Part shown: one piece after another, positions 1 through 64,000 of the stretch
Numbering within the stretch: position 1 is the stretch's first letter
Layout of the letters: each line of letters opens with the position of its first letter
Assembly: GCA_003173855.1 (NCBI GenBank)
Contig: PPGI01000008.1
Location: forward strand, 10,119 to 74,118
Length of the DNA: 64,000 nt
Direction of reading: 5' to 3'
Origin: Candidatus Zambryskiibacteriota bacterium
GTDB taxonomy: Bacteria > Patescibacteriota > Minisyncoccia > Phycocordibacterales > DATDWN01
Notes under the pieces: generated by a model
The model's database searches: none
What the model was told of the DNA's origin: nothing
The model's input: the letters and a program-made list of their open reading frames with translations, nothing else
Translations under genes and position numbers: made by a program

Positions 1-102
1 AAGACCGCCAGTGAAATTTCAAAGGCTTCCACGTTGGGCGAAGTAACTAAGTCCAGAGAGTGGTGCGGAAAAAGTTTTGCAATTACAGTCGTGTCTGCCT
101 GA
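1..102 (+). CDS. 3' end of an upstream gene (partial); frame 1 runs from the window edge to TGA at 100-102
   Basis: Open frame from base 1 (...EWCGKSFAITVVSA*). The region is relatively GC-rich. Identity not determinable from this fragment. Confidence 0.25.
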   Translation, partial: KTASEISKASTLGEVTKSREWCGKSFAITVVSA

Positions 103-139
103 GCTGTTCTTTCACCTGGTTCTATATGGAACCCCATCC

Positions 140-172
140 ATCGCTTGCTTGGAGGAGCAAGCGATTTTTATT
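140..172 (+). terminator. Rho-independent terminator (atcgcttgc...gcaagcgat + T-run)
   Basis: Near-perfect 9-bp stem followed by TTTTTATTTG. Confidence 0.6.
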
Positions 173-201
173 TGTATGACTCGAAATCAAAAACCATTAT
201 G

Positions 202-230
202 TTGCAATATTGGCAATGATGTAATAGTAT
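202..230 (+). promoter_or_regulatory. Sigma70-like promoter TTGCAA-N17-TAGTAT upstream of rpsL
   Basis: -35 TTGCAA (202-207), 17-nt spacer, -10 TAGTAT (225-230), 9 nt before the rpsL ATG. Confidence 0.55.
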
Positions 231-239
231 ATCGAAGCA

Positions 240-650
240 ATGTCAACAATTAATCAGTTGGTACGACGAAATAGAAGCAAGGCGCGACCAAAGCCGAAAG
301 CCGTGGCCTTGACTCGCGGATTCAATAACCTGACTAACCGTCCGGTGTTTTATCCATCTCCATTTAAACGAGGAGTTTGCACAAAAGTAACTACAAAAAC
401 TCCAAAGAAACCTAACTCTGCTATTCGAAAAATTGCGCGTGTCAGATTAACAAACGGCATGGAAGTTACCGCATATATTCCTGGAATGGGCCACTCACTT
501 CAGGAACACTCTGTAGTTTTGCTTCGAGGAGGTAAAGTAAAAGATGTTGGTATTCGATACACTATTGTTCGAGGCAAACTTGATGCAACTGGAGTAGAAA
601 ATCGAAAAAAAGGTAGATCAATGTATGGTGCTAAAAGATCTAAGAAATAA
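240..650 (+). CDS. rpsL: 30S ribosomal protein S12
   Basis: 136 aa; conserved S12 motifs ([22 protein letters not shown]); in the str operon. Confidence 0.97.
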
Positions 651-652
651 TT

Positions 653-1120
653 ATGCGAAGAAAAGTTAAAAATCGAAATATTGTATCTCCTGACTTTAAA
701 TACGACTCAGCAAAAGTCTCTAAATTTATTAACTACGTAATGCAACGTGGGCAGAAAGAAACTGCAAGAAAAATTGTTTACTCTGCATTTAATGAAATAA
801 AAGAAAAAACGTCAGCAGAACCAATGGAAATTTTTGATGCTGCTCTTAAAAATACAGGACCAATGACTGAAGTCAGATCACGAAGAGTTGGTGGTGCAAA
901 CTATCAGATCCCTAGAGAGGTGAGACCTGAAAGACGATCATTTCTTTCGATGAAATGGATTATTGAAGCTGCACGAGAAGCAAAAGGAAAACCAATGGCA
1001 GAAAAGTTGGCTGACGAAATAATTCTAGCTTCAAAAAACGAAGGTAAGGCTGTTAAAAAGAGAGAGGATACTCATAAGATGGCTGAAGCCAACAAAGCCT
1101 TCGCGCACTTCGCCTGGTAG
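653..1120 (+). CDS. rpsG: 30S ribosomal protein S7
   Basis: 155 aa; S7-like sequence; directly follows rpsL. Confidence 0.95.
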   Translation: MRRKVKNRNIVSPDFKYDSAKVSKFINYVMQRGQKETARKIVYSAFNEIKEKTSAEPMEIFDAALKNTGPMTEVRSRRVGGANYQIPREVRPERRSFLSMKWIIEAAREAKGKPMAEKLADEIILASKNEGKAVKKREDTHKMAEANKAFAHFAW

Positions 1121-1135
1121 TTTTGTTTCTAAAAA

Positions 1136-1170
1136 GGCTCGACGAACATTAGTTCATCGAGCCAATTTTG
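1136..1170. terminator. Bidirectional hairpin terminator between rpsG and a convergent small gene
   Basis: ggctcgacgaac...gttcatcgagcc 12-bp stem with one mismatch, then AATTTTG. Confidence 0.5.
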
Positions 1171-1180
1171 TGGAAGACAT

Positions 1181-1402
1181 TTAGACCATCTCAAAATCTG
1201 CAGGGTCGAGAGGCTCAGTTTCTCTCCCGACATAGAGATGAGAGACTTCTCCATTCTGCAGGTCGCATTCGTTGATCTCGATTTTTTCTCCTGATTCCTT
1301 GTTTCTCACAGTTATTGGTCTCAAGAGTTCAATACGAAAGTTTGGCTTGCCCTTAACCTTCAACAGGCCGCCGGCTTTTTTTATCAAGTCAATTTCTGTC
1401 AT
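1181..1402 (-). CDS. Hypothetical 73-aa protein inserted antisense between rpsG and fusA
   Basis: ORF with a canonical SD (GGAGG, 4 nt before ATG) and its own TTGCAA-N17-TAAAAAT promoter. No recognisable family. Confidence 0.4.
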   Translation of the reverse strand: MTEIDLIKKAGGLLKVKGKPNFRIELLRPITVRNKESGEKIEINECDLQNGEVSHLYVGRETEPLDPADFEMV

Positions 1403-1507
1403 ATAACCTCCACAGTATTTTTATCATTGAAAGTACGTAATTGCAACGAAAGGGCTTTTAGTATATAGTTTGACTATTCCGTTTCGGAAATTTTTTTTAC
1501 TTAAAAT

Positions 1508-3649
1508 ATGAATCGCGACTACACATTAGAAAAAGTCAGAAATTTCGGAATTATTGCCCATATTGATGCTGGTAAAACGACGACTTCAGAACGTGTGCTT
1601 TTTTATACTGGAATGACTCACAAAATCGGAGAAGTGCACGAAGGTGAAACTGTTACTGATTGGATGGAGCAGGAGCGAGAGCGAGGCATCACCATTACGG
1701 CTGCTGCCATTACTTGTTTTTGGAATCCGACCTATATGGCAAAGGGGGCAAAGCCAGAATACCGATTTAATATTATTGATACTCCTGGACACATCGACTT
1801 TACTGCTGAAGTAAAGAGATCACTCCGAGTTCTTGACGGTGCTGTTGTAGTTTTTGATGGAGTTGCGGGAGTTGAACCACAATCAGAAACTAACTGGCGA
1901 TATGCCGATGACGGGAATGTGCCTCGAATTTGTTTTATTAACAAACTTGATCGTACAGGAGCTTCATTTGAAAGATCATATGCTTCGATTCTCGATCGTC
2001 TTACAAAAAATGCTGTCCGAGTTCAAATTCCGATTGGCCTAGAAGACAAACACGAAGGAGTGATTGATCTTTTGAAAATGAAAGCTTTTTATTTTGAGGG
2101 AAATATGGGAATGGCAATTCGCGAAGCAGAAATTCCACCAGAACTTGTTGATGATGCTAAAAAATTCCGAGGAGAATTGATTGAAAAAATTGTCGAACAA
2201 GATGACAGCTTAATGTCTGCATATCTTGAAGGCAAGGAACCAACTTTGGATGAATTAAAAACAACCCTTCGCAAGGCAACTCTTGCAGTAAAACTTGTAC
2301 CAGTTTTTGCAGGTAGTGCTTTAAAAAATAAAGGAGTTCAGCTTGTGCTCGATGGTGTTGTTGATTATCTACCTTCTCCACTTGATATTCCTCCAGTTCA
2401 CGGTATTGATCCGAAAACAGGTGAAGAAATTTTCCGTTCTGCCTCTGACACTGAGCCTTTCTCAGCTTTGGCATTCAAACTTCAGAATGATCCATTCGTC
2501 GGACAATTAACTTTCTTTAGAGTTTATTCTGGAACAATTGAAGCAGGTACTTATGTATATAACGCAACTACAAGTGAAAAAGAACGCCTTGGACGTATTG
2601 TTAGATTGCAAGCTGACAAGCGAGAAGAAGTGAAAAAAGTTTTTGCAGGAGAAATTGCTGCCGCTGTCGGATTAAAATCAGCAAAGACATCTCACACACT
2701 TTGTGATGAAAATAATCCAATTATTTTGGATCCGATTAAATTCGTTGATCCAGTTGTCTCTCTTAGAATTGAGCCAAAAACAAAAGCCGACCAGGAAAAA
2801 ATGGGTATGGCTTTGAAAAAACTTTCTGACGAAGATCCAACTTTTAAAATTTCTTCAAACTCTGACACAGGCGAGTCAATTATTTCTGGAATGGGTGAAT
2901 TACACTTGGAAATCATGGTTGATCGAATGAAGCGCGAATTCGGCGTTGAAGTAAATGTTGGCAAACCTCAAGTTGCATATCGTGAGACAATTCTTGGAAC
3001 TGCTGATGCAGAAAATAAGTACATCAAGCAAACTGGTGGAAAAGGCCAATATGGTCACGTAAAGATTACTCTTAAGCCAATGGAAAAACTGGAGGAAGGT
3101 GCAAAAATTCCTAAAAATGTTAAACGCTATGAAGATTTTGAATTCATTGATTCGATTAAAGGAGGTGTTATTCCACAAGAATTTATTCCAGCAGTTGAAA
3201 AGGGAGTTCATGAAGCAATGGATCGTGGAATTGTGGCTGGATACAAAATGGTCAATGTTTCTTGTGAACTGACTTTCGGTTCATATCATGATGTCGACTC
3301 ATCTGAAATCGCTTACAAAATTGCAGCTTCTCAGGCTTTCCAAGATGCAGCAAAGCGAGCAAAACCTGTTATTTTAGAGCCTATTATGAAAGTTGAAGCA
3401 GTTATGCCAGAGCAATTCATGGGAGATGTTACCGGTTCACTTTCAGGAAAGCGCGGACAAATCGAAGGAATGGATGAGAGGGGAATGCTTCGCGTAATTC
3501 ATGCAAAAGTTCCGCTTTCTGAAATGTTTGGATACACAACTGATATTCGATCAATGACACAAGGACGCGGTTCGGTGATGATGGAGTTTGATCATTACGA
3601 AGTGGTGCCATCTAACGTTGAGAAGCAAATTGTAGAGTCACGGAAATAA
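1508..3649 (+). CDS. fusA: Elongation factor G
   Basis: 713 aa; GTP-binding motifs AHIDAGKTT, DTPGH, NKLD; EF-G domain order. Confidence 0.97.
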   Translation: MNRDYTLEKVRNFGIIAHIDAGKTTTSERVLFYTGMTHKIGEVHEGETVTDWMEQERERGITITAAAITCFWNPTYMAKGAKPEYRFNIIDTPGHIDFTAEVKRSLRVLDGAVVVFDGVAGVEPQSETNWRYADDGNVPRICFINKLDRTGASFERSYASILDRLTKNAVRVQIPIGLEDKHEGVIDLLKMKAFYFEGNMGMAIREAEIPPELVDDAKKFRGELIEKIVEQDDSLMSAYLEGKEPTLDELKTTLRKATLAVKLVPVFAGSALKNKGVQLVLDGVVDYLPSPLDIPPVHGIDPKTGEEIFRSASDTEPFSALAFKLQNDPFVGQLTFFRVYSGTIEAGTYVYNATTSEKERLGRIVRLQADKREEVKKVFAGEIAAAVGLKSAKTSHTLCDENNPIILDPIKFVDPVVSLRIEPKTKADQEKMGMALKKLSDEDPTFKISSNSDTGESIISGMGELHLEIMVDRMKREFGVEVNVGKPQVAYRETILGTADAENKYIKQTGGKGQYGHVKITLKPMEKLEEGAKIPKNVKRYEDFEFIDSIKGGVIPQEFIPAVEKGVHEAMDRGIVAGYKMVNVSCELTFGSYHDVDSSEIAYKIAASQAFQDAAKRAKPVILEPIMKVEAVMPEQFMGDVTGSLSGKRGQIEGMDERGMLRVIHAKVPLSEMFGYTTDIRSMTQGRGSVMMEFDHYEVVPSNVEKQIVESRK

Positions 3650-3818
3650 TTTCTTACTCACTGCATTTCTCGAAGAGACCGTTTCGCTCCGCCAGCGCTA
3701 CGCTCACTAGTTCTCGGCTTTCCGACTTGTCAATGAGCCAGCAAGCTGGACGTTGACAAGACCGAGCTCTCGGCCTGCGAAGTCTCTCCTCGAAACGCAG
3801 TTCGACGAAATTATTTTC
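3642..3818 (+). repeat. GC-rich palindromic MITE-like repeat, copy A (terminal inverted repeats (TIRs) overlap the fusA stop codon)
   Basis: ~95% identical to the reverse complement of 51752..51920. The outer TIRs (gaaataatttc...gaaattattttc) bracket a GC-rich core (3667..3795) containing nested palindromes (ccgagagctcgg; cttgtcaa...ttgacaag). Confidence 0.65.
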
Positions 3819-3881
3819 TTGCTTTTTCATCTTTTAATTTGGGGAAAAGTTGGGCAAAACTTAGCTATTTGCATAAAATTT

Positions 3882-3890
3882 AAATGATAT
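3882..3890 (+). promoter_or_regulatory. Extended -10 promoter element (TGaTATAAT) 10 nt before the ATG at 3900
   Basis: TGnTATAAT match. This implies a very short or leaderless mRNA for the 410-aa ORF. Confidence 0.35.
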
Positions 3891-3899
3891 AATTTATGC

Positions 3900-5132
3900 A
3901 TGAGTACTTCTGTTGCCGAACAAGGTGTCGGTAGAAAAGATAATTATTTAGATATTTTGCATAGGCAGGCTGATGGCCCAGAGTACAAAATTCCTATTAA
4001 GAAAATTGATTTTCGTACGTTACGCAAGCCGACAGATATTGATCCTTTACCTCAAGAAAAAGAAGCCATATCTCCAGAAGAGAAATCAGGAGTAATTTTT
4101 GAAAGTACAGTTTCAAGTCAAAGTTATAAAACACCAAACAAATTAATTGAATATATAAATATTTTAATAAAAGAGAATAGACCTCTCAAAGGTCTGCGGT
4201 GGGATATAGAAGAAGCAAAGTCGCTTGATGAAATAGTCAGTCGACTAACAAAAACAAATTTATTGTCGAAAGAAGAATGTGATGAAGCTATTTCATGCTG
4301 CCAATATCCCAATAAAGAAATTAAATTACATGTTGCATATACTGATCCACATCATGAAAGCACAGATCTGACTTTAGCAAGAAAAGAATACGTTGAAGCA
4401 CTCGTTCCATATTTAAAGAAACTTGAAGAGAAAAAAATTTCTTATCGAAAATTGATGCAAGGTCTCGGTGCTCAAAAAGACATGCCTTTGCCAGGTGAAC
4501 CCAAGGAGCTTGTTAATGCACGAAATGATTATTATAAGGCTAGGAATAAAGATAAAAAATCAAGTGGCCAAATTGAAAAAATCTACGATATCATGGAAGT
4601 TTCAAATCTTCGCCAAGAGATTCTCGCTCTCCAAAGTGAAAGGACGCAAATCTTTATTGATAGAGCAAATAAAAAATGGGAAAAAATTTCAAGAATTGAT
4701 AATGTAAATGTTCTCACAGCATTACTTAGCGATCTAACTTTTTTGTCATATGTTCCTCCAAAAGATGAAAATTATGTTGGTCTTCGTCCAGAAAAAATAA
4801 ATATTCAAGAAGTTATAGAAGAAAAACCTGTTGAAACCAAATCAGAAGTAGTAGAAGAAAAACAAGAGCCAAAGGCAGATCATGCTATTCAGATTTCAAA
4901 TCTGACATTTGATGACAAACCTCTTCAAGTTATTCTAAATACAGATGCCGAACCACAAACTATTCAAGTAATATTTAATGATAATGAAATTGCTTCTGGT
5001 ACGTTGACAAGGAAGGGGCCAAGTATTAAAGTTCATTCCCGTTATAAAGCAGGATTCCTATTGGCAAAGACCATGGAAGAAAAAGCTTTTGAAAACGCGA
5101 ATTCTCTTATAATCAAGAATTTCAAAATCTAA
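3900..5132 (+). CDS. Hypothetical 410-aa cytoplasmic protein inserted between fusA and tuf
   Basis: Long ORF with no transmembrane segment or known motif; coiled-coil-like segment (EILALQSERTQIFIDRANKKWEK). Confidence 0.55.
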   Translation: MSTSVAEQGVGRKDNYLDILHRQADGPEYKIPIKKIDFRTLRKPTDIDPLPQEKEAISPEEKSGVIFESTVSSQSYKTPNKLIEYINILIKENRPLKGLRWDIEEAKSLDEIVSRLTKTNLLSKEECDEAISCCQYPNKEIKLHVAYTDPHHESTDLTLARKEYVEALVPYLKKLEEKKISYRKLMQGLGAQKDMPLPGEPKELVNARNDYYKARNKDKKSSGQIEKIYDIMEVSNLRQEILALQSERTQIFIDRANKKWEKISRIDNVNVLTALLSDLTFLSYVPPKDENYVGLRPEKINIQEVIEEKPVETKSEVVEEKQEPKADHAIQISNLTFDDKPLQVILNTDAEPQTIQVIFNDNEIASGTLTRKGPSIKVHSRYKAGFLLAKTMEEKAFENANSLIIKNFKI

Positions 5133-5428
5133 TGAATATTTTATCAAAGGATATAGTTAAAGAATGGAATATATCCAGTTTGCCGGAAGCAAAACAACAA
5201 GAAATGATTGATCGCATTGGTCGCATAATGTACCAAGCGATTTTGGTGAAATCTTTGGATATTCTTTCTCAAGATGAACAAGATGAACTCGATCAATTAC
5301 TCAATGTTGATTCAACAACTCCACAAGAAGTTTTATTGTTTTTGAAATCAAAAATTCCGACATTTGAACAGTTGGTAATAGAGGAGAGAAAAAATCTAAA
5401 AGAAGATTTGGTTATCGAAAACATCTAA
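5132..5428 (+). CDS. Hypothetical 98-aa acidic protein
   Basis: ORF overlapping the upstream stop (TAATG). No recognisable family. Confidence 0.45.
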   Translation: MNILSKDIVKEWNISSLPEAKQQEMIDRIGRIMYQAILVKSLDILSQDEQDELDQLLNVDSTTPQEVLLFLKSKIPTFEQLVIEERKNLKEDLVIENI

Positions 5429-5431
5429 GGC

Positions 5432-5460
5432 TTGACAGATATTCGCACTTTGTCTACTAT
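5432..5460 (+). promoter_or_regulatory. Promoter TTGACA-N17-TACTAT for tuf
   Basis: Exact TTGACA (5432-5437), 17-nt spacer, TACTAT (5455-5460). Confidence 0.55.
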
Positions 5461-5473
5461 TTAATTTGTCGCA

Positions 5474-5496
5474 CAGGCGATTTTTTTAATCGCCTG
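5474..5496 (+). promoter_or_regulatory. Hairpin in the tuf leader (caggcgat-TTTTTTTA-atcgcctg)
   Basis: 8-bp perfect stem. Shares the 14-mer GCGATTTTTTTAAT with the rplC leader hairpin at 8488..8509. Confidence 0.4.
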
Positions 5497-5597
5497 GAAA
5501 TTCCCAGAATTCAACGATATATAAGTTTCTCGAACGCTGAATTTTTGGAGTTTCCAAAATGGCAAAAGTTTATTATTAGCATTAATTAAAAAATATT

Positions 5598-6794
5598 ATG
5601 GCTGAGTTCGATCGTTCAAAGCCACATGTGAATGTGGGAACAATTGGTCACGTTGACCACGGTAAGACAACATTAACAGCAGCAATTTTGACTGTACTTG
5701 GACGCGCAGGCCAAGGCTTCGGCGCAAAAGTAAAAGGAGTTGATCAAATTGACTCTGCTCCTGAAGAAAAAGCACGAGGAATTACTATCGCGCTTTCTCA
5801 CAATGAGTACGAGACACCTACAAGACACTACGCTCACGTAGATGCTCCTGGACACGCTGACTATATTAAAAACATGATCACTGGTGCCGCTCAGATGGAC
5901 GGTGCAGTATTGGTAGTTGCCGCAACAGACGGTGTTATGCCTCAAACACGAGAGCACGTACTTTTGGCAAAACAAGTTGGTGTGCCAAAGATTATCGTTT
6001 TCCTAAACAAATGCGATATGGTGCCTGACAAAGAACTCATTGATTTGGTTGAGGAGGAAGTTCGAGAGCTCCTTACAAAACAAGGTTTCGATGGTGCAGG
6101 TGCTCCAGTTATTCGAGGTTCAGGTCTTAAAGCTCTTGAGTCAAAAGACAATAATGACGAATGGGCAGCAAAAATTCTAGAACTTGCAAACGCATTGGAT
6201 ACTTATTTCCCAATTCCAGAGAGAGATCTTGAAAAGCCATTCCTTATGCCAGTTGAAGACATTTTCTCAATCGAAGGACGAGGAACTGTGGTAACTGGAA
6301 GAATTGAACGAGGAATCGTAAAAGTTGGTGAAGAAGTAGAGTGTATTGGTTTGAAAGATACAGCAAAATACACTGTTACTGGTATTGAAATGTTCAACAA
6401 ATCACTTCAAGAAGGCCAGGCTGGAGACAACGCTGGAATTCTTCTTCGAGGTGCTAAAAAAGAAGACATTCATCGAGGACAAGTTTTGGCAAAGCCAAAG
6501 ACTGTAACTCCTCACACAGAATTTATGGCAGAAGTTTACATTCTAAAGAAAGAAGAAGGTGGACGACACACAGCATTCGTTACAGGTTACAAACCACAAT
6601 TCTACATTCGAACTACAGACGTAACAGGAGAAGTTTCTCTAAACGAAGGTGTTGAAATGGTTATGCCAGGAGACACAGTTACTTTCAAAGTTAAACTTGT
6701 TGCTCCAGTTGCTCTAGAAGAGAAGACTCGATTTGCGATCCGCGAGGGTGGTAAGACAGTCGGCGCAGGAGTTGTAACAAAAATCCTCGCTTAG
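5598..6794 (+). CDS. tuf: Elongation factor Tu
   Basis: 398 aa; [18 protein letters not shown] motifs. Confidence 0.98.
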
Positions 6795-6920
6795 TAAACT
6801 TCCAAATTTAGCGATCTCCTTGTTTCGAGTTTGAAAATGTTCGTCACTTTACTACTTGTAAAGCTTCTCACATTTTCAAACTCTCAACTTCGGATCTCAT
6901 CTAAATTCTGAAAGTTTAGA
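6795..6920 (+). repeat. Conserved ~125-nt structured 3'-UTR element, copy M1 (begins TAAACTTCCAAATTT at the tuf stop codon)
   Basis: Alignable to the element after rplB (11088..11210). Central hairpin ctttac-tactt-gtaaag (6847..6863) shows compensatory changes relative to ccttac/gtaagg in the other copies. Confidence 0.55.
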
Positions 6921-6922
6921 AA

Positions 6923-6947
6923 AATACCGCACTCGCGGTATTTTTTC
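6923..6947 (+). terminator. Rho-independent terminator after tuf (taccgcactcgcggta + T6)
   Basis: Perfect hairpin followed by TTTTTT. Confidence 0.7.
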
Positions 6948-7022
6948 CCTTACAGGGACTGTACACCTTTCGCACATAACAGTGCTCAAGGTCTTGCGAA
7001 GCTTCGCTTCTCACGCCTAACA

Positions 7023-7051
7023 TTGCATTCAAAATTGAAATTTTTTATAAT
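7023..7051 (+). promoter_or_regulatory. Promoter TTGCAT-N17-TATAAT driving a GC-rich non-coding unit
   Basis: Consensus -35 and -10 with a 17-nt spacer. No ORF >=60 aa in 6795..7378. Confidence 0.5.
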
Positions 7052-7057
7052 ACTAAA

Positions 7058-7338
7058 TGGAGCAGTCGACACACAACCACGCTGAAGTAAGCGAAACGGC
7101 ACTATGAAACGAGATCTCGGCCTCCGGAAGTTTCAAGCCAGCAAAGCGTGTGTGGGAGAGCAGCGAATCTGCTCGTTACATACCTCACAGTAGGCACGCA
7201 CCCCATGTGTCGGGGACTCGTTGAGAGCCGCAGTAGTGACTTCTCCATCGTCCGCATCGGTAGAAAACCAAATCGGTTTCTCCGAGGCGGTTTTCTTTTA
7301 TACTTTACCCCGTACTGAGCTTTGCTCTAGTACTGGGG
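7058..7338 (+). ncRNA. Candidate structured non-coding RNA (~280 nt, GC ~55%) between tuf and rpsJ
   Basis: GC-rich island in an AT-rich genome, with no ORF. It has its own consensus promoter and ends in a hairpin (ccccgtact...agtactgggg, 7308..7338). Identity unknown; it did not match my recall of RNase P, SRP or 6S RNAs. Confidence 0.3.
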
Positions 7339-7367
7339 TTGAACAAAATTTAAATCTCTGTTAGTAT
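7339..7367 (+). promoter_or_regulatory. Promoter TTGAAC-N17-TAGTAT for rpsJ
   Basis: TTGAAC (7339-7344), 17-nt spacer, TAGTAT (7362-7367), 11 nt before the ATG. Confidence 0.55.
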
Positions 7368-7378
7368 CGAGCTTACAA

Positions 7379-7807
7379 ATGCCAACAGCAAAAAAGGAAC
7401 CAAAAGCAAAAAAAGCAGCAGCTCCTAAAAAAACTGCAGCAAAAACTCCTGCAAAAGCTGCTGCTCCAAAGGTTACAAAAGCTAAAGCAGCTCAAGATGT
7501 TATTTCAAAGCTACGAATCCGAGTTCGAGCTTACGAATACAAAATCTTAGATCTTTCAGTAAAACAAATTATCGATACAGCACTTCGATATGATGCAAAA
7601 GTTGAAGGCCCTATTCCACTTCCAACAGAACACAAAAAATATACTGTAAACCGATCATCATTCGTTTACAAAAATGCTAGGGAACAATTTGAAATGAGAA
7701 TTCACAAGCGATTGATTGATATTTTAAATCCTACACCAAAAATCATGGAGGCTCTTACAAATATGTCTTTGCCTAGCGGAGTTAACATCGACGTAAAAAT
7801 AATTTAA
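7379..7807 (+). CDS. rpsJ: 30S ribosomal protein S10 with an ~45-aa Lys/Ala-rich N-terminal extension
   Basis: C-terminal ~100 aa match S10 (RIRVRAYEYKILD...HKRLIDIL). The N-terminus (AKKEPKAKKAAAPKKTAAKTPAKAAAPK) is histone-H1-like. Confidence 0.9.
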   Translation: MPTAKKEPKAKKAAAPKKTAAKTPAKAAAPKVTKAKAAQDVISKLRIRVRAYEYKILDLSVKQIIDTALRYDAKVEGPIPLPTEHKKYTVNRSSFVYKNAREQFEMRIHKRLIDILNPTPKIMEALTNMSLPSGVNIDVKII

Positions 7808-7810
7808 AGA

Positions 7811-7842
7811 CGAAACCACCTCACGATGAGGTGGTTTTGGTA
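7811..7842. terminator. Bidirectional terminator (accacctcacgatgaggtggt + TTTT)
   Basis: 8-bp perfect stem plus T-run, between rpsJ and a convergent membrane ORFan. Confidence 0.65.
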
Positions 7843-7843
7843 T

Positions 7844-8110
7844 TCATCGCCATGCAGACATGATGATTTTCTTTCTATGTCTGATAACGATATGGATGAG
7901 AATAAAACAGAGTGTGAGTAGTGACCAGATTGTTACACTAATGTAATCATTCAGATATACGCAAGCAGTTACTCCAGCTCCAACCATTGCTATGTAGGAC
8001 AAAAGAGTTCTTGTTGAATAATATGTACTTTTTTCCCTCCATATTCCGATAAGAGAGATGATGAAAACACAAAGCCAAAATATCCCAAAGGTTCGGAAAA
8101 GGAAAGTCAT
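7844..8110 (-). CDS. Hypothetical small membrane protein (2-3 transmembrane segments); the ORF track extends it to 8164 but the SD-supported start is at 8110
   Basis: Hydrophobic ORF. GGAGG SD 5 nt before the internal ATG (MTFLFRTF...). TTGACA-N17-TAATCT promoter upstream on the minus strand. Ends in TGA. Confidence 0.4.
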   Translation of the reverse strand: MTFLFRTFGIFWLCVFIISLIGIWREKSTYYSTRTLLSYIAMVGAGVTACVYLNDYISVTIWSLLTLCFILIHIVIRHRKKIIMSAWR

Positions 8111-8208
8111 TCTTGCCTCCGCACTTAGATTATTTCTGTTTATAATTAATGTCAATAAATACACTTGTTTTCGGTTTTTCTCTATGGTAGTTTCTTCTGG
8201 GAGGAAAA

Positions 8209-8421
8209 GTGTTTATTGCTTCAAAAAAACCTCATCGTATTGGAGACAAAGGACATGGTGCATATCCAACTTCTGATGGAAAGATTGGAAAAGCCCCATT
8301 TGTTGTTCTTCGAGAAGCTACATTTGAGGATTGGTTGAAACAAGGTCTTGAAGCGGGCTTCTCTGAACAAGAGATGATTTCTAAAAGGTTCACTTATTTT
8401 TATGAGGTAAGTGTGGACTGA
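8209..8421 (+). CDS. Hypothetical 70-aa protein (GTG start)
   Basis: GGGAGG SD 4 nt upstream; followed by a terminator hairpin at 8423..8447. No known family. Confidence 0.3.
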   Translation: MFIASKKPHRIGDKGHGAYPTSDGKIGKAPFVVLREATFEDWLKQGLEAGFSEQEMISKRFTYFYEVSVD

Positions 8422-8422
8422 G

Positions 8423-8447
8423 CCGAGCAGAAAACGCTCGGCTTTTC
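8423..8447 (+). terminator. Hairpin terminator (gccgagc-agaaaac-gctcggc + TTTTCT)
   Basis: 7-bp perfect stem plus T-rich tail. Forms the hairpin part of the hairpin-promoter module upstream of rplC. Confidence 0.55.
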
Positions 8448-8453
8448 TAAAAC

Positions 8454-8482
8454 TTGAACAAAAAATGGTTATCTGCTAGTAT
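8454..8482 (+). promoter_or_regulatory. Promoter TTGAAC-N17-TAGTAT for rplC
   Basis: TTGAAC (8454-8459), 17-nt spacer, TAGTAT (8477-8482). Confidence 0.55.
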
Positions 8483-8487
8483 GACCG

Positions 8488-8509
8488 AATCGCATTTGCG
8501 ATTTTTTTA
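8488..8509 (+). promoter_or_regulatory. Leader hairpin plus T7 (aatcgc-att-gcgatt-TTTTTTT) in the rplC 5' UTR; attenuator-like
   Basis: Intrinsic-terminator-like structure between the promoter and start codon. Shares GCGATTTTTTTAAT with the tuf leader. Confidence 0.4.
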
Positions 8510-8588
8510 ATGGTAGCTAGCGAAGGGCAATGTTGTGACGGATCTCGTCGCATTACTGTCCGCAAACCGCTACCGAGACAAAAATAAC

Positions 8589-9203
8589 ATGGGTAAATTC
8601 ATTTTGGCGACAAAACAAAACATGACACAAATCTTTGACGACAAAGGTTTAGTTCATCCTGTAACAGTTCTAAAAGCTGGCCCAATGACAGTGACACAAG
8701 TTAAAAATACAGCAAAAGACGCTTACAATGCTGTTCAATTTGGATATGGAGCTCGCCGAGAAAAAAATATCTCGAAAGCGCTGAAAGGTCATATGAAAGG
8801 TGGAAACTTTATGCATGTGAAGGAGATGAGAACAGAAGGTGAGAGTGAATTGAAGCTTGGTGATAGTGTTGATGTATCAACATTTTCAGTAGGTGACAAA
8901 GTAACTGTCTCTAGTATTTCAAAAGGAAAAGGTTTTCAAGGAGGTGTTAAGCGACATGGTTTCAAAGGGGGTCCACGATCACACGGTCAAAAACACTCTG
9001 AACGTGAACCAGGATCTCTAGGAGGAGGTGGAAGAGACGGAGGTCGAGTAGCAAAGGGTAAAAGAATGGCAGGTAGGATGGGAGGTGTAAGGATTACATC
9101 AAAGGGTCTTACAGTTGTTTCTGTAAAACCAGAAACAGGAGAAATTTTTATTCGAGGAGCTGTTCCTGGAAGACGGGGAACATTAGTTGAGATCAGAAGT
9201 TAA
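8589..9203 (+). CDS. rplC: 50S ribosomal protein L3 (the ORF track starts at GTG 8535; ATG 8589 matches the L3 N-terminus MGKFILATKQNMTQIF)
   Basis: L3-like sequence throughout; Gly-rich loop near the C-terminus. Confidence 0.9.
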   Translation: MGKFILATKQNMTQIFDDKGLVHPVTVLKAGPMTVTQVKNTAKDAYNAVQFGYGARREKNISKALKGHMKGGNFMHVKEMRTEGESELKLGDSVDVSTFSVGDKVTVSSISKGKGFQGGVKRHGFKGGPRSHGQKHSEREPGSLGGGGRDGGRVAKGKRMAGRMGGVRITSKGLTVVSVKPETGEIFIRGAVPGRRGTLVEIRS

Positions 9204-9222
9204 CAGTAAACAGTAATTAGTC

Positions 9223-9945
9223 ATGGCAGAAGCAAAGGTAAAAAAGAATACAAAAAAAGCAGAAGCTCCAAAATCAGGACTTGATGCAACTCTTTATACT
9301 CAAGCAGGAAAAGAGGCAAAGAAAATTTCTCTGCCAGAAACTGTTTTTGGACAAAGGTGGAATGCAGATTTGGTTCACCAGGTCGTTACTTCAATGAATT
9401 CAGAAGCACGAACTCCAGTAGCACATACAAAAAATCGAGGAGAAGTTTCTGGAGGAGGTAAAAAACCATGGCAACAGAAAGGAACTGGCCGTGCACGACA
9501 CGGATCTATCCGATCACCACTATGGGTAGGAGGAGGAGTAACTCATGGTCCACGAAACGACAAAGATTTTTCTCGCAAAGTAAATAAGAAAATGAAAGCA
9601 AAGGCACTCTACACCATCCTAAGTGCAAAGATGAAAAATGGTGAGATTCTCTTTGTTGATGATCTAAAAATTGCTGCTCCAAAAACAGCTGAAGCCCTAG
9701 GAATTTTGAACAGTCTTTCTAAAGTTTCAGGATTCGAATCTTTGCTAAACAAAAGAAAGAATTCTGCATTTATTGCTCTATCAGACAAAAATGTAACAGT
9801 CGAAAAAAGCTTTAGAAATTTTGGAAATTTAGAAGTAGATGAAATCAGAAATTTAAATCCGCTTCATTTGATGAAATATAAATATTTGGTTATTTCAAAT
9901 CCAGAAAAAGGTCTGCCACAGATTTCCGGAAAATTAGATAAGTAG
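9223..9945 (+). CDS. rplD: 50S ribosomal protein L4
   Basis: 240 aa; L4-like; position in the S10 operon. Confidence 0.9.
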   Translation: MAEAKVKKNTKKAEAPKSGLDATLYTQAGKEAKKISLPETVFGQRWNADLVHQVVTSMNSEARTPVAHTKNRGEVSGGGKKPWQQKGTGRARHGSIRSPLWVGGGVTHGPRNDKDFSRKVNKKMKAKALYTILSAKMKNGEILFVDDLKIAAPKTAEALGILNSLSKVSGFESLLNKRKNSAFIALSDKNVTVEKSFRNFGNLEVDEIRNLNPLHLMKYKYLVISNPEKGLPQISGKLDK

Positions 9946-9958
9946 TTGGAAAAATAAC

Positions 9959-10237
9959 ATGAAAGATTTAAACCGAGTTTTAATACGACCACGAGTTACA
10001 GAAAAGGCGACACTAGTCACTGAAAATTCAGTCTACACTTTTGTAATTGATCCAAAAGCTACTGTATATCAAGTCAAAAAAGCTTTCGTTGATCGATATA
10101 AATTTGTGCCAGTAAAAATCAATACAGTTACAATTCCAGCAAAAAAAGTTTTTGTTCGAGGAAAATCCGGAATGAAATCTGGTTACAAGAAAGCTTATGT
10201 TTATTTAAAGAAAGGAGACAAAATAGAAAATCTATAA
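9959..10237 (+). CDS. rplW: 50S ribosomal protein L23
   Basis: 92 aa; L23-like; position. Confidence 0.9.
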   Translation: MKDLNRVLIRPRVTEKATLVTENSVYTFVIDPKATVYQVKKAFVDRYKFVPVKINTVTIPAKKVFVRGKSGMKSGYKKAYVYLKKGDKIENL

Positions 10238-10250
10238 AAATATAAACAGC

Positions 10251-11090
10251 ATGAAAAGATACCGACCAACATCAAAATCACGCCGACAGATGACAACCAT
10301 TTCATTTGGTGATTTCATTACCACAAATGACCCAGTCAAGTCATTGACTCATGGCTATAAACGACAAATGGGCCGAAGTCATGGTGAAATAACTACTCGA
10401 CACAAAGGAGGCGGTCACAAGAGACTTTTCCGCGAAGTTGATTTTCTATACGACAAAATAAATATTCCTTACACAATCAAAACTGTTGAATACGACCCAA
10501 ACCGATCAGGTTTTATCGGACTTGCTCAATATGCTGATGGTGAAAAAAGATATGTTCTTGTTCCTCGAGGAATTAAAGTAGGGGAAACATTTTTAACTAG
10601 TGAAACTGCTGAACCAAAAACTGGAAATCGATTGCCTCTAAAAAACATAAATATTGGTACTTTTGTTTACAACGTAGAAATAAAACCAAATGGCGGAGCT
10701 AAACTTGCTCGATCTGCCGGAAACTATATTGAAGTTATTGCTAAAGATGGAGGAATGATTGATCTAAAAATGCCTTCAACTGAAGTTCGCAAAGTTCCAG
10801 AAACAGCTTGGGCATCTATCGGTGATGTTTCAAACAACGAAAACAGATTGGTAAATCTTGGTAAAGCTGGACGTTCACGATGGCTTGGAATCAGGCCTAC
10901 AGTTCGCGGTACAGCAATGAACCCTGTTGATCACAAATACGGTGGAGGAGAAGGCCGTCAGGGAAGAGGAACAAGACGTGCGATTTCTATTTATGGTAAG
11001 CCAACAGGTAAGGGTCAGAAGTCTAGAACTCCTAAGAAGTATTCGAATAAGTTTATTGTTTCTCGCCGACGCGTTGGCAAGCAACGCTAA
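10251..11090 (+). CDS. rplB: 50S ribosomal protein L2
   Basis: 279 aa; conserved L2 C-terminal region (GGGEGRQGRG...). Confidence 0.96.
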   Translation: MKRYRPTSKSRRQMTTISFGDFITTNDPVKSLTHGYKRQMGRSHGEITTRHKGGGHKRLFREVDFLYDKINIPYTIKTVEYDPNRSGFIGLAQYADGEKRYVLVPRGIKVGETFLTSETAEPKTGNRLPLKNINIGTFVYNVEIKPNGGAKLARSAGNYIEVIAKDGGMIDLKMPSTEVRKVPETAWASIGDVSNNENRLVNLGKAGRSRWLGIRPTVRGTAMNPVDHKYGGGEGRQGRGTRRAISIYGKPTGKGQKSRTPKKYSNKFIVSRRRVGKQR

Positions 11091-11210
11091 ACTTCCAAAT
11101 TTGGCGAACTCCTCGTTACCAAATTAAAAATACTCGTCACCTTACATTTGTAAGGCTCCTCGCATTTTTATTTCTCACGTCGGATTTCATCCAAATCTGA
11201 TAATTTTAGG
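11088..11210 (+). repeat. Conserved structured 3'-UTR element, copy M2 (TAAACTTCCAAATTT overlaps the rplB stop)
   Basis: Alignable to 6795..6920; contains hairpin ccttac-attt-gtaagg at 11140..11155. Confidence 0.55.
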
Positions 11211-11258
11211 GCGACCAAATCGGTCGCCTTTGACATTTAAAATTTTTTGTGATTAAAT
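11209..11258 (+). promoter_or_regulatory. Terminator/promoter module: hairpin GGGCGACC..GGTCGCC, then TTGACA-N17-TTAAAT
   Basis: Hairpin 11209..11228; TTGACA 11230..11235; -10 at 11253..11258; GAGGAG SD before the ATG at 11278. Confidence 0.55.
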
Positions 11259-11277
11259 ATACGCAGAGGAGTGAGAA

Positions 11278-11568
11278 ATGAATTCAACTTGTTACTTTTG
11301 CAAAAAACCTGGTCAATTTCGGAAAATGACCCTTTCTTCTCAATTAGGGAGCTGGGCCCCTGAACTGGGTCCCATTGATCACGTAGATGTTCACTCTCAT
11401 TGTTATTTTTGGCGGGCTAAACTTCCTGAAATAGGAATGGTAGTACCTGGTCTTCTGGTTTATGTCGGATTTTTTTTGAAATCAGAAACCATGGTAATAT
11501 ATACCATGTCCTTGGCTTTGCTTTTTGCGGGATGGGGTCTATACAACAGATTTCGTTTCAATTTCTAG
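11278..11568 (+). CDS. Hypothetical 96-aa protein (C-terminal hydrophobic segment) inserted between rplB and rpsS
   Basis: ORF with strong SD, own promoter and downstream terminator. No family recognised. Confidence 0.35.
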   Translation: MNSTCYFCKKPGQFRKMTLSSQLGSWAPELGPIDHVDVHSHCYFWRAKLPEIGMVVPGLLVYVGFFLKSETMVIYTMSLALLFAGWGLYNRFRFNF

Positions 11569-11574
11569 TGTGTA

Positions 11575-11624
11575 GGGCGGCAAAGTAGCCGCCCTTTGAC
11601 ATTTAAAAAATGAAGAATAGAGTT
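11575..11624 (+). promoter_or_regulatory. Terminator/promoter module: hairpin GGGCGGC..GCCGCCC, then TTGACA-N16-TAGAGT
   Basis: Hairpin 11575..11594; TTGACA 11596..11601; AAAGGAG SD before the ATG at 11660. Confidence 0.5.
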
Positions 11625-11659
11625 AATAATAGAGCCATTTTGACAGAAAGGAGTTTCTT

Positions 11660-12004
11660 ATGTGGGAAAGGCAAGCGTTTTTGGAAAAATTACTCAAGGC
11701 CTCGGAACAAGTAATAAAAATATCATCGAGGAGAGAGAAATTCACTTGGGCCGATATTTCTGCTAAGGCTGAAAGGAGTGTTGGCCTGCCTGTAGTTTGT
11801 CCGAATTCTCCACAAAAGTATCATCCAGTGGAGGAAGCTATCGAAACTCTTGCTCGTCATGGTCGTATAAAGCAAAAAATCAAAAGAGATCTATTCTGGG
11901 GTCCACTTATGACTTTGGAGGATCTTCAAAAGATCGAAGAAGCATGGCAACATGTTACAAGACCTTCAAAGATTCTTGAGGTTAAACTTCAGATTGCGTC
12001 CTGA
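11660..12004 (+). CDS. Hypothetical 114-aa protein inserted between rplB and rpsS
   Basis: ORF with strong SD; ends with tandem stops TGA-TAA. No family recognised. Confidence 0.4.
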   Translation: MWERQAFLEKLLKASEQVIKISSRREKFTWADISAKAERSVGLPVVCPNSPQKYHPVEEAIETLARHGRIKQKIKRDLFWGPLMTLEDLQKIEEAWQHVTRPSKILEVKLQIAS

Positions 12005-12012
12005 TAACTAAG

Positions 12013-12062
12013 GGCGGCGAATTGCGCCGCCCTTTGACATTTATAGGCAATTTGTATAGTAT
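12013..12062 (+). promoter_or_regulatory. Terminator/promoter module: hairpin GGGCGGCG..CGCCGCCC, then TTGACA-N17-TAGTAT
   Basis: Hairpin 12013..12033; TTGACA 12034..12039; TAGTAT 12057..12062. Confidence 0.55.
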
Positions 12063-12127
12063 AGGCCCTAAGTTAAGAGCCATTACCTCTAACTTGGTTT
12101 TGTTCGCGGTATTCAGTCAAGTCAGAT

Positions 12128-12153
12128 ACCACAAACAATGTGGTTTTTGTTTT
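12128..12153 (+). promoter_or_regulatory. Terminator-like hairpin in the rpsS leader (accaca-aacaa-tgtggt + TTTTTGTTTT)
   Basis: Perfect 6-bp stem plus T-run, 15 nt before the rpsS ATG. Possible attenuator. Confidence 0.35.
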
Positions 12154-12167
12154 GAACAAATTAAAAT

Positions 12168-12518
12168 ATGACACGTTCAAGCTATAAGGGCCCATATGTC
12201 GATCCTCGTCTATTGAAGAAGATCGAAGGAAAAAAGCATCTGGAAACAGGGGTTATTAAAACTTGGTCACGTGCATGTGTCATTTCTCCGGAAATGGTAG
12301 GCTTCACCTTCGGCGTCCACAATGGCAAGACCCATTTGGACGTTTTAGTTTCTGAAGACATGGTGGGCCATCGACTTGGCGAGTTTGCTCCGACAAAGAA
12401 ATTCATCAAACACGGAGGAAAGATGCAGAAAGAACTGGAACAAAAGAAGAAAGAGGGTGAAATTGCTGCTGCTCAAGCTGCAAAAACTGTAACAGAAGGA
12501 ACTGCAGCTAAAAAATAA
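12168..12518 (+). CDS. rpsS: 30S ribosomal protein S19 with a Lys/Glu/Ala-rich C-terminal extension
   Basis: The first ~90 aa match S19 (GPYVD...NGKTH). ~25-aa tail. Confidence 0.93.
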
Positions 12519-12529
12519 TAAGAACTACT

Positions 12530-12979
12530 ATGGCAACCGCTCAGGCAACACTAGGAAATTTTAGACAAGCACCTCGTAAAATGAGGATGGTTGCCAATAC
12601 AGTTAGAGGAAAAAAAGTTTCTGATGCTTTGGTTAATTTGGATTTCGTTGCAAAGAAGGCAGCATTTCCAATAAAAACTTTGCTTCTTTCTGCACTAGCT
12701 AATGCAAAAAATCTTGGCATTCCAACTGACAATTTGGTAGTCAAGAAAATTACAGTTGATGGCGGCAGCATTTTATACAGACGTCGACCAGCGGCCCGTG
12801 GCAGTGCTCATCCAATAAGGAAGCGAACATCAAGTGTTTTTATTGAATTAGGAGAACCAGAAACAAAAGTAAACAGTGAACAGGCAAGTGTAAAAATTCC
12901 AAAAGAAAAAACTGTAAAGACTGAAAAACACAAGGTCGAAAGAAAATCACGTTCAAAAAAGTCGACTGTTAACTCATAA
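12530..12979 (+). CDS. rplV: 50S ribosomal protein L22 with a basic C-terminal extension
   Basis: L22-like core; ~40-aa tail. Confidence 0.9.
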   Translation: MATAQATLGNFRQAPRKMRMVANTVRGKKVSDALVNLDFVAKKAAFPIKTLLLSALANAKNLGIPTDNLVVKKITVDGGSILYRRRPAARGSAHPIRKRTSSVFIELGEPETKVNSEQASVKIPKEKTVKTEKHKVERKSRSKKSTVNS

Positions 12980-12987
12980 CTATTTAT

Positions 12988-13644
12988 ATGACACACCAAG
13001 TCCACCCATATTCACATAGGTTAGGAATCATAAGAGATTGGAAATCTCGCTGGTTTGGCGTGAAAAATAAATACAAAGAATTTCTAAAAAGTGATGTGCT
13101 TTTGCGAGAATATTTAGAAAAAAAATTGCGAGGAAATTATGTTTCAAATATTGAAATGGAGAGAGGAGAAAAAATTCTTCGAATAATTATTGAAACTTCT
13201 CGACCAGGTATGATCATCGGACGATCAGGGGATGGAGCTGTAAAACTTAAAAACGATGTTCTCTCATATCTTCGAAAAAATAAACTTTCATCAGGAGGCG
13301 AAGTAAAAATTGATATCAAAGAAGTAAAATCCCCTGAATCAAATGCAATGATTGCTGCACAAATGATTGCTGATGGTTTAGAGAAAAGACTTCCATTCAG
13401 ACGCGTTGGCAAACAAATGCTGGAAAAAGTTATTGCCAATCGAGATGTTTCAGGAGTAAAAATCGAGCTTTCTGGCCGACTTGCCGGAGCTACAATGGCC
13501 CGAAAAGAAAAATTAAAGAAAGGACGAATTCCATTGCAAACTTTCCGAGCAGATGTAGATTTTGCTCGATATGAAGCTAGACTGCCATACGGCGGAATTG
13601 GAATAAAAGTTTGGATATACAAAGGAGAAATTTTTAAAAAATAA
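12988..13644 (+). CDS. rpsC: 30S ribosomal protein S3
   Basis: 218 aa with KH domain; S3-like sequence. Confidence 0.93.
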   Translation: MTHQVHPYSHRLGIIRDWKSRWFGVKNKYKEFLKSDVLLREYLEKKLRGNYVSNIEMERGEKILRIIIETSRPGMIIGRSGDGAVKLKNDVLSYLRKNKLSSGGEVKIDIKEVKSPESNAMIAAQMIADGLEKRLPFRRVGKQMLEKVIANRDVSGVKIELSGRLAGATMARKEKLKKGRIPLQTFRADVDFARYEARLPYGGIGIKVWIYKGEIFKK

Positions 13645-13645
13645 A

Positions 13646-14071
13646 ATGTTAATTCCAAAAAAAGTTAAATATAGGAAATGGCATACATTTCGAAAGAACG
13701 CGGACAAAGTCGGTGTAGCTACTCGTGGAACAACTGTTGCTTTTGGTTCACATGGATTGAAGGCACTTGCTGGAGCACGTATCATGTCAAATCAACTTGA
13801 GGCCGCACGAAAAGCCTTGTCACGAGAGGTGGGTAAAACTGGCCGAGTCTGGATTCGAGTTTTTCCTGATATGCCGCTTACTAAAAAACCTGCTGAAGTA
13901 AAGCTTGGAAAAGGTAAGGGAGATTTGTTCGGATACTGTGCGCCAGTGAAACCAGGTCGAGTTATTTTTGAAGTCGATGGGGTAAGTGATTCAGTAGCTC
14001 GAGAATCGCTTCGCAAAGCTGGAACAAAATTGCCAGTAAAAACAAAAGTGATCGCATCTCATCACCAATAA
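13646..14071 (+). CDS. rplP: 50S ribosomal protein L16
   Basis: 141 aa; L16-like. Confidence 0.93.
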   Translation: MLIPKKVKYRKWHTFRKNADKVGVATRGTTVAFGSHGLKALAGARIMSNQLEAARKALSREVGKTGRVWIRVFPDMPLTKKPAEVKLGKGKGDLFGYCAPVKPGRVIFEVDGVSDSVARESLRKAGTKLPVKTKVIASHHQ

Positions 14072-14081
14072 AAAAATAGAT

Positions 14082-14273
14082 ATGAAAAAGCAAATGAAAG
14101 AATTGAATAAGAAAAGTCCAAAGGAATTGGAAACAACGCTAAAAGAAAAGCGAGGAGCTTTGAGAAATTTTCGATTTCAAACTTCTGGAAGCAATGCAAA
14201 AAATGTGAAAGCTGGCCTTGCGCTTCGCAAAGATATCGCAAGAATTCTCACACTTCTAAATAACAAGAAATAA
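14082..14273 (+). CDS. rpmC: 50S ribosomal protein L29
   Basis: 63 aa; position and L29-like helix. Confidence 0.85.
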   Translation: MKKQMKELNKKSPKELETTLKEKRGALRNFRFQTSGSNAKNVKAGLALRKDIARILTLLNNKK

Positions 14274-14274
14274 A

Positions 14275-14535
14275 ATGGCAAAAGCTGCAGTACAAAATAA
14301 TAAAGTAGAGTCAAGAAAAAAAACAATGACTGGTGTTGTTGTTTCCGACAAAATGAAAGACACTGTTGTTGTTTTGGTTGATCGTTATGTTAAACACCCA
14401 AAGTATGGTAAATACATTGCGAAATCGAAGAAATTTAAAGCCCAAGATGCAGGAAACACAAAGAAAATAGGCGACAAAGTCATGATTGAGGAATGCGCAC
14501 CGATTTCAAAAGATAAACATTTTAAAGTAATTTAA
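14275..14535 (+). CDS. rpsQ: 30S ribosomal protein S17
   Basis: 86 aa; S17-like. Confidence 0.9.
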   Translation: MAKAAVQNNKVESRKKTMTGVVVSDKMKDTVVVLVDRYVKHPKYGKYIAKSKKFKAQDAGNTKKIGDKVMIEECAPISKDKHFKVI

Positions 14536-14540
14536 CTATC

Positions 14541-14918
14541 ATGGTACAACCACGTTCAATCGTTAAAATAGCTGACAACTCCGGAGGAAAAATCGGACGT
14601 GTGTTCAAGGTGCTTGGTTCATCAAAAAAGCGATATGCTTCGATTGGCGAGCTTGTGGTGATTTCAATACAAAAGGCAGAACCTCGAAAATCTACAAAGA
14701 AAAAAGATGTTGTTCGTGCAATTGTTGTCAGGCAGAAAGCTCCGTTTCGACGAAAAGATGGTTCATACATTCGATTTGATGAAAATGCAGTAGTTCTCGT
14801 AATGAAAGATGCAAAGAAAAAAGAACCTGTAGCTGGACGTGTTTTCGGCCCAATTCCTCGAGAAATTGGTGATGCTGGATATCAGAAGATTATTTCTCTT
14901 GCACCAGAGGTGGTTTAA
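14541..14918 (+). CDS. rplN: 50S ribosomal protein L14
   Basis: 125 aa; L14-like. Confidence 0.95.
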   Translation: MVQPRSIVKIADNSGGKIGRVFKVLGSSKKRYASIGELVVISIQKAEPRKSTKKKDVVRAIVVRQKAPFRRKDGSYIRFDENAVVLVMKDAKKKEPVAGRVFGPIPREIGDAGYQKIISLAPEVV

Positions 14919-14927
14919 AACAAAAAC

Positions 14928-15149
14928 ATGCACGTAAAAAAAGACGACAAAGTAATAGTTTTAACAGGAAAAGACAAGGGCAAAACTGGTACAGTGGTTA
15001 AAGCATTTCCAAAAATAAACAAGGTAATTGTTTCTGGCGTAAATATTTTAAAAACTCATCAAAAGCCACGACGCGGAGGAGAGAAGGGTCAAATAATTGA
15101 TAAAACAATGCCGATTCACGCTTCCAACGTAAGAAAGACTGGAAAATAA
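14928..15149 (+). CDS. rplX: 50S ribosomal protein L24
   Basis: 73 aa; KOW motif; position. Confidence 0.9.
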
Positions 15150-15150
15150 T

Positions 15151-15765
15151 ATGAAATCGATAAAAGAAAAAATAAAAGAATCCTACAAATCACTTTCCGG
15201 CGATCTAGGTTTGAAAAATGTGATGCAAGCTCCAAGAATCGAAAAAGTTGTAGTTTCAACTGGCGTTGGCTCTATTAAGGATAAGAAAAAACTTGATTTG
15301 GTTGAAGATAGACTTTCAAAAATCACTGGCCAAAAACCAGTGCGAAAAGGTGCAAAAGTTTCAATTTCTGCTTTTAAAGTTCGACAAGGAGAAACAGTTG
15401 GTATGCAAATAACTCTTCGAGGACAAAGAATGTACGATTTTCTAGATAGATTAATTAATATTGCACTTCCGCGAACAAAAGATTTTAGAGGTATTTCAGC
15501 ACGAGGCGTAGATGAAATGGGAAACTATACTGTTGGCATTAGAGAGCATACAATTTTCCCTGAAACATCAGACGAAGATCTCCGAGATGTTTTCGGGCTC
15601 TCAGTTACAGTTGTTACAAATCTTCGTGATCCAAAACAAACTCGAAAATTTTTAGAATATCTAGGCTTTCCATTTAAAAAAGTTGAAACTGGCAAAGAAG
15701 AGACGATTTCTATAATTACTGTGGCGAAGAAAGAGGATAAGAAAAAGAAAGCAAAAGTAGCGTAG
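15151..15765 (+). CDS. rplE: 50S ribosomal protein L5 (with a Lys-rich C-terminal tail)
   Basis: 204 aa; L5-like. Confidence 0.93.
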   Translation: MKSIKEKIKESYKSLSGDLGLKNVMQAPRIEKVVVSTGVGSIKDKKKLDLVEDRLSKITGQKPVRKGAKVSISAFKVRQGETVGMQITLRGQRMYDFLDRLINIALPRTKDFRGISARGVDEMGNYTVGIREHTIFPETSDEDLRDVFGLSVTVVTNLRDPKQTRKFLEYLGFPFKKVETGKEETISIITVAKKEDKKKKAKVA

Positions 15766-15825
15766 TTGATTTTTTCTATTTTTCGTATTTAATATGCTAG
15801 GAAGTTTTTTTGAAAGGAGCTAATA

Positions 15826-16245
15826 GTGATTGTATTGCTTTTGGCAGTAGCAGCATTAGTGTGGTTTCTCAGTCTTGTAACCAGAAGAAAGAGACGTCTA
15901 AAGCGCCTCAAGTTCCTAAGAAATGCCAGGTTTCAAGAGAAAATGTTTGGTGAACATTTTCTCAACATGGCACTTGAGAAACAAAAGGATATCAGGTGTT
16001 GGGTAATTTATAAGCACTATCCTTGGGGACATGGCTACAAAGTTCGTTTGGAAGATTTATGTGAACCAGACGATATACTTTCTGTAGTCGTGAACTTTTC
16101 TTTTCCAGAGAAGAAAAGAATTGCCATGGGGCTTTATTCTGACTACAGATATTTCTCAACCAGTCGAAATTCTCTCGATCGGGCAACAGAAGAGTTTGAA
16201 AGACGATTGATGCATTTGGTTTACGAAACTCAACGGGTACCTTAG
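15826..16245 (+). CDS. Hypothetical 139-aa protein (N-terminal transmembrane helix) inserted between rplE and rpsZ; GTG start
   Basis: AAGGAG SD 7 nt before the GTG; followed by the hairpin-promoter module. No family recognised. Confidence 0.45.
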   Translation: MIVLLLAVAALVWFLSLVTRRKRRLKRLKFLRNARFQEKMFGEHFLNMALEKQKDIRCWVIYKHYPWGHGYKVRLEDLCEPDDILSVVVNFSFPEKKRIAMGLYSDYRYFSTSRNSLDRATEEFERRLMHLVYETQRVP

Positions 16246-16282
16246 GTACCCGTTTGACTTAATATGGCTTCACTGCTAGTAT
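16234..16282 (+). promoter_or_regulatory. Terminator/promoter module: hairpin cgggtaccttaggtacccg, then TTGACT-N17-TAGTAT
   Basis: Hairpin 16234..16252 spans the stop codon; TTGACT 16254..16259; TAGTAT 16277..16282. Confidence 0.55.
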
Positions 16283-16288
16283 AAAGCG

Positions 16289-16310
16289 CGACTCGAAAGA
16301 GTGCTTTTTC
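16289..16310 (+). promoter_or_regulatory. Leader hairpin with GAAA tetraloop plus T5 in the rpsZ 5' UTR; attenuator-like
   Basis: gcgactc-GAAA-gagtgc followed by TTTTT, 8 nt before the ATG. Confidence 0.35.
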
Positions 16311-16317
16311 ATTAAAA

Positions 16318-16503
16318 ATGGCTAAAACATCTGTAAAAGCTAGGGCTCTAAAAAAGCCAAAATATAGTACTCGGGTAACAAACCGATGTTTTAGATGTGG
16401 TCGTGGGCGCGGATTTATGCGAGACTTCGGTCTTTGCCGAATCTGCTTCCGTGAACTAGCAAATGAGGGTAAGATTCCGGGAATTAAAAAAGCTTCGTGG
16501 TAA
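16318..16503 (+). CDS. rpsZ: 30S ribosomal protein S14, zinc-binding type Z
   Basis: 61 aa with CxxC...CxxC. Confidence 0.93.
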
Positions 16504-16553
16504 AACAAATCGTTTCGGCAAGTCTACGGAAACTACCGAGATAAAATAAAAAT

Positions 16554-16943
16554 ATGGATCCAATTGGAGATATGATCGTAGTAATGAAAAACGGAGGTGA
16601 TTCAAGAAAAGAATCTGTAATTTTTCCACATTCAAAATTAAAGTTGGCAATTCTTGAGGTTTTACAAAAAAATGGATATGTAAAATCTTTTTCAAAAAAG
16701 GGAAAGAAAATTGCAAAGTGGATTGAAGTTGAGCTTGCTTATGATAATGATGGTGCAAGTCGAATTCATGGAGTCGATCGGGTTTCAAAAACATCAAAAC
16801 GAGTTTATACAAAATCAAAAGATTTGCGTTCAGTTAAAAGTGGTTTCGGCAGCCTAATTATTTCAACTCCTAAGGGTATTATGACTGACAAAATGGCAAA
16901 AGTTGCGAATGTTGGAGGAGAAGCTTTGTTTAAAATTTGGTAA
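16554..16943 (+). CDS. rpsH: 30S ribosomal protein S8
   Basis: 129 aa; S8-like. Confidence 0.92.
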   Translation: MDPIGDMIVVMKNGGDSRKESVIFPHSKLKLAILEVLQKNGYVKSFSKKGKKIAKWIEVELAYDNDGASRIHGVDRVSKTSKRVYTKSKDLRSVKSGFGSLIISTPKGIMTDKMAKVANVGGEALFKIW

Positions 16944-16949
16944 ACGAAT

Positions 16950-17483
16950 ATGAGTAGAATTGGCAAAAAAGTAATATTGATTCCAGAGAAAACAGAAGCA
17001 AGCTTTGTTTCCGGAGTTTTTTCTGCAAAAGGCCCACTTGGAACACTAACAAAAGATTTTAAATCTGATATTGGAATTAAAATTGATGGAAAAGAAATTA
17101 CACTAGAACCAAAAAATATTACTCTAGAAAACAAAGCATTGTGGGGAACATATGCATCGCACATAAAAAATATGCTGAATGGTGTAAATACTTCATATGT
17201 TAAAAAATTAATTTTGGAAGGAATTGGATACAAATCTGAAGTGAAAGGAACAAATTTAGTTTTAGCTCTTGGCTTTTCTCATCCCGTTGTTGTTCCAATT
17301 CCAGAAGGACTTAAAGTAACTGCTGACAAAAATATTATTACCGTTACCGGAGCAAACAAAGAAATGGTCGGAGAATTTGCAGCTAATGTTCGTGCTCTTA
17401 AAAAACCAGAACCTTACAAAGGCAAAGGAATGAGGTATGAGGGCGAACATATTAAGCGTAAGCAAGGTAAGAAAACCGCCTAA
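16950..17483 (+). CDS. rplF: 50S ribosomal protein L6
   Basis: 177 aa; L6-like two-domain sequence. Confidence 0.92.
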   Translation: MSRIGKKVILIPEKTEASFVSGVFSAKGPLGTLTKDFKSDIGIKIDGKEITLEPKNITLENKALWGTYASHIKNMLNGVNTSYVKKLILEGIGYKSEVKGTNLVLALGFSHPVVVPIPEGLKVTADKNIITVTGANKEMVGEFAANVRALKKPEPYKGKGMRYEGEHIKRKQGKKTA

Positions 17484-17515
17484 CATAAAAATTATGATGT
17501 TAGGAAAATAAGAAC

Positions 17516-17866
17516 ATGAAATCATCATCACTAAAAAAAGCACAGAGAACACGACGACACGCAAGAATTCGCGCAAAGGTTTTTGGTACGGAATCTAAAC
17601 CTCGTTTGTCTGTATTTAAATCAAACACATCTATTTCCGCACAGTTGATTGATGATGTAAGCGGAAAAACATTGGCAGCTGTTCATTCACGAGAAGTTAA
17701 AGGCAAAACAATAATGGAGAAATCAGGATTGGTTGGCGAAGCTTTAGCCCAAAAAGCTAAAGCAAAGAAAATTTCTGCTGTTGTTTTTGATCGTGGAGGA
17801 TTTATTTACACAGGAAATGTTGAAGCTCTTGCAGAAGGTGCACGAAAGGGAGGACTCAAATTTTAA
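17516..17866 (+). CDS. rplR: 50S ribosomal protein L18
   Basis: 116 aa; L18-like. Confidence 0.9.
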   Translation: MKSSSLKKAQRTRRHARIRAKVFGTESKPRLSVFKSNTSISAQLIDDVSGKTLAAVHSREVKGKTIMEKSGLVGEALAQKAKAKKISAVVFDRGGFIYTGNVEALAEGARKGGLKF

Positions 17867-17871
17867 AAAAT

Positions 17872-18447
17872 ATGGAACAAGAAATATTAAATGAAGATGT
17901 AAAAGTTGAGGAAACAGGAGAAACGTCTGCTGAGGAAACTTCAGCACCTCAAACTCGAGAATTCAAGAAAAATCCTCGCAAATCCCAGCCTCGAAGAGAA
18001 GCTAGAACTCGGCCTGAATTTGATCAAAAAATCATTGATATTCGCCGTGTAACTCGAGTGGTTACTGGTGGTCGACGTTTTGCCTTCTCTGTAGCAATTG
18101 TCATTGGAGATCACAAGGGTCGAGTTGGTGTTGGTCTTGGAAAAGCAACAGACACTCCTCTTGCCATCGACAAAGCTGTGCGAGATGCAAAGAAAAATAT
18201 GATTAAAGTGAATCAAACTCAAAACGGTTCGATTCCTCACGAAGTTAGCGCAAAGTTCGGAGCGTCACGAGTTTTAATCATGCGAGCACCGGGCAAAGGA
18301 ATTCTTGCTGGTTCGTCTGTTCGAACAGTTTTGGAATTTGCCGGACTGAAAGAAGTAAGTTCAAAAATTTTCTCACGATCAAAAAATAAATTGAACAATG
18401 CTAAAGCTGCAATCCAAGCTCTAAAACAATTAACTCTAAAGAAATAA
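17872..18447 (+). CDS. rpsE: 30S ribosomal protein S5 with an acidic/basic N-terminal extension
   Basis: S5 core (VTRVVTGGRRF, GLKEVSSK); ~45-aa N-terminal extension. Confidence 0.93.
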   Translation: MEQEILNEDVKVEETGETSAEETSAPQTREFKKNPRKSQPRREARTRPEFDQKIIDIRRVTRVVTGGRRFAFSVAIVIGDHKGRVGVGLGKATDTPLAIDKAVRDAKKNMIKVNQTQNGSIPHEVSAKFGASRVLIMRAPGKGILAGSSVRTVLEFAGLKEVSSKIFSRSKNKLNNAKAAIQALKQLTLKK

Positions 18448-18448
18448 T

Positions 18449-18892
18449 ATGCAAGCACACACATTAAAAAGAGTTCACCCAAATAAAAAGCGCCGAATCG
18501 TCGGTCGTGGAGGAAAACACGCTAAAACTTCGGGTCGTGGTACTAAAGGTCAGAATGCCCGCGCAGGACACAAAAAACGTCCAGAAATAAGGGATTTTAT
18601 CAAACGATTGCCAAAGCTCCGAGGACGAGGAAAAAACATAAACACATCAATTGAAACAAAGCCACATGTTATTAATCTTTCCGCTCTGGATAAAAAATTT
18701 AAAGCAGGTGACATTGTTTCTCCACAGACACTTTTAGAAAAAGGAATGATTGGAACTGTTTCTGGTAAATTGCCAAAAGTAAAAATTCTTGGAAGTGGAA
18801 GCGTAACAAATAAATTGACTATTAAAGGTATGCGTGTTTCCGAATCTGCACGACTTGCACTTGAGAAAGCTGGTGGCACAATAGAGAAATAA
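18449..18892 (+). CDS. rplO: 50S ribosomal protein L15 (directly follows rpsE; no rpmD/L30 gene between them)
   Basis: 147 aa; L15-like Gly/Arg-rich N-terminus. Confidence 0.92.
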   Translation: MQAHTLKRVHPNKKRRIVGRGGKHAKTSGRGTKGQNARAGHKKRPEIRDFIKRLPKLRGRGKNINTSIETKPHVINLSALDKKFKAGDIVSPQTLLEKGMIGTVSGKLPKVKILGSGSVTNKLTIKGMRVSESARLALEKAGGTIEK

Positions 18893-18893
18893 T

Positions 18894-20168
18894 ATGAAAG
18901 AATTTTTTAATAAAATTGCTCTCGTTTTCCAAGATAGAATTCTTCGAAAACGAATTCTTTTTACGCTTTTTGCTCTCGTTCTTTTTCGCGCGCTAGCTTC
19001 GATTCCAGTTCCAGGAGTTGATCACGGACGTTTGGCACAGTTTTTCTCTTCAAACGAATTTTTTGGCTTACTTAACCTCTTTTCTGGCGGTGGTCTTGCC
19101 CAACTTTCGATTGTGATGCTTGGCGTTGGTCCATTTATTACAGGCTCAATTATCATGCAGCTCTCGACAATGATGTCGAAAAAACTAAAGGAAATGTACC
19201 AAGAAGAAGGTGAAGCAGGTCGCCGAAAATTTGCACAATACGGTCGAATTCTTACTATTCCGCTTGCTATGCTACAGTCATTTACATTTATAAAAATTTT
19301 GCAAACTCAGCAAGTTATTCCACAGATTTCAACGTTAGCATTTGTTACAAATATTTTGGTTATCACTGCCGGTTCAGTTCTTCTAATGTGGATCGGTGAA
19401 CTTATTTCGGAATATGGAATTGGCAACGGAGTTAGTTTAATTATTTTTGCTGGAATCGTGGCAGCTCTGCCAACAGAGATTGGCCAACTGGCATTTTCAT
19501 TTGATGCATCACAAATTCCAGTATTTCTAGCAGCTTTGGTAATTGCAGCAATTGTTATTGTGACGGTTGTTGTTATTACAGAAGCCGAGCGGCCGATTCC
19601 AATTACTTATGCAAAGCAAGTGAGAGGCAATAAGATTTACGGAGGAACATCAACTTATCTTCCATTGCGAATTAATCAAGCAGGAGTTATTCCAATCATT
19701 TTTGCTCTTTCAATTCTTTCTTTCCCACAAATGATTTTAAAATTCTTGCAAAATATTTCTTCACACCCAGCACTTCAATCTGTTTCAACAACATTACTTA
19801 ATTTTCTAGCAAATGTTTGGTTTTATGATATTGCTTATTTCTTTTTAGTTTTTGTTTTTACATATTTCTATACAGCAGTGACATTTGATCCAGATCAGAT
19901 TTCTACAAACCTTCAAAAAAATGGTGCTTTCATTCCGGGAGTTCGGCCAGGCAAATCAACCTCAGAACACATTTCGCGAATTCTAACTCGACTGACTCTT
20001 GTCGGCGCACTTTTCCTTGGTTTTATAGCAGTTTTGCCTCTGATTATGCGTAATGTCACTGGAATTACGGCTGTTTCCATTGGCGGTACGGCACTACTTA
20101 TCGTTGTTTCCGTAGTTATCGACCTAATCAAAAAGATAGACGCCCAAATTTCAATCAGGGAATACTAA
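18894..20168 (+). CDS. secY: Preprotein translocase SecY
   Basis: 424 aa with 10 transmembrane segments; SecY-like. Confidence 0.95.
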   Translation: MKEFFNKIALVFQDRILRKRILFTLFALVLFRALASIPVPGVDHGRLAQFFSSNEFFGLLNLFSGGGLAQLSIVMLGVGPFITGSIIMQLSTMMSKKLKEMYQEEGEAGRRKFAQYGRILTIPLAMLQSFTFIKILQTQQVIPQISTLAFVTNILVITAGSVLLMWIGELISEYGIGNGVSLIIFAGIVAALPTEIGQLAFSFDASQIPVFLAALVIAAIVIVTVVVITEAERPIPITYAKQVRGNKIYGGTSTYLPLRINQAGVIPIIFALSILSFPQMILKFLQNISSHPALQSVSTTLLNFLANVWFYDIAYFFLVFVFTYFYTAVTFDPDQISTNLQKNGAFIPGVRPGKSTSEHISRILTRLTLVGALFLGFIAVLPLIMRNVTGITAVSIGGTALLIVVSVVIDLIKKIDAQISIREY

Positions 20169-20300
20169 TTACAGCTCAGGTCTTTTTGTCTGATTTCTTT
20201 GTCACTCGCTCCGGTACTCCCTCACCTTACATTTGTAAGGCTCGGTTCGTTCCTCACTCGTTTCGCGAACTCAAACAAAAATCCTCTGAGTTTCATACTT
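20169..20300 (+). repeat. Structured intergenic element, copy M3 (diverged), after secY
   Basis: Hairpin ccttac-attt-gtaagg at 20225..20240 flanked by tCAC...CTC, as in M1, M2 and M4. Confidence 0.4.
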
Positions 20301-20324
20301 TATCGTTCGTGTTAATATAGAAGG

Positions 20325-20915
20325 ATGCCTCCACAAACTTTTATATTTATCGGACGATCTGGCTGCGGCAAGGGAACACAAGCAGATCTTTTAAAAAAAT
20401 TACTCAAAGAAAAAGATCCAAATGGAGAAATTTTATATGTTGAAACAGGAAACAATTTTCGTGAATTTATAAAAGGTGACAAATATTCAAACAAACTTTC
20501 AGCTGAAATTTATAAAAATGGTGATCGTCAGCCGGATTTTCTAGCAATTTGGATGTGGGCACATGTGGTACTTAATGAATTTAAAGGAACAGAACACTTA
20601 TTTTTTGATGGAACTCCTCGTTCACTTCCAGAAGCAATGGCTCTTACAACCGCACTTGAGTTTTATAATCGAAAAGGAATTGTTATCGACATAAATGTTT
20701 CTCGAGAGTGGTCAATTGAGCGAATGAAAGCTCGTGGACGTTTTGATGATTCAACGGAAGAGTTAATGATAAAAAGATTAAACTGGTTTGACAGAGACAC
20801 TTCACCGGCCGAGGCCTATTTTAGAGCAAATAATAATTATACTGTCATTGGATTGAATGGTGAACGTACTATTGATGAAATTCATAACGAGATTGTAAGT
20901 AGGTTAAAATGGTAG
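20325..20915 (+). CDS. adk: Adenylate kinase
   Basis: P-loop GRSGCGKGTQ; 196 aa. Confidence 0.9.
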   Translation: MPPQTFIFIGRSGCGKGTQADLLKKLLKEKDPNGEILYVETGNNFREFIKGDKYSNKLSAEIYKNGDRQPDFLAIWMWAHVVLNEFKGTEHLFFDGTPRSLPEAMALTTALEFYNRKGIVIDINVSREWSIERMKARGRFDDSTEELMIKRLNWFDRDTSPAEAYFRANNNYTVIGLNGERTIDEIHNEIVSRLKW

Positions 20916-20927
20916 TAGTATCACCTC

Positions 20928-21698
20928 GTGATTAACTTAAAAAGCCCAGAGGAAATAACGATTTTAAAAGAAGGCGGCAGGAGGCATGCTTATATTCTCG
21001 CGCAGTTAGGATCGAAAGTGAAACCTGGGATATCCACCCAAGATCTTGAGGATTATGCCCGGAAATTAATTCACGAGGGAGGAGACAAGGCAACACTCAT
21101 TAACTACACGCCTCGAGGGGCAAAAAGACCATACCCCGCAGCGCTTTGTGTTTCCATTAACGATGAAATTGTGCATGGAATCCCAAATGAAAATCCAAAA
21201 ATTCTAAAAGAAGGTGATGTTGTCTCAATTGATCTCTGTTTAACACACGAAGGGTTGATTACTGACGGAACTATTACAGTTGGTGTTGGGAAAATTGATT
21301 CGGAAGATAAAAAATTATTGGAAGTTTGCAAGGAAGCTCTCAATCGTGGAGTGAAAGCTGCTCGTGGCGGAGCCCACATCGGAGATATAAGTCATGCAAT
21401 CGAATCATTTGTTCGAGAACAAGGTTTTGGCATTGCAGCGGGTCTAGCAGGACACGGAGTCGGTTACAAAGTTCACGAGGAGCCATTTGTTCCAAACGAG
21501 GGGAGAGCAGGGCAAGGTGAGAAACTGGTACCAGGAATGGTTTTGGCAATTGAGCCGATGATTACTCGCGGCGGAGACAAAATTGTTCTCGCTAGTGATG
21601 GTTATACGTACAAAACTCGCGATGGTTCAAATGCAGCACACTTTGAACACACTGTAGCCATTACTGATGGTGATACTCTTGTGCTAACTAAAGAATAA
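20928..21698 (+). CDS. map: Methionine aminopeptidase type I
   Basis: 256 aa; pita-bread fold metal ligands; position after adk. Confidence 0.9.
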   Translation: MINLKSPEEITILKEGGRRHAYILAQLGSKVKPGISTQDLEDYARKLIHEGGDKATLINYTPRGAKRPYPAALCVSINDEIVHGIPNENPKILKEGDVVSIDLCLTHEGLITDGTITVGVGKIDSEDKKLLEVCKEALNRGVKAARGGAHIGDISHAIESFVREQGFGIAAGLAGHGVGYKVHEEPFVPNEGRAGQGEKLVPGMVLAIEPMITRGGDKIVLASDGYTYKTRDGSNAAHFEHTVAITDGDTLVLTKE

Positions 21699-21715
21699 GT
21701 TAAAATAAAATTCTT

Positions 21716-22321
21716 ATGGCGCACGCAAAAAAAGAAAGAACGCTAGTTATCATTAAACCTGATGGAGTTCAAAGAACTTTGATCGGCGAAATAATTTCTC
21801 GTTTTGAACGAGTAGGTTTAAAACTTGTGGCAATTAAAATGATGGTAGCCAGTGAAGATCATGTGGAAAAACACTATACTCTTGATCCAGAATGGCGACG
21901 AATTACAGGAGAAAAAACCATCGCAAGTTATATAAAAAAAGGCGAGACGCCTTGGACAACAGATCCGCTTGAAGTTACAGATCAAGTTTTGAAAACTTTA
22001 AAAAAATACATCACTTCTGGTCCAGTTGTTGTGATGGTTTGGGAAGGAGCACATGCAGTCGAGTTAGTACGAAAACTTGTTGGTGGAACAGAACCGCGAT
22101 CCTCTGATGTTGGAACTATTCGAGGAGATTACGTTTTGGATTCTTATCTAATGGCAGATAGCGATAAACGTTCAGTCAGGAATTTAATTCATGCATCGGG
22201 GACAGTTAAAGAAGCAGAAATGGAAATCAAACATTGGTTTCATTCAAATGAACTTATTGAGTATAAACTTGTTCAGGAACAAATACTATATGATGTAAAT
22301 ATGGATGGTATCTTTGAATAA
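21716..22321 (+). CDS. ndk: Nucleoside diphosphate kinase (long form with an internal insertion)
   Basis: Opens LVIIKPDGV, with an NDK-like TSGPVVVMVWEG; 201 aa versus ~140 aa typical. Confidence 0.8.
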   Translation: MAHAKKERTLVIIKPDGVQRTLIGEIISRFERVGLKLVAIKMMVASEDHVEKHYTLDPEWRRITGEKTIASYIKKGETPWTTDPLEVTDQVLKTLKKYITSGPVVVMVWEGAHAVELVRKLVGGTEPRSSDVGTIRGDYVLDSYLMADSDKRSVRNLIHASGTVKEAEMEIKHWFHSNELIEYKLVQEQILYDVNMDGIFE

Positions 22322-22382
22322 TTCATATTTAATTAAATTTTCAGAAAAAAAGCGATACAGCACAAGAAAAAAATTTAACAAG

Positions 22383-22410
22383 TTGTTAATTTTTTTAGCG
22401 GCAGTATAAT
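22383..22410 (+). promoter_or_regulatory. Promoter TTGTTA-N16-TATAAT
   Basis: Near-consensus sigma70 elements at 22383-22388 and 22405-22410. Confidence 0.5.
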
Positions 22411-22416
22411 CAAAAT

Positions 22417-22586
22417 TGGTTACGTTAGATATTTTCCGACTAAATATATTTCAGGGAGCCTCATATCTTTGCACCACGATGAGCGTTAATTCGTTCTGAC
22501 GAGTGCAATTGCGGGCACCCACCTAGTATTTAAACTAGGGAAATATCAGCGTAACCATTTAAAAATCCCACAAATGTGGGATTTTT
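22417..22586 (+). ncRNA. Candidate small RNA or structured 5' leader (~170 nt) ending in an intrinsic terminator
   Basis: Transcribed from the promoter above. Closing helix ggttacg...cgtaacc (22419-22425 with 22548-22554). Terminator aaatcccacaaatgtgggattttt at 22563..22586, which overlaps the annotated ATG at 22576. Confidence 0.3.
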
Positions 22587-22596
22587 AAATACTTTA

Positions 22597-23010
22597 ATGT
22601 ACAATTGGGCAATGTTAAGAAAGCCGCTTTTTAGATCAGCTTTTGGTCTTTTACTTGTTATTTGGGCAATATTTATTATTGGCTATGAATTTTCATTAAA
22701 TTACTTTTTTTGGTGGTACGATTGCATTTTACATTTTCTTTCTGGTGGTTGTGTAGCAATGGGAACTATTTGGCTATGGGATTATTTTTTTCCGACAAAC
22801 AATAAACACAAATTAATTCTCGTTGGATTTATCGGCACTTTAATAGTTGGCCTTATTTGGGAAATTTTTGAAATTCATTACGGTTTAACATTTTTATCTG
22901 ACGGCATTATATATATTAGAGATACCGCTTCAGATTTATTGTTAGACGTTTGCGGAGGATATTTTGCAACGCTTTATTCGTTTAAAATTTTATTTAAAAA
23001 TGTTAAGTAA
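22597..23010 (+). CDS. Small 4-transmembrane protein, VanZ-like (tentative); start uncertain (22576, 22597 or 22612)
   Basis: Hydrophobic; D-x3-HF and D-x3-G motifs reminiscent of the VanZ family. Confidence 0.4.
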   Translation: MYNWAMLRKPLFRSAFGLLLVIWAIFIIGYEFSLNYFFWWYDCILHFLSGGCVAMGTIWLWDYFFPTNNKHKLILVGFIGTLIVGLIWEIFEIHYGLTFLSDGIIYIRDTASDLLLDVCGGYFATLYSFKILFKNVK

Positions 23011-24379
23011 AGAATTACAGCTAACTTTTTTTTCTGGCGTTGGGACAGTCACAGGTGCAAATTTTTTGCTTGAGACAATTTCGACTGGAATTTTAGTGGA
23101 TTGTGGTTTAACTCAGGGAACAGAAGAAGCAACAAAATTAAATCACGAACCATTTGGTTACGATCCGAAAATTGTGGATTTTCTTTTTATTACTCATGCT
23201 CATATGGATCATATTGGCCGAGTGCCGAAACTCGTTCATGACGGATTTTCTGGAACAATTTATTCAACTCCCGAAACAAAACAAATTTCAGAACTAATGT
23301 TTGCCGATGCTCTGAAAATCATGAATTCAAAGGAAAAAGAATTTAGTGATGGTACGCGAGAAAAACCTCTGTACGATGAAAATGATGTAAATCAAACGAT
23401 GTCACTTTGGAAAACCATTCCGTATCACGAATCTACAAAACTAAATGATGAGTTTGTAGTAAATTTATTGGATGCGGGTCATATTTTAGGCTCATCAATG
23501 ATCGAGTTTACATTCAATGGCAAAAAGATAACTTTTACAGGGGATAGTGGCAATTCGCCATCACCTTTACTTCGCGACACAGAAGCTATTACAAATACTG
23601 ATTACCTCATAATGGACAGTGTTTATGGAGACAGAAATCACGAGCCAAAAAAAGAAAGAGATGCAAAATTTAGGGAAATAGTAAGACAGTCAATTCAAGC
23701 CGGGGGCGCTCTAGTTATCCCTGCATTTTCGGTTGAGAGAACTCAAGTCATTCTTTATGAATTAAATAATTTGGTTGAACATGGCCAGATTCCAAAAGTG
23801 CCAATATTTCTCGACTCTCCTTTAGGTTCAAAAGTGACAGAAATTTATCGCGAAACTTATCGTGATTTTAATAGCGAAGCTCAAGGGCAAATCAAATCTG
23901 GTGATGATTTGTTTGATTTCCCAAAACTCTCCATCACTCATTCATCTCGCGAATCAAAAGACATCGAAAATACTCCAAATCCAAAAATAATCATCGCAGG
24001 ATCAGGCATGTCATCTGGCGGGCGAGTAGTCGGGCATGAAATAGCATTCCTGCCGGATCCTCGCAGTACAATTTTAATCGCCGGATACCAAGCACCAGGA
24101 ACGCTGGGTAAGCAAATCGAAGAAAAACCAAAAGAAATTGAAATAAATGGTGAAATTATTCCAGTTCGAGCAAAAATCGAGACAATTTCAGGCTATTCTT
24201 CTCACAAAGATTCAGATAACTTAGTCAAAATGGCGTCTGATACAGCTAAAACTGTTAAGAAAGTTTTTGTCGTAATGGGAGAACCCAAATCATCACAGTA
24301 TCTAGCTCAACGACTTCGTGACGAATTAAATGTTGATGCAATTGTTCCCGAACGCGCTAAGCCATACAAACTTTCATAG
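23000..24379 (+). CDS. Metallo-beta-lactamase-fold beta-CASP ribonuclease (RNase J/CPSF-like)
   Basis: HxHxDH motif (THAHMDH); ~460 aa; beta-CASP-like C-terminal half. Confidence 0.75.
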   Translation: MLSKELQLTFFSGVGTVTGANFLLETISTGILVDCGLTQGTEEATKLNHEPFGYDPKIVDFLFITHAHMDHIGRVPKLVHDGFSGTIYSTPETKQISELMFADALKIMNSKEKEFSDGTREKPLYDENDVNQTMSLWKTIPYHESTKLNDEFVVNLLDAGHILGSSMIEFTFNGKKITFTGDSGNSPSPLLRDTEAITNTDYLIMDSVYGDRNHEPKKERDAKFREIVRQSIQAGGALVIPAFSVERTQVILYELNNLVEHGQIPKVPIFLDSPLGSKVTEIYRETYRDFNSEAQGQIKSGDDLFDFPKLSITHSSRESKDIENTPNPKIIIAGSGMSSGGRVVGHEIAFLPDPRSTILIAGYQAPGTLGKQIEEKPKEIEINGEIIPVRAKIETISGYSSHKDSDNLVKMASDTAKTVKKVFVVMGEPKSSQYLAQRLRDELNVDAIVPERAKPYKLS

Positions 24380-24435
24380 TTGGCACATCCCACTATTTAC
24401 CTTTCCGCCTAGAACATCCAACTATGAAAGTTTGT
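24366..24435 (+). terminator. Perfect 18-bp inverted repeat (acaaactttcatagttgg / ccaactatgaaagtttgt) with a 34-nt loop, spanning the RNase stop codon
   Basis: Seen directly in the sequence; followed by a T-rich tract. Confidence 0.5.
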
Positions 24436-24457
24436 TTAATTCGTTATAATTAAAATC

Positions 24458-25678
24458 ATGGAACCTGAACAACCTATTGTTTCTCCTCCAATTCCAACAA
24501 TAAAATTCCCATGGGCAATGGCCGCACTTCTGATTTTCTTTACAATTTCAGGTATATTATTTTTTCTTACTCCACACAATTCACAAAAAGAATTAGCAGT
24601 AACAGATACTTCGAGTTGGAAAACGTATAATAATAATCAATTTGGTTTTAGTTTTAAATATCCTGACGGGTATATTGTTAGTAAGGAAAACGTTGTTATG
24701 GAACATAAATTTGTGAATAATGTTGATACATATGGATATGTTGGATTAAGTTTAAACAAGTCTGAAAATGGGGAAAATTTTCTACTATCATTCTATAGAA
24801 TACGTACAGATAAATCTTTGAATGAATTATCATCGGAAGATGAACAAGATTTTAATAAAGATAAACTTTTGGTTGACTCGTTCAAAAAAATTAAAATTGA
24901 TGGAATTGATGCAGTAAGAATTTATAATGATGATCCAACTGTAGATCAAGACACAGTTTATTTTGTTAAAGATAATTATGTATATAATTTTGATTATTTT
25001 GGATCAAAAACGAATTCAAATGATTTTGACGAAATAATCTCAACTTTTAAATTCATTTCCACTTCGACTCCGGATACTTCCGGTTGGAAAACTTATAGAA
25101 ATGATGAATTTGGTTTTGAAATAAAAATTCCAAATAATTGGATAATTCAAAAACAAAATCCAGATAAGTTGGAAGGAGACTTGGTGTTTATTTCTCCAGA
25201 GACTAAAGCTTCTGAAGATCAAAATGACAAAAATTGTGAGATATCAATAATCAAAAATTGCGTAATGGAACATTACGTAGGTATAGCTGGTGAAATTATT
25301 TTTTATGGAAAAGATTCTGAAGATGGGAAGGATCAAACAAATATTGTTTCAGCAGATGGAATAAAATTTAAGGTTTATAGAGAAGATTTGGGGGATGGTA
25401 TGTATGGTCCTCCAACCTACACAATTAGAAAAGGCGAAAAACTATTCAATTTTATTGCTGTTGACGATATAAGTACAAGGATTCTCTCAACTTTTAAATT
25501 CATTTCCACGCCAAATCAAACCCCAGAGCCTACACCTTCACCCACACCAACTCCGACAGGAGATGCGACAGGACAGCATTGTGGGGGCTTTATTAAAAAC
25601 CCACCACAATGCCCAACAGGGTACCAATGTGTGCTTAATAAAATTGCTGATTTAGGTGGAACTTGCCAAAAAATATAA
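24458..25678 (+). CDS. Membrane-anchored secreted protein with internal tandem ~150-aa repeats, a Pro/Thr linker and a Cys-rich C-terminal knot
   Basis: N-terminal transmembrane segment; repeated WKTY(N/R)N(N/D)(Q/E)FGF and STFKFIST motifs; PEPTPSPTPTPTG linker; 6 Cys in the last 40 aa. Confidence 0.55.
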   Translation: MEPEQPIVSPPIPTIKFPWAMAALLIFFTISGILFFLTPHNSQKELAVTDTSSWKTYNNNQFGFSFKYPDGYIVSKENVVMEHKFVNNVDTYGYVGLSLNKSENGENFLLSFYRIRTDKSLNELSSEDEQDFNKDKLLVDSFKKIKIDGIDAVRIYNDDPTVDQDTVYFVKDNYVYNFDYFGSKTNSNDFDEIISTFKFISTSTPDTSGWKTYRNDEFGFEIKIPNNWIIQKQNPDKLEGDLVFISPETKASEDQNDKNCEISIIKNCVMEHYVGIAGEIIFYGKDSEDGKDQTNIVSADGIKFKVYREDLGDGMYGPPTYTIRKGEKLFNFIAVDDISTRILSTFKFISTPNQTPEPTPSPTPTPTGDATGQHCGGFIKNPPQCPTGYQCVLNKIADLGGTCQKI

Positions 25679-25683
25679 TAAAA

Positions 25684-25709
25684 TCCCGGAAGTTCCGGGA
25701 TTTTTACTT
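25684..25709. terminator. Bidirectional terminator (aaatcccggaagttccgggattttt)
   Basis: Perfect stem plus T-run between convergent genes. Confidence 0.65.
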
Positions 25710-26048
25710 TGCGAGGGCGACTACTTTTTTGAAAACCTCTGGATTTTCAGTAGCAAGTGTTGCTAGAATTTTTCGATCTAAACCAACATTTGATTTCTTA
25801 AGCCCTCCCATTACTTTTGAATAAGATTTATTCATTCCTTTTAATGCGTAAGAGATTTTTGTATTCCACATCATTCGGCGATCAGATTTTTTATCTCTAC
25901 GATGATTAAAAGCATATGCTCCTGCATGGAGTAGGGCATCCTTTGCTTGTCGTTCCTTTTTAGATAATCCATGTCGAAAACCCTTTGTTCGAAACAATAT
26001 TGATCGGCGTCGCTTTAGGGCGTTTACTGCTTTCTTTACTCTTGTCAT
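25704..26048 (-). CDS. rplT: 50S ribosomal protein L20
   Basis: 114 aa; L20-like. Confidence 0.93.
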   Translation of the reverse strand: MTRVKKAVNALKRRRSILFRTKGFRHGLSKKERQAKDALLHAGAYAFNHRRDKKSDRRMMWNTKISYALKGMNKSYSKVMGGLKKSNVGLDRKILATLATENPEVFKKVVALAK

Positions 26049-26049
26049 G

Positions 26050-26238
26050 TTAGTTTTTTATGTAGAAGGCTCGGTCTTTGTTTGAAATATTCCAGCTGTA
26101 GCTTCGGTTTTTAGCTAATTGAGAGCGTCTTGATTCCTTTGCATTGAAATGATTTCGGCCCGTTCGACGTGCCAAAATCTTGCCACTTTTTGTGACTTTT
26201 AGTCTTTTTGTAAATGATTTGTTTGTTTTCGTGCTCAT
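26050..26238 (-). CDS. rpmI: 50S ribosomal protein L35
   Basis: 62 aa, basic; lies between infC and rplT. Confidence 0.88.
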   Translation of the reverse strand: MSTKTNKSFTKRLKVTKSGKILARRTGRNHFNAKESRRSQLAKNRSYSWNISNKDRAFYIKN

Positions 26239-26287
26239 GTTTCCTGTTACTATCTACTGTTTACTGCTCACTTAAATTACTGTTCAC

Positions 26288-26797
26288 TTAAGCCCTTTCG
26301 ATTATTACACTTAATCCCTTCGGACTTTTCTTAGCTGGATCGGCAATTTTATAGTCCTCAGTGATTAATTTCAATACGCGTTCCATGCGTTCCCTTAGGA
26401 ACTTTTCGTCCATAAATTTGGTTCTACCTGGGAGAAAAAGGTCGATTTTAATGCGATTTCCTTCCTTTAACCATACCGACGCCTTCTTAGCCTTAAGAGA
26501 TAGATCGTGGTCTCCAGTGCCTACTTTTACCTGAATATTCTTGATTTCAACCGTGTGAGCTTTGTTTTTTGCTACCTTAAGCTTCTTTGATTCAGCGTAT
26601 TGAAATTTACCATAATCCATGATTTTTGCAACCGGAGGGTTGGCTTTAGGGCTTATTTCAATAAGATCTAAGCCTGCTTCTTTTGCTTTCTCGATAGCAT
26701 CACGAAATGAAAGTACTCCAAAGTTTTCTCCATTGGCTCCAATTACTCGGAGTTCAGGAGCAGTTATCTGGTTATTTATTCTTATATTTACTGACAA
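26288..26797 (-). CDS. infC: Translation initiation factor IF-3 (non-ATG start, TTG)
   Basis: 169 aa; IF3 N- and C-domains; the usual infC-rpmI-rplT operon. Confidence 0.92.
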   Translation of the reverse strand: MSVNIRINNQITAPELRVIGANGENFGVLSFRDAIEKAKEAGLDLIEISPKANPPVAKIMDYGKFQYAESKKLKVAKNKAHTVEIKNIQVKVGTGDHDLSLKAKKASVWLKEGNRIKIDLFLPGRTKFMDEKFLRERMERVLKLITEDYKIADPAKKSPKGLSVIIERA

Positions 26798-26950
26798 TTT
26801 CTCTTTTATTATTAATTAATATTGCCAAAACAATAACATATTTTGACTATATTACAAATTAGATTTATTCATATCCACAGCTATAAGACTTAGCCTATCA
26901 TTTATTGATATAATATCTTTAAGAAGATTTATTATTTATTTAAATTTATT

Positions 26951-28006
26951 ATGAAAAAAATTATCTCAACCCTGGTAGTTTCTCTTACGCTTTTAGCTCC
27001 GGAAATGATCCAAGCGGATATTCTTTCTACTGTTCCTCTGGCTCCTGCAGCAACTACTACTCCAGCTTCAAGCCCATTATCATGTTTTAATTTTACTAGG
27101 ACTTTGAAGTCGGGAAGTACATTATATGATGTTCGTGCCTTGCAATATGCAATGCAGAAAGAGGGTTTCAGCATTCCAGTTTCAGAATACGGCAGATTCG
27201 GAGACGCAACTCTAGCTGCGGTAAATGCATTTCAGCAAAAATATGCAAGTGATATTTTAACAAATGGACAGTCTCCAACGGGAATGGTTGGTCTGAATAC
27301 CAGAAGGAAACTAAATTCATTATATGGTTGCGATGTTGTTGTTCCAGTTGCTCCAATGACGGTTCCTACCAATGTTTCATTACAAATTAAAAATGTGACG
27401 ATCGATAGCAATGGAGTTACTGCAACATTCTGCAATCAAAGTCCAACTGCCATTCCGGTATTTCCTGCTCGTGTAAGATTAAACGGAATCATTCGTGATT
27501 TCGATATCACAGCTGCTAGGGGGCAGGGAGCATGTGATACGGTTACATTTCCTTATGCAACGTGGGGTCTAACTTTTGATCCATCTTCAACTTACGGGGT
27601 GGTTACTGCACTTGACCCAAATGGAATGTATAAAACAAGTTCTATTGTATACCCATTAAGTACAACAACAACATTGGCAATTCCTGCTATTGACGGTGCT
27701 CATCTGTCAGTTCGAGGTGTCTTTATTAAATCGAGTGGTTTGCAAGGAACTTTTTGTAACTTAGGAACTACAGACCTAGCTTCTTATCCAGTTAGGGTAG
27801 TCCTTAATGGAGTTACAAAAGATTTTGAGGTTCCTGGCGCATATATGCATGGCAAATGTTCAACCGTTACTTGGACATATGATAATTGGGGAGTTTCATC
27901 TACTACAGGTACGTATGTTTCAGCTACTGTAAATATTGATCCTAATAATATTATTAAGGAAACAAACGAGTACGATAACTCAGCTTCTATTTCTGGAACG
28001 ATATAA
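26951..28006 (+). CDS. Secreted protein with a peptidoglycan-binding (PG_binding_1-like) domain and two CARDB-like repeats
   Basis: Signal peptide; PG-binding-like helix bundle (LYDVRALQYAMQKEGF...GDATLAAVNAFQQ); two ~110-aa repeats with conserved Cys pairs. Confidence 0.6.
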   Translation: MKKIISTLVVSLTLLAPEMIQADILSTVPLAPAATTTPASSPLSCFNFTRTLKSGSTLYDVRALQYAMQKEGFSIPVSEYGRFGDATLAAVNAFQQKYASDILTNGQSPTGMVGLNTRRKLNSLYGCDVVVPVAPMTVPTNVSLQIKNVTIDSNGVTATFCNQSPTAIPVFPARVRLNGIIRDFDITAARGQGACDTVTFPYATWGLTFDPSSTYGVVTALDPNGMYKTSSIVYPLSTTTTLAIPAIDGAHLSVRGVFIKSSGLQGTFCNLGTTDLASYPVRVVLNGVTKDFEVPGAYMHGKCSTVTWTYDNWGVSSTTGTYVSATVNIDPNNIIKETNEYDNSASISGTI

Positions 28007-28031
28007 TTAAGCTTAAGCTTATGTTATTAAA

Positions 28032-28058
28032 AACAAAAACCGCCTTCGCGGTTTTTGT
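28032..28058. terminator. Bidirectional terminator (aaaaccgccttcgcggttttt); terminates ssrA on the minus strand
   Basis: Perfect hairpin flanked by A and T runs. Confidence 0.7.
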
Positions 28059-28068
28059 TTTGTATTTG

Positions 28069-28451
28069 TGGAGATGGTGGTATCGAAACCACGTCCATAT
28101 ATAGAATTGAAACGAATCTACAGTGCTTAGGATATTTAATTGTTTAAAACACAAAGCTTAGAACAGCCAAAATACTTTGTATTCGAGTTCCTATTTTTCG
28201 GAAGTTTCCGGAACAAGGAACTTCTATAACCTCAATTTATATCAATCAACTTCTCGTATGAGATATGAGAGAAGCGACCGTCCCTTAGGCTAAAGCGTAA
28301 GAGAAAGTATAGGCTCCGTAAGGAGAAACTACACCCTTAGACAAGTTTTTTACACTTAATCTTTCCAAACCGTTTTAGGAGAATTTGGTGCTCCGCATTG
28401 CACGTATCAATGTCGAATATATGTCAAAACCTGTCATCCCCGCTCTTTGTA
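28069..28451 (-). ncRNA. ssrA: tmRNA (ssrA), ~383 nt
   Basis: 5' GGGGAUG pairs with 3' CAUCUCC, including the G3:U70 pair that marks alanine charging. tRNA-like T-arm (GUGG-UUUCGAUA-CCAC); discriminator A; CCA not encoded. Internal tag reading frame GCC UAU ACU UUC UCU UAC GCU UUA GCC UAA (AYTFSYALA*) at 28285..28314. Adjacent to smpB. Confidence 0.75.
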
Positions 28452-28688
28452 CGCGACTACAGAAAGTGCCACATATAAATTATTTCTTTTATTTTTGTGT
28501 TTACTGCACTAACAATTTCGTGTCCAAAGAGCGGGGCAGGCCCCTACAATAAACCTCGTTGAACTATGACTTTTTCAGCATCGCGGAGTGCATGAAGCAC
28601 GAGCGCGAGGAAAATTTTTAGCAAAAAATTATTCCGGTGATGAAAAAGTTATGGTGAAAAAGAGATTTACTCTAGGCCGAATCAGGTT

Positions 28689-29132
28689 TTATTTGTCAGA
28701 GAACTCTCGACTGATCTCACGGTCAGTGTCACGCTTTTTGATTGTTTGTCGTTTATCAAATTTTTTCTTTCCGCGAACTGTTGCGAGACCAAGTTTCAGC
28801 TTGCGGCCTTTATTGTACACTGAAATTGGGATGATTGTCAAGCCCTTTGTACCTTCGTTTTTTGACAATTTAGTTAACTCTTCCTTTGTAAGTAATAATC
28901 TTCTGTTTCTATATGGATCGTAGTCAGCTGGAGTGTTATTTACTTGGTATGGTGGCACAAACATGCCTGTAACGTAAGCTTCATTTCCGCGGATAGTTAT
29001 GTAAGCTCCCTCAAGTGACCCTTTGCCAGATTTTAGAGATTTCACTTCAAAACCAAAAAGCTCAATACCAGCAGTATATTTATCTAGGATTTCGTAATTA
29101 AATTGCGTCTTGCGGTTTGTGACTAATGACAT
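28689..29132 (-). CDS. smpB: SsrA-binding protein SmpB
   Basis: 147 aa; SmpB-like (FNYEILDKYTAGIELFGFEVKS...). Confidence 0.92.
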   Translation of the reverse strand: MSLVTNRKTQFNYEILDKYTAGIELFGFEVKSLKSGKGSLEGAYITIRGNEAYVTGMFVPPYQVNNTPADYDPYRNRRLLLTKEELTKLSKNEGTKGLTIIPISVYNKGRKLKLGLATVRGKKKFDKRQTIKKRDTDREISREFSDK

Positions 29133-29220
29133 AAAAGAAATAGTAACATAGTTTAAATACTCTTTACTTATAAGTATAGTGGAGTATAGTTAATTTTGGA
29201 CAATCTCTCAGGGAGGTGGT

Positions 29221-29433
29221 ATGGACCGAAAGTCGATCTCGATCATGAAAGCGTGCGAGTTGGTGGGCGTTTCTCGGCGGACGATTTACAACTGGCTCTC
29301 GAGTGGCAAGATCGAGTACGTTCGGACTGCTGGGGGGTCGGTACGAATCTTCGTCGACTCGTTGTGGCGCGATCCGCATAAGGTCGATCGGCCAGCAGTT
29401 CAGACTGTCTTGCAGGCTGAAGGGCGGAGCTAG
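29221..29433 (+). CDS. Excisionase-family helix-turn-helix DNA-binding protein, GC-rich (~58% GC)
   Basis: ELVGVSRRTIYNWLSSGKIEY is an Xis/MerR-type HTH. GGGAGG SD. Local GC far above the genome background. Confidence 0.65.
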   Translation: MDRKSISIMKACELVGVSRRTIYNWLSSGKIEYVRTAGGSVRIFVDSLWRDPHKVDRPAVQTVLQAEGRS

Positions 29434-29467
29434 CCTTTCAGAACAGAACTACGATAGCACGAAAATC

Positions 29468-29491
29468 TAAGGGGCGGCTTAACCGCCCCTT
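29468..29491 (+). terminator. Terminator hairpin (ggggcggcttaaccgcccc + TTT)
   Basis: GC stem plus T tail after the xis-like gene. Confidence 0.55.
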
Positions 29492-29555
29492 TCTGTACAT
29501 CTAATTTTCACTTTTATTTTGATTAAATTCATGTATACTGTGCCTTATTAAATAT

Positions 29556-31502
29556 ATGGCATTACCTGAAAACAAAGACAAAAAGAAGATCATAATAAAG
29601 AAGTCTTCCAATGGAAACAGCAAAGGACCGAAAGAAAGTTCTATAATGAACTACATTCTATCGATCCTTCTCGTTTTTATTGTTATTTCAACTATTTATT
29701 CTTTTGTTTCAAATACTACGAGCAAGAAAACTCCAGAAATTCCACTTTCAACTCTTGCTCAAGATATAAAAGGTGGAGCTGTTAAAGAAATTACCGTAAA
29801 TGGAGATGATTTAAACGTTGAATATAAAACTGGTGACAAGAAAAATTCTAGGAAAGAAGATGCAGTGGCTCTATCACAATCTCTTGATAATTTGGGAGTG
29901 AGCAAAGAACAATTAAGCCAAATAGGCATTAATATTCAAAATCAAAATGGACTTGGTTACTGGTTGCTAAATCTTGCTCCAATTATTTTCCCAATATTAT
30001 TTATTTTGATTTTTGTTTGGTTTCTATCTCGTCAAGTTAAAGGTGCAGGAATTCAAGCATTAACTTTTGGTCAATCGAAAGCACGAATGATTGATCCAAA
30101 TGACAAAAGTCAGAGAGTAACATTTAAAGATGTCGCAGGAGCAAAAGAAGCAAAAGAAGAACTGCTTGAAATTGTTGATTTCCTCCGAAATCCGAAAAAA
30201 TTTCTTGATATTGGTGCTAGGATTCCAAAAGGAATTCTCTTAATGGGTGCACCTGGAACTGGAAAAACTTTGCTCGCACGAGCAGTAGCTGGGGAAGCGG
30301 GAGTAGCATTCTTTTCAATTTCTGGATCAGAATTCGTAGAAATGTTCGTCGGTGTCGGTGCTTCACGTGTAAGAGATTTATTTTTAATGGCCAAGAAAAA
30401 CGCACCAGCAATTATTTTCGTAGATGAGATTGATGCTGTCGGACGTGTCCGAGGAGTTGGTGCTGGTGGTGGAAACGATGAACGAGAGCAAACACTGAAT
30501 CAGATTCTAGTTGAAATGGATGGATTTGAACCAAACGAAAAAGTAATTGTCATGGCTGCAACAAACAGACCAGATGTTCTTGATCCAGCTCTGCTTCGAC
30601 CAGGACGATTTGATCGACGAGTGACTCTTGATTTGCCGGACAGGCGAGACAGAGAAGAAATTTTGCGAGTTCACAGTGGTAAAAAACCATTTGCCGAAGA
30701 TGTTAATCTAAAAGTTATCGCCGAAAGAACGCCAGGTTTTTCCGGAGCTGATCTTTATTCTTTAATGAACGAAGGAGCAATTTTAGCAGCGCGAGAAAAT
30801 AGAACAAAAATTTCTCAATTCGATTTGATTCGTTCGATTGAAAAAGTAATGCTTGGTCCTGAACGACGCAGTCATATTTTGTCGAAAAAAGAAAAAGAAA
30901 TTACTGCATATCACGAAGCAGGTCATGCGGTACTTGCTTCACTTCTCCCATATGCTGATCCAGTGCACAAAATTTCAATCATAGCTCGCGGTCGTGCTGC
31001 AGGTTATGTTTTAAAACTTCCACTTGAAGATACAAAACTCCAATCACGAAAAGAGTTTCTTGATGATATTGCAGTGTCTCTTGGAGGATATGTTACAGAA
31101 AAAATGCTTTTTGATGATTTAACTACTGGTCCATCAAATGATTTGCAAGTTTCGACTGCTCTTGCTCGGGATATGGTTACAAAATACGGAATGTCTGATT
31201 CTGTTGGTCCAATTGCTCTTGAAGGAGCAGGTGGAAAGGTTTTATTTGGAAGGGGAGTTGAAGAACAAGGTTTTTCAGAAAAAGTTGCTTCAGATATTGA
31301 TGCAGAAGTTTCGCGTATTATGAAAGAAGCACTTGAGAAAGCAAAGAAAGTCATTACTGAAAATAGAAAACTTCTTGATGCAATTGCAAAACGACTGATG
31401 GAAGTAGAAACAATTGAACGTGCAGAATTTGAAAATATTTTAATTACTCACGGAGTTAGCCCAAAACAAAAAATGGATATTGAGCATCAACCATTAGTTT
31501 GA
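29556..31502 (+). CDS. ftsH: ATP-dependent zinc metalloprotease FtsH
   Basis: N-terminal transmembrane region; AAA Walker A/B ([16 protein letters not shown]); HEAGHA zinc motif; TGA stop. Confidence 0.96.
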
Positions 31503-31545
31503 CACCAATTTTATTTCTGGTACTATTTTTTGTGGAGGTGTAAGA

Positions 31546-31758
31546 GTGAGTTCTCCTGAACGTACAATTACAAGACAAATGGCGCTGATTTTTGTCGAGC
31601 AGATGAGACACGAAGTTTCAATGCTCGGTGACACCCAGTGTGCCGTGGACATTAACAATGTTCTCGAACTGCTTCGTCGAGGAGCGTACCCTCCCGATGT
31701 CGCTCACTTTCTGGTGACAATGATGAGGAATGGAGCAAAACTTCAAACCTCAATGTAA
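31546..31758 (+). CDS. Hypothetical 70-aa protein in a GC-rich islet (GTG start)
   Basis: GGAGG SD; GC ~50%; followed by a GC hairpin terminator at 31775..31797. Confidence 0.35.
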   Translation: MSSPERTITRQMALIFVEQMRHEVSMLGDTQCAVDINNVLELLRRGAYPPDVAHFLVTMMRNGAKLQTSM

Positions 31759-31807
31759 GCAGTGTTCACGCAAAAGGCCGGCAACCCGCCGGCCTTTCCT
31801 ATACATG

Positions 31808-31881
31808 TCCGCCTGCTTGGACTCGAACCAAGGACCCCAGAGGTATAAGCTCTGTGCTCTAACCAACTGAGCTACAGGCGG
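31808..31881 (-). tRNA. tRNA with anticodon UAU (predicted Ile, AUA-reading)
   Basis: Canonical cloverleaf: acceptor CCGCCUG/CAGGCGG; D-arm GCUC-AGUUGGUUA-GAGC; anticodon stem CAGAG/CUCUG with loop CUUAUAC; T-arm CUUGG-UUCGAGU-CCAAG; discriminator A; CCA not encoded. Confidence 0.75.
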
Positions 31882-31977
31882 AAAACATATTTAAAATTAA
31901 CACATTTTGATAAATAAAAAAACTTCTATTGACAAATATAATTTAAATACTATTGTAATGGCGGAAGGAGTTTTCTG

Positions 31978-32322
31978 ATGGCTGAGAATTTACCGAAGGA
32001 TATGTCGAGAATAGTTTTGCGGATCTCGACAGAGAAGGACAATCCACAAAAGCTTCGCAATGTCGAATTTCGGATCGATCCGAAAAACGACGATGCTATT
32101 CGAATCCTTGATCGTGACTTGCACGATGTTTTCTCGGTCACAGTTCGAAAGACATGGACCAATATGCCAGAGAGGATGGTTCAAAGTTATGCGAACGAAG
32201 CGTTAATCGATGCTGTCATTCGGGCATTCTATGCTGTACTGGTTGCGGGTCCACTTACACCAGTACAAGAGAAAGCAATCCATCGTGCTGTTCCTGATCT
32301 CGTCATCACTCTACCCAAGTAG
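31978..32322 (+). CDS. Hypothetical 114-aa protein in the GC-rich islet
   Basis: TTGACA promoter and AAGGAG SD upstream; own hairpin terminator. Confidence 0.4.
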   Translation: MAENLPKDMSRIVLRISTEKDNPQKLRNVEFRIDPKNDDAIRILDRDLHDVFSVTVRKTWTNMPERMVQSYANEALIDAVIRAFYAVLVAGPLTPVQEKAIHRAVPDLVITLPK

Positions 32323-32409
32323 TCCACAAGAAAAAGTTCTCAAGACTTCTTGTGGACTTTTTCATTGACATAGAAATTTCGGGTGATATCTTTAAATCTC
32401 GGAGGTTCT

Positions 32410-32607
32410 ATGAATTCAGATGAGAACCGAACGACTACGTTTGGTCAAGTTCCAGTTGGCGGTGAGTTCTATGGTGAGGGGACAGACACCAAATTCAAAA
32501 AGGAATCCTACAACGAGTGTATTGTTGTTGAGGGTCCGGGAAAAGGACGGACGTTTCCAGTGTACGATCCTGGATGGATCGTCGAACCGGCAATTATTGA
32601 GTTGTAG
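32410..32607 (+). CDS. Hypothetical 65-aa protein (the ORF track starts at 32383; the SD-supported ATG is at 32410)
   Basis: GGAGG SD 4 nt before the ATG; terminator hairpin at 32612..32636. Confidence 0.35.
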   Translation: MNSDENRTTTFGQVPVGGEFYGEGTDTKFKKESYNECIVVEGPGKGRTFPVYDPGWIVEPAIIEL

Positions 32608-32693
32608 TTAGCTGAGGGGCCCGCATGTGCGGGCTCTTTACATAATTATGAATTTGACTATAGTAATTTTAGAAACATTAGATAGGAGGTCCG

Positions 32694-33026
32694 ATGACAC
32701 CAGGTGCAGCTCGTTTCTCGAAGAGCATCATGGCTATAAGCCAAAGCCTCAAGTCCGGAGTTCCGAGTGACGCTGAGCTCTCTCGGCTTCTCAGAGAAAC
32801 AGGAGCGGTGGTAAACGAGAAATCCAAAACCATTCTCCTCAATACTTTATTCGACATACGGGGACGTGAGAACCGTCTTGCGACAATCAACATTGTTGCA
32901 AGGTGCTTCAAGAGTCTAACCAAACCTGTTCCCGCTGAGCCTGAGAGAATGGCCGACATCGATTACGACGATTTCACAGAAATCGATCCGACTGCAGTGG
33001 AAGTTCCAACAGGCGAGTGGCGATAA
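32694..33026 (+). CDS. Hypothetical 110-aa acidic protein in the GC-rich islet
   Basis: AGGAGG SD; terminator hairpin at 33033..33057. Confidence 0.4.
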   Translation: MTPGAARFSKSIMAISQSLKSGVPSDAELSRLLRETGAVVNEKSKTILLNTLFDIRGRENRLATINIVARCFKSLTKPVPAEPERMADIDYDDFTEIDPTAVEVPTGEWR

Positions 33027-33068
33027 ACAAAAGGGAGCAGGTAATCTGCTCCCTTTGTTCTATATTTT

Positions 33069-35243
33069 TTATTCAAAATGGATTTTGTTATTTTTATTTT
33101 GCAAAGCTTCTTTTAATTTTGGATAATTTTTTAATTCTGGATCTTCATCTAGTATTCGCATAGCTTCAGTCCGACTGGCTTCAACCATTTTTATATTTTT
33201 AATTCCTTCCATAGCCAAGTCGGAGAGTCCCCATTGTTTTCTCCCATACAATTCTCCCGCTCCGCGTTGTTCTAAATCAAATTCAGCTAATTCGAATCCA
33301 TTTTTGGCGGTAGTCAGGGCTTTCAGGCGATCGCGAGTTTTTTGGCCTTGGCTTTCGGCAAATACGTAACAATATGCTTGATGATTTGATCTGATAACTC
33401 GTCCGCGAAGCTGATGAAGTTGAGACAATCCAAATCGTTCAGCCCCCTCGATAATAATCATTGTTGCGTTAGGAACATTGACTCCGACTTCAACAACAGA
33501 TGTTGCTACGAGAATTTTTGTTTCTCCATGTGAAAATTTATCCATCACTTTTTCTTTTTCCTGCGGAGTCATTTTGGAATGCAAAATATCTATAGTGAAT
33601 TCAGAAAAAACTTCCTTTTTAAGTCGTTCTGCTTCGAGAGTTACAGATTTTGCAATAACTGCTAATTCTTTTGTTGGGTCAGGTTCATCAATTCTCGGAC
33701 AAATAACATAAAGTTGTCTTCCGGTTCGCAATTCTTTTTTAATTTCCTCGTAGGTTTGTGCTCGAGCTTGCGGCAAAATTATTTTTGTAATAATCGGTTT
33801 TCGTCCATGTGGCATCTGATCAAGTAAAGTGAGATCAAGATCGCCATAAATTGTAAGCGAAAGCGTTCGAGGAATAGGAGTGGCTGTCATCGAAAGTAAA
33901 TGAGGAGTCAATTCGTTTTTAGTAAGTAATTTTTGTCTCTGTAGAGTTCCAAAACGATGTTGTTCATCAATCACTACATAAGCCAAATGTTTAAAAGCTA
34001 CAGTTTTTTGAATAAGTGTATGAGTACCAATTAGTATTGGCACTTCACCATTTGAAACCCAATTCAATAATTGTGCGCGAGAAATTTTTGTTGGTTTGGT
34101 TGCATCAGTTTTTGATGGAAAAATTTTACATTCACTTCCGGTAATTAGTCCAATTTTTATTGGTAGGTGATTAAAATAGGAAATAAAGTTTTCATAATGC
34201 TGCTTTGCAAGAATTTCTGTTGGGCACATGTATGCAGTCTGGAGATTTCCATAATCTTTTCCATCAGGTCGTGCCATAGTTACAGCATAAATTGTAGTTG
34301 CCGCTACGGCAGTTTTTCCTGAACCGACATCTCCTTCCAATAGGCGAGACATTGGATAACCTCGGCGAAAATCTGAAACGATTGCTTCTATTGCTTTTTT
34401 TTGCGAATCTGTAGCTTTAAATGGAAATCTTTTAATAAAATCAGAGATATCTTTTGTACTTGTTTTAATATTGAATGCACTTTTATCTTGCCAAGTTATT
34501 TTGTTTTTCTGCTTTTCAAGCTGAATAAAAAATATTTCTTGGAAAGCAAATCGTTTTCTTGCTGAAAGTGCATCGCGATCATTTTTTGGTGTATGGATCC
34601 AAATTAAAGCTGTTCGAATATTTGGCAGAGAATATTTTTTTAAAATTTCTTCTGGAATAGGATCAACTATATTTTCAATTATACCCATGCGAAAAATATC
34701 TTGGATTTTATGAAATATCCAATTTGAAGTAATGCCTTTGGTTTCTGCGTACACTGGATAGAGAATATGATCATCTGATCCCTTTCCAAACAGTTCTCCA
34801 GTATCAGGAATTTGATCAATGGCTTCAATTTTCGGATTGCTCATGTAAAGTTCACCTTTGCGCTCTGTGACTTTTCCTTCGGCTCTCACTAATTGTCCTT
34901 CTCGAATCATTTTGGCAATGTATGGTTGATTGAACCAGACGAGTTTGATTTTGCCGGTCTCGTCCGAAATAAATCCATCAGACATTGGTATTTTTTTTAC
35001 CCAAGCTTTCGAAGTTTTAAGTCCAGAAACTTTTCCAAAAATAGTTACTTGATCTCCTTTAACTAATCCTTCGATCCGCTTTACTTGATTAGGATCTCCG
35101 TATCGAAAAGGGAAGTAGTAGAGCAAATCCTCAATTGTCACTAAACCAAGTTTTCCTAGTGCTTTTTTTTGAAATTCACTGAGTCGGAATGTTTCAGAAA
35201 GTTTAGAGTCTAACTGCATGTCGCTAGTGTAGCATGTGTTCAT
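33069..35243 (-). CDS. recG: ATP-dependent DNA helicase RecG
   Basis: 724 aa; wedge domain plus helicase motifs (GDVGSGKT, DEQHRFG). Confidence 0.93.
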   Translation of the reverse strand: MNTCYTSDMQLDSKLSETFRLSEFQKKALGKLGLVTIEDLLYYFPFRYGDPNQVKRIEGLVKGDQVTIFGKVSGLKTSKAWVKKIPMSDGFISDETGKIKLVWFNQPYIAKMIREGQLVRAEGKVTERKGELYMSNPKIEAIDQIPDTGELFGKGSDDHILYPVYAETKGITSNWIFHKIQDIFRMGIIENIVDPIPEEILKKYSLPNIRTALIWIHTPKNDRDALSARKRFAFQEIFFIQLEKQKNKITWQDKSAFNIKTSTKDISDFIKRFPFKATDSQKKAIEAIVSDFRRGYPMSRLLEGDVGSGKTAVAATTIYAVTMARPDGKDYGNLQTAYMCPTEILAKQHYENFISYFNHLPIKIGLITGSECKIFPSKTDATKPTKISRAQLLNWVSNGEVPILIGTHTLIQKTVAFKHLAYVVIDEQHRFGTLQRQKLLTKNELTPHLLSMTATPIPRTLSLTIYGDLDLTLLDQMPHGRKPIITKIILPQARAQTYEEIKKELRTGRQLYVICPRIDEPDPTKELAVIAKSVTLEAERLKKEVFSEFTIDILHSKMTPQEKEKVMDKFSHGETKILVATSVVEVGVNVPNATMIIIEGAERFGLSQLHQLRGRVIRSNHQAYCYVFAESQGQKTRDRLKALTTAKNGFELAEFDLEQRGAGELYGRKQWGLSDLAMEGIKNIKMVEASRTEAMRILDEDPELKNYPKLKEALQNKNNKIHFE

Positions 35244-35313
35244 TTTTTGCTATAGGTCGCGAACGTTTTTGTCTTAATGTGAAAGGGCAAGTCCGTAGAC
35301 CTGCCCTCTAGAC

Positions 35314-36306
35314 TTACTTTGTTGCGTGCACCTTCGGTCGGTTGGTGAAAGATGGATCGGCATCGATCGCGTTGCCCGACGGATTGTACACCGTTGGGCA
35401 ACTGTAGTTCGTGATTTTGTTCGTGATCATCTTGTCGTTGTTGCCTTGATCGGAGATTGCCGCAACATACGAGGTGTTGTAGCAATAGTCGTTTGTGATG
35501 GTGTTGTTCACGACTTTGTTGTTCGTCTGGTCGTCTGGAGCACTGATGCAGTCAGCAGCCACATTGGACAGATACGCTCCCACATCATTGTTTTTGAGCG
35601 TGTTCTGAACAATCTGAACCCCAGATACGAGAGCGCTTCCATAACAAGCTCCTCCAACTACCAGAATTCCGCCTGAAGCGGAACCATCACCGGGAAATCC
35701 GATGTAGGAATTTCCGCTTACAGTGTTTCTCATGACGGACGCTGATGCGGCGAAACCAACTTGGATGCCGTTCTGGGCAATGTAGTTTACATGCCCCTGA
35801 CCGATGACGTTGTTGTCGCTTACCGTTACCTGGGAAGCTGGACCGTTCACCACGACCCCGCCTTTTTGGTAATTGTAAATCGTGTTTCCGGAAACTTTTC
35901 CAGTCACGGCGCTCGTGTCCGAGAAACCACGGTAGTAGATGCCCACACCATGCTGGGTACCATTCAATGGCACTTCGCCGATGTCATGAATCGAGCTCGT
36001 CAAAACGTCAACCGAGACGATTCCAGCGTCGCCGTTCACTAGCACACCGAAATAGTTCGATCCGAAGATGTTTGCCGATTTCACCGTGCCGCCGACGCCT
36101 GCTGCGTCGTAGTAGATCGCCACGTTGCAGCCGGTCGAGTCGACATTTCCCGACACCGTGCCGACAGGATTGATAAGAGCCGCGGTCATGTTGATCGAGT
36201 CTCTGAAGAAACCAGTTGGCATGCAAGTTGCCGCCTTGATCGAAACCTCCTTGATGGAAGTTCCCATGAGAACAATTGCCAGTGCGAACACAAACCTTTT
36301 CATCAC
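35314..36306 (-). CDS. Secreted right-handed parallel beta-helix (pectate-lyase-fold) protein, GC-rich (~55%)
   Basis: Signal peptide; repetitive G/N/V/T-rich ~22-aa turns typical of beta-helix; GAGGAG SD; GC far above background. Confidence 0.55.
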   Translation of the reverse strand: MMKRFVFALAIVLMGTSIKEVSIKAATCMPTGFFRDSINMTAALINPVGTVSGNVDSTGCNVAIYYDAAGVGGTVKSANIFGSNYFGVLVNGDAGIVSVDVLTSSIHDIGEVPLNGTQHGVGIYYRGFSDTSAVTGKVSGNTIYNYQKGGVVVNGPASQVTVSDNNVIGQGHVNYIAQNGIQVGFAASASVMRNTVSGNSYIGFPGDGSASGGILVVGGACYGSALVSGVQIVQNTLKNNDVGAYLSNVAADCISAPDDQTNNKVVNNTITNDYCYNTSYVAAISDQGNNDKMITNKITNYSCPTVYNPSGNAIDADPSFTNRPKVHATK

Positions 36307-36377
36307 TCACTCCTCATTCAAATAGTACGGGTTTCCACCAGGAAACTCCGTAGCTAAATTTACATGTTATTTTACTC

Positions 36378-36707
36378 TTGTCAATGTGTAGAACTTGTGT
36401 TAAAAATATGATTATGAAATGGATAAAAAATAATTGGATCAAGCTCCTAGCAGTTCTAAGTTTGGCTGGAGCAATATGGGGCAATTTCCCATATGTTTAT
36501 TATCAACTAATGAATTGGATAGTTGTCGGTGCAGCAATTGTTACAGCAATGCAAGCATCACGCAAAAATAATATTGCAGTAATGTGGTTCTTTCTTTTTG
36601 TAGCAGTTATATTTAATCCTGTTGCTCCACTTTATTTAGATCAGAATGTTTGGAGAACAGTCGATATGGTTACAGGTTTAGTTTTTCTTCTCGCTTTGTT
36701 TGTCTAA
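36378..36707 (+). CDS. Small membrane protein (3 transmembrane segments), hypothetical
   Basis: Hydrophobic ORF followed by the bidirectional terminator at 36721..36746. Confidence 0.4.
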   Translation: MSMCRTCVKNMIMKWIKNNWIKLLAVLSLAGAIWGNFPYVYYQLMNWIVVGAAIVTAMQASRKNNIAVMWFFLFVAVIFNPVAPLYLDQNVWRTVDMVTGLVFLLALFV

Positions 36708-36756
36708 TTAAATGCAAAAAATCCCGGATCTCTCCGGGATTTTTTGTTTAACTTAA

Positions 36757-38143
36757 TTAATATTGAGAACTCCACTGTGCGGTTAGATTTCCAATACCAT
36801 TGTCGGCTACAACTTTAATTGAGATTATATCTCCTGCACTAAATGCAACATTGTGTGTTACATCTGAACAAGAACTTGCTCCGCTAGTGATTGTACACGT
36901 TACAGGCTGACTTACGCCATTTTTATCAACAGTGAACACGATATTTTTACCAGAGCCGCCGACATTAGAACTCAATCTCACAAAGAAGTTCTTTATTGTT
37001 CCTGCAACTGGCATTGCTACTTGCTCTGAGCTTTCAGTTGTTGAATTACTTCCAACAAATGTGCCCATGTATGTTGTAGCATTAGCTTGAACGCTTGCAC
37101 CACTGCCTCCACCTATAAATGAGATTCCGTTAGTTCCATTTATACCTGGGTTACCTTGTATTCCTTGGATACCCTGTATACCTTGAGAACCAGTGTCACC
37201 CTTATCTCCCTTTACACCCTGAATACCTTGGATGCCCTGTATTCCTTGATCTCCTTTATCACCCTTTGGACCAATAAGTGATGTTAACCATTGAGTTACA
37301 GTGCCACCAAAACTATTATCAACAGCAACTTGGTAAGCACTTTTTCCATCAACACCAGTGTCTCCTTTGTCTCCTTTATCACCCTTATCACCTTGAATTC
37401 CTTGTATTCCTTGATCTCCTTTGTCTCCTTTTAAGCCTTGTGGACCTTGAGAACCAGTATCACCTTTATCTCCCTTTGGACCTTGTGGACCAGTATCGCC
37501 GGTATCTCCCTTCAAACCTTGTGGGCCTGGTACACCTTGAATACCTTGTTCTCCTTTTTCACCTTGTTGACCAGTTTCTCCTTGGATTCCTTGCTCACCT
37601 TGAGCACCAGTCTCTCCTTTTTCACCCTGAACTCCTTGAATACCCTGATCTCCTTTGTCACCTTTATCTCCCTTTGGACCTTGGATTCCTTGTTGACCTT
37701 GTGGACCAGCAGGACCTATTGGACCTACATCACCTTGAGCACCTATAGGACCAGCAGCTCCCGTATCTCCTTTAGGACCTTGATCTCCGGTATCACCCTT
37801 GTCTCCTTTTTCTCCATTAGTTCCGTTTGTTCCAGGATCCCCCTTTGGACCTTGTGGACCAACTGAACCTTGTATACCTTGTGGACCTTGAGCACCAGTC
37901 TCTCCTTTAGGACCCGCAGGGCCTGTGTCACCAGTATCACCCTTTGGACCGGTTGCTCCATCAGCACCATTTTGACCAGCAGGACCGATTGGACCTTGGA
38001 TTCCTTGAATTCCTTGTGGGCCAGCAGGACCTTGAATATTTCCTACATCTTGGAAGTGAGTTAAATCAGTACATACATATAAATGTCCACCAATTAAATA
38101 TCCATCACCAATATTACATGATGAAGGTAGAAGGGAGTATCAT
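36757..38143 (-). pseudogene. Collagen-like (GxY)n protein, C-terminal segment: ~110 GxY triplets, a phage tail-fibre/BclA-like SAYQVAVDNSFGGTVTQWLTSL motif, and a C-terminal globular domain. The frame is open from 38143 with no ATG; it continues the 38094..38627 ORF after a frameshift
   Basis: In-frame GxY repeats traced by eye from 38041 to ~37100. The ORF-track entry 36757..37515 merely starts at an internal TTG. Confidence 0.6.
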
Positions 38144-38627
38144 CAAATGATCCGAGAATTTTTACACTTGTTCCAGCTTCTCCTTTTTCTCCTTGTGGAC
38201 CTTGTGGACCAGCAGGGCCTTGAGCACCTGTTGCACCAGGAGCACCATCAGCACCAGCCGGACCGGTTGAGCCTGTATCTCCTTTATCTCCTTTTGAACC
38301 TTGTATTCCTTGAGCACCTATTGAACCAGCAGGACCTGTGGCACCAGTATTACCAGTGTCACCCTTGTCTCCTTTTTCTCCTTGTGGACCGATAGGACCG
38401 ATTGGACCTTGTGGGCCGATAGGACCAGGAACTCCTTGAATTCCTTGTGGACCTTGTGGACCTGCAGGACCTTGTGGACCAACTGTTGAACCGACACTAA
38501 TAAAAGTATTTCCTGAACCAGTACACTGTGAGGCAGAACTTACAACCGTCACTTTTCCGTTCGGACTTGAAACACAAAGATTAATTGTTGTAGCAGATGC
38601 ATTTGCAAGTGGAATTAATGCAAACAA
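38094..38627 (-). CDS. Collagen-like protein, N-terminal segment (signal peptide + N-domain + ~40 GxY triplets), ending prematurely after a frame change
   Basis: [12 protein letters not shown] signal-like; [16 protein letters not shown]... repeats. The ORF ends in the non-collagen tail ...[24 protein letters not shown], while the GxY frame resumes downstream in another frame. Confidence 0.6.
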
Positions 38628-38938
38628 ACTTATTCCAGCAATCGTTGTGACAACCCTATAAGAAATTTTTTCATTGAAAATCTGTTTATAAAATTAATAA
38701 GCTACTAATAAATGAAATGCATCTCAGTGCATACTACATTATAAGAGGGTAGTGTCAAACCTATCGGAAATTCAAAAAAAATTGTAGAAAATCTATTTTA
38801 TCCACACATAATCCCCAAAAAATCGAGAATTTTCGTCAAATTCAGAAAAAATTTGAAAATTTTGTGATTTGCAAAAAATTTTGGATGTTATACTGACAAA
38901 GATTATAAATTAAATAGTAAATTAAAAAATAATTTTTT

Positions 38939-41113
38939 ATGATAAAAAATTTTCTGAGAATAATGTTTTCAGTAGGATTGTTCGGATTTGCAACGGTCGC
39001 ATTTGCTGGAACTGGAATTGGAACAACAGTTACGCTTCCTTCGACAGTTACAGTAGGTGATACTGGAGTTGCAGCAAGTATTCAGTTTGTTAATACATCG
39101 ACAGCACCAGATAATGTAAATACAATTTCTATTTCAAATATTACGTTGTCTACAACAGCAGGTAACACGGGTGTTTTTTCAATCAGTGCATCAGGTAGTC
39201 AGCATGCAGGTACTTCTTGTGGAGCAGCAAGCTTTACAATTACACCAGGTGCTCCTGGAACATGGACAGTTACACCAAATACTACTCTTCAACCTGTCGG
39301 CATAACTGGAACATGTCAGATTGATTTTACAGTTAATATTCTTTCATACCCTTCTACTGACGATAACGGAGCATTTGCTGGAACACAAGCATTCCTTAAG
39401 GTAAATGGAGATGCAGTTAATACTTTTACTGGGACACCAGGAAATGCTGCAGGAACAGGACAAACAACAGTTAGCAAAGCCTCACCTTCAATTGCAACAG
39501 TTCCATCAGCTGGTGGACCGGTTGGAACAGTATTAAATGATACTGCTACACTTTCTGGAGGAGCATCTCCTACAGGAAATGTGACATTCAAACTTTTTGC
39601 TCCATCTGATGCAAGTTGCTCTGCTTCAGCACTTTACACTGACACTGATGGATCAGCACCTTATGGAACAAGTCCTGGATTTACAAGTCTTGTAGCAGGT
39701 ACATATCATTGGACAGCAGATTATGCTGGAGATGCAAACAATAATGCAACTTCAAGTCCATGTTCAGCAGAAACAGTTACAGTTACAAAACGTTCTTCCT
39801 CTGTTACAACTACAATTCACGATGTTGGACATAATGCAACAACATCTGTTGCAGTCGGAACAGGAGTTCACGATAACGCAGTTGTTTCTGGGTCTGGACC
39901 AACACCAACAGGGACAATCTCATTTAGCATTTACCCAAGCTCAAGTTGTGCAGTCGCTTCAACAAGTTCACAAACTGTTGTATTAGTAGGTGGAGTTGCA
40001 GAAACAGGAACAACAACAGTAACTTCAACAGGTCTAGCTTACAAAGCATTCTATGCGGGTGATTCAAATTACAGTTCTTCAGTAGGAGATTGCGAAACTT
40101 TGCAAGCTGTAAAATTAACTCCAAATGTTTCGACGGATGTTCATAACTCACTTCATCAAATCGTAACAACAGTTCCAGCAGGTTCAATAGTTCACGACAG
40201 TGCAACTGTAACAGGTTCTGGAGGAACTCCTACTGGAACAGTTAATTTTACAGTCTTTCCAAATGGAGTTTGTACAAATGACACAGGAAGTCCAGCAGGT
40301 AGTCACGCATTAAATGGAAGTGGTATTGCTGATGGATCAAATCCAGAAGGGCCATTATCACCTGGATCGTATTCATTCATGGCAAATTACCTTGGTGATG
40401 ATACTTATCTACCTAAAACAGGATCTTGCGAGCCTTTAACTGTTGGCAAACAAAGTCCATCAATTTCGACAACATTATCGACTACAACATCAGTAACTAC
40501 AGGAACAGCAGTTCACGATAGTGCAGCACTTTCTGGTGCAACATCTGATGCTGGTGGAACAGTAACTTATAATGTTTATTCTGGTTCAGTTTGTTCTGGC
40601 TCACCAGTATTTACGAGCGGACCTCATACAGTATCACTCGGAGTTGTTCCAAATTCTAATAATTTCACATCACTTTCTGCCGGAACATACAATTGGCAAG
40701 CTATTTATTCTGGCGACGCAAACAATAACGCTACATCAAGCCCATGTCAGACCGAAATACTAGTTGTTACAGCTCCACCAGCAGGTCAGTGGTGTTCACA
40801 CGGATATTGGAAGCAATCACAACACTTTGATAGCTGGGTAGGATACTTGCCATCACAGTTATTCTCATCAGTATTTGAAAATGCATTTCCAGGAAAAACT
40901 CTACTTCAAGTATTGCAACAAGGTGGCGGAGGATTGAACGCACTTGGTCGTGATACAGTTGGAGAGCTTCTAAACACTGCAGCAGGATTGAATACAGGAT
41001 TTACTACAAGTCAGATAATTGCAAACTTTAGTGCAGTATTCCCAGGCTCAAACAGCCAATACGATACATTGCATGCAACGTTTGTAGCTCCTGAAAACTG
41101 TCCTCTTAACTAA
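38939..41113 (+). CDS. Large secreted protein (724 aa) of ~7 tandem Ig-like/'big' domains, Thr/Ser/Gly-rich
   Basis: Signal peptide; each ~100-aa repeat ends Y-x-(A)-x-Y-x-GD-x-N-x(2-3)-S-x-C-x-(T/E)-x-(T/L)-V; unique C-terminal domain. Confidence 0.65.
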   Translation: MIKNFLRIMFSVGLFGFATVAFAGTGIGTTVTLPSTVTVGDTGVAASIQFVNTSTAPDNVNTISISNITLSTTAGNTGVFSISASGSQHAGTSCGAASFTITPGAPGTWTVTPNTTLQPVGITGTCQIDFTVNILSYPSTDDNGAFAGTQAFLKVNGDAVNTFTGTPGNAAGTGQTTVSKASPSIATVPSAGGPVGTVLNDTATLSGGASPTGNVTFKLFAPSDASCSASALYTDTDGSAPYGTSPGFTSLVAGTYHWTADYAGDANNNATSSPCSAETVTVTKRSSSVTTTIHDVGHNATTSVAVGTGVHDNAVVSGSGPTPTGTISFSIYPSSSCAVASTSSQTVVLVGGVAETGTTTVTSTGLAYKAFYAGDSNYSSSVGDCETLQAVKLTPNVSTDVHNSLHQIVTTVPAGSIVHDSATVTGSGGTPTGTVNFTVFPNGVCTNDTGSPAGSHALNGSGIADGSNPEGPLSPGSYSFMANYLGDDTYLPKTGSCEPLTVGKQSPSISTTLSTTTSVTTGTAVHDSAALSGATSDAGGTVTYNVYSGSVCSGSPVFTSGPHTVSLGVVPNSNNFTSLSAGTYNWQAIYSGDANNNATSSPCQTEILVVTAPPAGQWCSHGYWKQSQHFDSWVGYLPSQLFSSVFENAFPGKTLLQVLQQGGGGLNALGRDTVGELLNTAAGLNTGFTTSQIIANFSAVFPGSNSQYDTLHATFVAPENCPLN

Positions 41114-41264
41114 TATTTGGACCAAAAAACTTATCAGTATACCTGATAGGTTTTTTGTTTGAATAAAAAGGTCGAATTATTAATAAGTTTTCATTTTTCA
41201 CTTTGAGTTCATTGTTTTCTATTAGAATGGTCCTCGTTCGTGTTTATAAGTTAATTAAATATAA

Positions 41265-41972
41265 ATGCAAAAATTTTTATCAAAATTAGCAATAACAGGG
41301 TTAATATTGGGCTCGATGGTTGGAATTGCTCAAGCAGCAACAAGTCCGGCTACAGCAAATGAATGTAAAAACGGCGGATGGAAAACTTTCACTGCTCCTG
41401 CATTCAAAAATCAAGGACAATGTGTAAGTTATGTTGAACACTTAAAGAAAAATCCACCACAAACTAACAATCTAACATGTTTTTCAGGTCCAACAGATCT
41501 TTCAATTTACGGAGGAACATGTTCGATAACTAATGGTGTGGCAACATTAAACAATTCTGATAGCAATCCAAATGGCGATTATTCGGGAGTTTATTATCCA
41601 ACAAATGCGTCTTCTGGACAGTTATTGAGTAGTATTACATCACTTGGATACACCTATTCAGGAACAGTCTCCCCAACGCCAGGAGATTTAAGCCTCAACA
41701 TTCCAGTTGATACAGATATCAATGGAACAACAGACGCTTATGCCTTTGTCGATGCATTCTATTGTCCGGGAACAGCTGGAACAGTGGATGTAATCCACGA
41801 TCCTGTCTGTGGAATCTGGGTAAATAGCATTGAATATCCAAATTGGGCAGCACTAATTGCAGCTAATCCAACATGGAAGGTCTCATCTGACGTGCCATTT
41901 ATCGTTGCAGAGAGAACGCCAAGTGAACCATCTGCAGTTTGGACAGTATCAAACGTTCAATTAGGACAATAG
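41265..41972 (+). CDS. Secreted hypothetical protein (235 aa, Cys-containing)
   Basis: Signal peptide AQA|A; no known motif. Confidence 0.45.
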   Translation: MQKFLSKLAITGLILGSMVGIAQAATSPATANECKNGGWKTFTAPAFKNQGQCVSYVEHLKKNPPQTNNLTCFSGPTDLSIYGGTCSITNGVATLNNSDSNPNGDYSGVYYPTNASSGQLLSSITSLGYTYSGTVSPTPGDLSLNIPVDTDINGTTDAYAFVDAFYCPGTAGTVDVIHDPVCGIWVNSIEYPNWAALIAANPTWKVSSDVPFIVAERTPSEPSAVWTVSNVQLGQ

Positions 41973-41990
41973 TTTAAACTAACAAATAAA

Positions 41991-42020
41991 AATAAAAATC
42001 CGCTTCAGCGGATTTTTATT
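41991..42020. terminator. Bidirectional terminator (aaaatccgcttcagcggatttt)
   Basis: Perfect hairpin with flanking A and T runs. Confidence 0.65.
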
Positions 42021-43455
42021 TTTTCACAACATGAAATCCAGGAGAAGGCTTAAAAACAGCCATTAGAACTCCCACGCCTTCCATAAAACTAAAGGCCGGT
42101 AAGAAAATAATTTGTGCCAAGTACCATTTTATTCTAGTAAAAATATTTGTAACACCATATTCATCTAGATTTGCTTTAAGTCCAATCAGATAAAGTGTAC
42201 CAAATGTTGCAAATGAAAAATTAGCTAAAAATCTAATTACAGGATTAATTTCTACTCCATAAAATAGATGCACCACTGTATACATAATTGCAAATGGAGC
42301 AACTGTCCATAAAAGGGTATTAATTCCCAAAGAAATGCGCCACTTAATATCTACTGGAGCGTGAATAGCTACTTTGGCTAAACCTTGATACCATCGACGT
42401 CTTTGTTTAACGAAATCTTCAACAGATTGTGTTGATTGTTCTTCAAGATAACCTTCTACCCATCGACATCGATGACCTCTTTCCATCGCCATAAGCGCCC
42501 AAAAAGCATCTTCAGTAATAGAACCTTTTGGGCCAAGATCAAACCCGATAGCTTTTTCAATATCATTTCGTACGACAATATATGAACCATGTAACCCGAA
42601 AATTGTAATTCCAATTCTGTGTTGAAGATGAAAACGTGCGAAATCATCACCAGTTCGGACATTGTCAGCAAGAGTTAAAAATGGATGTTTTTGCCATTTT
42701 CTGTGATAAAGTATTGCTCCTTGACCAATTCTTAATTCACCGGATTTTTCTTCTTCTGAAATCATAGCTGCTATTCCTTTTATTCCGGATGGTGTTGGTT
42801 GAGTTTCTTCATCTAAGTGCACGATCCAAGCATCATCAGGTAGTGTTGAATTTAAAGTTGCATAGTGAAGAGCTCGAGCTTTGTACAATGTATTGTTTGA
42901 AGTTCTGTAATCAGATGGGACAGTAATGTATCGGATATCATAATTTGGTGGTAAAAATTTTATGTTTTTTGTATCAGTAACAACTTCGATTACATATTTA
43001 AAAAGAGGAAGTTTAGTCATTTCCTTTTGACAACGTCTAACTGTTTCTTCTAGAGCTTCTATATTAGTACCTCTAGATACTATTCAAAAGGAAACCAGAT
43101 TATTAATTGGTTTAACACTATCTAGTTTTTCTGGATGGCGATACCGAAGCATTCCCATTAATCCAAAAGTTCCTGGAATGACTGCAGTAATCCAAACTAT
43201 GCTTAACCAGGCCCAAATTTTTTCGAAAATTGTTATAGCTTCTCGACTATTTGGCCAAATCCACATTTGAAGAAGATATAGGGCAATTGTTATTGAAATC
43301 ATCCAAAAAACCACTAATACCCGGTGTCCTGTAAGTAGACTAAAAGCCCAGTCTCTAACCGGTTCCTTTTTATGAACAGTTTTTGGTTTAACTCTAGGAT
43401 TTATAATCTCAGCCATTTTCCTAGGCGAGACAATTCGTATTGCTATTTCTGCCAT
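42016..43455 (-). pseudogene. Family-2 glycosyltransferase (processive type, QxxRW motif) interrupted by a single in-frame TGA at 43084..43086
   Basis: ORF 43084..43455 encodes 2 transmembrane helices. The 63 nt after its TGA are in frame and read IVSRGTNIEALEETV (start of the GT-A domain), continuing into ORF 42016..43020 (HLDEET, EDAFW, QRRRW, C-terminal transmembrane segments). Confidence 0.6.
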
Positions 43456-43585
43456 ATAAAAAACTCCCTATAGGAGCTCGATTCACACTAGCACATAATT
43501 ATTATTTGTCAATAGATAAATATGCTTAATTGATTTTTCAGAGGTTTAGATGTATATATAGGTAAATAATTTAAAAAATAAAAAA

Positions 43586-44851
43586 ATGATAAATAAAAAG
43601 ATCGGAATAGCAGTTGTTTTAGGGATTTTATTATTAGTTGGTGCAGGTCAAGTCTTAGCAAAACAAAAGGATGACACGATTCCCGGACAATATATTGTTG
43701 TTCTGAAGGATTCAGTAGCCGATTCAGATGTTGACTCTGTTGTTTCTGATTTGGTCTCAAAACACAATGCAGGGGAGTTATATTCATATCATAAAGCTGT
43801 TAAAGGATTTACGGCAACAATTTCTGATTCTGAAGTAGACAAAATTAAAAAAGATCCGCGAGTGGATTTCGTTAGCGAAGACAGAGTTGTTTCAATTGAT
43901 AAAGTTAATGTCGAAAAAATTGGACAAGTAACTGCCCAATCGGAAACTATTCCAACAGGAGTTTCTCGAGTGGCAGCAACAAATACAGTTAACAAAGGAC
44001 AAGGAGTAAATATTGCTGTAATCGATACCGGAATTTATTCAGCACACCCAGATCTTCAAGGTGCAATTCTAAATAGTGGAACAAGCTGTATTAGAAGAAC
44101 TTCATCTCAAGATGATAATGGTCATGGAACACACGTTTCTGGAACAATAGCAGCACGAAATAACGGCATTGGTGTTGTTGGAGTCGCTCCAAGTGCAAAA
44201 CTTGTGCCTGTAAAAGTTCTTGATCGAAATGGGTCTGGAACATGGTCATCAGTTATTTGCGGAATTGATTGGGTAACAAATCACGCAGCTCAATACAATA
44301 TTAAAGTTGCAAACATGAGTTTGGGTGGAGGTGGTACATCGGATAACAATTGTGGAAATACAAACAACGATGCTCTTCACAAAGCAATCTGCCGTTCACG
44401 AGATGCAGGTGTGACATACGTTGTAGCTGCAGGAAATTCGGCAGCTGATGCTGCAAATTCCGTACCTAGCGCTTATGATGATGCGGTGATTACAGTTTCG
44501 GCACTAGCTGATTCTGATGGTAATGCGGGAGGAGTAGGAGCAGCAACTTCATACGGAAATGATGATACATTTGCTTCGTTTTCTAACTTTGGATCAGTTG
44601 TTGATCTTGGTGCGCCAGGAGTTGATATTCTTTCAACCTGGAAAGGTGGTGGATACGCAATTCTTTCTGGAACTTCAATGGCTACGCCACATGTTACTGG
44701 AGCAGCAGCACTTTATCTTGATGCTCACCCAGGATCTACTTGGACACAAGTTCGAGATGGTTTAATGACTATTGGTGAGGAGAAAGGTTTTGGGCACACA
44801 GATCCTTCAGGTTTGCATCCAGAGATAGTTCTAAATGTAAATAGTTTGTAA
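43586..44851 (+). CDS. Secreted subtilisin-like serine protease (S8) with an I9-like propeptide
   Basis: Catalytic triad motifs AVIDTG, HGTHVSG, GTSMATPHV; signal peptide. Confidence 0.9.
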   Translation: MINKKIGIAVVLGILLLVGAGQVLAKQKDDTIPGQYIVVLKDSVADSDVDSVVSDLVSKHNAGELYSYHKAVKGFTATISDSEVDKIKKDPRVDFVSEDRVVSIDKVNVEKIGQVTAQSETIPTGVSRVAATNTVNKGQGVNIAVIDTGIYSAHPDLQGAILNSGTSCIRRTSSQDDNGHGTHVSGTIAARNNGIGVVGVAPSAKLVPVKVLDRNGSGTWSSVICGIDWVTNHAAQYNIKVANMSLGGGGTSDNNCGNTNNDALHKAICRSRDAGVTYVVAAGNSAADAANSVPSAYDDAVITVSALADSDGNAGGVGAATSYGNDDTFASFSNFGSVVDLGAPGVDILSTWKGGGYAILSGTSMATPHVTGAAALYLDAHPGSTWTQVRDGLMTIGEEKGFGHTDPSGLHPEIVLNVNSL

Positions 44852-44858
44852 AATAAAA

Positions 44859-44885
44859 ACTCCCGCTTTGGCGGGAGTTTTTATT
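44859..44885. terminator. Bidirectional terminator (aaactcccgctttggcgggagttt)
   Basis: Perfect hairpin. Confidence 0.65.
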
Positions 44886-44893
44886 TAGGAAAT

Positions 44894-45823
44894 TTACTGT
44901 GACTGGGTCACAAACGAATTTTGACTTGATGTCGCAGTGTTTCCACTAAAGTCAGTTGATCCAACTACGAAATAATATGTGGTCGACGTTGATAATCCTG
45001 AAAGCAACACTGAATGGTTCGTTACTCCGCCTACAATTGAAGTCATTGTTGCAGTCGAGAAATTTATTGGAGTTGTTGAACTAAACCAAACAGAACTTGT
45101 TGAGTTTTCGTCTGTATTCCATTTAATTGTTGAAGTTGTGACTGTAGTTGAAGCGGAAATGTTTGAAATTATAGGAGCAGTTGTATCAGAGGTTGGAGGT
45201 GTAGTTGTTCCGAACATTGGATGCTTGTTCAGTATTCCTGGAGGAAGTGTTTGACATGGTGGCACAATAGGCATTTCGTTACCTTCATGTTTTAACCATC
45301 CAGGTGCGATTAAGTGTCCAGGAGGAATTTTAGCGCAAAGTCTTTTATGTTCACCATGGTCCTCATCTCTTTCAGTGCTAGTTGCCTCAATATCCAAACC
45401 AAGATTATCTTTTTCTTCGTTCAATTTTCTAAGTGTTTGTGGGCCAACAAAGCCAAGAGCTTCGATGCCGTGCTTCTTCTGGAACTTTTTAACTGCTTCT
45501 GATGTCATTTGTCCAAAAAATCCTGTGATTAGACCTTGAGGATAAACAGTTGGATCTGCTGCAAGAATCGCTTGTAGTGCTTTCACGTCATCACCGCTCA
45601 TTCCTTGGCGCAAACTCCTAATTAGAGACAAAGTTCCAGATATGTTTTGAACAGTAGTTTGAACCTGTTGCTGGGCTGAATGCAGGGCTTCGATCTGCGC
45701 TTGCAGAGTCTGGATTTGAGTTAATAATGCTTGGATTTGAGTACTAGTGCTTGTATCGGCAATAGCCAGTGTTGGTCCAACAACCAACGAAAAAACTACG
45801 AATATTCTTGTTATTGTTTTCAT
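44894..45823 (-). CDS. Secreted protein: coiled-coil, peptidoglycan-binding (PG_binding_1-like) domain, and a C-terminal FN3-like Thr/Ser-rich domain
   Basis: Signal peptide; DDVKALQAILAADPTVYPQGLITGFFGQMTSEAVKKFQ. Confidence 0.55.
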   Translation of the reverse strand: MKTITRIFVVFSLVVGPTLAIADTSTSTQIQALLTQIQTLQAQIEALHSAQQQVQTTVQNISGTLSLIRSLRQGMSGDDVKALQAILAADPTVYPQGLITGFFGQMTSEAVKKFQKKHGIEALGFVGPQTLRKLNEEKDNLGLDIEATSTERDEDHGEHKRLCAKIPPGHLIAPGWLKHEGNEMPIVPPCQTLPPGILNKHPMFGTTTPPTSDTTAPIISNISASTTVTTSTIKWNTDENSTSSVWFSSTTPINFSTATMTSIVGGVTNHSVLLSGLSTSTTYYFVVGSTDFSGNTATSSQNSFVTQSQ

Positions 45824-45933
45824 TTAAAATTGAATTATTAATAATCCTACTTACTAAGACGGTAAATAACCGATCTTAATTACATTTTAGCAATAATAAA
45901 CAAAAAAGCCCGGGAGTTTTCCCGAGCTTTTCA

Positions 45934-46398
45934 CTATCGTATTACACAGAGGGGAGTAGGAGATCCGAGAGCTGTTTCTTGTGATTTAGGAGCACAAACC
46001 ATTATCTGATTACTTGTAGTTGAGGAGATTGTATAACCTGTGTTTGCAGTTGTTCCGCCATCAGGGTCCATTGGAATTCCAGCGGCAATATATGTTGTTG
46101 CAAGGCAGCTGAGGTCAGAAAATGTAGGACCAACAGTTGTTCCGATCGTTGTACTTGCTGAAGAAGCTTTAAAATATACACCATTGCATGTCCAAATCCC
46201 TTTATTATCAGCAATATTCTGGCCAATAGCATTTAGAATTGTATTAATATTGCTTAATCTCTGCGTATTACGAGCTTGAGCAAATTGTCTTGAAGGATTG
46301 ATGGCAATGATAACTATTGTTGCCAAGATTGCGATGATTCCAATAACGACAAGGATTTCGATCAATGTAAAACCACTATTTTGGTTTACTTTTTTCAT
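45934..46398 (-). CDS. Type IV pilin (major pilin candidate)
   Basis: Prepilin N-terminus MKKVNQNSG|FTLIEILVVIGIIAILA with Glu5; C-terminal Cys pair. Confidence 0.85.
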   Translation of the reverse strand: MKKVNQNSGFTLIEILVVIGIIAILATIVIIAINPSRQFAQARNTQRLSNINTILNAIGQNIADNKGIWTCNGVYFKASSASTTIGTTVGPTFSDLSCLATTYIAAGIPMDPDGGTTANTGYTISSTTSNQIMVCAPKSQETALGSPTPLCVIR

Positions 46399-46478
46399 AA
46401 AATTTTTTATTACTAATAACTGTAGTATCAGTGCAAAATATCACAAATAATTTTTCTTGCAAAATAGACAGCTCTCGA

Positions 46479-46877
46479 TTAATAGGTTGCTATTTCTTCC
46501 CAAGAAACGATGCTCAAATCATTTGGGTGAACACTAATTTTAAGATTAGTGTAAAAATTAAAAACATTTGATTGAACATAAAAAATTCTTGGATCTCCTG
46601 AAGATTGAATTGGCCCAAGCTTGCAGGTATTTCCTGAACTAATAGTTATTGTCGTTGTGCTTAAGTTAACTGTGTTATTTGCGATAAGTAAAAGTCCTTC
46701 TCGGGCACAAGCTTCTGCATTTGTCACACTTCGTTCTTTAAATTCTGAATCAAGAATTGCATAACGTTCAAAAAAATTACTGACTGAAAGCGTTACAGCA
46801 ATGAGTAAAAGAATAGCAGAAACCAAAATGACAGATATGAGAGCAATAAAACCTGATTTTTTGTTTTTCTTTTTCAT
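46479..46877 (-). CDS. Minor pilin / pseudopilin-like protein
   Basis: N-terminal KKSGFIALISVILVSAILLLIAV hydrophobic helix; adjacent to other pilins. Confidence 0.6.
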   Translation of the reverse strand: MKKKNKKSGFIALISVILVSAILLLIAVTLSVSNFFERYAILDSEFKERSVTNAEACAREGLLLIANNTVNLSTTTITISSGNTCKLGPIQSSGDPRIFYVQSNVFNFYTNLKISVHPNDLSIVSWEEIATY

Positions 46878-47345
46878 TTAGTTGCGCATATATCTCGTCA
46901 CAGTAATTACATTGCCATTTACAGTAACGTTCGCAGTAATTCCAGCAGGGGAAGCAGAGCTTATGAAATTGAGGCAAGAGACAGTTACATTTGCCGTTGA
47001 AATTGGATAATATGAAACGCCATCATCTTCGATTTCTATATAATTTATTCCGCTAACTTGATGCAATCGAACACTGACTGGGTTAGGCAAGTCCGTTCGA
47101 TAAGTTGTTAAATTTTGGTTACAAGCAGTTCCGGAAATGACTGGAGAAGTAACTGGATCAAGACTGCTTAAACTCCAAGCAATTTTGTGCAAAATAAAAT
47201 TTCCTTCTTCTTCTGTGCGCAATTTTGAATCCAAATTATCTCCACTTTTAATTATTTGGAAAGCAGCAGTAAATCCGCTCGTTAATAAGATAGTAAAAAG
47301 TGCAATATAAACGATCATTTCGATTAATGTGAATCCTCTGTTCAT
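46878..47345 (-). CDS. Minor type IV pilin
   Basis: MNRG|FTLIEMIVYIALFTIL prepilin motif. Confidence 0.8.
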   Translation of the reverse strand: MNRGFTLIEMIVYIALFTILLTSGFTAAFQIIKSGDNLDSKLRTEEEGNFILHKIAWSLSSLDPVTSPVISGTACNQNLTTYRTDLPNPVSVRLHQVSGINYIEIEDDGVSYYPISTANVTVSCLNFISSASPAGITANVTVNGNVITVTRYMRN

Positions 47346-47346
47346 A

Positions 47347-48822
47347 TTATGGACTATAAATTATTTGAAGATTTGGAGTTGATTGGCCAGTCGAATAAAT
47401 AAAATCTGGATCATAATCAATTCCACGATTAACAACATTACCGAAATTGTAAGTTTGGACAACACTAATGTTTGTAGGATCGGAAATATCCAAAATTTGA
47501 AATTCCTTTGTCACTTTTGGTGTAGCGATGAAAGCAAATCTGCCAGCAACGCGGATTGCCTGGACTCCCGTACCAACATCTTTTGACCCAAGAAGCGTTA
47601 ATCCGGCTGACGGATTCGAAATATCATAAACATACAATTCAGATCCTCCTGGAGTAGATTGTCGACCAAAATATAATTTATTTCCTGAAGCAAACACACT
47701 TAAACCATTTTGAATTCCAGGCAAATCTTGATTTGCTGCAGTCACTTCTAATATGCTCAATGGGTTTGTGACATCAAAAACGCGCAATTCTTTATCATCC
47801 TCGTCGGTAGCCATGTAAGCGTAGCGTTTTATAACGCCATTGATTAATTGATCTTGGATAACCATGTCATTTACAGAGTCGCCAAGATCTAATCCTTTAC
47901 ATCCCACACTGCCAATTGAATATTCAGTTGGATTAGCTGGGTTTGAAACATCAAAAATATGAAATTCCGGGCCTGCGGTAAATAGAGTAGTTAGGTAAAG
48001 AGTGTTTTTATAAAAATAAACCAGATTTCCTTGTGGTTCTGAACCAGTAACACAAGCAGATAATCCGCGAAATACTGCTGTCGGTTTTAAAATATTTGTA
48101 ACATCGATTGATGCAAGTTGCTGCGTTGATGAATTAATGGCAGCAAATGCATAATTTTTATTTAAAGACGGATATCGAACTGCGTCAATTGAATTTATTT
48201 CGTGTCCAGCATCAAAACCATTTGTAAAACTCACTAACAAACCAGAATTTTGCCCCAGAAATGCACCATCTGTGTCAGCTATTGCCAGGAATGGAGATTT
48301 ATCAACTCCCAAATAAACAATTTTATTTAATTCATCTAGTGCAAGTGGCTTGCCAGGACTTGTTGTATCTGATGCAAATCGAGTAGGATTATTCCAGTTC
48401 GATGTTGGTGGGTCAGTTATGCAATCTCCGCCAAGAGCAAGAGCAGTTTGACCATCAACTAAGTAAGTATTGAATTCAATTTTTTGCGGACGAAGTGGGC
48501 CTAGTGACCAAGTTGTTGTAACTTTCGCTTGTTTTTTACATTGTGTTAAATCAGAAACTGAGAGAGTTTTTAAATAGGTGATTGGTCCGGAAATTTCCTG
48601 AGTAGTACTAGATTCGACAGACAGGAAATTTTGTTTTGCTAAAGCAAATGTGCCCTCAAGAACCTTTTCCGTTTTGTACATTGCCTCATGGTTTGTTTGC
48701 GTGTCGACCGAAACTGATTGATTGCTAAAAATTATTAAAATGACTGCAGAAAGTGTCATAATAAGCACAGTAAAAGCAATCAAGATCTCAATTGTGCTGC
48801 TGCCTCCGTTAAATTTGTTTTT
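47347..48822 (-). CDS. Large pilin-like protein: prepilin-type N-terminal helix fused to an LVIVD-repeat beta-propeller (tip adhesin candidate). The ORF track extends it to 48879, overlapping the upstream gene
   Basis: GGSSTIEILIAFTVL N-terminus; repeated (F/L)D(V/I)(S/T)NP and LVIVD-like motifs (FDVSNPANP, FDVTNPLSI, YDISNPSAG, LDISDPTNI). Confidence 0.6.
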   Translation of the reverse strand, partial: KNKFNGGSSTIEILIAFTVLIMTLSAVILIIFSNQSVSVDTQTNHEAMYKTEKVLEGTFALAKQNFLSVESSTTQEISGPITYLKTLSVSDLTQCKKQAKVTTTWSLGPLRPQKIEFNTYLVDGQTALALGGDCITDPPTSNWNNPTRFASDTTSPGKPLALDELNKIVYLGVDKSPFLAIADTDGAFLGQNSGLLVSFTNGFDAGHEINSIDAVRYPSLNKNYAFAAINSSTQQLASIDVTNILKPTAVFRGLSACVTGSEPQGNLVYFYKNTLYLTTLFTAGPEFHIFDVSNPANPTEYSIGSVGCKGLDLGDSVNDMVIQDQLINGVIKRYAYMATDEDDKELRVFDVTNPLSILEVTAANQDLPGIQNGLSVFASGNKLYFGRQSTPGGSELYVYDISNPSAGLTLLGSKDVGTGVQAIRVAGRFAFIATPKVTKEFQILDISDPTNISVVQTYNFGNVVNRGIDYDPDFIYSTGQSTPNLQIIYSP

Positions 48823-48826
48823 CATA

Positions 48827-49375
48827 TTACCAGTCAATTTGACCTGCATGGTTAAGAGAAATAAGTGACGTTCTGCCATCTTTAGTTATCGCAATTTGCA
48901 CTGTTTGAGTATCTCCAGAAAGTTGCAGAAAAACTACTCCTCCAAGGGAGCACGGAAAAATATTTGGTGTGGAACTTACTGTGACACCCGCATTGCCAGC
49001 AATCTGCTCGTTATTTGGACTGGGACTGTAAGTTAAACCTCGAAACAACACATAGGTTGGGCTTTTTGGATTTGAATTGTCGTAACAGAGCCCACTGGGA
49101 GACTGGAAATAATTATTCATCGATCTTTCGCGTGCACGGCTCAAAGCGCTGACAAGAATTGATCTTTCCGATCTAAAAATTGTTCGTTTGTAGGAATCAG
49201 TCGTCACTAAAATGCCAAAACTCATGATAAGAAATACGATTCCGATAGTAATCATTGTTTCAAGCAAAGTAAACCCGGACACCAAATTTGGCATTTTTGA
49301 ATCTTTGTTGCGAATACGCAACGATGCCAAACTTGGTGTACGGGTAAACCCAGAATTGTTTTTTCTTAAACTCAT
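48827..49375 (-). CDS. Minor type IV pilin with an unusually long leader, or starting at the internal ATG at 49294
   Basis: MPNLVSG|FTLLETMITIGIVFLI prepilin motif at residue 28 of the ORF. Confidence 0.7.
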   Translation of the reverse strand: MSLRKNNSGFTRTPSLASLRIRNKDSKMPNLVSGFTLLETMITIGIVFLIMSFGILVTTDSYKRTIFRSERSILVSALSRARERSMNNYFQSPSGLCYDNSNPKSPTYVLFRGLTYSPSPNNEQIAGNAGVTVSSTPNIFPCSLGGVVFLQLSGDTQTVQIAITKDGRTSLISLNHAGQIDW

Positions 49376-50478
49376 TATTTTGGAGTCAAATGCTGAGTAA
49401 TGCTGTAAATTGGAGTAATAATTGATATTGCAATAAATCCAACAAGCAATCCCATAAAAATCATCAGTGCCGGTTCAATAGTATTTCCTAAATTTTTTGT
49501 AAAATCTTCAATTTCAGCTTCATAAAGTTCAGAGAGATATGCGAGTGAATTAGAAAGATTTCCGCTTCTCTCACCAACATTAATTATGTGAACCATCATA
49601 TCAGGGAAGAGACCAATTTGAGATTTAAGGTAAGTAGACATTCTTTCACCGTTAGAAACAATGATCGAAGCATTTTTTAATTCCTTTTTATAAACTAAAT
49701 TTGTATGAGTTTTTTCAGCAATTGGTAGAGCATCGCTGATAGTTACTCCGCTTTTTAATAATAAACTTAATGTTCGAGTTATATTTGTTAGATTGTAGTC
49801 GCGAATAATCTGACCTATCAGGGGAATTTTTAAAATTAATTTATCAAAATAATAGTGAACATTTTTATTTTTCTTTATTGTAACAACAATAGCTAATAAA
49901 AATATAATTAGAGCGGCGAGCAGAATAAAAATATATTTCTTTAAAAAATTGCTTATCGACATAACAATAAGAGTTGATAGAGGCAATTGGGCGTGGATGC
50001 TTTCAAAAATAGGCGTGATCTTTGGAAACAAATAAAGCATTAAAAATGCCGTGATGGCGAGTGTTGCCGCAATAACGATCGAGGGATAAATAAATGCTCC
50101 AATGATTTTTTTCTTAAGTGCTTGTTTTTTCTTTAATTCCTCTGCAAGATATTCCAAGTTTTCAGAAAGTATTCCTGTTGTTTCTCCAAAGCCGATAATA
50201 TTTATTGAAAAATCTCCAAATACTCTTCTGTACTTTAATAAGCTTGTAGCCAAAAATTGTCCATTGGAAACATCGTAAATGACAGAATCAAGAATTTTCC
50301 TGTGATTTTTCTTTTTAGTTTGTTCGCGGATTAAATGCAAGCTCTCCAACACTGGAACGCCGGCTTTAATAAGAAATGATAGACGTTTTATGAGAAAAAT
50401 TTGCTCACGAAGCGGCATTTTTCTCACAGACAAATCTTTTAGAGATGAAAGCTTTGATTTTTTCTTTTCCTCCGACAT
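49375..50478 (-). CDS. pilC: Type IV pilus inner-membrane platform protein PilC (GspF family)
   Basis: 367 aa; two T2SS_F repeats; 3 transmembrane segments. Confidence 0.88.
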   Translation of the reverse strand: MSEEKKKSKLSSLKDLSVRKMPLREQIFLIKRLSFLIKAGVPVLESLHLIREQTKKKNHRKILDSVIYDVSNGQFLATSLLKYRRVFGDFSINIIGFGETTGILSENLEYLAEELKKKQALKKKIIGAFIYPSIVIAATLAITAFLMLYLFPKITPIFESIHAQLPLSTLIVMSISNFLKKYIFILLAALIIFLLAIVVTIKKNKNVHYYFDKLILKIPLIGQIIRDYNLTNITRTLSLLLKSGVTISDALPIAEKTHTNLVYKKELKNASIIVSNGERMSTYLKSQIGLFPDMMVHIINVGERSGNLSNSLAYLSELYEAEIEDFTKNLGNTIEPALMIFMGLLVGFIAISIITPIYSITQHLTPK

Positions 50479-50479
50479 T

Positions 50480-51703
50480 TTATTCGTTAATTACTCGGAG
50501 AACTTCTTCGAGAGTTGTTTGTCCGGACAAAGCTTTGCCTAAGCCATCTTCAAGCATCGTGGTCATTCCTTGTTTCGTTGCCAAGTTTTTTATTTCAGCG
50601 GCTGATGCTTTGCGTAAGATGGCTTCACGTATCACATCATTTGCTACAAGCACTTCGTTAATGCAAATTCTTCCTGAGTATCCGCTTTTGTTGCACTTAT
50701 CACAGCCCTTTCCTTTGTATAAAGTTTCGTCATTATATTTTTTCCCAAGCTGATAAAGAGTTTCTTTCATCGATTTTGTAATTTCGATTTTTTCTTTGCA
50801 GTGAGTGCAAATTTTTCGAACTAGTCTTTGGCCAATTGCAATTGAAACAGTCGAAGCGACTAAATATTCTTCTATGCCCATATCGAGCAAACGGGGAAGA
50901 GTTGTAGCGGCATCATTTGTGTGCAAAGTTGAGAGCAAAAGATGGCCTGTTAGAGCGGTATTTACGGCAATGCCTGCTGTTTCAGAGTCGCGAATTTCAC
51001 CAACCATAATAATATTTGGATCTTGTCGCAGAATTGAACGCAAGCCATTGGCAAATGACAGTCCAGTTTTGGCATTCACTTGGATTTGCTCGATATCAGA
51101 AACTGCATATTCGATAGGATCTTCGATAGTAATAATGGAAACTTCAGGAGAATTAAGCATCTTGATCAAAGTGTAAAGCGTAGTTGTCTTTCCAGAGCCA
51201 GTCGGACCTGTTGCAAGAATCATTCCGCTTGATTTTTTCATTGCTTCTAGAATTTTTTTGCGATCATTTTCTGAAAAACCGAGCATCTCGAGCGTATATT
51301 GTTCCGCTTTGTCAGACAAAAGCCTCAAAACTGCATTTTCACCATGGTAAGTTGGCACAATTGAAACACGAAGATCAACAAATGTTTTTCCATCTGGAAA
51401 AGTATGTCGGAATCTTCCATCTTGAGTAGCTTGATGCTCGTCCGTTCGAAGTTTTGAGAGAACTTTTATGCGAGAAATTATTTCGTTATGAATTGTTTTT
51501 GGAAAAGAAAATGCTTCTTGGAGTACTCCATCGATTCTAAATCGAACTCGAATGTCGTCTAGTCTTGGATCAATGTGAATGTCAGAAACATGAGTCTCGT
51601 GTGCTTTCTCAACTAAATAGTCAACCAGATTGATTATTGAAACATCTTTACCACGTGTAATTTCTTTTTCTAATTTGTCCCATTTTTCCTTAGTAGTTGT
51701 CAT
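50480..51703 (-). CDS. Type IV pilus assembly ATPase, short GspE/PilB family with a tetracysteine motif
   Basis: Walker A GPTGSGKTT, Asp box, His box; CxxC...CxxC. Confidence 0.85.
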   Translation of the reverse strand: MTTTKEKWDKLEKEITRGKDVSIINLVDYLVEKAHETHVSDIHIDPRLDDIRVRFRIDGVLQEAFSFPKTIHNEIISRIKVLSKLRTDEHQATQDGRFRHTFPDGKTFVDLRVSIVPTYHGENAVLRLLSDKAEQYTLEMLGFSENDRKKILEAMKKSSGMILATGPTGSGKTTTLYTLIKMLNSPEVSIITIEDPIEYAVSDIEQIQVNAKTGLSFANGLRSILRQDPNIIMVGEIRDSETAGIAVNTALTGHLLLSTLHTNDAATTLPRLLDMGIEEYLVASTVSIAIGQRLVRKICTHCKEKIEITKSMKETLYQLGKKYNDETLYKGKGCDKCNKSGYSGRICINEVLVANDVIREAILRKASAAEIKNLATKQGMTTMLEDGLGKALSGQTTLEEVLRVINE

Positions 51704-51751
51704 ACTATTATTGGGCGTACTTTACTATACGGTTTTTAAAATAACAAGCTT

Positions 51752-51920
51752 AAATTTCTCTGGTTAGTATGTTTTGAAAAGAGACTTCGCAGGCCGAGAG
51801 CTCGGTCTTGTCAACGTCCAGCTTCGCTGGTTCATTGACAAGTCGGAGAGCCGAGAACTAGTGAGCGTAGCGCTGGCGGAGCGAAACGGTCTCTTGAAAA
51901 ATATACTAACCAGAGAAATT
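51752..51920 (-). repeat. GC-rich palindromic MITE-like repeat, copy B (the right TIR overlaps the stop codon of the SDR gene)
   Basis: Reverse complement ~95% identical to 3642..3818. ~19-bp TIRs (aaatttctctggttagtat / atactaaccagagaaatt). GC-rich core 51781..51895. Confidence 0.65.
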
Positions 51921-52653
51921 ATAAATTCTGTCCTTGGTCAATTGGATAAACGTAGCCGGAAGCCATTGTGATTTCTGACAAATACAAAGCAAGTTTTGCA
52001 AATTGTTCAACCGCTTCTTCATCGCTAATTCGGTATTTAAGAGGGGATTCATCGCGGATTGCCTGCCATTCAATCTTCGAAATATCTTCTGGACGAAGAA
52101 TTGGACCGGGAGCGATGGCGTTTACGAAAATTCCTTTACCTGCGAGTTCTGTGGCCAGAGCTTTGGTCATATTTGCGATCGCAGCTTTGGTTACAACGTA
52201 AGGAAGATAGCCAGAATAAATTTTACCAAGAGATGTTCTGTCAGCCACATTTATAATATGTCCGCCATTTGGCATTATTTTTGATCCAATTTGTGATGGC
52301 CAGAATGTTCCAAAAATATGTGCATCTAAATTTCTCTGCCAATCTTTCTCGCTAATGTTTTCAAATTTAACAGGAGTAAAAACTGAAGCAAGATTAATTA
52401 AAATATCAATTTTTCCAAATTTCTTTTTTATTTCACTAACAGTCTTTTCAACACTCTCGCGATTTGAGACATCGCATTGTATTGCAAGACCCTGAACTTT
52501 ATATTTTTTTGCATTTTTTACAATTTTTTCTGATTCGTGAGCAGAACTTCTATAACTTGTGACAATATTTACTCCATTTTGTGCAAGAACTTCAGCAATT
52601 CTCTGGCCAATTCGCTTTCCACCAGTAATCCAAGCAGTTTTTCCTTTGAGCAT
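51919..52653 (-). CDS. Short-chain dehydrogenase/reductase (SDR) family oxidoreductase
   Basis: TGGKRIG Rossmann motif; catalytic YxxxK (YVVTK). Confidence 0.8.
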   Translation of the reverse strand: MLKGKTAWITGGKRIGQRIAEVLAQNGVNIVTSYRSSAHESEKIVKNAKKYKVQGLAIQCDVSNRESVEKTVSEIKKKFGKIDILINLASVFTPVKFENISEKDWQRNLDAHIFGTFWPSQIGSKIMPNGGHIINVADRTSLGKIYSGYLPYVVTKAAIANMTKALATELAGKGIFVNAIAPGPILRPEDISKIEWQAIRDESPLKYRISDEEAVEQFAKLALYLSEITMASGYVYPIDQGQNL

Positions 52654-52737
52654 CTATCCATATTATCTCTAATATTATTCTTTGTCGAAAATATTGATTT
52701 TTGTTTTTAAATTTGTAATATCGAGATAGGAGGCTAT

Positions 52738-52983
52738 ATGCCTGATGAAAATATTCACAAACGTTTCCTGCTTGTCTATACTTTCGGCAATCGTGAAAGG
52801 ACGGATGAAATAGACAATGCCACTCTTGAAGAAGCGAAACACAAAGCAGTTCGAATCTTGAATAATAAACATGCGGAATTGGCCGCTCATGCAACAGAGG
52901 GTACTGTTGTAGAAGTCAAAGGAGAACTATTTCAAAGAATCCAGTGTTTCAACAGTAAGGATTTTTTCCACCCACCTTTTTGA
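52738..52983 (+). CDS. Hypothetical 81-aa protein
   Basis: TAGGAGG SD; tandem TGA-TAA stops. No known family. Confidence 0.35.
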   Translation: MPDENIHKRFLLVYTFGNRERTDEIDNATLEEAKHKAVRILNNKHAELAAHATEGTVVEVKGELFQRIQCFNSKDFFHPPF

Positions 52984-53009
52984 TAAGGCACCCATTAGGC
53001 GCCTTTCGT

Positions 53010-53576
53010 TTATCTAGATTCGCCTTCGAAATTAGGCATTACGATGCTCCACTGCATAGTTTGGGTGTTTAGTTTCAAATAAGCACTTTTACCAACTGAT
53101 GGTCTAGCAGTCATTGGTTCATCTGGTTTTCGAACAGCATAATTTACGACAATTACATTTTTTTGTATTGGATTTGGACTCAAGTTTATTGTTTGTGGAG
53201 CAATCCTGTCACCTAAAAAATATCCGTCGGAACCGATGTAACCATCAGGTGTATTTAATGCAGCGACAGCATAGTAAAATGTTCCTGAACCACCGCGATT
53301 TTGAGTAAGAAGAAAAACTACATCTTCTCTTCCATCGTTATTTAAATCTGTTTTAAAATCATTTCCAAAATAAGTCGTTACAATTTTTGTAGATGAACCA
53401 GGAGCTGCTTCACTTTCTGCATTTCCATTAATAAGTTTTACATTTACTCCATCAATTGAGTACTCAGCATTTTTATAATCAGTTATTTTTTCATAATTTA
53501 TTTGTCCACTAAATTTCGAAAGAAAATAACCTCCTATTAAAAACAAAACAATAGCTACAATAATTTTTTTATACAT
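53010..53576 (-). CDS. Membrane-anchored/secreted hypothetical protein (188 aa)
   Basis: N-terminal transmembrane segment; DLNNDGREDVV (FG-GAP/VCBS-like Asp-rich loop). Confidence 0.45.
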   Translation of the reverse strand: MYKKIIVAIVLFLIGGYFLSKFSGQINYEKITDYKNAEYSIDGVNVKLINGNAESEAAPGSSTKIVTTYFGNDFKTDLNNDGREDVVFLLTQNRGGSGTFYYAVAALNTPDGYIGSDGYFLGDRIAPQTINLSPNPIQKNVIVVNYAVRKPDEPMTARPSVGKSAYLKLNTQTMQWSIVMPNFEGESR

Positions 53577-53603
53577 ATATTTATTCTACTATAGTTTTGT
53601 AAG

Positions 53604-53635
53604 TTAAAGGGCAGTGGCCTAAGCCATTGCCCTTT
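53604..53635. terminator. Terminator hairpin (aagggcagtggcctaagccattgcccttt)
   Basis: 10-bp stem plus T tail. Confidence 0.55.
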
Positions 53636-53897
53636 GTCTTACTCTGTTACCACCACGACTTGAAATTTCTGCGAGCTTCTCTGGAGTTAGCCTGGCAAAA
53701 CCTCGCCGCTTTGGATGAAGGATATCTTCGTCTTCTATTACGAGATATCTCATAGCAGCACGAAGTGATGACAAGAGGATACGGCGCTTACCCATGACTT
53801 TCACAGTTTCGAAACGTCGTGCTTTCATCAAAATATAAACACCTGTTGTGCTTATTCCCATTTTTCGGGCCGTTTCTGATTGAGTACAAGATCTCAT
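53619..53897 (-). CDS. Helix-turn-helix DNA-binding protein (92 aa), relatively GC-rich
   Basis: SETARKMGISTTGVYILMKARRFETVK is an HTH. Its start overlaps the stop of the upstream AlpA-like ORF (ATGA). Confidence 0.5.
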   Translation of the reverse strand: MRSCTQSETARKMGISTTGVYILMKARRFETVKVMGKRRILLSSLRAAMRYLVIEDEDILHPKRRGFARLTPEKLAEISSRGGNRVRQRAMA

Positions 53898-54049
53898 CCA
53901 ATCTTTTTTATCTGGAAAATTTTGTATTGATTTGAAAGGTCTTCACGCTTTAGATTGCCCTTCCGTATCCATCTCCAAACAGTTGCTTCGCTGACACCTA
54001 TGTACTTCGCAAAGTTTGTTACACGTTCTGAAAATAAAGGTTCATCCAT
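53894..54049 (-). CDS. AlpA/excisionase-family HTH protein, 51 aa (below the ORF-track length cut-off)
   Basis: Read by hand: MDEPLFSERVTNFAKYIGVSEATVWRWIRKGNLKREDLSNQYKIFQIKKIG*. VSEATVWRWIRKG is an AlpA-type HTH. Sits immediately 3' of tRNA-Ser. Confidence 0.55.
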   Translation of the reverse strand: MDEPLFSERVTNFAKYIGVSEATVWRWIRKGNLKREDLSNQYKIFQIKKIG

Positions 54050-54103
54050 ATGAAATCCTTTCCGAAAGTACTGTATACCTGACTTTTTATTTGGTCAAAA
54101 TTG

Positions 54104-54192
54104 CGGAGACGGATGGATTCGAACCATCGGTGCCTTTTAAGGGGCACACCTCTTTAGCAAAGAGGCACGTTAGACCACTCCGACACGTCTCC
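54104..54192 (-). tRNA. tRNA-Ser (anticodon GCU), type II with a long variable arm
   Basis: Acceptor GGAGACG/CGUCUCC; anticodon stem CCUCU/AGAGG with loop UUGCUAA; 20-nt variable arm; T-arm GAUGG-UUCGAAU-CCAUC; discriminator G. Confidence 0.8.
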
Positions 54193-54243
54193 AATTGTTT
54201 GTTAGATTAACATAATTTTGATGCGGGGTATACTTAATATATT

Positions 54244-54594
54244 ATGAAGATTAAATATCACATCTACGGAGCTTTGTTGGGAATAGTTGTCGGATTTATT
54301 AGTGTCCACACTTTATTTATCGGTTCGGCATGGGCAATTGTTTTCTGGGGAATTGTTGGATTGGTTCTTGGATGGTTTACGGAAAAAGAAAATGTGAGAA
54401 TAATCGGAGTGCATTATGGTTTTATGCTTGTACTCTCGTTTCTTCTTTTTGGATTTCATGGAAAAAGCGAAGTTTTTTTGAAATTTTTACTTGCTTCAAT
54501 CGGTGCAAGTATAATTGGTGGGCTTTGTGGATGGTTAAATATCTATGTTGGTAATTGGTTAAAAAATAAATTATGGAGAAAAAATATTATTTAA
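54244..54594 (+). CDS. Membrane protein (4 transmembrane segments), hypothetical
   Basis: Hydrophobic ORF. Confidence 0.45.
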   Translation: MKIKYHIYGALLGIVVGFISVHTLFIGSAWAIVFWGIVGLVLGWFTEKENVRIIGVHYGFMLVLSFLLFGFHGKSEVFLKFLLASIGASIIGGLCGWLNIYVGNWLKNKLWRKNII

Positions 54595-54878
54595 TAAAAC
54601 TTATCGGTCCGCGACAAAATTTTGCTCTGACTATTACTGATTCAGAGAAAAATTTGATGATGGAGCATGGAAAATATTGGCAGGATATTATAAAAGCAGG
54701 ACATGTTGTTATTTTCGGTCCAGTCTTTGATGCAAATGATCAATGGGGAATAGTGATTGTTGAAACAGAAGATGGAAGCAAACCAAAAGAGTGGATTGAA
54801 GGCGATCCGACAATAAAATCAAATACAGGATTTAGCTACACTATTTCTCAAATTAAGGCAGGATTTGTCAGAAAGTAG
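54573..54878 (+). CDS. YciI-like small protein
   Basis: 101 aa; H..Y......AG.VV.FGP motif pattern typical of the YciI family. Confidence 0.5.
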   Translation: MEKKYYLIKLIGPRQNFALTITDSEKNLMMEHGKYWQDIIKAGHVVIFGPVFDANDQWGIVIVETEDGSKPKEWIEGDPTIKSNTGFSYTISQIKAGFVRK

Positions 54879-54919
54879 AGTGTTTTTCGTCTGTGATATA
54901 ATACAAAGAATAAAAAAGT

Positions 54920-55477
54920 ATGAGCGGAAAAATTAAAGACAAAGTTGGCTTAGTTATTGGAATTCTAATATTAATTGTTATTGGTGCAGCAATTTATTTT
55001 ACTCCTGTAAAAAAGCCTGGAACTTCGACACCTACACCAACTCCTTCAACTCCAACGCCGACACCAAATTTAACTGGTATTTATTATAAAAATGATAAAT
55101 ATGGATTTGCCATATCTCTTCCAGATTCTTGGAAAGGATACACAATAATTGATGATGAATGGGATGGTGATACAATCGATGCCCAAGGCCAAGTTCATAC
55201 AGGAACAATTCACGGTCCACTAATTTCAGTTCGTCATCCAGATTGGGATTACAAGGCACCACGACAAGATATTCCGATAATGGTTTTTACAATCAAGCAG
55301 TGGAACGATATGCAAGCGGATAAATTCCACATTGGTGCAGCACCTATTAACCCAAGCGAACTTGGACGAAATAAAAATTATGTTTTTGCCGTACCAGCTC
55401 GATATAACTATGCGTATCTCACTGGATACGAAGAGGTTGATCAGATTCTCAAAGGTGACAACTTTGTTGCGTTTTAA
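54920..55477 (+). CDS. Membrane-anchored secreted protein with a Pro/Thr linker (TPTPTPSTPTPTP)
   Basis: N-terminal transmembrane segment, PT linker, globular domain. Confidence 0.45.
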   Translation: MSGKIKDKVGLVIGILILIVIGAAIYFTPVKKPGTSTPTPTPSTPTPTPNLTGIYYKNDKYGFAISLPDSWKGYTIIDDEWDGDTIDAQGQVHTGTIHGPLISVRHPDWDYKAPRQDIPIMVFTIKQWNDMQADKFHIGAAPINPSELGRNKNYVFAVPARYNYAYLTGYEEVDQILKGDNFVAF

Positions 55478-55530
55478 AATTTGACCTTGTAATTTTTTCT
55501 GATAGAGTCTGATTTCAGAAAGGAGGATGC

Positions 55531-55839
55531 ATGGATTTTGTACTTTGGCTTGTTCACTTAACCGTAATTACACTTATAGTCTTCCTGATTTTGGTTTTGA
55601 TGAGAATCAAATATCCAAACTTTAAGCGATTTAAAGTGCCAGTGTTTGAAATTGGAATGGTTGATTCCTTCCTAATCATTACTAAATGGCACCTCCATTT
55701 CTTCAAAGCAACCATTATTGTAACAGCGATATTATTCCCGTTAATTTCTATATGGAAAGTAAGGAATGTGGTACTTTGTTCGAAGTACGTTATTGGATGG
55801 ATTTTGGTGTTCGTGTTTGTGGTCATGTGCCTCTCATAA
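55531..55839 (+). CDS. Small membrane protein (102 aa), hypothetical
   Basis: AAAGGAGG SD; 3 transmembrane segments. Confidence 0.4.
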   Translation: MDFVLWLVHLTVITLIVFLILVLMRIKYPNFKRFKVPVFEIGMVDSFLIITKWHLHFFKATIIVTAILFPLISIWKVRNVVLCSKYVIGWILVFVFVVMCLS

Positions 55840-55859
55840 AAATATGCGGGGCACTTTTT

Positions 55860-56504
55860 CTAATGAGCGATTGTAAATGCAAAAACATCTCTAGCTCCTG
55901 TGTTCAATAAAGTTTTTCTTGCTTCAGAAAATGTGCTCCCCGTTGTTACAACGTCATCTATTAAAATAATATATTTTCCAGAAACTTGAGGGTTAGCTTC
56001 AAAACAGTTATGTAAATTCTTTTTTCTTTCTTCGCGAGATTCACTGTGACTTTGCCGTGGCGTTTCTTTTATTTTTTGAAACCACTGTGGAGCGTAGGTC
56101 AAAATATGTGGCAAATCACAGTTTAGGATTTCTTTAGCAATTAATTCACTTTGATTGTAACCTCGTTCACGTCTGCGCTCAGTTGTAATTGGAATTGGAA
56201 TCAAAAGAAATTGAGCATCAGATTCAAACATCAATAAATCTCCGATCAGAGCAACGATTTCTTCATAAAGTAACTGTCCAATGTGTTCAAGAAGCTTGGT
56301 GTTTCTTTGGTATTTTAATTCCCAGACTAGAGCTTTAACTCGCGAATCTTTGTATTGAAATAGTGGATGGATCCAGCGCATATCCTTGACTTCATTTGCT
56401 TTTGGCAATAAATCTATTGTCTTTTCGTCTAAATTATTGACAATAGCGAAATTTCGGCGAGGAGGAATGAGAAAATCCAAGATTTTTGTAAGAATTTCCC
56501 TCAT
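55860..56504 (-). CDS. comFC: ComF-family phosphoribosyltransferase (competence protein ComFC)
   Basis: C-terminal PRTase motif ILIDDVVTTGSTF; ~214 aa. Confidence 0.75.
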   Translation of the reverse strand: MREILTKILDFLIPPRRNFAIVNNLDEKTIDLLPKANEVKDMRWIHPLFQYKDSRVKALVWELKYQRNTKLLEHIGQLLYEEIVALIGDLLMFESDAQFLLIPIPITTERRRERGYNQSELIAKEILNCDLPHILTYAPQWFQKIKETPRQSHSESREERKKNLHNCFEANPQVSGKYIILIDDVVTTGSTFSEARKTLLNTGARDVFAFTIAH

Positions 56505-56568
56505 ATGTAGTTACTCTTACTTTAATCATGCTATAATATTTTACAAGTAAGAGCCGGAAGAATTTTTT

Positions 56569-57693
56569 ATGCCACCTTTTCTTTCCAATCTGTTCAAAAA
56601 AAGAGCCAAAAGCGTAATTGGAGTAGATATTGGCTCTTCCTCTATAAAAATTGTTCAACTGACTAAAAAAAGCGGTCATCCCGTACTCGAAACATACGGG
56701 GAACTTTCGCTTGGCCCTTATGCTGGTAAAGAAGTCGGGGAAGCGACTAATTTGCCAATTGAAAAAATTATTGCGGCGGTAACCGATATGCTTCGGGAGA
56801 AAGAAGTCAATATTACAACTAGAGTTGCAGGTCTTTCGATCCCATTTGCATCAAGCTTAATGGCTGTAATTGAATTGCCGGCATTGTCAGCTAAAGAAAT
56901 TTCCGATATGGTGCCGATCGAATCAAGAAAATATATTCCCGTTCCAATTTCAGAAGTGACACTGGATTGGTATCCGATTCCAAAAGATAAGTCTCCTGAT
57001 TCAGAAGCTGTGCCGATTCCTGACCCAAACTTTCCTCCGCCTGCGCCAAAACAGGAAGTGCTGATAGTTGCTTTGCACAATGATACGATCAATCAGTACA
57101 AAGATATTGTTACAAAAAGCGGACTGGAAGCTAGCTTTTTTGAAATCGAAATTTTCAGCACTATGCGATCAATTCTTGATCAAGATGTAACGCCAGTGCT
57201 TTTGATCGACATGGGAGCAACATCAACCAAGCTTTACATAGTTGAGCGGGCCATCCTGCGTAGTTCGCATATGATCAATCGCGGTTCGCAGAAAATTACA
57301 GACGAACTTTCTAAATCACTCGGCATTTCCATAACTGATGCAGAATATTTGAAACGAGAAAAAGGATTGATGGGTGAAATAAACGGAATTCCTGTACGAA
57401 ATGTAATGACAATCACATTAAATTATATTTTCTCGGAAGCCAACCAAGTTTTGCTTGCATATCAGAAAAAATACAACAAAAACGTTTCGAAAGTGCTTTT
57501 GGTTGGCGGCGGTAGTGCGCTAAAGGGAATAGTTGACGTTGCAAAGTCTATTTTTAATGTAGAAGTTCTTGCGGGAGACCCATTTGGTAAGGTTGTTGCA
57601 CCGGCTTTTTTAGAAAAAGTTCTGCGCGATACTGGACCTGAATTTGCTGTAGCAGTAGGCGTCGCCTTAAGAGTATTACAGGAGAAGGGATAG
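56569..57693 (+). CDS. pilM: Type IV pilus assembly protein PilM (actin-like ATPase fold)
   Basis: SVIGVDIGSSSIKIVQL N-terminus; FtsA/PilM-like. Confidence 0.8.
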   Translation: MPPFLSNLFKKRAKSVIGVDIGSSSIKIVQLTKKSGHPVLETYGELSLGPYAGKEVGEATNLPIEKIIAAVTDMLREKEVNITTRVAGLSIPFASSLMAVIELPALSAKEISDMVPIESRKYIPVPISEVTLDWYPIPKDKSPDSEAVPIPDPNFPPPAPKQEVLIVALHNDTINQYKDIVTKSGLEASFFEIEIFSTMRSILDQDVTPVLLIDMGATSTKLYIVERAILRSSHMINRGSQKITDELSKSLGISITDAEYLKREKGLMGEINGIPVRNVMTITLNYIFSEANQVLLAYQKKYNKNVSKVLLVGGGSALKGIVDVAKSIFNVEVLAGDPFGKVVAPAFLEKVLRDTGPEFAVAVGVALRVLQEKG

Positions 57694-57799
57694 AACTTCG
57701 AAAACTTGCGCATTTCGTTGTTGCAGTTCAATTTTGCTGTTCACCTTACTACAAGTAAGGCTCACTCACAAAATTTCCTGCGCCTAGAACTGCATCCAG
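57694..57799 (+). repeat. Structured intergenic element, copy M4: central hairpin ccttac-tacaa-gtaagg inside nested long-range helices
   Basis: Outer perfect 12-bp inverted repeat acttcgaaaact / agttttcgaagt (57695-57706 with 57787-57798). Inner tgcagttc/gaactgca and gcgca/tgcgc pairings. Central hairpin 57744..57760 matches the M1-M3 family. Confidence 0.55.
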
Positions 57800-57837
57800 T
57801 TTTCGAAGTTCGAGATTGTTATGTTTGACGGAATTTT

Positions 57838-58098
57838 TTGGAATGGTACTATCAAGTCCGGAGGCATTCTATGGAGACCAATGAAATTAAGACTCCAGTA
57901 CCAGAGGAAACAATCTGGGAAGCCACAGATCTCTGCGAAATTGGTGGGCGACAACAGGAGCCGTCAGTGAAAAAAGAAGTTACCGATTATGATGAAACCC
58001 CTCCCTCAAGATGGGTTGGGATCGTTCTCGGAACGACTATCATTTCTTTTATCGTCTTAGGCACACGCTACGCATTTTTTAAAGGTTGGATCAGCTGA
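57838..58098 (+). CDS. Hypothetical 86-aa protein with a C-terminal transmembrane segment
   Basis: ORF followed by the terminator at 58113..58141; TGA stop. Confidence 0.35.
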   Translation: MEWYYQVRRHSMETNEIKTPVPEETIWEATDLCEIGGRQQEPSVKKEVTDYDETPPSRWVGIVLGTTIISFIVLGTRYAFFKGWIS

Positions 58099-58202
58099 CT
58101 GACTCTGCAAGAAAAAGGCCAATTTCTTGCGGGGTCTTTTTCTTTATTTTTTCCCCAACTTGCGCTGTTTTTTTAAATATAGCTGTAATATAATTAAATG
58201 GA

Positions 58203-58808
58203 ATGGAACCCAAATTCAATACATCGTTCATTCCTAAAAAACCGATTGTCGAAACTCCAGCAGTATCTGGAAAGCGTTCCGGATCTTTCAATATTCTCTC
58301 TGCTCTATCCACCCTTATTTTTATTGTTACAATCCTAGCCGCAGGAGGGCTTTTTGTATATAAAAATGTTTTAAACGGACAAATTGCTAAAGCTGAACAA
58401 GAGGTAAATGATGCAAGAGAAGCATTTCAAACTCAAAAAATCCAAGATTTACTTGATGCCAATGCCCGTATTGTTGCCACGAAAAATCTAATGAATAGCC
58501 ACGTTGCTGTTTCAGAGCTTGTGGCATTACTGCAAAATTTAACACTAAAAACTGTTAAATATACGAAACTGACATACAACAGTGAAAAAGGTGCGCCAAC
58601 CTTAAACATTGATGCCGAAGCTCGAAGTTATAATGCTCTAGCTGATCTATCTGATCAATTTTTGAAAAATGATTTTGTAAAAGGTCAAATTTTTTCTAAT
58701 TTCAATTTAGTAGACAATGGAAATGTCAAAGTAAATATTTTTGCCACACTTGACCCAAGCCTAACGTCGTATAAAAGAGCTTTGGATGTAAAAGGAGCCA
58801 CACAATAA
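58203..58808 (+). CDS. pilN: PilN-like bitopic pilus assembly protein
   Basis: Single transmembrane segment after ~35 aa, then coiled-coil and periplasmic domain; follows pilM. Confidence 0.5.
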   Translation: MEPKFNTSFIPKKPIVETPAVSGKRSGSFNILSALSTLIFIVTILAAGGLFVYKNVLNGQIAKAEQEVNDAREAFQTQKIQDLLDANARIVATKNLMNSHVAVSELVALLQNLTLKTVKYTKLTYNSEKGAPTLNIDAEARSYNALADLSDQFLKNDFVKGQIFSNFNLVDNGNVKVNIFATLDPSLTSYKRALDVKGATQ

Positions 58809-58809
58809 C

Positions 58810-59379
58810 ATGAAATCATTTCTTCCATTCGCCATGATTGCAATCTGTGTAGGTAGCTACTATATGTATATTTCACCTATGTGGTCTGATGTCGATAGTT
58901 TGATTGCCAAAAAGGCTGAATACGAAAATGTTCTTCTCAAAACGAAGGAAATTGCCCAAGAACGTGATGCGGCAATTGCTTCCTACAACAGCATTCCCCA
59001 AGAGGACCTGGATAAACTCAATAAGATTGTTCCAGAAACTTTTAATGAAGCTTTTGTAGCAAACACAATTAGTTCGCTTGCTGCAAAATATGGCATGTCT
59101 CTTTCTGAATTTAGTGCGAATCTACCTGTAACACAAGAAAGAACAGACGAAAATAGCACTGATACAACTAATGATAATAAATTGTACAAAACTGAAACTA
59201 TAAAATTAAAGCTGAAGGGACAATTTGGCCAATTTACAAATTTCCTAAATGATCTTGAGTCCAGCTTGCATCTAATGGACATCAAAAACATTGTAATTTC
59301 AGCAAATTCCGGTGGAAAAAATCCTAGTGATTTAAATATGGAATATGATTTAGATATAAATACATATTCTTTGAAATAA
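58810..59379 (+). CDS. pilO: PilO-like bitopic pilus assembly protein
   Basis: N-terminal transmembrane segment, coiled-coil, C-terminal domain; gene order pilM-N-O. Confidence 0.5.
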   Translation: MKSFLPFAMIAICVGSYYMYISPMWSDVDSLIAKKAEYENVLLKTKEIAQERDAAIASYNSIPQEDLDKLNKIVPETFNEAFVANTISSLAAKYGMSLSEFSANLPVTQERTDENSTDTTNDNKLYKTETIKLKLKGQFGQFTNFLNDLESSLHLMDIKNIVISANSGGKNPSDLNMEYDLDINTYSLK

Positions 59380-59380
59380 T

Positions 59381-59731
59381 ATGTCAAATTCATCTAAAAT
59401 TTTAATCGGAGTTCTCTTAATCGCAATCATTGGCGCCGCAGCATACTATTTCTTTTCTGGAAGCAATCAGTCAGATGCAAGTTCTACTCAAAGTGAAGTG
59501 GTTGGACAAGATATTTTGGTATTGGCGGAAAAATTGCAAACGCTTTCAATCGATCAAAGTGTTTTTACCGGCGCTGTCTTCGAGAGTCTAAGTGATCGCG
59601 ATGCGATTATCCAACCAGAAGCACAAGGAAGATTCAATCCATTTTCTAATATTGGTTCTGAGGCAGTTGGAGTTATTCCTCGACTGCCATACAAAACTTC
59701 AGCAAACGCTACGAGCACAACAACTCCGTAA
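59381..59731 (+). CDS. Small membrane-anchored protein (PilP-like position), hypothetical
   Basis: N-terminal transmembrane segment; Ser/Thr-rich tail. Confidence 0.35.
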   Translation: MSNSSKILIGVLLIAIIGAAAYYFFSGSNQSDASSTQSEVVGQDILVLAEKLQTLSIDQSVFTGAVFESLSDRDAIIQPEAQGRFNPFSNIGSEAVGVIPRLPYKTSANATSTTTP

Positions 59732-59742
59732 GCTAAAATAAT

Positions 59743-61470
59743 ATGGATATTCTTGAAGCACTTGTACAAAAGGGCATACTGCCAAAACAAGAGGTAAAAA
59801 CTGTTACTGATGAAGCCGTTTCCTCGGGCCTTACATTGGAAGAAGTTTTAATTAAACGCGGAGTTTCCCCGTACGATATTTTGGCGGCCAAAGGAGAATT
59901 TTTTGATGTGCCTGTTAGAAACTTGGGTGAGGGAGTAGATATTCCGCGTAAAACTCTCGAATATATTCCAGAAGATTCAGCAACACATTACAGAGTAGTT
60001 CCGCTCGGTGTTAATGACGGAGTGCTAGAAGTTGGTATGACTGATCCGGATGATATCGAGGCAAGAGATGCACTCAATTTTATTTCAACAAAAATTGGAA
60101 TGCCTTTTAAGATTTTTTTGATTACTGAAGCTGATTTTAATAAAGTTCTAGCTCTTTACAAAGGACTAACTGGAGAAATTTCAAAATCACTTTCAGAAAT
60201 TGAACTTGAACTTAAAAATGAAATTACAGGTGATGAGGATAAAGACAAAGTTGATGACGATACTGCTCTTGGCCAAGGAAAAAATATTAAAGAAGATGCG
60301 CCTGTTACAAAAATCGTGGCCACAATTCTTCGTTATGCTACAGACGGCAACGCTTCTGATATTCACATTGAACCGCGACGAGACAATGTTCGAGTGAGAT
60401 TTCGTGTTGACGGCATTATGAATACTTCTCTTACTCTTCCATCAAAGGTACACTCGGCAGTGATCGCTCGTATAAAAATTCTCTGCAACATGAGGCTTGA
60501 TGAAAAAAGAAAACCTCAAGACGGCCGTTTTACAGCTCGAATTGAAGGCCGCAAAATTGATTTTCGTGTTTCAACATTTCCAACTTTTTTTGGTGAGAAA
60601 GTGGTGATGAGGCTTCTTGATCAGCAAAAAGGTGTTAAAAAATTGGATCAACTTGGACTTTCAGCTTCAAATCTTGAAACAATAAGAAAAGCAATAAATA
60701 AATCATACGGATTAATTTTAATTTCCGGTCCTACTGGATCAGGAAAAACTACTACGCTGTATTCAATGCTCAATGAAATGGATTTAGAACACCAGAATGT
60801 GCTTTCTCTTGAAGACCCAATTGAATACAACATTGATGGAATGTCGCAGTCTCAAGTTCAAGGGGATATCGGTTACACCTTTGCTTCAGGTTTGCGTACA
60901 ACACTTCGACAAGATCCTGACGTCATCATGGTGGGTGAGATTCGAGATAAGGAAACTGCGGAGCTGGCTATTCAAGCGGCCCTTACTGGCCATTTGGTGC
61001 TTTCAACAATTCACACGAACGGTGCTATCGGAGTTATTCCGCGATTAATTGATATGGGTATTGATCCATATTTAATTGCCCCAACACTTATTTTAGCAAT
61101 CGCTCAGCGTTTGACTCTAAGCCTTTGTGAGGGTGCCGGAACAGAAATGCCAATTGAAGGAAGCTTAAAATTGATGATTGATAAGCAATTTAGCGATTTA
61201 CCGCAAAAATATTTAAGCGAATTGGATTTTACAAAAGTTGTTTATAAGGCTAGCGGGACAAGTGATTGTCCGAGCGGCACTCGAGGAAGAATTGCCGTTA
61301 TGGAAGTGATGGAAATGGATAAGGATGTCGAAAATATAATATTAAAAAATCCAACAGAGCCTGAACTGACAAAATTGATGAGAACTAAGGGCATGCTCAT
61401 GATGAAAGAGGATGCCATTATAAAAGCCATGCATAGGCTGATTCCGTTCGAAGAGGTTAATATGTTATAA
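59743..61470 (+). CDS. pilB: Type IV pilus assembly ATPase PilB (full-length GspE family with an N-terminal T2SSE_N domain)
   Basis: 575 aa; Walker A GPTGSGKTT; Asp and His boxes. Confidence 0.9.
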   Translation: MDILEALVQKGILPKQEVKTVTDEAVSSGLTLEEVLIKRGVSPYDILAAKGEFFDVPVRNLGEGVDIPRKTLEYIPEDSATHYRVVPLGVNDGVLEVGMTDPDDIEARDALNFISTKIGMPFKIFLITEADFNKVLALYKGLTGEISKSLSEIELELKNEITGDEDKDKVDDDTALGQGKNIKEDAPVTKIVATILRYATDGNASDIHIEPRRDNVRVRFRVDGIMNTSLTLPSKVHSAVIARIKILCNMRLDEKRKPQDGRFTARIEGRKIDFRVSTFPTFFGEKVVMRLLDQQKGVKKLDQLGLSASNLETIRKAINKSYGLILISGPTGSGKTTTLYSMLNEMDLEHQNVLSLEDPIEYNIDGMSQSQVQGDIGYTFASGLRTTLRQDPDVIMVGEIRDKETAELAIQAALTGHLVLSTIHTNGAIGVIPRLIDMGIDPYLIAPTLILAIAQRLTLSLCEGAGTEMPIEGSLKLMIDKQFSDLPQKYLSELDFTKVVYKASGTSDCPSGTRGRIAVMEVMEMDKDVENIILKNPTEPELTKLMRTKGMLMMKEDAIIKAMHRLIPFEEVNML

Positions 61471-61482
61471 TTTTAAATTAAT

Positions 61483-61869
61483 ATGACTGATAATCCACTG
61501 AAAATACTTTTGATTGATGATGACCGATTTCTTCTTGATATGTATTCGTTAAAATTTAAGAAATCAAATCTTGATGTCGACACTTCTTCTACAGCTCAGG
61601 CAGCACTTGGTAAAATTAAAGATGATGACAAATACGATATAATTCTTCTTGATATCATTATGCCTGGAATGGATGGCTTAGAGTTTCTAAAAAATTTAAG
61701 AGAACAAAAATTGGCAATGAAAGCTACAATTATAATGCTTACAAACCAAGCAGATGATTTTGAAAAAGCCAAAGCTTTTGATGTTGATGGCTATATTATA
61801 AAAGCAACGACAATTCCATCCGAAGTTGTTGAGCAAGTTCTTGCAATTTACAAAAATAAAAAAAGATAA
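61483..61869 (+). CDS. Stand-alone response-regulator receiver domain (CheY/PilH-like)
   Basis: DD...D phospho-acceptor pocket (LLIDDD, ILLDIIMPGMDG), K near the C-terminus. Confidence 0.8.
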   Translation: MTDNPLKILLIDDDRFLLDMYSLKFKKSNLDVDTSSTAQAALGKIKDDDKYDIILLDIIMPGMDGLEFLKNLREQKLAMKATIIMLTNQADDFEKAKAFDVDGYIIKATTIPSEVVEQVLAIYKNKKR

Positions 61870-62933
61870 TGGCAGATTACAAGAAAATATTTGAAGATTT
61901 GATTGCAACAGTCTTGCGTGAAGATGCATCAGACCTTCACCTGGGGGAGGGACGACAACCAATACTTCGTGTCTCAAGTTTTCTCATTCCTTTAACAAAC
62001 CATCCAGCGCTTTCACGTACAGACTTAAAAGCAATGCTTGATGAATTGTTGGATCCTTCAAAAAAAGAAATTTTTTTAGAAAAAAAAGAAGTTGATTTTG
62101 CTTATAGCCACAATAACATGGAACGTTTTCGATGCAACGCTTTTTTCCAATCTGGAAAAATCGGCATTGCAATGAGATACATTCCTAAAAAAATAAAAAC
62201 TTTTGAGGAATTAAATCTTCCGCCAATTTTAAATACGTTCGTTAATAAACAGCAAGGGTTTTTCCTGGTTGTAGGTCCGACAGGACAGGGAAAATCGACA
62301 ACGCTAGCAGCTATGATTGATCGAATCAATGAACAGCGGCTAGAACATATTATTACTATAGAAGACCCGATTGAATATATTTTTGAATCGAAAAAATCAA
62401 TCATTGATCAACGTGAAGTGCTTCAAGATACTCCAGATTTCCATTCCGGACTTCAGGGAATGTTCCGGCAAGACGTTGATGTAATGATGATTGGTGAAAT
62501 GAGAAGTCCAGAAGATATTTCAACTGCCGTCACTGCGGCAGAAACCGGTCACTTAGTTTTTTCTACCTTGCATACTAACACTGCATCTCAAACTATTGAT
62601 CGTATTATTGACTCGTTTCAGGCTGGCCAACAAGAACAAATTAGTTTGCAGCTTTCAGCGAGTTTAATCGGCATTCTTTCACAGCGATTGATTCCGAGAA
62701 TTTCTGGAGGACTTATTCCAGCATGTGAACTGCTAATCAATACAACGGCAGTGGCAAATCTTATTCGAGACAAGCGAACACATGAGATCAATTCAATTAT
62801 TGAAACAAGTGCTGAAGCAGGCATGATTGACCTCAATCGATGTTTAACTGATCTCGTAAGAGCAGGTGAAATTACAATAGAGAATGCATATTTGTATTCT
62901 CAAAATCCAAAAGGATTAGAAAGAACACTTTAA
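61869..62933 (+). CDS. pilT: Twitching-motility retraction ATPase PilT
   Basis: 354 aa; Walker A GPTGQGKST; PilT-like AIRNLIRE-type motif (AVANLIRD). Confidence 0.88.
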   Translation: MADYKKIFEDLIATVLREDASDLHLGEGRQPILRVSSFLIPLTNHPALSRTDLKAMLDELLDPSKKEIFLEKKEVDFAYSHNNMERFRCNAFFQSGKIGIAMRYIPKKIKTFEELNLPPILNTFVNKQQGFFLVVGPTGQGKSTTLAAMIDRINEQRLEHIITIEDPIEYIFESKKSIIDQREVLQDTPDFHSGLQGMFRQDVDVMMIGEMRSPEDISTAVTAAETGHLVFSTLHTNTASQTIDRIIDSFQAGQQEQISLQLSASLIGILSQRLIPRISGGLIPACELLINTTAVANLIRDKRTHEINSIIETSAEAGMIDLNRCLTDLVRAGEITIENAYLYSQNPKGLERTL

Positions 62934-62937
62934 AATT

Positions 62938-64000
62938 ATGATTTTCATTTATAAAGCAATCAATCCGAACGGTACGATAACTGAAGGTACAGTTGAGGCC
63001 ATTAATTCTGATGTTGCAATCAGCACACTTCAGAAAAAAGGTCTAACTATTTCACAAATCAAGGAAAAAGACGAAAAAAAATATCAGTTTAATTTTTCCT
63101 TTTTCAACAAAGTAACAAATAAAGATATTGTTTTAATTTCTCGCCAAATGTCTACTCTTTTCGAAGCGCAAGTTTCAGCACTTCGAGTCTTTAACTTAAT
63201 TGCAGCCCAAGTTGATAAGCCAATTCTAAAAAAGTACATAACGGAAGTATCAGACGATATTCAAGGCGGAAGTTCGATTTCAAACGCACTTGCCAAGCAT
63301 CCAGACGCTTTTTCGGATTTTTATGTGAGTATGGTCAAATCTGGGGAGGAATCCGGCAAACTTGATCAAACTTTTACATATTTGGCAGATTATCTTGATA
63401 GAACATACGAAGTTATTACAAAAGCCCGAAATGCCTTAATTTATCCATCATTTGTTATTGTCACTTTTTTGGGAGTGATGATTTTAATGTTTACAGTTAT
63501 TATTCCAAAAATTGCTGTAATGATTACTGATTCTGGTCAAGAAGTTCCTATTTATACAAAAATTGTTTTAGTTTTAAGCAGTTTTTTGGTTCATCAGGGT
63601 CTTTGGATTGCCGTGGGAGCAATATTTTTTGGATATAGTGTTCTGAAATACAGACATACTGAAGCTGGTGCAAAAAGAATTGATCAAATAATTTTAGATA
63701 TTCCTTACATCGGCGATTTGTATAAAAAATTATATTTGTCGCGTATTGCTGATAACCTAAACACGATGATTGTGAGTGGAATTCCCATTTTGCGAGCTCT
63801 TGAAATTACGTCGTCGGTTGTTGATAACTTAGTTTATAAAGAAGTAATCGAGAAAGCTCTAACAGATGTCAAAGGTGGTGCTCCGCTATCTTCTTCATTT
63901 GGACAATTTAAAGAAATTCCAAGCATTATGGTTCAAATGATAAAAGTGGGTGAGGAAACTGGACAATTGGGGAGTATTTTAAAAACTATGGCAAAATTTT
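62938..64000 (+). CDS. pilC: Second PilC/GspF-family platform protein (3'-partial, runs off the window)
   Basis: ATG at 62938. T2SS_F repeats and transmembrane segments read by hand; no stop before the window end. Confidence 0.75.
   Translation, partial: MIFIYKAINPNGTITEGTVEAINSDVAISTLQKKGLTISQIKEKDEKKYQFNFSFFNKVTNKDIVLISRQMSTLFEAQVSALRVFNLIAAQVDKPILKKYITEVSDDIQGGSSISNALAKHPDAFSDFYVSMVKSGEESGKLDQTFTYLADYLDRTYEVITKARNALIYPSFVIVTFLGVMILMFTVIIPKIAVMITDSGQEVPIYTKIVLVLSSFLVHQGLWIAVGAIFFGYSVLKYRHTEAGAKRIDQIILDIPYIGDLYKKLYLSRIADNLNTMIVSGIPILRALEITSSVVDNLVYKEVIEKALTDVKGGAPLSSSFGQFKEIPSIMVQMIKVGEETGQLGSILKTMAKF

Follow-up and report, generated by a model that had tools for sequence, protein, structure and literature searches.

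Why should the first bases of a tmRNA be complementary to DNA that lies a short way upstream of its own gene? The question arises at the ssrA locus of a Candidatus Zambryskiibacteriota genome, within the 64,000-nucleotide stretch of contig PPGI01000008.1 that was analysed here (the window). Few small RNAs have been studied as well as tmRNA, yet the usual account of its biogenesis has RNase P make the 5' end and exonucleases the 3' end, and little more. A first-pass annotation of the window noted an inverted repeat that joins the tmRNA 5' end to upstream sequence. It proposed that a precursor transcript could sequester the 5' strand of the acceptor stem in a long helix, as a maturation hairpin or a transcriptional control element.

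A one-piece tmRNA and its tag

The RNA gene is a one-piece tmRNA at 28066..28441 on the minus strand, as judged from ARAGORN, the Rfam family RF00023 and a reading of the sequence. ARAGORN places it at 28068-28441. The RF00023 match (28066-28441) covers model positions 1-374 and scores 106.7 bits (E 1e-40) against a threshold of 47; this match is colinear and full length, and a permuted two-piece tmRNA was rejected on that ground. The sequence provides an acceptor stem, GGGGAUG / CAUCUCC, with a G3.U pair like that of tRNA-Ala, and a T arm, GGUUUCGAUACC, that is also recognized in the RF00023 alignment. CCA is not part of the gene, whose 3' end is ...CUCCA-CAA. Folded alone, the mature tmRNA is predicted to form its native acceptor stem. 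The adjoining gene upstream is the partner expected of a tmRNA gene, smpB (28689-29132, minus strand, 147 aa; Pfam SmpB, E 2e-46), and the first-pass placement of ssrA beside smpB is borne out.

The tag reading frame occupies 28285..28353 on the minus strand, an assignment based on ARAGORN (coding part 89-157) and on homology to the tags of relatives. It begins at the resume codon GUA that ARAGORN calls at 28353-28351, which follows UAAGU and aligns with GCA or GUA in relatives, and it continues for 22 codons (VKNLSKGVVSPYGAYTFSYALA) to a UAA stop at 28287-28285. The 22-residue tag is homologous to the tags of 49 relatives, over its full length (for example VKNLSKKASVSPYFGSNDLVFSYALA); with this homology, its conserved resume context and a hydrophobic C-terminus, it fits what is expected of a tag frame behind pseudoknot 1. 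The tag had initially been read as the nine residues AYTFSYALA; ARAGORN keeps the frame and the stop of that reading and moves the start to the GUA. The ALA ending had also been thought unusual, but it is the commonest one in the lineage (11 of 50 tags, window and relatives together), while LAA ends none of the 50 and the pattern A-x-A fits 38. Judged from these sequences, the supposedly unusual tag is an ordinary tag of its group of ultra-small bacteria.

Two observations from this comparison concern annotation. ARAGORN misses some tmRNAs of the lineage that Rfam recovers, at least 19 of the relatives' 80 loci having been found only later by Rfam. The tags of the lineage are long, sometimes start with Val and typically end in A-x-A.

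The inverted repeat and the predicted precursor

The inverted repeat exists, though it is placed differently from the first description. Its 3' arm, UCGCGUACAAAGAGC followed by GGGG (28438..28456, minus strand), comprises leader positions -15..-1 and tmRNA positions +1..+4, and its 5' or upstream arm, CCCCGCUCUUUGGACACGA (28518..28536, minus strand), forms 17 bp with it. The arms are 19 nt each, complementary at 17 of 19 positions, and are separated by an AT-rich apical loop of 61 nt (28457..28517, minus strand). The 19-mer is unique in the 64 kb when up to 3 mismatches are allowed, against a chance expectation of 0.01 matches, and the 141-nt segment that contains both arms folds with -47.5 kcal/mol (z = -5.5). 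The repeat had been equated with the first 18 nt of the mature tmRNA; in fact only G1-G4 are mature bases, and the remaining 15 nt are 5' leader. An integrase attachment site at ssrA was considered and rejected, since what is seen is an inverted repeat at the 5' end, with a structure that is conserved across species. A small open reading frame in the spacer between smpB and ssrA was likewise rejected.

Folding predictions extend the pairing beyond the repeat. In the fold of the whole spacer, tmRNA positions +9..+17 (CAGGUUUUG; 28425..28433, minus strand) form a second locked segment with UAAAACCUG (28683..28691, minus strand), a partner that includes the smpB stop codon, so that the 247-nt spacer closes as one domain (-90.6 kcal/mol, z = -6.1) and the UAA itself lies within the 9-bp basal helix. 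In the 141-nt fold the same tmRNA positions pair with an alternative partner, GGGGCCUG (28537-28544, minus strand), just 5' of the upstream arm. The two duplexes of the window, 17 bp and 9 bp, are split by a junction and a 4-nt bulge, which is formed by AUGA (tmRNA +5..+8) between the two locked segments. Within the closed spacer the folds contain a branched hairpin domain (28539..28678, minus strand) that is homologous to one in the relative L086; its helices are 28678-28662 x 28557-28539 and 28655-28638 x 28580-28563, with apical stems in addition.

In the predicted full precursor this paired structure, hereafter the lock, is better than an enforced acceptor stem by 6.8 kcal/mol, a gap that lies within the error of the nearest-neighbour model for a 740-nt RNA and that ignores the tmRNA pseudoknots. 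G1-G4 are paired with the upstream arm at P = 1.0, and positions +9..+16 with the spacer at P ~0.75. When the acceptor stem is enforced, a hairpin flush with position -1 is predicted to persist. The 3' trailer stays outside the lock in a separate terminator hairpin, and no pairing of the 5' flank with the 3' flank was found. The only terminator-like site detected, a hairpin of 14 bp without a mismatch that is flanked on either side by runs of T and A (28030..28061), is likely a bidirectional terminator that serves ssrA and the convergent 351-aa gene; a scan of the spacer on the minus strand (28442-28688) returned none.

The upstream arm appears to be within the ssrA transcript, because a conserved promoter, TTGACA-18-TAYAAT, is found inside smpB. 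In the window it reads TTGACA-18 nt-TACAAT (28812..28841, minus strand; 11 of 12 positions match), with hexamers of the sigma-70 type and a spacing within 16-18 nt. It lies about 270 nt upstream of the 5' arm, with a predicted transcription start at ~28805, and it spans the smpB codons L-T-I-I-P-I-S-V-Y-N. Of 67 loci, 66 have TTGACA and 65 have TAYAAT, while the six intervening codons are free to vary; in the rest of smpB, by way of control, 20% of Leu codons are TTG and 27% of Thr codons are ACA. By this comparison both hexamers are conserved at synonymous sites, and we infer that ssrA is transcribed from the smpB-internal promoter. E. coli, the negative control, has no such promoter. Several relatives have a further TTGACA close to the smpB stop; it has no -10 partner and was attributed to C-terminal codons. 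A scan of the hairpin loop (28457-28517) detected no promoter-like site, and the corresponding loop of L086, at ~14 nt, is too short for a promoter. With a promoter inside smpB and none in the loop, current evidence does not place the arm upstream of the transcription start, the arrangement that would have made the repeat a feature of the DNA only.

The paired architecture among relatives

The region upstream of ssrA was paired with positions -16..+25 in 69 Parcubacteria loci. The pairing beat all of the ~90 genomic control windows in 21 loci, whereas in about two thirds of the 69 this simple duplex test was not above the genomic null. The nulls were mononucleotide shuffles and genomic windows, and the relatives' loci are non-independent samples. 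The architecture is common to many Parcubacteria relatives despite leaders that are unrelated in sequence between the loci that share it. Conservation in relatives had been proposed as a check on the repeat; what is conserved is the architecture, with covariation. Duplexes reach 20-30 bp in several relatives, and loop length across loci varies from 0 to 126 nt. Relatives with smpB-ssrA spacers of 2-25 nt have no lock, which indicates that it is dispensable for tmRNA maturation as such. There is no lock in E. coli, again as a negative control (z = +0.65).

The leader and mature parts of the helix behave differently in these tests. Against an anchored null, the continuation of the leader helix into mature tmRNA has z = -3.3 in the window (1 of 316 controls as good) and z < -2 in 14 of 37 loci (Wilcoxon p = 1e-4). 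A free 30-nt window test gave a weak signal, and the mature 25 nt alone, tested against 224-nt windows, paired with the upstream region no better than with random genomic sequence (mean z ~0). A spacer closed by stop-proximal pairing with the tmRNA 5' end is seen in 34 of 54 loci versus 65 of 324 control windows (Fisher 6e-10), and end-to-end pairing is also seen in 20-32% of control windows. The anchored and positional tests support the mature-RNA part of the lock, with a signal that is significant but moderate.

Covariation is seen at the stop-proximal arm and at the repeat. The arm that adjoins the smpB stop tracks the variant at the tmRNA 5' end: AAACCTG goes with CAGGTTT, TTGTCT..CC with GGCCTAGACAA, and CTATCATTCGCCTAAAG with TTTTAGGGGGATGA. 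A test in which arms and tmRNA variants were swapped gave p = 0.004 overall, a value driven by one variant group. The stop-proximal AAACCUG element also occurs in L001, L005-L008, L014, L016, L017 and L081-L087. At the repeat itself, L086, the closest informative relative, has the same hairpin with a compensatory change from U:A to C:G, and the window loop carries a 55-nt insertion relative to it. This specific hairpin is shared by L086 only. When metagenomes were scanned for the arm of the window type, GGCCTGCCCCGCNCTTTGG, the 57 loci recovered were chance matches, since none precedes a tmRNA 5' end.

The substitutions also carry a strand signature. Across the helices there are 112 G.U pairs and 13 A/C mismatches, compared with the 2:1 ratio that simulated neutral decay of a palindrome yields in the same pipeline (binomial p = 3e-9), and sense-strand energies are below antisense energies in 59 of 69 loci. 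Because G.U pairs far exceed A/C mismatches, the signature indicates RNA of the sense strand.

A proposed precursor-only helix and its alternatives

We favor, at a probability of roughly 0.55, the explanation that a pre-tmRNA structure present only in the precursor, a closing or placeholder helix, is built around the inverted repeat. Chance statistics, conservation, covariation, the strand signature and predicted thermodynamics all support the original suggestion that, in the precursor, a long helix ties up the 5' strand of the acceptor stem. In the cell the helix would form on transcripts that start at the sigma-70-type promoter within the smpB coding sequence or arise by read-through from smpB mRNA, so that every primary transcript would carry the full 247-nt spacer. 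The spacer would fold as a single closed stem-loop domain, with basal helices that pair it with the 5' leader, with acceptor bases G1-G4 and with tmRNA +9..+17, as an "anti-acceptor lock". While the lock stands the acceptor stem would be blocked, and, because the stem could not form, the locked RNA would be a substrate for neither RNase P nor alanyl-tRNA synthetase. The lock might be released when its duplex is cut by a double-strand-specific nuclease such as RNase III, when the 3' acceptor strand displaces it with SmpB or RNase P, or when a ribosome terminates on the stop codon inside the basal helix. After an RNase P cut at +1, the smpB RNA upstream would keep the leader half of the helix as a hairpin at its 3' terminus. 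The role of the lock may lie in processing, in folding or in coupling to smpB. In the reading that we prefer, the closing helix would pack the variable spacer as a nuclease-resistant domain, and as a placeholder it would keep hold of the G-rich 5' strand while the 3' half of the tmRNA has yet to be transcribed.

Several known systems share parts of this arrangement. Pre-rRNA, with its RNase III stalks, and the scRNA precursor of B. subtilis have a long precursor-only helix made from the flanks of a stable RNA, with a variable apex, and in these respects the predicted window helix resembles them. A stalk of the RNase III type is a duplex of about 20 bp or more that includes flanking sequence; the window offers 17 bp and 9 bp. 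However, in those precursors it is the two flanks, 5' and 3', that pair, with the mature ends outside the helix or at its base, whereas the window spacer pairs with the leader and ~13 mature 5' bases and the 3' trailer is uninvolved. The 5' leader of 16S rRNA pairs transiently with the mature 5' end, as a folding placeholder. The window has the same pairing of a leader region with a mature 5' region whose native partner is transcribed much later, and the same mutual exclusion of this pairing and the native helix, but the tmRNA pairing is much longer (17 + 9 bp) and is the predicted ground state of the precursor.

Among tmRNAs, the circularly permuted (two-piece) precursors run from partner strand through loop to acceptor 5' strand, the loop being removed by processing (PMC3985003). 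The window has this topology, yet its gene is colinear and complete, with its own 3' acceptor strand, and its upstream arm, which is no T-arm/acceptor piece, has the leader and the D-loop-like region as partners, unlike the native 3' piece. The long and short pre-tmRNAs of B. subtilis, whose structure influences maturation, are a precedent for a precursor-specific structure that controls the yield of mature tmRNA, although that case concerns FMN ligand-dependent changes in another lineage and no leader-acceptor helix is described (PMC5876405). The smpB coding sequence of Carsonella continues into ssrA, and tmRNA processing sets the 3' end of smpB mRNA there (PMC4131195), an overlap that resembles the relatives with 2-13-nt spacers but not the window, where a structured spacer of 247 nt separates the genes. 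Neither a leader-acceptor helix nor an smpB-internal ssrA promoter is described in the literature searched, which is weak evidence of novelty given that most subscription journals were outside its reach.

The likeliest of the alternatives, in our judgment still an unlikely one, assigns the helix mainly to smpB. It holds that the RNase P cut at +1 leaves the smpB RNA with a stable 3'-terminal hairpin that shields the mRNA from 3' exonucleases, the pairs into the mature tmRNA being incidental. Since the smpB-ssrA interval has no terminator, the 3' end of smpB mRNA must arise by processing. Statistically, the strongest part of the helix is the one confined to the leader, and it is this part that is significant in the 21 loci; the 3' arm extends to -1 in nearly all of them, the hairpin flush with -1 remains when the acceptor stem is enforced, and the mature part contributes little in several loci (L045, L030, L001, L015). 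These points must be weighed against the extension into mature RNA, which is above the anchored null in the window and in the 14 loci mentioned, the covariation of the stop-proximal arm with tmRNA 5' variants, and the pairing to +9..+22 that closes the whole spacer. The internal promoter, too, would yield many leaders without a translatable smpB. The smpB-centered explanation is compatible with a precursor helix, and the two are not exclusive.

Translation could also unlock the helix, a proposal we regard as quite improbable. The 5' strand of the basal helix starts at or overlaps the smpB stop codon, and a ribosome terminating there would melt the helix and free the tmRNA 5' end, tying tmRNA maturation from smpB-ssrA co-transcripts to SmpB synthesis. 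The window stop UAA does belong to the 9-bp basal helix, and in most spacer-bearing loci the 5'-most partner of the mature tmRNA lies at -11 to +17 nt of the stop, a position that holds at any spacer length from 39 to 354 nt. However, transcripts from the internal promoter could not be unlocked by a ribosome because, as we read the sequence, they have no in-frame start codon. Adjacency to the stop may also reflect only a spacer that consists solely of hairpin, and the 20-32% of control windows that pair end to end also count against the proposal.

A neutral or DNA-level origin is very unlikely. Here the repeat would be a quasi-palindromic insertion made and "corrected" by template switching during replication, or a protein-binding or cruciform site, and the apparent compensatory changes would need no RNA function. 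The spacer is indeed highly variable in length and sequence and absent from some lineages, apical indels distinguish near-identical loci (L081 from L082/L083, and the window from L086), and long near-perfect inner hairpins occur. Neutral decay nonetheless fails to account for the excess of G.U pairs or for the lower sense-strand energies, the 0-126-nt range of loops fits a dimeric protein operator poorly, and one arm is constrained tmRNA sequence that is older than any insertion. Transcriptional control, whether by an attenuator or terminator before ssrA or through a loop promoter flanked by an operator, had been suggested from the outset and is most improbable: the window helix is followed by UUUUG (CAGG-UUUUGAC), and in L002, L004 and L052 a hairpin and TTTTAG stand right before +1, but the minus-strand scan of the spacer gave no terminator-like or promoter-like site, the U-run is conserved mature tmRNA and is missing from variants that read GGCCTAGAC, a terminator at +1 would abolish ssrA expression because no promoter can follow, and the L086 loop is too short.

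The precursor-only helix admits a more specific form, which we offer tentatively and consider improbable as it stands. The transcript would be a "pro-tmRNA" switch, an inert and nuclease-protected precursor until its basal helix is opened, so that tmRNA output is matched to SmpB. The trigger might be the ribosome that completes smpB translation at the stop codon in the basal helix, or free SmpB that binds the D-loop-like segment +9..+17; either would let the acceptor stem form and RNase P cut. Nothing like an SmpB-matched switch of this kind appears in the literature searched. If true, it would be a structural coupling of the stoichiometry of the two components of trans-translation.

To our knowledge there is almost no experimental RNA biology for the Patescibacteria, large as the lineage is. 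An ssrA promoter written in smpB codons would be a clean example of dual-coding constraint, and with a conserved helix to hide the acceptor strand in the precursor, the maturation of tmRNA would gain a step that is regulated or assisted.

The tmRNA gene, its tag and its neighbourhood

The tmRNA gene (ssrA) lies on the minus strand at 28068-28441 according to ARAGORN and at 28066-28441 according to the Rfam tmRNA model, which was matched over its whole length (106.7 bits, threshold 47). Directly upstream on the same strand is smpB (28689-29132; Pfam SmpB, E = 2e-46), whose product is 70-76% identical to its nearest database relatives, the named ones being Patescibacteria, Parcubacteria or Zambryskibacteria. 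The acceptor stem pairs GGGGAUG with CAUCUCC and contains the G3.U pair. The 3' end (28066-28075, minus strand) reads ...CAUCUCC-A-CAA; because CCA is absent from the genome-encoded sequence, it must be added post-transcriptionally. A perfect 14-bp hairpin is found 3' of the gene (28030-28061).

For comparison, 80 loci were taken from species-representative genomes via SmpB, and closer relatives were obtained through exact-protein look-ups. ARAGORN called a tmRNA in most of the 80 loci and made no call in 31, among them L001, L006-L008, L011, L014, L018 and L020. The Rfam model recovered a tmRNA in 19 of 20 such loci searched; at L043 neither ARAGORN nor Rfam found one. At L003 ARAGORN placed the resume codon too far downstream relative to the homologous frame, and it probably did the same at L042, L061 and L073.

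In the window, ARAGORN places the resume codon, GUA, at 28353-28351 (minus strand), giving the tag VKNLSKGVVSPYGAYTFSYALA. The first-pass annotation had proposed a nine-residue tag with an unusual ...YALA ending; its frame and stop codon (UAA, 28287-28285) stand, but its start was 13 codons too late. ALA is in fact the commonest ending among 50 tags (11/50), none of which ends in LAA; an A-x-A ending fits 38 of them, SP[YF] occurs in 48, and lengths range from 17 to 28. The relatives' tags (for example, VKNLSKKASVSPYFGSNDLVFSYALA and VKNLSKRAVVSPFFGAKDFAFSYALA) align with the window tag end to end, and its resume context, UAAGU/GUA, aligns with UAAGU/GCA or UAAGU/GUA in relatives. The tag is thus typical of its lineage, as is the tmRNA, and the earlier tag claim was largely wrong. 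The one mildly unusual feature is a Val resume codon in place of the usual GCN (Ala). ARAGORN assigns GUA to four relatives as well (L002, L005, L017 and L085), and homology adds L001, L003, L008 and L014; GCA stands at the corresponding site in other relatives.

A convergent gene between ssrA and infC (26951-28006, plus strand) encodes a protein of 351 aa that looks secreted and has PG_binding_1 and CARDB domains, whereas in the relatives L081-L083 infC directly follows ssrA. Between smpB and ftsH, a 70-aa HTH_17/MerR-like (excisionase-type) ORF (29221-29433, plus strand) occupies a 56% GC islet in a region of 32-42% GC, and may be a mobile-element remnant beside the ssrA locus. A tRNA-Ile with the anticodon UAU, uncommon in bacteria, is located at 31807-31881 (minus strand). 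It recurs in at least 10 relatives' loci, ~2.5-3 kb upstream of smpB, indicating a lineage trait and conserved synteny.

The inverted repeat and the predicted spacer fold

The inverted repeat exists, is not a product of chance and has been maintained in evolution. Its arms, at 28438-28456 and 28518-28536, are complementary at 17 of 19 positions and separated by 61 nt, and the 19-mer arm has no further match in the 64 kb with up to three mismatches allowed (chance expectation 0.01). It had been described as an 18-bp repeat involving the first 18 nt of mature tmRNA, but the 3' arm comprises 15 bases of 5' leader and just G1-G4 of the mature molecule.

In a 141-nt fold (-47.5 kcal/mol, z = -5.5) the helix runs beyond a bulged AUGA (+5..+8) to CAGGUUUU. 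When the whole 247-nt spacer between the smpB stop and tmRNA +1 is folded (-90.6 kcal/mol, z = -6.1), CAGGUUUUG (+9..+17) switches partner to UAAAACCUG (28691-28683), a stretch that takes in the smpB stop codon. Since +9..+17 pair at the stop, the spacer is predicted to be a single closed domain, in which a basal helix of 9 bp is combined with a branched hairpin (28678-28539) and the 17-bp hairpin of the inverted repeat.

We also modelled a 740-nt precursor that begins at the predicted transcription start and stops at the 3' end of tmRNA. The pairing of the spacer with the leader and the tmRNA 5' end is retained, and the acceptor stem unformed, in both the minimum-energy and centroid structures; predicted pairing probabilities are 1.0 for G1-G4 with the upstream arm and ~0.75 for +9..+16 with the spacer. 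Forcing the acceptor stem to form carries a penalty of 6.8 kcal/mol, and a leader hairpin flush with -1 is then predicted to persist. The mature tmRNA folded alone is predicted to form its native acceptor stem and T arm.

Conservation and probable transcription of the helix

When the upstream region was compared by RNAduplex with positions -16..+25, many loci yielded helices of 25-36 bp, even though leader sequences are unrelated between loci. The real upstream region outperformed all of ~90 genomic control windows in 21/69 loci. Tested apart, the leader half of the helix is clearly significant; the mature 25 nt, a G/U-rich segment that pairs readily with anything, are not. In an anchored test we retained the leader-pairing core and swapped the adjoining 30 nt for random genomic 30-mers. 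The window gained -19.2 kcal/mol against -7.6 ± 3.5 for controls (z = -3.3; 1 of 316 controls equally good), and z fell below -2 in 14 of 37 loci (Wilcoxon p = 1e-4), showing that pairing genuinely extends into mature tmRNA, both in the window and in those 14 loci.

The stop-proximal arm sits at or just past the smpB stop codon and follows the tmRNA 5' variant: AAACCTG occurs with CAGGTTT, TTGTCT..CC..TTCCC with GGGGAT..GGCCTAGACAA, and CTATCATTCGCCTAAAG with TTTTAGGGGGATGA (swap test, p = 0.004). In whole-spacer folds, at least nine mature bases pair with the 25 nt past the stop in 34/54 loci versus 65/324 control windows (Fisher 6e-10), at spacer lengths from 39 to 354 nt. On the SmpB tree the helix is distributed across two major clades; E. 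coli has none (z = +0.65).

The relative L086 (SmpB 75% identical, spacer homologous) carries the same hairpin, with arms CCCCGCCCUUUGGAC / GUACAAAGGGCGGGG against CCCCGCUCUUUGGAC / GUACAAAGAGCGGGG in the window; this is a compensatory change from U:A in the window to C:G. Folding its spacer reproduces the window's three-way architecture (z = -7.1). The L086 loop is ~14 nt, implying a 55-nt insertion inside the window's 61-nt loop; being too small for a promoter, it also means that any ssrA transcript in L086 must include the arm. L081-L085, L087 and L088 have the general architecture, and the window-type hairpin is absent from them. Between L081 and L082/L083, whose SmpB proteins are identical, a 30-nt indel at the spacer-hairpin apex leaves the closing helices intact; the spacer is evolutionarily fluid in its apical part.

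A promoter scan found no candidate in the loop or spacer and an 11/12 match, TTGACA-18-TACAAT, within smpB (28841-28812, minus strand), overlying codons L-T-I-I-P-I-S-V-Y-N. TTGACA is present in 66/67 relatives, and the second hexamer reads TATAAT (58 relatives) or TACAAT (7) in 65/67. The six intervening codons vary freely at synonymous positions while the hexamers are conserved there, although TTG and ACA are minority codons in the rest of the same smpB genes (20% of Leu and 27% of Thr codons). This is strong comparative evidence that the ssrA promoter is probably embedded in the smpB reading frame, with a predicted start at ~28805; the site is lacking in E. coli smpB. From that start the whole spacer would be included in primary transcripts, as in smpB read-through transcripts.

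The repeat might instead act in DNA as a protein operator, but loop lengths of 0 to 126 nt across loci argue against this. The 31 helices contain 112 G.U pairs and 13 single A/C mismatches, whereas neutral transition decay of perfect palindromes, simulated through the same scoring pipeline, gives a 2:1 ratio (binomial p = 3e-9). In 59/69 loci the sense strand has a lower energy than the antisense strand, a bias for which composition may partly account. The best reading of the structure is a helix in the sense RNA.

Interpretation of the helix

The best-supported reading of the inverted repeat is a closing, or "anti-acceptor", helix confined to pre-tmRNA. The earlier suggestion that a precursor helix could sequester the acceptor 5' strand thus gains comparative and thermodynamic support. 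We prefer a role as placeholder and packaging element. It may also serve as an RNase III-type processing stalk, as a 3'-terminal stabiliser of smpB mRNA once RNase P has cleaved, or as a lock opened by a ribosome terminating at the stop codon in the basal helix; these roles are not mutually exclusive.

The closest precedents include the processing stalks of rRNA and scRNA and the 16S leader placeholder. Our literature search found no description of a leader-acceptor helix or of an ssrA promoter within smpB. Also among the closest precedents are the precursors of permuted tmRNA (PMC3985003), the pre-tmRNA of B. subtilis, with a structure that influences maturation (PMC5876405), and the smpB-ssrA overlap of Carsonella (PMC4131195). 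Here a putative precursor processing or folding helix is attached to an ordinary one-piece tmRNA.

The helix is absent from loci with 2-25-nt spacers. Relatives lacking the spacer manage without it, indicating that it is an accessory of the spacer and not a requirement for tmRNA maturation. The smpB stop codon lies just 2-13 nt before tmRNA +1 in L055, L074, L035, L065, L037, L032, L069, L064 and L057. In these, RNase P cleavage would leave the smpB mRNA nearly without a 3' UTR, close to being a trans-translation substrate itself (compare Carsonella, PMC4131195).

Follow-up and report, generated by a model that had tools for sequence, protein, structure and literature searches.

An inherited tRNA-Ile(UAU) gene and probably acquired small genes share the ftsH–recG interval of a Parcubacteria-type genome

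Introduction

Chromosomal hotspots of horizontal gene transfer lie beside tRNA and tmRNA genes, with core genes at their borders. In lambdoid phage genomics, morons are autonomous promoter–ORF–terminator units located between phage genes. Anti-defence genes are often arranged as small, unrelated and independent orphans near phage genes.

A genomically encoded tRNA-Ile with the anticodon UAU is rare among bacteria, with nine species known by 2013 (PMC3575796). Bacteria that lack TilS and carry this tRNA-Ile2 include Mycoplasma mobile, Bifidobacterium, Neorickettsia and others (Taniguchi et al. 2013, PMC3575796). Our literature search found no work linking tilS, lysidine or a UAU anticodon to CPR bacteria or Patescibacteria, and none that describes this tRNA for CPR bacteria.

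Here, we describe a 1.5-kb block between ftsH and recG within a 64-kb stretch of DNA, the whole of which was analysed and is referred to as the window. A preliminary description had taken the block for a single GC-rich islet, in which a tRNA(UAU) and four small orphan genes arrived together. Our analysis makes it probable that the block combines two elements of different age, namely an inherited tRNA-Ile(UAU) gene and spacers that gain and lose small foreign genes.

Results and Discussion

The tRNA-Ile(UAU) gene occupies a conserved position

The block is flanked by ftsH (29556..31502, plus strand; Pfam M41 and AAA), which is syntenic in relatives, and by recG (33069..35243, minus strand; Pfam RecG_wedge, DEAD and Helicase_C), whose product is 52–79% identical in relatives. 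Between them, the tRNA-Ile gene with the anticodon UAU lies on the minus strand (31807..31881). ARAGORN and the Rfam tRNA model (69.8 bits) bear out the preliminary reading of this gene and its anticodon, as Pfam does for both flanks. The canonical cloverleaf is further supported by covariation over 18 orthologues, with compensatory changes at 16 of the 21 stem pairs and none broken. A73, C4–G69 and U12–A23, which we take to be several of the E. coli tRNA-Ile identity elements, are readable together with A37. Two departures from the presumed E. coli set are a G–C instead of a C–G pair at 29–41 and a C instead of an A at position 38.

An orthologue of this tRNA adjoins recG in 57 of 69 Paceibacteria-type relatives (RecG 52–79% identical), and most of the 12 loci in which it was not seen stop shortly past recG. 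Of the recovered relatives whose locus reaches beyond recG, nearly all thus have the orthologue. Where both recG and ftsH are captured in these 57 loci, it lies in the interval between them, and the conserved block as a whole comprises recG, tRNA-Ile(UAU), ftsH, smpB and tmRNA. The sequence divergence of the tRNA parallels that of the host genomes, with the cloverleaf kept by compensation, and its orientation flips between relatives. As judged from these comparisons, the tRNA is a native syntenic core gene, set apart from the acquired material around it. It would have been inherited vertically in a Parcubacteria/Zambryskibacteria-like CPR lineage and fixed in the conserved block. A conserved, position-fixed tRNA-Ile(UAU) in many Parcubacteria-type genomes may be of specialist interest.

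The preliminary description had cast the tRNA as phage or mobile-element cargo, so that the whole 1.5-kb block would be one mobile islet aiding the translation of AT-rich genes. The rarity of tRNA-Ile(UAU) in bacteria (nine species by 2013; PMC3575796) and the distinct composition of the block are in keeping with this proposal, which we nevertheless find hardly credible. Throughout the clade, orthologues of the tRNA keep the same syntenic position, and the compensatory divergence of the tRNA argues against a recently spread element. It lies on the opposite strand from the small ORFs and has separate signals, and its 43-nt core was found on none of the viral contigs of IMG/VR. The surrounding ORFs are GC-richer than the host genes and rarely use AUA. 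Presence throughout related genomes, which the preliminary description had named as evidence against an islet, is found for the tRNA and not for the ORFs. A metagenome scan with the tRNA pattern gave no match, hence no strain-level relative.

The tRNA as the AUA decoder of the lineage

AUA makes up 15% of the Ile codons in host genes (90 of 597 in 14 genes, or 13.2 per 1000 codons). In the ORFs of the islet, AUC is the preferred Ile codon and AUA accounts for 3 of 24. Since the tRNA is orthologous between recG and ftsH and has compensated stems, and since AUA is common in host genes and rare in the islet ORFs, tRNA-Ile(UAU) is most likely the lineage's own AUA decoder and not cargo. Within the 64-kb window, we detected no SGGxDS PP-loop motif, no CAU tRNA (ARAGORN) and no IleRS gene. 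An IleRS suited to this anticodon would have Arg at the position of M. mobile 865 or be of the eukaryote type. The gene resembles those of the TilS-lacking bacteria (PMC3575796) in that the UAU anticodon is encoded in a chromosomal tRNA-Ile gene and that AUA codons occur in the organism's own genes. It differs from them in being kept across a class-level CPR lineage at a fixed chromosomal position. If tilS is truly absent, a large uncultured clade depends on a rare, U34-type mode of AUA decoding that has been studied in few species.

Four small ORFs with individual expression signals

Four ORFs of 70, 114, 65 and 110 aa (ORF1–ORF4), all on the plus strand, share the block with the tRNA. A promoter-like site for ORF1 (31499..31526, plus strand) consists of TTGACA, a 16-nt spacer and TACTAT with an extended TG, giving 10 of 12 matches; its −35 box shares bases with the stop codon of ftsH. 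ORF1 (31546..31758, plus strand; 70 aa), an orphan with a GC3 of 0.45, begins with GTG and has the Shine–Dalgarno (SD) sequence GGAGGTG. A GC hairpin at 31773..31797 (−19.9 kcal/mol, z −3.8) lies between ORF1 and the tRNA, which converge on it. As read from the sequence, it has a T-run on the minus strand, and it probably terminates both genes.

Back to back with the upstream region of the tRNA is the promoter-like site of ORF2 (31929..31956, plus strand; TTGACA, 16 nt, TATTGT). ORF2 itself (31978..32322, plus strand; 114 aa, SD AAGGAG, GC3 0.45) is an orphan, and its terminator hairpin (32321..32358, plus strand; −17.7 kcal/mol, z −3.9) is followed by TTTTT. The promoter-like site of ORF3 (32365..32392, plus strand) has TTGACA, 16 nt and TATCTT with an extended TG. 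ORF3 (32410..32607, plus strand) encodes an acidic orphan protein of 65 aa (pI 4.4) with the SD GGAGG and a GC3 of 0.47, and ends in a terminator hairpin at 32613..32640 (plus strand; −24 kcal/mol, z −6.5). For ORF4, the promoter-like site (32637..32664, plus strand) reads TTTACA, 16 nt and TATAGT. This ORF (32694..33026, plus strand; 110 aa, SD AGGAGGT, GC3 0.50) converges with recG on a common bidirectional hairpin terminator (33030..33056), which was found on both strands (z −5.8).

Thus, an SD of the type GGAGG or AGGAG precedes each of the four start codons by 4–7 nt. Between 28.9 and 33.3 kb, the four top promoter-like sites (10 of 12 matches, 16-nt spacer) each lie directly upstream of one of these ORFs. 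The hairpin after each ORF folds better than all 200 of its 200 shuffles (z −3.8 to −6.5), and the codon-position pattern GC1 > GC3 > GC2 recurs in every ORF. The sizes of the ORFs, their strong SDs, the TTGACA promoters of several of them and the dedicated GC hairpin terminators given in the preliminary description all held up. By consensus and predicted folding, ORF1–4 conform to an autonomous build of sigma-70-like promoter, ORF and terminator, and they may be expressed as independent moron-like genes. Integron cassettes seem improbable from a reading of the hairpins, which are short stem-loops, each with a T-rich stretch starting within a few bases, terminator-like and unlike attC.

Homology and structure of the encoded proteins

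Searches of ORF1–4 against Pfam, PHROGs, PADLOC and NCBIfam gave nothing above threshold. The matches below threshold were PHROG hits for ORF1 (E 0.026) and ORF3 (E 0.14) and a PADLOC hit for ORF2 (E 0.049) that we count as noise; PADLOC returned none for ORF1, ORF3 and ORF4. In a set of 5.8 billion proteins, no homologue of ORF1 was found and the sole match of ORF2 was itself. ORF3 formed a singleton cluster. A search of 1.84 billion representatives with ORF4 returned itself and TPR/LRR repeat proteins; the latter were rejected as chance matches whose scores are summed from weak repeat matches. Neither tblastn of ORF1–4 against phage and plasmid collections nor scans of viral contigs for ORF1, ORF2, ORF3 and the ORF4 family revealed a relative, and a metagenome scan with the ORF4 alignment gave no match. 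The four proteins are unrelated to one another and to known families, as had been proposed.

Among 80 related loci, the only counterpart to any of ORF1–4 was a homologue of ORF4 in locus L013. It is 32% identical (RecG there is 73% identical), has the same anatomy in a position downstream of recG, and shares conserved motifs. The structural check suggested for the proteins yielded a model of ORF4 (AlphaFold pLDDT 67.7) in which a four-helix domain is predicted ahead of an acidic and aromatic tail. No hit to this model below E 0.7 came from Foldseek searches of PDB and BFVD. The ORF2 model, with a pLDDT of 49, is unusable.

The dearth of homologues and the poor ORF2 model could also be expected if ORF1–4 were not genes, the block consisting of non-coding remnants or structured RNA with chance reading frames. 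We judge this highly improbable, given that all four have a promoter, an SD, a rightly spaced start and a terminator straight after the stop, together with a coding-type codon-position GC pattern, and that ORF4 is conserved at the protein level. Rfam found no structured-RNA family in the block besides the tRNA, even at E ≤ 1. A known structured RNA in the GC-rich spacers, here or in relatives, was likewise rejected by Rfam.

A phage-related HTH gene on the other side of ftsH

A fifth unit of the same build as those of ORF1–4 lies outside the block, beyond ftsH at a distance of 2 kb. It encodes an excisionase-family HTH protein of 70 aa (29221..29433, plus strand; SD GGGAGGTG) with a GC3 of 0.72, and is followed by a hairpin terminator (29469–29491). 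The protein matches TIGR01764 with 41.1 bits against a cut-off of 28.8, and also Pfam HTH_17. Its relatives on IMG/VR phage contigs are 83%, 79% and 68% identical. The copy with 83% identity comes from a phage contig (L081) of 55% GC, where it adjoins the large terminase subunit and has a portal gene nearby. A homologue in the same spacer of locus L006 is 71% identical. The preliminary description had found no integrase or structural phage genes, a statement to be qualified by this gene with close phage homologues 2 kb away.

In passing the curated cut-off and in having relatives 68–83% identical on phage contigs, the protein resembles members of the excisionase family (TIGR01764, HTH_17). It differs from them in standing alone between ftsH and smpB, where no integrase accompanies it. 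Because the copy on the phage contig sits after the large terminase subunit, its role may even there be in regulation or packaging rather than excision.

Small, unrelated and independently expressed orphans near a phage-type HTH gene are, by analogy, also what a compact anti-phage defence or anti-defence cassette would look like, and the acidity of ORF3 and the acidic, aromatic tail of ORF4 are consistent with that idea, which is compatible with horizontal acquisition. We nonetheless hold such a cassette to be quite unlikely. No PADLOC model matches ORF1–4, and for the HTH gene there is only a generic HTH hit to mad1; moreover, there are four separate transcription units instead of a single multi-component system, and ORF1–4 co-occur in no other genome. 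For the probable mosaic of an inherited tRNA and acquired small genes, the most likely role of ORF1–4 would be a putative accessory one in phage–host or host–symbiont conflict.

Variable spacers around the conserved genes

The spacers of the conserved block vary widely among relatives, from 4 to 6350 bp between recG and the tRNA and from 54 to 4787 bp between the tRNA and ftsH. The ftsH–smpB spacer measures 58–120 bp in most relatives and 340–820 bp in about ten. Spacer GC exceeds that of the own genome by 5–15 points in several relatives, for example L009, L010 and L005. The L014 spacer spans 2.2 kb at 49% GC and holds orphans of 92, 115 and 144 aa, and other small, often GC-rich orphan ORFs occur in the tRNA spacers of relatives. 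In L031, an ORF of the spacer is a match to phrog_6053 (E 3e-22); with the HTH gene, two spacer-resident genes of the clade thus fall into families of phage genes. In most of the closest relatives, the spacers are short or differ in content.

This pattern shares with hotspots of horizontal transfer beside tRNA and tmRNA genes the conserved core flanks and the variable, atypical content that differs between related genomes. It departs from them in comprising one to four tiny genes with no integrase, attachment repeat or recognisable mobile element, and in the flipping of the tRNA. No integrase or recombinase lies at either end of the block, where the neighbours are FtsH, RecG and SmpB, and Pfam found none in ORF1–4. 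No flanking direct repeats or attachment-site scar were found around the block, and no second copy of either half of the tRNA was present in the whole 64 kb at up to 3 mismatches. Of the features of a tRNA-integrated island or prophage, atypical composition and absence from relatives were thus found, and an integrase and an attachment repeat were not. Neither a donor nor an integrase, attachment repeat or partial copy of the tRNA turned up to mark a route of acquisition, and the closest available relatives, only 75–79% identical in RecG, are too distant to date a recent gain.

ORF1–4 resemble phage morons in having their own promoter, ribosome-binding site and terminator, a distinct composition and short, unrelated ORFs. 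They differ in lying between bacterial core genes, not in a prophage, and in that the HTH gene alone has phage homologues. The preliminary likening of the block to a moron or cargo cluster is thus apt for ORF1–4, which appear acquired and moron-like, and fails for the tRNA. In itself, the islet with its four uncharacterised proteins is of little import, as orphan islets of variable content are common next to tRNA genes.

Composition and the origin of the small genes

The GC content of the block is 45.5%, below the 48–50% first reported, compared with a window mean of 38.2%, which places it in the 98th percentile of equal-sized windows; ORF1–4 themselves range from 46 to 50%. GC3 is a clearer signal of distinctness than block GC, at 0.45–0.50 in ORF1–4 and 0.72 in the HTH gene versus 0.26 ± 0.07 in 38 long host ORFs. 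Because ORF1–4 have a foreign codon composition and signals of their own, are absent from relatives and occupy a variable site with a phage-derived HTH gene nearby, the sequence evidence supports the view that they are acquired, moron-like accessory genes. A phage origin would rest on the HTH gene, by analogy.

The homologues of ORF4 in L013 and of the HTH gene in L006 occupy the same positions, and both are likewise rich in GC and built with a promoter, an SD and a hairpin. They could mean old residency with repeated loss, in which case the small ORFs would be fast-evolving vertical residents whose GC content and SD are kept by selection, which might act on expression or mRNA stability, for instance. 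This we consider unlikely. ORF1–3 have no homologue anywhere searched, ORF4 and its L013 homologue share 32% identity against 73% for RecG, and the HTH gene has 83% identity to phage genes but 71% to the copy in L006. Furthermore, a GC3 twice the host level is unlikely to last without unusual selection, and short spacers or different content prevail in most of the closest relatives.

On the preferred reading, an inherited tRNA beside acquired genes, the spacers next to the tRNA and the ftsH–smpB spacer would be sites of gain and loss, here holding five single-gene units of promoter, SD, GC-richer ORF and hairpin. Horizontal transfer would have brought in ORF1–4, with phage or other mobile DNA of Patescibacteria slightly richer in GC as the probable source. 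Such units may be retained because an insertion does no harm where the flanking core genes converge or diverge and have terminators of their own. A more far-reaching and doubtful proposal, which we offer tentatively, joins both elements: a class-level CPR lineage (Paceibacteria-type Parcubacteria) might have swapped lysidine-dependent AUA decoding for a genomic tRNA-Ile(UAU), and the spacers around tRNA, ftsH, smpB and tmRNA might form a dedicated, integrase-free capture site that installs single phage-derived orphans as promoter–SD–ORF–terminator units. If the clade-wide replacement were true, this clade would far exceed in size any other bacterial clade to have made it.

The units also differ from host genes in translation initiation signals. 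A 5-mer SD is present in five of five units versus 6 of 45 long host ORFs. Given this contrast, one may ask how a single reduced ribosome starts translation of both kinds of mRNA. With most host genes having no SD, a strong SD could serve as a simple marker for foreign genes in such genomes.

A native tRNA-Ile(UAU) at the recG–ftsH locus

In the window, ARAGORN located three genes for RNAs, namely a tmRNA (28068–28441, −), a tRNA-Ile(UAU) (31807–31881, −), and a tRNA-Ser(GCU) (54103–54192, −). The tRNA-Ile(UAU) forms a perfect cloverleaf with the anticodon loop CUUAUAC (Rfam, 69.8 bits), and A73, C4–G69, U12–A23, and A37, which are isoleucine identity elements in E. coli, can be read directly in its sequence. 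The gene lies between ftsH (29556–31502, +) and recG (33069–35243, −), with the SmpB gene and the tmRNA gene upstream of ftsH (Pfam for the proteins). Judged by RecG, the source genome is a Parcubacteria/Zambryskibacteria-like member of Patescibacteria, and its best relatives are 75–79% identical in this protein. In 57 of the 69 Paceibacteria-type loci (RecG 52–79% identical), recG is adjoined by the tRNA-Ile(UAU) gene; most of the 12 loci without it stop shortly past recG. Where both recG and ftsH were captured, the tRNA lies between these convergent genes, and smpB and the tmRNA gene follow beyond. An alignment of 18 orthologues revealed two-sided changes in 16 of the 21 stem pairs and no broken pair, and a 43-nt core common to the window and seven relatives was found on no IMG/VR viral contig. 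These results contradict the preliminary description of the tRNA as mobile cargo. AUA accounts for 90 of 597 isoleucine codons in host genes, compared with 3 of 24 in the four small ORFs beside the tRNA, in which AUC is preferred. Since the tRNA is conserved at the locus, its core lacking from IMG/VR viral contigs, and AUA codons are more frequent in host genes, it serves the host and not the islet; the proposal that it aids AT-rich cargo genes is the wrong way round.

The position-fixed tRNA spans Zambryskibacteria-, Taylorbacteria-, and Kaiserbacteria-type genomes (L001–L069, downstream of recG). Its orientation relative to recG varies among relatives (L001–L060): it is opposite in L001–L005 and L008–L015, and the same in the window, L006, L017, L022, L026, L027, and L031. 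This flipping implies that the tRNA was repeatedly inverted locally or re-inserted. A few bacterial species without TilS are known to have a tRNA-Ile(UAU) (PMC3575796). Our literature search found no paper reporting this tRNA for CPR bacteria or connecting them with the UAU anticodon, lysidine, or tilS. As regards tilS, no PP-loop motif occurs in the 64-kb window, a minor fraction of the genome.

Four compositionally distinct single-gene units

The reported arrangement of a tRNA(UAU) and four ORFs with Shine-Dalgarno (SD) sequences and hairpins is essentially correct according to ARAGORN, Rfam, and the promoter, SD, and folding scans. ORF1–ORF4 (31546–31758, 31978–32322, 32410–32607, and 32694–33026, all +) lie between ftsH and recG and encode 70, 114, 65, and 110 aa. 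Each start codon is preceded at 4–7 nt by GGAGG or AGGAG, and the best four sigma-70-like sites (10 of 12 positions, 16-nt spacer) in a scan of 28.9–33.3 kb are located directly 5′ of these ORFs. A hairpin follows each stop codon, with a stabler fold than all 200 of 200 shuffles. Those of ORF1 and ORF4 separate convergent genes (ORF1/tRNA and ORF4/recG, respectively) and read as bidirectional terminators.

The block (31546–33060) is richer in GC than the window mean (45.5% versus 38.2%; 98th percentile of same-length windows), although it falls short of the 48–50% originally claimed. GC3 is the stronger compositional signal, with values of 0.45–0.50 in ORF1–4 versus 0.20–0.24 in ftsH and recG, and 0.26 ± 0.07 in the 38 long host ORFs. 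Synonymous codon choice differs throughout between the islet ORFs and the host, as exemplified by GAG, which constitutes 63% versus 19% of the Glu codons. Each of the four ORFs shows GC1 > GC3 > GC2, the pattern expected of genuine coding sequence.

A strong 5-mer SD is present in all five GC-rich units, comprising ORF1–4 and a fifth unit on the other side of ftsH. Host genes mostly lack one: when every possible start within the initial fifth of each of 45 long host ORFs was considered, only 6 ORFs had a 5-mer SD nearby and 35 had none. By our own hypergeometric calculation, five out of five would arise by chance with a probability of about 2e-4. This contrast does not depend on composition and gives a second indication that the units are unlike host genes. 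Together with the clade-wide tRNA-Ile(UAU), it is among the more interesting by-products of the analysis, and both call for whole-genome checks.

ORF1–4 have no match in Pfam, PADLOC, or NCBIfam and only sub-threshold matches in PHROG, consistent with their description as ORFans. Nor did tBLASTn with the four ORFs give any hit in collections of phages (50,697 records) and plasmids (72,556 records). A large protein search with ORF1 yielded no match, ORF2 matched only itself among 5.8 billion proteins, and ORF3 and ORF4 form singleton clusters. When the complete set of 1.84 billion representatives was searched by HMMER with ORF4, the only matches were the protein itself and repeat proteins, which were dismissed as noise. 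The ORF4 model (pLDDT 67.7) comprises a predicted four-helix domain and an acidic, aromatic tail, for which a fold search gave no match; the ORF2 model was unusable. In all 80 related loci, tBLASTn and phmmer revealed a single relative of ORF1–4: directly downstream of recG, L013 carries a 106-aa ORF that shares 32% identity with ORF4, is likewise GC-rich, and has a like promoter/SD/hairpin build. Absence from relatives, a check suggested with the preliminary description, thus holds for ORF1–3 and, save for this homologue, ORF4, but not for the tRNA. Given their GC3, codon choice, SD sequences, and near-absence from related loci, it is reasonable to regard the ORFs as acquired accessory genes, and they are probably genome-specific additions at a variable site. 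A defence or anti-defence role is conceivable but finds no support in the PADLOC scan.

Gene turnover in the spacers around the tRNA

Spacer lengths among relatives vary between 4 and 6350 bp for recG–tRNA and between 54 and 4787 bp for tRNA–ftsH; the minimal state, seen for example in L035 and L067, has about 100 bp on either side of the tRNA. In several close relatives, the spacers exceed their own genomes by 5–15 points in GC and house other small SD-bearing orphans. The recG–tRNA spacer of L014 (7824–10015), a 2.2-kb stretch of 49% GC in a genome of 42%, contains three SD-bearing orphans (92, 115, and 144 aa), none of which matches Pfam or PHROG, and is the counterpart of the window's islet with other content. 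In the tRNA–ftsH spacer, small Cys-rich, zinc-ribbon-like, SD-bearing ORFs recur (L002 6779–7045, L009 2753–2950, L010 6451–6678, L011 12219–12449, and L015 14326–14535); most are GC-richer than the genome that carries them, and none passes the threshold of any family. The same spacer in nine relatives (L004, L005, L006, L008, L014, L015, L021, L023, and L060) encodes a conserved membrane protein (about 85 aa, two hydrophobic helices) that bears the motif KLWFKAKxYGWGWYP. This protein is missing from the entire 64-kb window, where ORF1 occupies its place. Small and unremarkable, the locus is a hotspot of gene turnover surrounding a native tRNA.

A phage-related unit and a possible route of acquisition

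The fifth unit (29221–29433, +), located between smpB and ftsH immediately 5′ of the latter, encodes a 70-aa HTH protein that exceeds the curated cut-off of the excisionase family TIGR01764, with a GC3 of 0.72, the SD GGGAGGTG, and its own hairpin terminator (29469–29491). The ftsH–smpB spacer measures 58–120 bp in most relatives and 340–820 bp in about ten; that of L006 carries a copy 71% identical to the fifth unit. Homologues 83%, 79%, and 68% identical occur on three IMG/VR phage contigs (L081–L083; 55–66% GC), and in L081, which bears the 83% identical homologue, the gene lies just after the large terminase subunit, with a portal gene a few kb further on. In L031, the same spacer (about 14587–15106) contains an 84-aa ORF (GC3 0.55) matching phrog_6053, a phage family of unknown function (E 3e-22). 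By these homologies, at least two small spacer-resident genes stem from phage gene pools; a phage origin of ORF1–4 can be argued by analogy only. The preliminary statement that the region lacks integrase and structural phage genes needs qualifying as to phage-related genes, given this HTH gene upstream of ftsH.

A search for an integrase, an attachment-site repeat, or a partial tRNA copy found none, so site-specific integration at the tRNA-Ile(UAU) is not supported. In the favoured account, phage or other mobile DNA may instead contribute single-gene fragments that are captured by illegitimate or flank-mediated recombination. Such fragments would land in core-gene spacers, disrupting nothing, arrive with or gain a promoter and a terminator, and turn over fast.

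Further units elsewhere in the window

Two more singleton units of the promoter/SD/ORF/terminator type, neither with a Pfam match, occur elsewhere in the window. A 73-aa ORF (1181–1402, −; GC3 0.49, SD GGAGG, hairpin terminator) lies antisense between rpsG (653–1120) and fusA (1508–3649), inside the str operon. The other, a 75-aa ORF (57871–58098, +) with a C-terminal hydrophobic helix, has a single-gene build like the islet ORFs, with a promoter-like site (TTGACG-16-TACTAT), an SD, and a terminator. The most deviant GC3 among the window's long ORFs (0.62) belongs to a 330-aa singleton (35314–36306, −) with no relative in the 80 loci, a hydrophobic N-terminus, and a weak right-handed beta-helix match. 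It is followed by a DUF6804 protein (36378–36707) and collagen-repeat proteins (36757–37515 and 38094–38627).

Follow-up and report, generated by a model that had tools for sequence, protein, structure and literature searches.

The PbH1/PF13229 (Beta_helix) proteins are built from three-stranded coils with an asparagine ladder and x-x-G-[IV] turns. The same elements are found in a protein encoded within the 64,000-nucleotide stretch of DNA analysed in this study (the window), where the ladder positions N164, N193, N234 and N239 are nearly invariant, although this protein scores below the gathering threshold of the PF13229 model (17.4 bits and an E-value of 0.0036, compared to a threshold of 25.9), which is matched by 18 of 38 members of its family at E≤0.1 (best 6.3e-9). 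The epimerases AlgE4 (2pyg, 8ja4) and AlgG are only 13-14% identical to it, their YG(F/I)DPH(D/E) motif is missing and there are no alginate genes nearby. With respect to the metal-assisted lyases with a lysine base, exemplified by the PL6 chondroitinase B and alginate lyases and by PL9 Pel9A, the protein shows no sequence match to lyase families. Phage tailspikes have the beta-helix fold in common with it and act on cell-surface glycans to reach the host cell, whereas the window protein is small, predicted to be monomer-sized and preceded by a putative signal peptide, and it has neither a virion-attachment domain nor viral relatives. It also differs from PfbA and from the pertactin and Vag8 passengers in lacking an LPxTG motif or an autotransporter barrel, and the conservation of its family across phyla is far above what beta-helix adhesins typically show. 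In case of NosD, we detected neither a match to PF05048 in the window protein nor nos genes at the loci examined.

The family is large and uncharacterised and consists of stand-alone genes that reside mostly in GC-rich soil bacteria. A word-indexed search retrieved 1578 homologues with E-values down to 1e-160, nearly all of them about 330 residues long, of which every named one is annotated as hypothetical; among the best 120, identity to the query ranges from 55 to 77% across phyla. In a profile search of 1.84 billion cluster representatives, 256 clusters were found at E≤1e-30, 1479 at E≤1e-10 and 2976 at E≤1e-3. When each GTDB species is represented by one genome, a relative is encoded at 377 loci, and the 80 loci listed among these all belong to metagenome-assembled genomes from uncultured organisms, mostly from soil, whose labels include Acidobacteriota, Chloroflexota (many of them Ktedonobacterales), Dormibacterota, Actinomycetota, Alpha-, Gamma- and Deltaproteobacteria and about 10 Patescibacteria. 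The family is without a name, a specific Pfam model or a solved structure. Beyond the generic Beta_helix model, no specific match was found in Pfam, PHROG or PADLOC, NCBIfam returned only a sub-threshold generic repeat for the window protein, neither the protein alone nor a profile of the family retrieved anything above noise from the PDB sequences (E≥0.7), and a literature search with the family motifs yielded nothing relevant. An N-terminal cap (C27...C59), a Q/H-K-N ladder and a C-terminal FTNRPKVHAxK tail are family features outside existing models. No conserved operon partner was found in 10 loci with Pfam-labelled neighbours, and no transporter or product-use gene is kept nearby in the loci examined. 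As a whole, we assign a probability of about 0.6 to the explanation that the window protein is a small secreted and disulfide-bonded beta-helix protein, which was recently acquired and likely acts on polysaccharides.

Gene, putative signal peptide and predicted fold

The gene and its local signals occupy the following positions of the window:

35314..36303, minus strand: coding sequence of the beta-helix protein, 329 residues, with the start codon ATG at 36303-36301 and the stop codon TAA at 35316-35314
36232..36303, minus strand: part coding for the putative signal peptide (residues 1-24, MKRFVFALAIVLMGTSIKEVSIKA), with an n-h-c layout read from the sequence
36310..36315, minus strand: Shine-Dalgarno motif GAGGAG, 6 nt upstream of the ATG, read from the sequence
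36329..36349, minus strand: hairpin in the 5' leader (GTTTCC, loop TGGT, GGAAAC, with flanks GG/CC), read from the sequence
36357..36384, minus strand: promoter-like TTGACA-16 nt-TAAATT, 10/12 matches, in AT-rich host-like intergenic DNA
35284..35307, minus strand: GC-rich hairpin (AGGGCAGGTC, loop TACG, GACTTGCCCT, then TTTC), 7 nt past the stop codon

The open reading frame is uninterrupted on the minus strand at 35314..36306, with a mechanical start at a GTG (36306) located one codon before the ATG. Because the N-termini of all aligned homologues begin at an equivalent MKR, the protein most likely comprises 329 residues. The first-pass annotation had described a signal-peptide protein of 330 residues preceded by a strong Shine-Dalgarno motif; the signal-peptide layout and the motif (36315-36310) are both present, and the protein is most likely shorter by one residue. 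Promoter-like sites in the region are not more abundant than in shuffled sequence, making the site at 36357..36384 weak evidence. The hairpin beyond the stop codon is terminator-like, but its T-tract is weak and it fails the T-run rule of the terminator scan. The gene is intact and, as judged by comparison of coding sequences, under strong purifying selection, with a dN/dS of about 0.05 relative to the homologues at loci L006 and L007, a value that is approximate as dS is saturated.

The N-terminus displays the layout of a Sec signal peptide, consisting of MKR, a core FVFALAIVLMG and the end ...IKA|AT, and signal peptidase I is predicted to cut after IKA, which would leave a mature N-terminus A-T-C27. 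The most hydrophobic 19-mer of the protein is N-terminal and starts from residue 4 (Kyte-Doolittle mean 1.83), and a second hydrophobic stretch, starting from residue 213 (1.66), is located within the helix. The n-h-c layout is present in all 38 aligned homologues with variable sequence, and the conserved block begins at C27. A reading of Cys27 as the acylated residue of a lipoprotein was rejected, as a lipobox would not accommodate the variation seen at the preceding residue (T, V, A, I, D, P, L). The six cysteines of the window protein appear to be gained and lost as three pairs: C27-C59 is found in 38/38 homologues, C220-C252 is complete in 12, represented by a single cysteine in one and absent from 25, and C274-C302 is complete in 29, represented by one cysteine in one homologue and absent from eight. 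This pattern argues for disulfides and is thus good evidence for an extracytoplasmic protein. A search of the protein sequence for an anchor revealed no LPxTG motif, C-terminal transmembrane segment, autotransporter barrel, peptidoglycan-binding or S-layer-homology domain, and the protein terminates at residue 329, 14 residues beyond the last modelled strand (313-315). With neither an anchor, a further domain nor another segment of strong hydrophobicity, release would be expected rather than anchoring. On the basis of these sequence features, the protein is very probably secreted.

The mature part is rich in glycine, valine, asparagine, serine, alanine and threonine (12.5, 12.2, 11.2, 9.2, 8.3 and 7.3%), in line with the G/N/V/T-rich composition noted before. 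A model predicted by AlphaFold2 from the alignment of 38 sequences is all-beta with three strands per coil (mean pLDDT 88.9, pTM 0.87), and the fold is almost certainly the right-handed parallel beta-helix that had been proposed and for which structure prediction was the designated check. The strand pattern of the model defines coils of 24-40 residues, typically about 30, instead of the turns of about 22 residues that had been read from the sequence. Foldseek searches against the PDB and BFVD returned generic beta-helix matches with weak E-values (TM-scores in BFVD ≤0.55), and lyases, hydrolases, epimerases, tailspikes, adhesins and NosD provide equally good structural matches, so that the fold does not discriminate among enzyme classes, adhesins and NosD.

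Origin of the gene and its insertion site

The beta-helix gene is contained in a segment of distinct base composition:

35275..36350, no strand: GC-elevated patch of about 1.08 kb, from GC profiles at 40-nt steps and over 200 nt, with AT-rich host-like DNA on both sides

The size of this patch corresponds to the gene together with its 5' leader hairpin and the GC-rich hairpin at its 3' end. The GC content of the open reading frame amounts to 51.6-51.7%, 13 points above the 38.1% of the window. The first-pass annotation had placed it at about 55% and about 20 points above the average; the elevation holds at these lower values, and only some 200-nt intervals within the gene attain 55-56%. The anomaly is located entirely at synonymous sites. 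GC3 of the gene is 0.622 compared to 0.269±0.078 in 69 open reading frames of the window, and its GC1 (0.49) and GC2 (0.43) are ordinary for the window. Back-translation of the protein with the codon usage of the window results in a GC content of 39.0%, from which the observed value departs with z=+16, and the per-codon likelihood of the gene (-1.43 compared to -1.00±0.12) is the worst of the 69 window genes. The notion of a foreign gene thus withstands a codon-usage analysis that could have abolished the compositional difference. When judged by codon usage in the same way, the neighbouring genes with collagen-like and Ig repeats are native (GC3 0.15-0.23), their raised GC content stemming from amino-acid composition, and all remaining genes of the surrounding region have native GC3, leaving the beta-helix gene as its sole compositionally foreign member. 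Direct or inverted repeats on either side of the gene, which would mark a mobile element, were searched for, and only short chance-like matches were found.

The region in question extends from recG, which is located immediately downstream of the beta-helix gene, to a type IV pilin operon:

35244..45933, no strand: variable region of surface-protein genes, about 10.7 kb in length, bounded by recG and the type IV pilin operon
36378-36707: DUF6804 membrane-protein gene (Pfam), divergent from the beta-helix gene
36757-37515 and 38094-38627: collagen-repeat genes
38939-41113: Big_3_5 Ig-repeat gene encoding 724 residues (Pfam)

Besides these genes and the beta-helix gene itself, Pfam identifies GT2, Peptidase_S8, PG_binding_1 and others in this region. 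Surface genes with collagen-like and Ig repeats are thus found in the vicinity as originally described, with the DUF6804 gene in between. RecG is 72-80% identical to proteins named Minisyncoccia, Paceibacterota, Zambryskibacteria and Parcubacteria, which identifies the host as a Paceibacteria-like member of the candidate phyla radiation (CPR, Patescibacteria). In none of 80 metagenomic loci with close RecG relatives (≤76% identical) is a family member found near recG within the fetched flanks, and the gene order downstream of recG is conserved among them. At four loci among the closest relatives (L088, L091, L093 and L094), the pilin gene (the homologue of 45934-46398) abuts recG, which defines positions 35,244-45,933 of the window as a variable insertion zone, with the beta-helix gene as its recG-proximal member.

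In a neighbour-joining tree of the family, calculated without bootstrap support, the window protein forms a group with L006 (74% amino-acid identity, 62.8% GC, GC3 0.89, flanks of 61% GC) and L007 (77% identity, 54.9% GC, GC3 0.70), both of metagenomic origin, and the next relative is a copy from Steroidobacteraceae. CPR copies are found in at least five separate places of the tree among non-CPR sequences, the bulk of which belong to Acidobacteriota, Chloroflexota, Actinomycetota and Proteobacteria. Across 83 loci, the GC content of the gene follows that of its flanks with a slope of 0.61 (r 0.88). The GC content of the family gene is 3-9 points lower than that of its flanks in GC-rich hosts, which amino-acid composition would predict, and 5-11 points higher in the CPR hosts L009, L010, L011, L074 and L004; the CPR copies L052, L055 and L083 are fully ameliorated. 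At the DNA level, the gene resembles its nearest homologues only within the coding region (74% for L007) and not in the flanks, which prevents a delimitation of the transferred segment beyond the GC patch. Three independent lines, the composition of the gene, its absence from syntenic relatives and its discordant position in the tree, together provide good support for its horizontal acquisition, which would be fairly recent. The search for a donor lineage identified GC-rich relatives and does not single out one donor; the donor would have had a GC content of at least about 55%, and the gene would have been inserted where a variable island of surface genes borders on recG. The distribution is most simply read as the result of repeated transfers into CPR from soil bacteria rich in GC, although the L004 copy near pilus genes would to some extent also allow for a family member having resided in CPR earlier and having been replaced. 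Single-gene transfer into Patescibacteria is described in general terms in an earlier report (PMC12455944). The present case offers a clean and well-bounded example, in which a reduced CPR genome received a single gene from bacteria rich in GC.

Conserved residues and proposed activity

The conservation of individual residues was assessed in a diverse alignment of 46 sequences with 31-54% identity to the window protein. Its conserved polar residues comprise C27, C59, T30, D35, T40, Q117, Y145, Q146, K147, Q177 and N178. An acidic residue occupies position 110 in 78% of the sequences, and position 240 is invariably D, E or Q; H118 is found in 65% and H106 in 61%, and R125 is not conserved. With regard to the acidic Ca2+-binding cluster and the catalytic Arg or Lys of pectate lyases (PL1/PL3/PL9) and PL6 lyases, conservation is seen at K147 and at the acidic positions 110 and 240. 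Within the close subfamily, His106, His118 and Glu/Asp110 are all conserved. The pairs Q117-H118, Q146-K147 and Q177-N178 directly precede the first strand of successive coils (120-125, 148-153 and 178-183), and Q117, Q146 and Q177 with their neighbours should consequently stack along one face of the predicted helix. It is on such a face that characterised beta-helix enzymes carry their substrate grooves and catalytic residues.

The conserved N-terminal half of the family (profile positions ~18-213) is twice fused in relatives to DUF642/CBM_4_9-like domains, and further fusions connect it to a ConA-like Laminin_G_3 lectin, RTX repeats, cadherin and Ig domains. Glycan-active enzymes typically have carbohydrate-binding partner domains. 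The fusions to carbohydrate-binding domains therefore favour a secreted enzyme acting on polysaccharides, as do the conserved glutamine ladder with Lys147 and the approximate dN/dS of 0.05. The search for the catalytic constellation of a known class, which had been suggested as a check, revealed no GH28 or epimerase motif in the sequence. The GH28 motifs NTD, GHG and RIK are absent from the window protein, where DD occurs once, at the non-conserved residue 257; the epimerase motif DPH(D/E) is equally missing, even the tripeptide DPH being absent, and neither the window protein nor the 38 family members match a Pfam lyase or hydrolase family. Taking the sequence features together, we regard a secreted glycan-acting enzyme as a tentative assignment, whose odds are slightly below even. 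Such an enzyme would bind an extracellular polysaccharide, and cleave or modify it, in a groove that follows one of the sheets of the helix and whose geometry was deduced from the strand pattern of the model. This groove would be lined by the ladder of Gln117, Gln146 and Gln177, by His118, Lys147 and Asn178, and by the acidic residues at positions 110 and 240. The conserved residues would be most compatible with a lyase-type mechanism, in which a lysine might serve as base with acidic residues or a metal as ligands.

Setting in CPR genomes and competing explanations

The location of the window gene in an island of surface-protein genes suggests a role in host-cell contact, and several other CPR copies occupy a comparable setting. 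At L004 and L014, a family member is located about 1.6 kb from pilB, the gene of a T2SSE-family pilus ATPase, at L010 (Saccharibacteria) about 3.6 kb and at L066 about 2 kb from a type IV pilin (N_methyl) gene, and in a Parcubacteria lineage sortase and SpaA-type surface proteins are found as neighbours. In the window, the pilin gene is 9.6 kb away and would be adjacent if the variable island were removed. Pilins within 10 kb were counted at 4/12 CPR loci compared to 0/~70 loci scanned in non-CPR genomes, which are raw counts. We regard the pilin proximity of family members in CPR as a lead, which would fit the host-surface interaction envisaged in the first-pass annotation.

These surroundings of collagen-like, Ig-like, pilin and PG-binding genes, together with the distance of only 1.6-4 kb between other CPR copies and type IV pilin genes (L004, L010, L066) or their position beside sortase/SpaA, are also what would be expected of a non-catalytic adhesin, which, similar to PfbA or pertactin, would bind glycans or proteins and attach the epibiont to its host cell. 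The window protein would suit this role in having no recognised catalytic motif. However, an adhesin would be at odds with a protein that ends at residue 329 and in which no anchor of any kind searched was detected. Similarly, host-specific adhesins would not be expected to show an identity of 55-77% and an approximate dN/dS of 0.05 across Acidobacteriota, Chloroflexota and Proteobacteria with a free-living lifestyle, and the invariant ladder of stacked polar residues with its lysine and histidine resembles an active or binding groove. We consider an adhesin rather unlikely, but the most serious of the competing explanations. The histidines at positions 106 and 118 and the acidic residue at 110, in their conservation within the close subfamily, are in turn compatible with a NosD-like periplasmic or extracytoplasmic accessory protein for a metal or small molecule, and PF05048 is weakly matched by 2/38 family members and at 5e-8 by one distant multidomain relative. 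Against this assignment, the two histidines are conserved in only 61-65% of the wider family, the window protein itself does not match PF05048, and no nosZ, nosF, nosY, nosL or ABC partner adjoins the gene at the loci examined, which makes a NosD-like function very unlikely.

Two further explanations concern the provenance of the gene. A phage tailspike was among the options of the first-pass annotation, and the gene could descend from a tailspike or capsule depolymerase left behind by a prophage. This origin is not supported by the databases searched, in which the family has no relatives among 2.9 million IMG/VR contigs, 50,697 INPHARED phage records or PHROGs; plasmid records likewise contain none. 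The protein also starts with a putative signal peptide in place of an N-terminal particle-binding domain, its matches in BFVD are weak, with TM-scores not exceeding 0.55, and the Pfam assignments of the neighbours include no phage genes, and we judge the probability of a phage remnant to be close to negligible. The abrupt and gene-sized switch in composition could alternatively reflect a chimeric assembly or a contamination within the contig. Such an artefact would require two precise junctions 1.08 kb apart that spare an intact gene, its properly spaced Shine-Dalgarno motif and the host-like AT-rich promoter DNA, whereas GC-rich members in low-GC CPR flanks are also found in the independent assemblies of L009, L010, L011, L074 and L004. 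The GC3 of 0.62, which is below that of the nearest GC-rich homologues (0.70 and 0.89), instead fits a partial amelioration in the host. A chimera is thus highly improbable.

As far as the data go, neither the fold of the protein nor the transfer of its gene is out of the ordinary. If the secreted polysaccharide-acting protein that we favour were to represent a new class of carbohydrate-active enzymes, the family would be relevant for the turnover of polysaccharides in soil and might bear on how epibiotic CPR deal with the surfaces of their hosts. A more specific proposal would hold that a secreted glycan-degrading family was repeatedly moved into CPR surface islands, where it might clear host capsule or exopolysaccharide for pili. 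This proposal is quite doubtful; if true, it would describe a cellular analogue of a phage tailspike depolymerase. The recurrent CPR-specific neighbours of the family are confined to pilin and surface-protein genes and to the gene at 41265-41972 of the window, which finds a weak and short match in L004 and L052. Finally, on L171, an unlabelled metagenome contig, an N_methyl gene is located 4.8 kb from a family member.

Rearrangement around recG

Related genomes share a rearrangement hot spot upstream of recG, as illustrated by a comparison of positions 35,244-45,933 of the window with five loci carrying close RecG relatives (L088, L091, L092, L093 and L094) and by a further such locus, L089. 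The pilin operon is the neighbour of recG in four relatives, its place being taken in L092 by a homologue of an S8 protease, and in L089 recG adjoins homologues of the window genes at 54920-57693. In the window, two small ORFs are located in the interval between a tRNA gene and recG:

31807-31881 (-), tRNA-Ile, anticodon TAT (UAU)
31978-32322 (+), small ORF
32694-33026 (+), small ORF

Both ORFs show a foreign-looking codon usage, with respective GC3 values of 0.45 and 0.50 and codon-test z-scores of +4.8 and +6.6, and neither has a match in Pfam or PHROG. Relatives differ in the length of the spacer that separates recG from the next conserved gene. Together the two ORFs look like a second small foreign islet, placed across the native recG from the beta-helix gene. 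The adjacent tRNA-Ile is itself unusual in its UAU anticodon, since in most bacteria AUA is decoded by a lysidine-modified CAU tRNA. Elsewhere in the window, an RNA gene encodes a full-length tmRNA (28066-28441, (-), 106.7 bits).

The collagen-repeat stretch

A stretch coding for collagen repeats (36757-38627, (-)) is split into several ORFs in differing frames:

36757-37515 (-), collagen-region ORF
37512-37661 (-), collagen-region ORF
37743-37970 (-), collagen-region ORF
38094-38627 (-), collagen-region ORF

The stretch may represent a single long collagen-like gene broken by frameshifts. Such frameshifts could reflect decay into a pseudogene, phase variation, or errors made in assembling the repeats.

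Neighbourhoods of beta-helix homologues

In CPR loci encoding members of the beta-helix family (L004, L010, L066 and L168), genes of pilus or surface proteins repeatedly adjoin the family member, the neighbours being type IV pilins, PilB/PilC or a sortase with SpaA_2, and no such neighbours were seen in non-CPR genomes. The closest homologue (P0002) is carried by a Logan contig of 1152 nt (L007), whose ends share an identical 17-nt sequence, CCGCCGATCCGTTACGT (1-17 and 1136-1152), an arrangement that points to the collapse of a tandem repeat or to a circular artefact of assembly. In a Steroidobacteraceae MAG (L002), an IS-type transposase (rve/DDE_Tnp_IS240) occupies the contig end (1-902) at a distance of about 560 nt from the family member, a proximity that offers a possible clue to the mechanism of the gene's movement in some hosts. 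In a 192-kb contig (L170), the gene at 8398-9678, immediately upstream of the family member, encodes a second, longer Beta_helix protein of 426 aa, recognized by a weak match, which may be its tandem paralogue.

Follow-up and report, generated by a model that had tools for sequence, protein, structure and literature searches.

A collagen-like gene with phage tail-fibre-type modules, spread over three reading frames in a genome of Patescibacteria type

The window (the whole stretch of DNA that was analysed, 64,000 nucleotides) carries on its minus strand, at 38674..36757, one collagen-like gene of about 639 codons, with a promoter-like site 5' of it and a strong terminator 3' (Table 1). The gene is spread over three reading frames, not two. 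The natural ATG opens only a stub in frame 0. Frame 2, open from 38693 to 38094 (TAA at 38096-38094), holds the tail of a signal peptide, a small N-terminal domain and 35 GxY triplets, while frame 1, open from 38139 to 36757 (460 codons), holds 77 triplets, the sequence KSAYQVAVDNSFGGTVTQWLTSLI, 17 further triplets and a C-terminus of about 120 residues. A preliminary description of the locus had reported the minus-strand ORF at 38094..38627 (177 aa, starting from TTG 38627), a start-less frame downstream of it, and the motif KSAYQVAVDNSFGGTVTQWLTSLI (about 37344-37273) with more triplets after it and then a C-terminal domain (about 120 aa), all of which are present; the downstream frame opens at 38139 rather than at 38143, since TGA TGA stands at 38145-38140. 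Its triplet counts were too high: there are 129 in all (not about 150), with 35 rather than about 40 in the first ORF and 77 rather than about 110 ahead of the motif. Not one of the 129 has a broken Gly position. Collagen is the sole Pfam match in the fused protein (PF01391, E = 7.3e-62, 205.5 bits against a cut-off of 27.2), and runs of 35, 77 and 17 triplets that score above the Pfam cut-off place the protein among those with a collagen triple helix. The N-terminal domain has no Pfam, PHROG or homologue match.

Table 1. Features of the collagen-like gene and the block around it, in window coordinates.
Feature	Coordinates	Strand	Remarks
Promoter-like site, TTGACA-16 nt-TAGTAT	38731..38758	-	10/12, about 57 nt 5' of the ATG; consensus match only
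Natural start ATG 38674 (MKKFLIG...), 14-codon stub, frame 0	38630..38674	-	stop at 38632-38630
Frame break 1	38654..38671	-	one base absent in ATG-AAAAAA-TTT-CTTATA-GGG; read from the sequence, exact site presumed
Signal-peptide remainder and short Cys-containing N-terminal domain, frame 2	38481..38653	-	cleavage at about ANA/SA
Collagen run 1, 35 GxY triplets, uninterrupted	38166..38480	-	
Interruption module 1, phage-tail-fibre-type, cut by frame break 2	38032..38165	-	phrog_3904, phage records
Frame break 2	38131..38139	-	one base absent in TAC TCC CTT
Collagen run 2, 77 GxY triplets, uninterrupted	37339..38031	-	no ATG/GTG/TTG until TTG 37515
Interruption module 2, KSAYQVAVDNSFGGTVTQWLTSLI ("SAYQ" motif)	37273..37344	-	PHROG and phage-record matches
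Collagen run 3, 17 GxY triplets	37120..37272	-	
C-terminal jelly-roll head domain, about 120 aa (37119-36760), and stop codon	36757..37119	-	stop TAA 36759-36757
Intrinsic terminator, 14-bp stem then T-run	36715..36746	-	10 nt past the stop; faces the convergent DUF6804 gene
Envelope block	about 35300-43500		beta-helix protein, DUF6804, collagen gene, 724-aa Big_3_5 protein, 235-aa unknown, GT2

Each of the two breaks is mended by one added base, and both shift the frame in the -1 direction. For break 1 the candidate runs are A6 (38671-38666), T3 (38665-38663) and G3 (38656-38654). One base added at 38671-38654 restores what, judged by eye, is a normal Sec signal peptide (MKKFLIGVV... or MKKISYRVV...). 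In the assembled sequence the ATG and the collagen stalk are in different frames, and the ORF from TTG 38627, which had been credited with both a signal peptide and an N-domain, has the N-domain but only the last 12 residues of the signal peptide, its n- and h-regions missing. A rare ATT start codon (MSYRVV...) could avoid break 1 and leave only one lesion. The leader of ATG 38674 is AT-rich and without a Shine-Dalgarno sequence, as are those of most other genes in the window. Break 2 has a possible range of 38139-38097, which homology narrows to 38139-38131 (ACT CCC TT), because ILGxFD reads in frame 2 and LPxxxxxGDGYLIxGHL in frame 1; the simplest repairs are C3 to C4 (38135-38133) or TT to TTT (38132-38131). 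The A5 run (38163-38159) first proposed as the place of the shift cannot be the site, because TGA TGA follows it in the downstream frame, and the supposed non-repeat linker around it is a conserved module of phage-tail-fibre type. Inspection by eye led us to reject an alternative genetic code in which TGA has a sense meaning, as frame 1 ahead of TGA TGA reads as a non-coding alternate frame of the collagen repeat.

Both interruption modules lead to phage tail fibres. With one base added, module 1 matches phrog_3904 (tail fiber) over residues 2-54 of the 54-aa query (E = 1.7e-10), and tblastn finds the whole query (100%) covered in 106 phage records. The repaired module is colinear, with no gap, with the tail fibre of Salmonella phage SA002 (GRSVTILGKFDNESQLPSVASNGDGYLINGHLWTWVDTAFVDVGVIQGP). 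It recurs in small collagen-like proteins (P0151-P0156), and a word-indexed protein search with the N-domain plus linker as query matched through the linker module only, in 210-aa phage-like proteins. The SAYQ module matches 12 PHROGs (best E = 3.9e-13), half of them tail fibre, tail assembly, tail protein or tail sheath families and the other six of unknown function, together with 491 phage records. To judge from these matches it is a common phage tail-fibre module, and its earlier designation as a phage tail-fibre signature holds up, although the relationship to BclA proposed along with it does not. Neither module gave anything significant against PDB sequences. Annotated tail-fibre genes stand in both sets of phage records, a homology that applies at the level of the modules only.

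Collagen-like tail or side-tail fibres of phages and prophages, such as the putative tail fibre QKE54632.1 of Salmonella phage vB_SalM_SA002, the "collagen repeats / tail fiber" proteins of Lactobacillus phages CL1, Ld17 and LL-K, and EPclA/EPclB of E. coli O157:H7 prophages (PMC3368898), have in common with this gene GxY segments broken by both short modules and a globular head at the end. The shared module patterns are ..ILG.FD...LP....GDGYLI.GHL......F.DVG.IQGP.. and ..SAY..AV..GF.GT...WL.SL.G.. For EPclA, a trimeric collagen fibre architecture has been shown experimentally (PMC3368898). Identity within the modules is only 47-70%, and the EPcl-specific domains PfN, PCoil and PfC are not detected in this gene. 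Where phage fibres have a virion-attachment domain at the N-terminus, this gene, with break 1 repaired, would have a Sec signal peptide, and unlike them it lies among chromosomal genes (RecG, FtsH, tmRNA, envelope proteins).

No Pfam or PHROG family includes the head domain, and a word-indexed protein search with the head as query gave no match. A first single-sequence structure model was too poor for use (pLDDT 62), but with an alignment of 48 relatives the domain is modelled as a jelly roll at pLDDT 94.6. The family to which it belongs has 5787 representatives in the representative library at E <= 1e-3 (and no Pfam model), and it comes in two arrangements, a single copy after a collagen stalk or three tandem copies per chain. 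In BFVD the best matches of the head are the C-termini of collagen-repeat proteins (TM 0.84-0.91, 26-38% identity). One of these, A0A6J5ST55 from an uncultured member of the Caudovirales, has the head (38% identity, TM 0.84) directly after collagen repeats, as here, and in Klosneuvirus, for which the TM is 0.91, two proteins (A0A1V0SJL1 and A0A1V0SIQ9) likewise have the head right after collagen repeats. Collagen proteins from three Acidobacteriota contigs (L001-L003) have heads 41-43% identical to this one; they are without both interruption modules, use triplets of the GPS/GAT type and come from high-GC genomes. The viral and Acidobacteriota proteins all differ from this gene in their N-termini, and every one of them is a single intact ORF. 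The second arrangement predominates among the best 150 of the 5787 representatives, where 130 have exactly three tandem head copies in about 400 aa. Such proteins (e.g. P0007, P0008, P0016) consist of the same domain of about 120 aa, at 30-40% identity, without a collagen stalk. Three tandem heads in one chain are probably single-chain pseudo-trimers, and the arrangement supports the idea that the head works as a trimer. Like C1q/TNF-type heads, the domain is modelled as a compact jelly-roll beta-sandwich, and it is C-terminal on a presumably trimeric stalk.

The gene would add to a known class, that of bacterial collagen-like surface proteins, here in frameshifted form. Outside GxY it shows no sequence similarity to BclA of the Bacillus exosporium or to Scl1/Scl2 of Streptococcus. 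Judged by eye it has, unlike BclA, neither GPT-type repeats nor an exosporium-targeting N-terminus; the SAYQ motif has no match among PDB chains, where those of BclA cover only its C-terminal domain. Membership of the BclA family was rejected, with homology in the C-terminal domain, GPT-rich repeats and the exosporium motif all lacking. Scl proteins have a globular V domain at the N-terminus and an LPXTG anchor, and the anchor is absent here.

The neighbours of the gene encode RecG, a secreted beta-helix protein, DUF6804, a Big_3_5 surface protein, a GT2 glycosyltransferase and FtsH, with a tmRNA gene near by, and a ribosomal protein operon lies elsewhere in the window. None of the neighbour genes scanned is annotated as phage; the surroundings are chromosomal, with no cluster of phage structural genes, and a prophage origin was rejected on this genomic context. 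A small DUF6804 membrane protein gene (36378-36707, plus strand) converges on the collagen gene, and the two share the terminator hairpin, which is bidirectional. The nearest relatives of RecG (78-80% identity) are from Minisyncoccia, Patescibacteria and Paceibacterota MAGs. Three relatives (L005, L006 and L009) keep synteny on the FtsH/SmpB side of RecG, and synteny ends at RecG. The collagen gene is absent from the RecG locus in all three, where other genes are found, and the whole envelope/secreted block at about 35300-43500 has no counterpart beside RecG there. This block of envelope genes is thus variable, and the collagen gene within it is accessory and specific to the lineage. The comparison with orthologues called for in the preliminary description found none to work with in any protein or contig collection searched (scans of GTDB genomes, JGI metagenomes and IMG/VR); these locus scans returned relatives at 41-43% identity at most, or none, and the 2.9 million viral contigs of IMG/VR held no close relative.

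Other parts of the window bear on the kind of genome. In the ribosomal protein operon, at 17872-18892 (plus strand), the S5 gene (end 18447) and the L15 gene (start 18449) are adjacent, and an L30 gene is missing between them; S5 followed directly by L15 is typical of the Patescibacteria radiation. The missing L30 and the relatives of RecG point to a Patescibacteria/CPR genome. Both S5 and L15 score under their NCBIfam cut-offs. The tmRNA gene (28068-28441, minus strand; predicted tag peptide VKNLSKGVVSPYGAYTFSYALA) adjoins SmpB (28689-29132) and FtsH. ARAGORN also reports a tRNA-Ile with the anticodon UAU (31807-31881, minus strand), an uncommon bacterial way of reading AUA.

The two long ORFs are pieces of one ancestral gene, as had been suspected, because a conserved module spans break 2 and because frame 1 runs for 208 codons before its first ATG, GTG or TTG (357 before its first ATG). 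Frame 1 is unique in this, with other real genes in the 64-kb window having at most 33 such start-less codons. That the module, once given its one extra base, aligns gap-free to phage tail-fibre proteins leads to the same conclusion, and the transcription unit, from promoter-like site to terminator, looks single and complete. The single shift first envisaged is not enough, given the second break at 38671-38654. The source annotation calls a gene here for a 252-aa product from TTG 37515 (P0002), which would fit two or three separate genes, one of them for a short secreted collagen protein and another, independent of it, for a collagen-plus-head protein. Such a reading is contradicted already by the conserved module divided between two frames and by the 208 in-frame collagen codons without a start codon 5' of TTG 37515; moreover, a signal peptide would be missing from the 252-aa product and the first ORF lacks n- and h-regions, and we give this reading next to no weight. 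The public 252-aa call is a fragment, and the locus should be annotated as a single gene, frameshifted and about 639 codons long.

As to why the gene is broken, the reading we somewhat favour is that it is a recent pseudogene, a secreted collagen-like fibre gene that two independent deletions of one base each have put out of action. The intact protein of about 639 aa, reconstructed solely from module homology, would have had a Sec signal peptide, a small Cys-containing N-domain, three collagen segments (35, 77 and 17 triplets) separated by the two modules, and the head. Deletion 1 (38671-38654) would part the ATG from the signal peptide, and deletion 2 (38139-38131) would cut module 1 and leave about 460 codons detached from every start codon; with both in place, therefore, no secreted full-length fibre would be possible. 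Set against intact homologues of the same domains, the frame is disrupted, by the split module and the uncoupled start, in the manner of a pseudogene. The lesions would be recent, because neither a stop codon nor a broken Gly position has yet arisen in the 129 triplets or the head. The principal competitor, a less likely one, is that the organism has an intact gene and that sequencing, assembly or polishing of this metagenome-assembled genome dropped one base at each of two short homopolymers. The same +1 correction serves at both breaks, short homopolymers are found at each (A6/T3/G3 at break 1, C3/T2 at break 2), and the gene is otherwise preserved, down to unbroken triplets and a head that models well; consensus calling from metagenomes is also weakest at strain-variable surface genes. 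No decay beyond the two indels is seen (no in-frame stop, no broken GxY), which fits an artefact equally as well as very recent or segregating lesions. Against an error of this kind, intact ORFs (35.4 kb in all) contain 115 A/T runs of at least 6 and no shift at any of them, for all of the 10 housekeeping proteins compared the match to the NCBIfam profile takes in 90% or more of its length, and the other genes checked in the window are all intact. Two random errors in a single 1.9-kb gene are improbable (expected <0.06). Nor are mis-mapping or collapse to be expected, since the breaks lie in non-repetitive parts and the DNA repeats within the gene are only 60-80% identical, on which ground repeat collapse in assembly was rejected. 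Two breaks in 1.9 kb of an otherwise clean assembly therefore suggest a cause specific to the gene, such as relaxed selection, of which two disabling lesions clustered in a dispensable surface gene are the expected product, and we infer that the genomic DNA itself carries the deletions.

Of the three options in the preliminary description, pseudogenisation and an assembly indel thus stand, while a slippage-regulated fibre has lost most of its basis. Regulated expression would here mean slipped-strand phase variation, programmed -1 ribosomal frameshifting or transcriptional slippage at both sites. It can draw on the A6 run right after the start codon of a surface-protein gene (a classic position for contingency loci), and on both shifts being -1 with the downstream frames fully preserved. 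But contingency genes have a hypermutable tract at the shift site, typically a homopolymer of at least 7-8 nt, whereas break 1 offers A6/T3/G3 and break 2 only C3/T2, the A5 run being excluded by the TGA TGA stops. An A6 run is moreover commonplace, the window having 110 A6 and 75 T6 runs (185), none of them shifted. Two independent switches would both have to be "on", and no single switch suffices. For programmed -1 frameshifting, no X XXY YYZ heptamer stands in the zero frame at either break, a stimulatory structure is likewise wanting, with downstream folds no better than shuffles (z = 0.18 and 0.88), and we know of no precedent for a frameshift two codons past initiation. Regulation of any of these kinds is improbable. 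A more speculative version, on which we would place still smaller odds, has the fibre as a host-attachment organelle of an episymbiotic Patescibacteria cell, built from tail-fibre modules, with the breaks as segregating on/off alleles; if true, this would be a low-grade contingency system in which cells shed an exposed fibre recognised by phages or hosts. Our approximate order is thus a recent pseudogene ahead of an assembly error, then phase variation or programmed frameshifting, with separate genes a distant last.

As a recent pseudogene, the locus would tell of a product that was a secreted trimeric surface fibre of an uncultured member of the Patescibacteria (of Minisyncoccia/Paceibacteria type). 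Its head, by analogy with C1q, TNF, BclA and phage fibre tips, probably nucleated trimerisation and bound a ligand, and the fibre probably acted as an adhesin, export, trimerisation and adhesion all being deduced from the predicted architecture. It would appear that a CPR bacterium has, or recently had, a Sec-exported collagen-like fibre that shares its modules and head with phages and giant viruses. The locus adds to the examples of exchange between the fibres of viruses and the surface proteins of cells, and these findings leave current understanding unchanged. In the three Acidobacteriota-type contigs, the gene for collagen repeats plus head is followed by one for a conserved membrane protein (L001 10371-12149, L003 647-2425, L002 1203-3644). 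This protein is multi-pass, has 592-813 aa and a C-terminus that is TPR-like, and may be a dedicated modifying enzyme or partner of the collagen protein.
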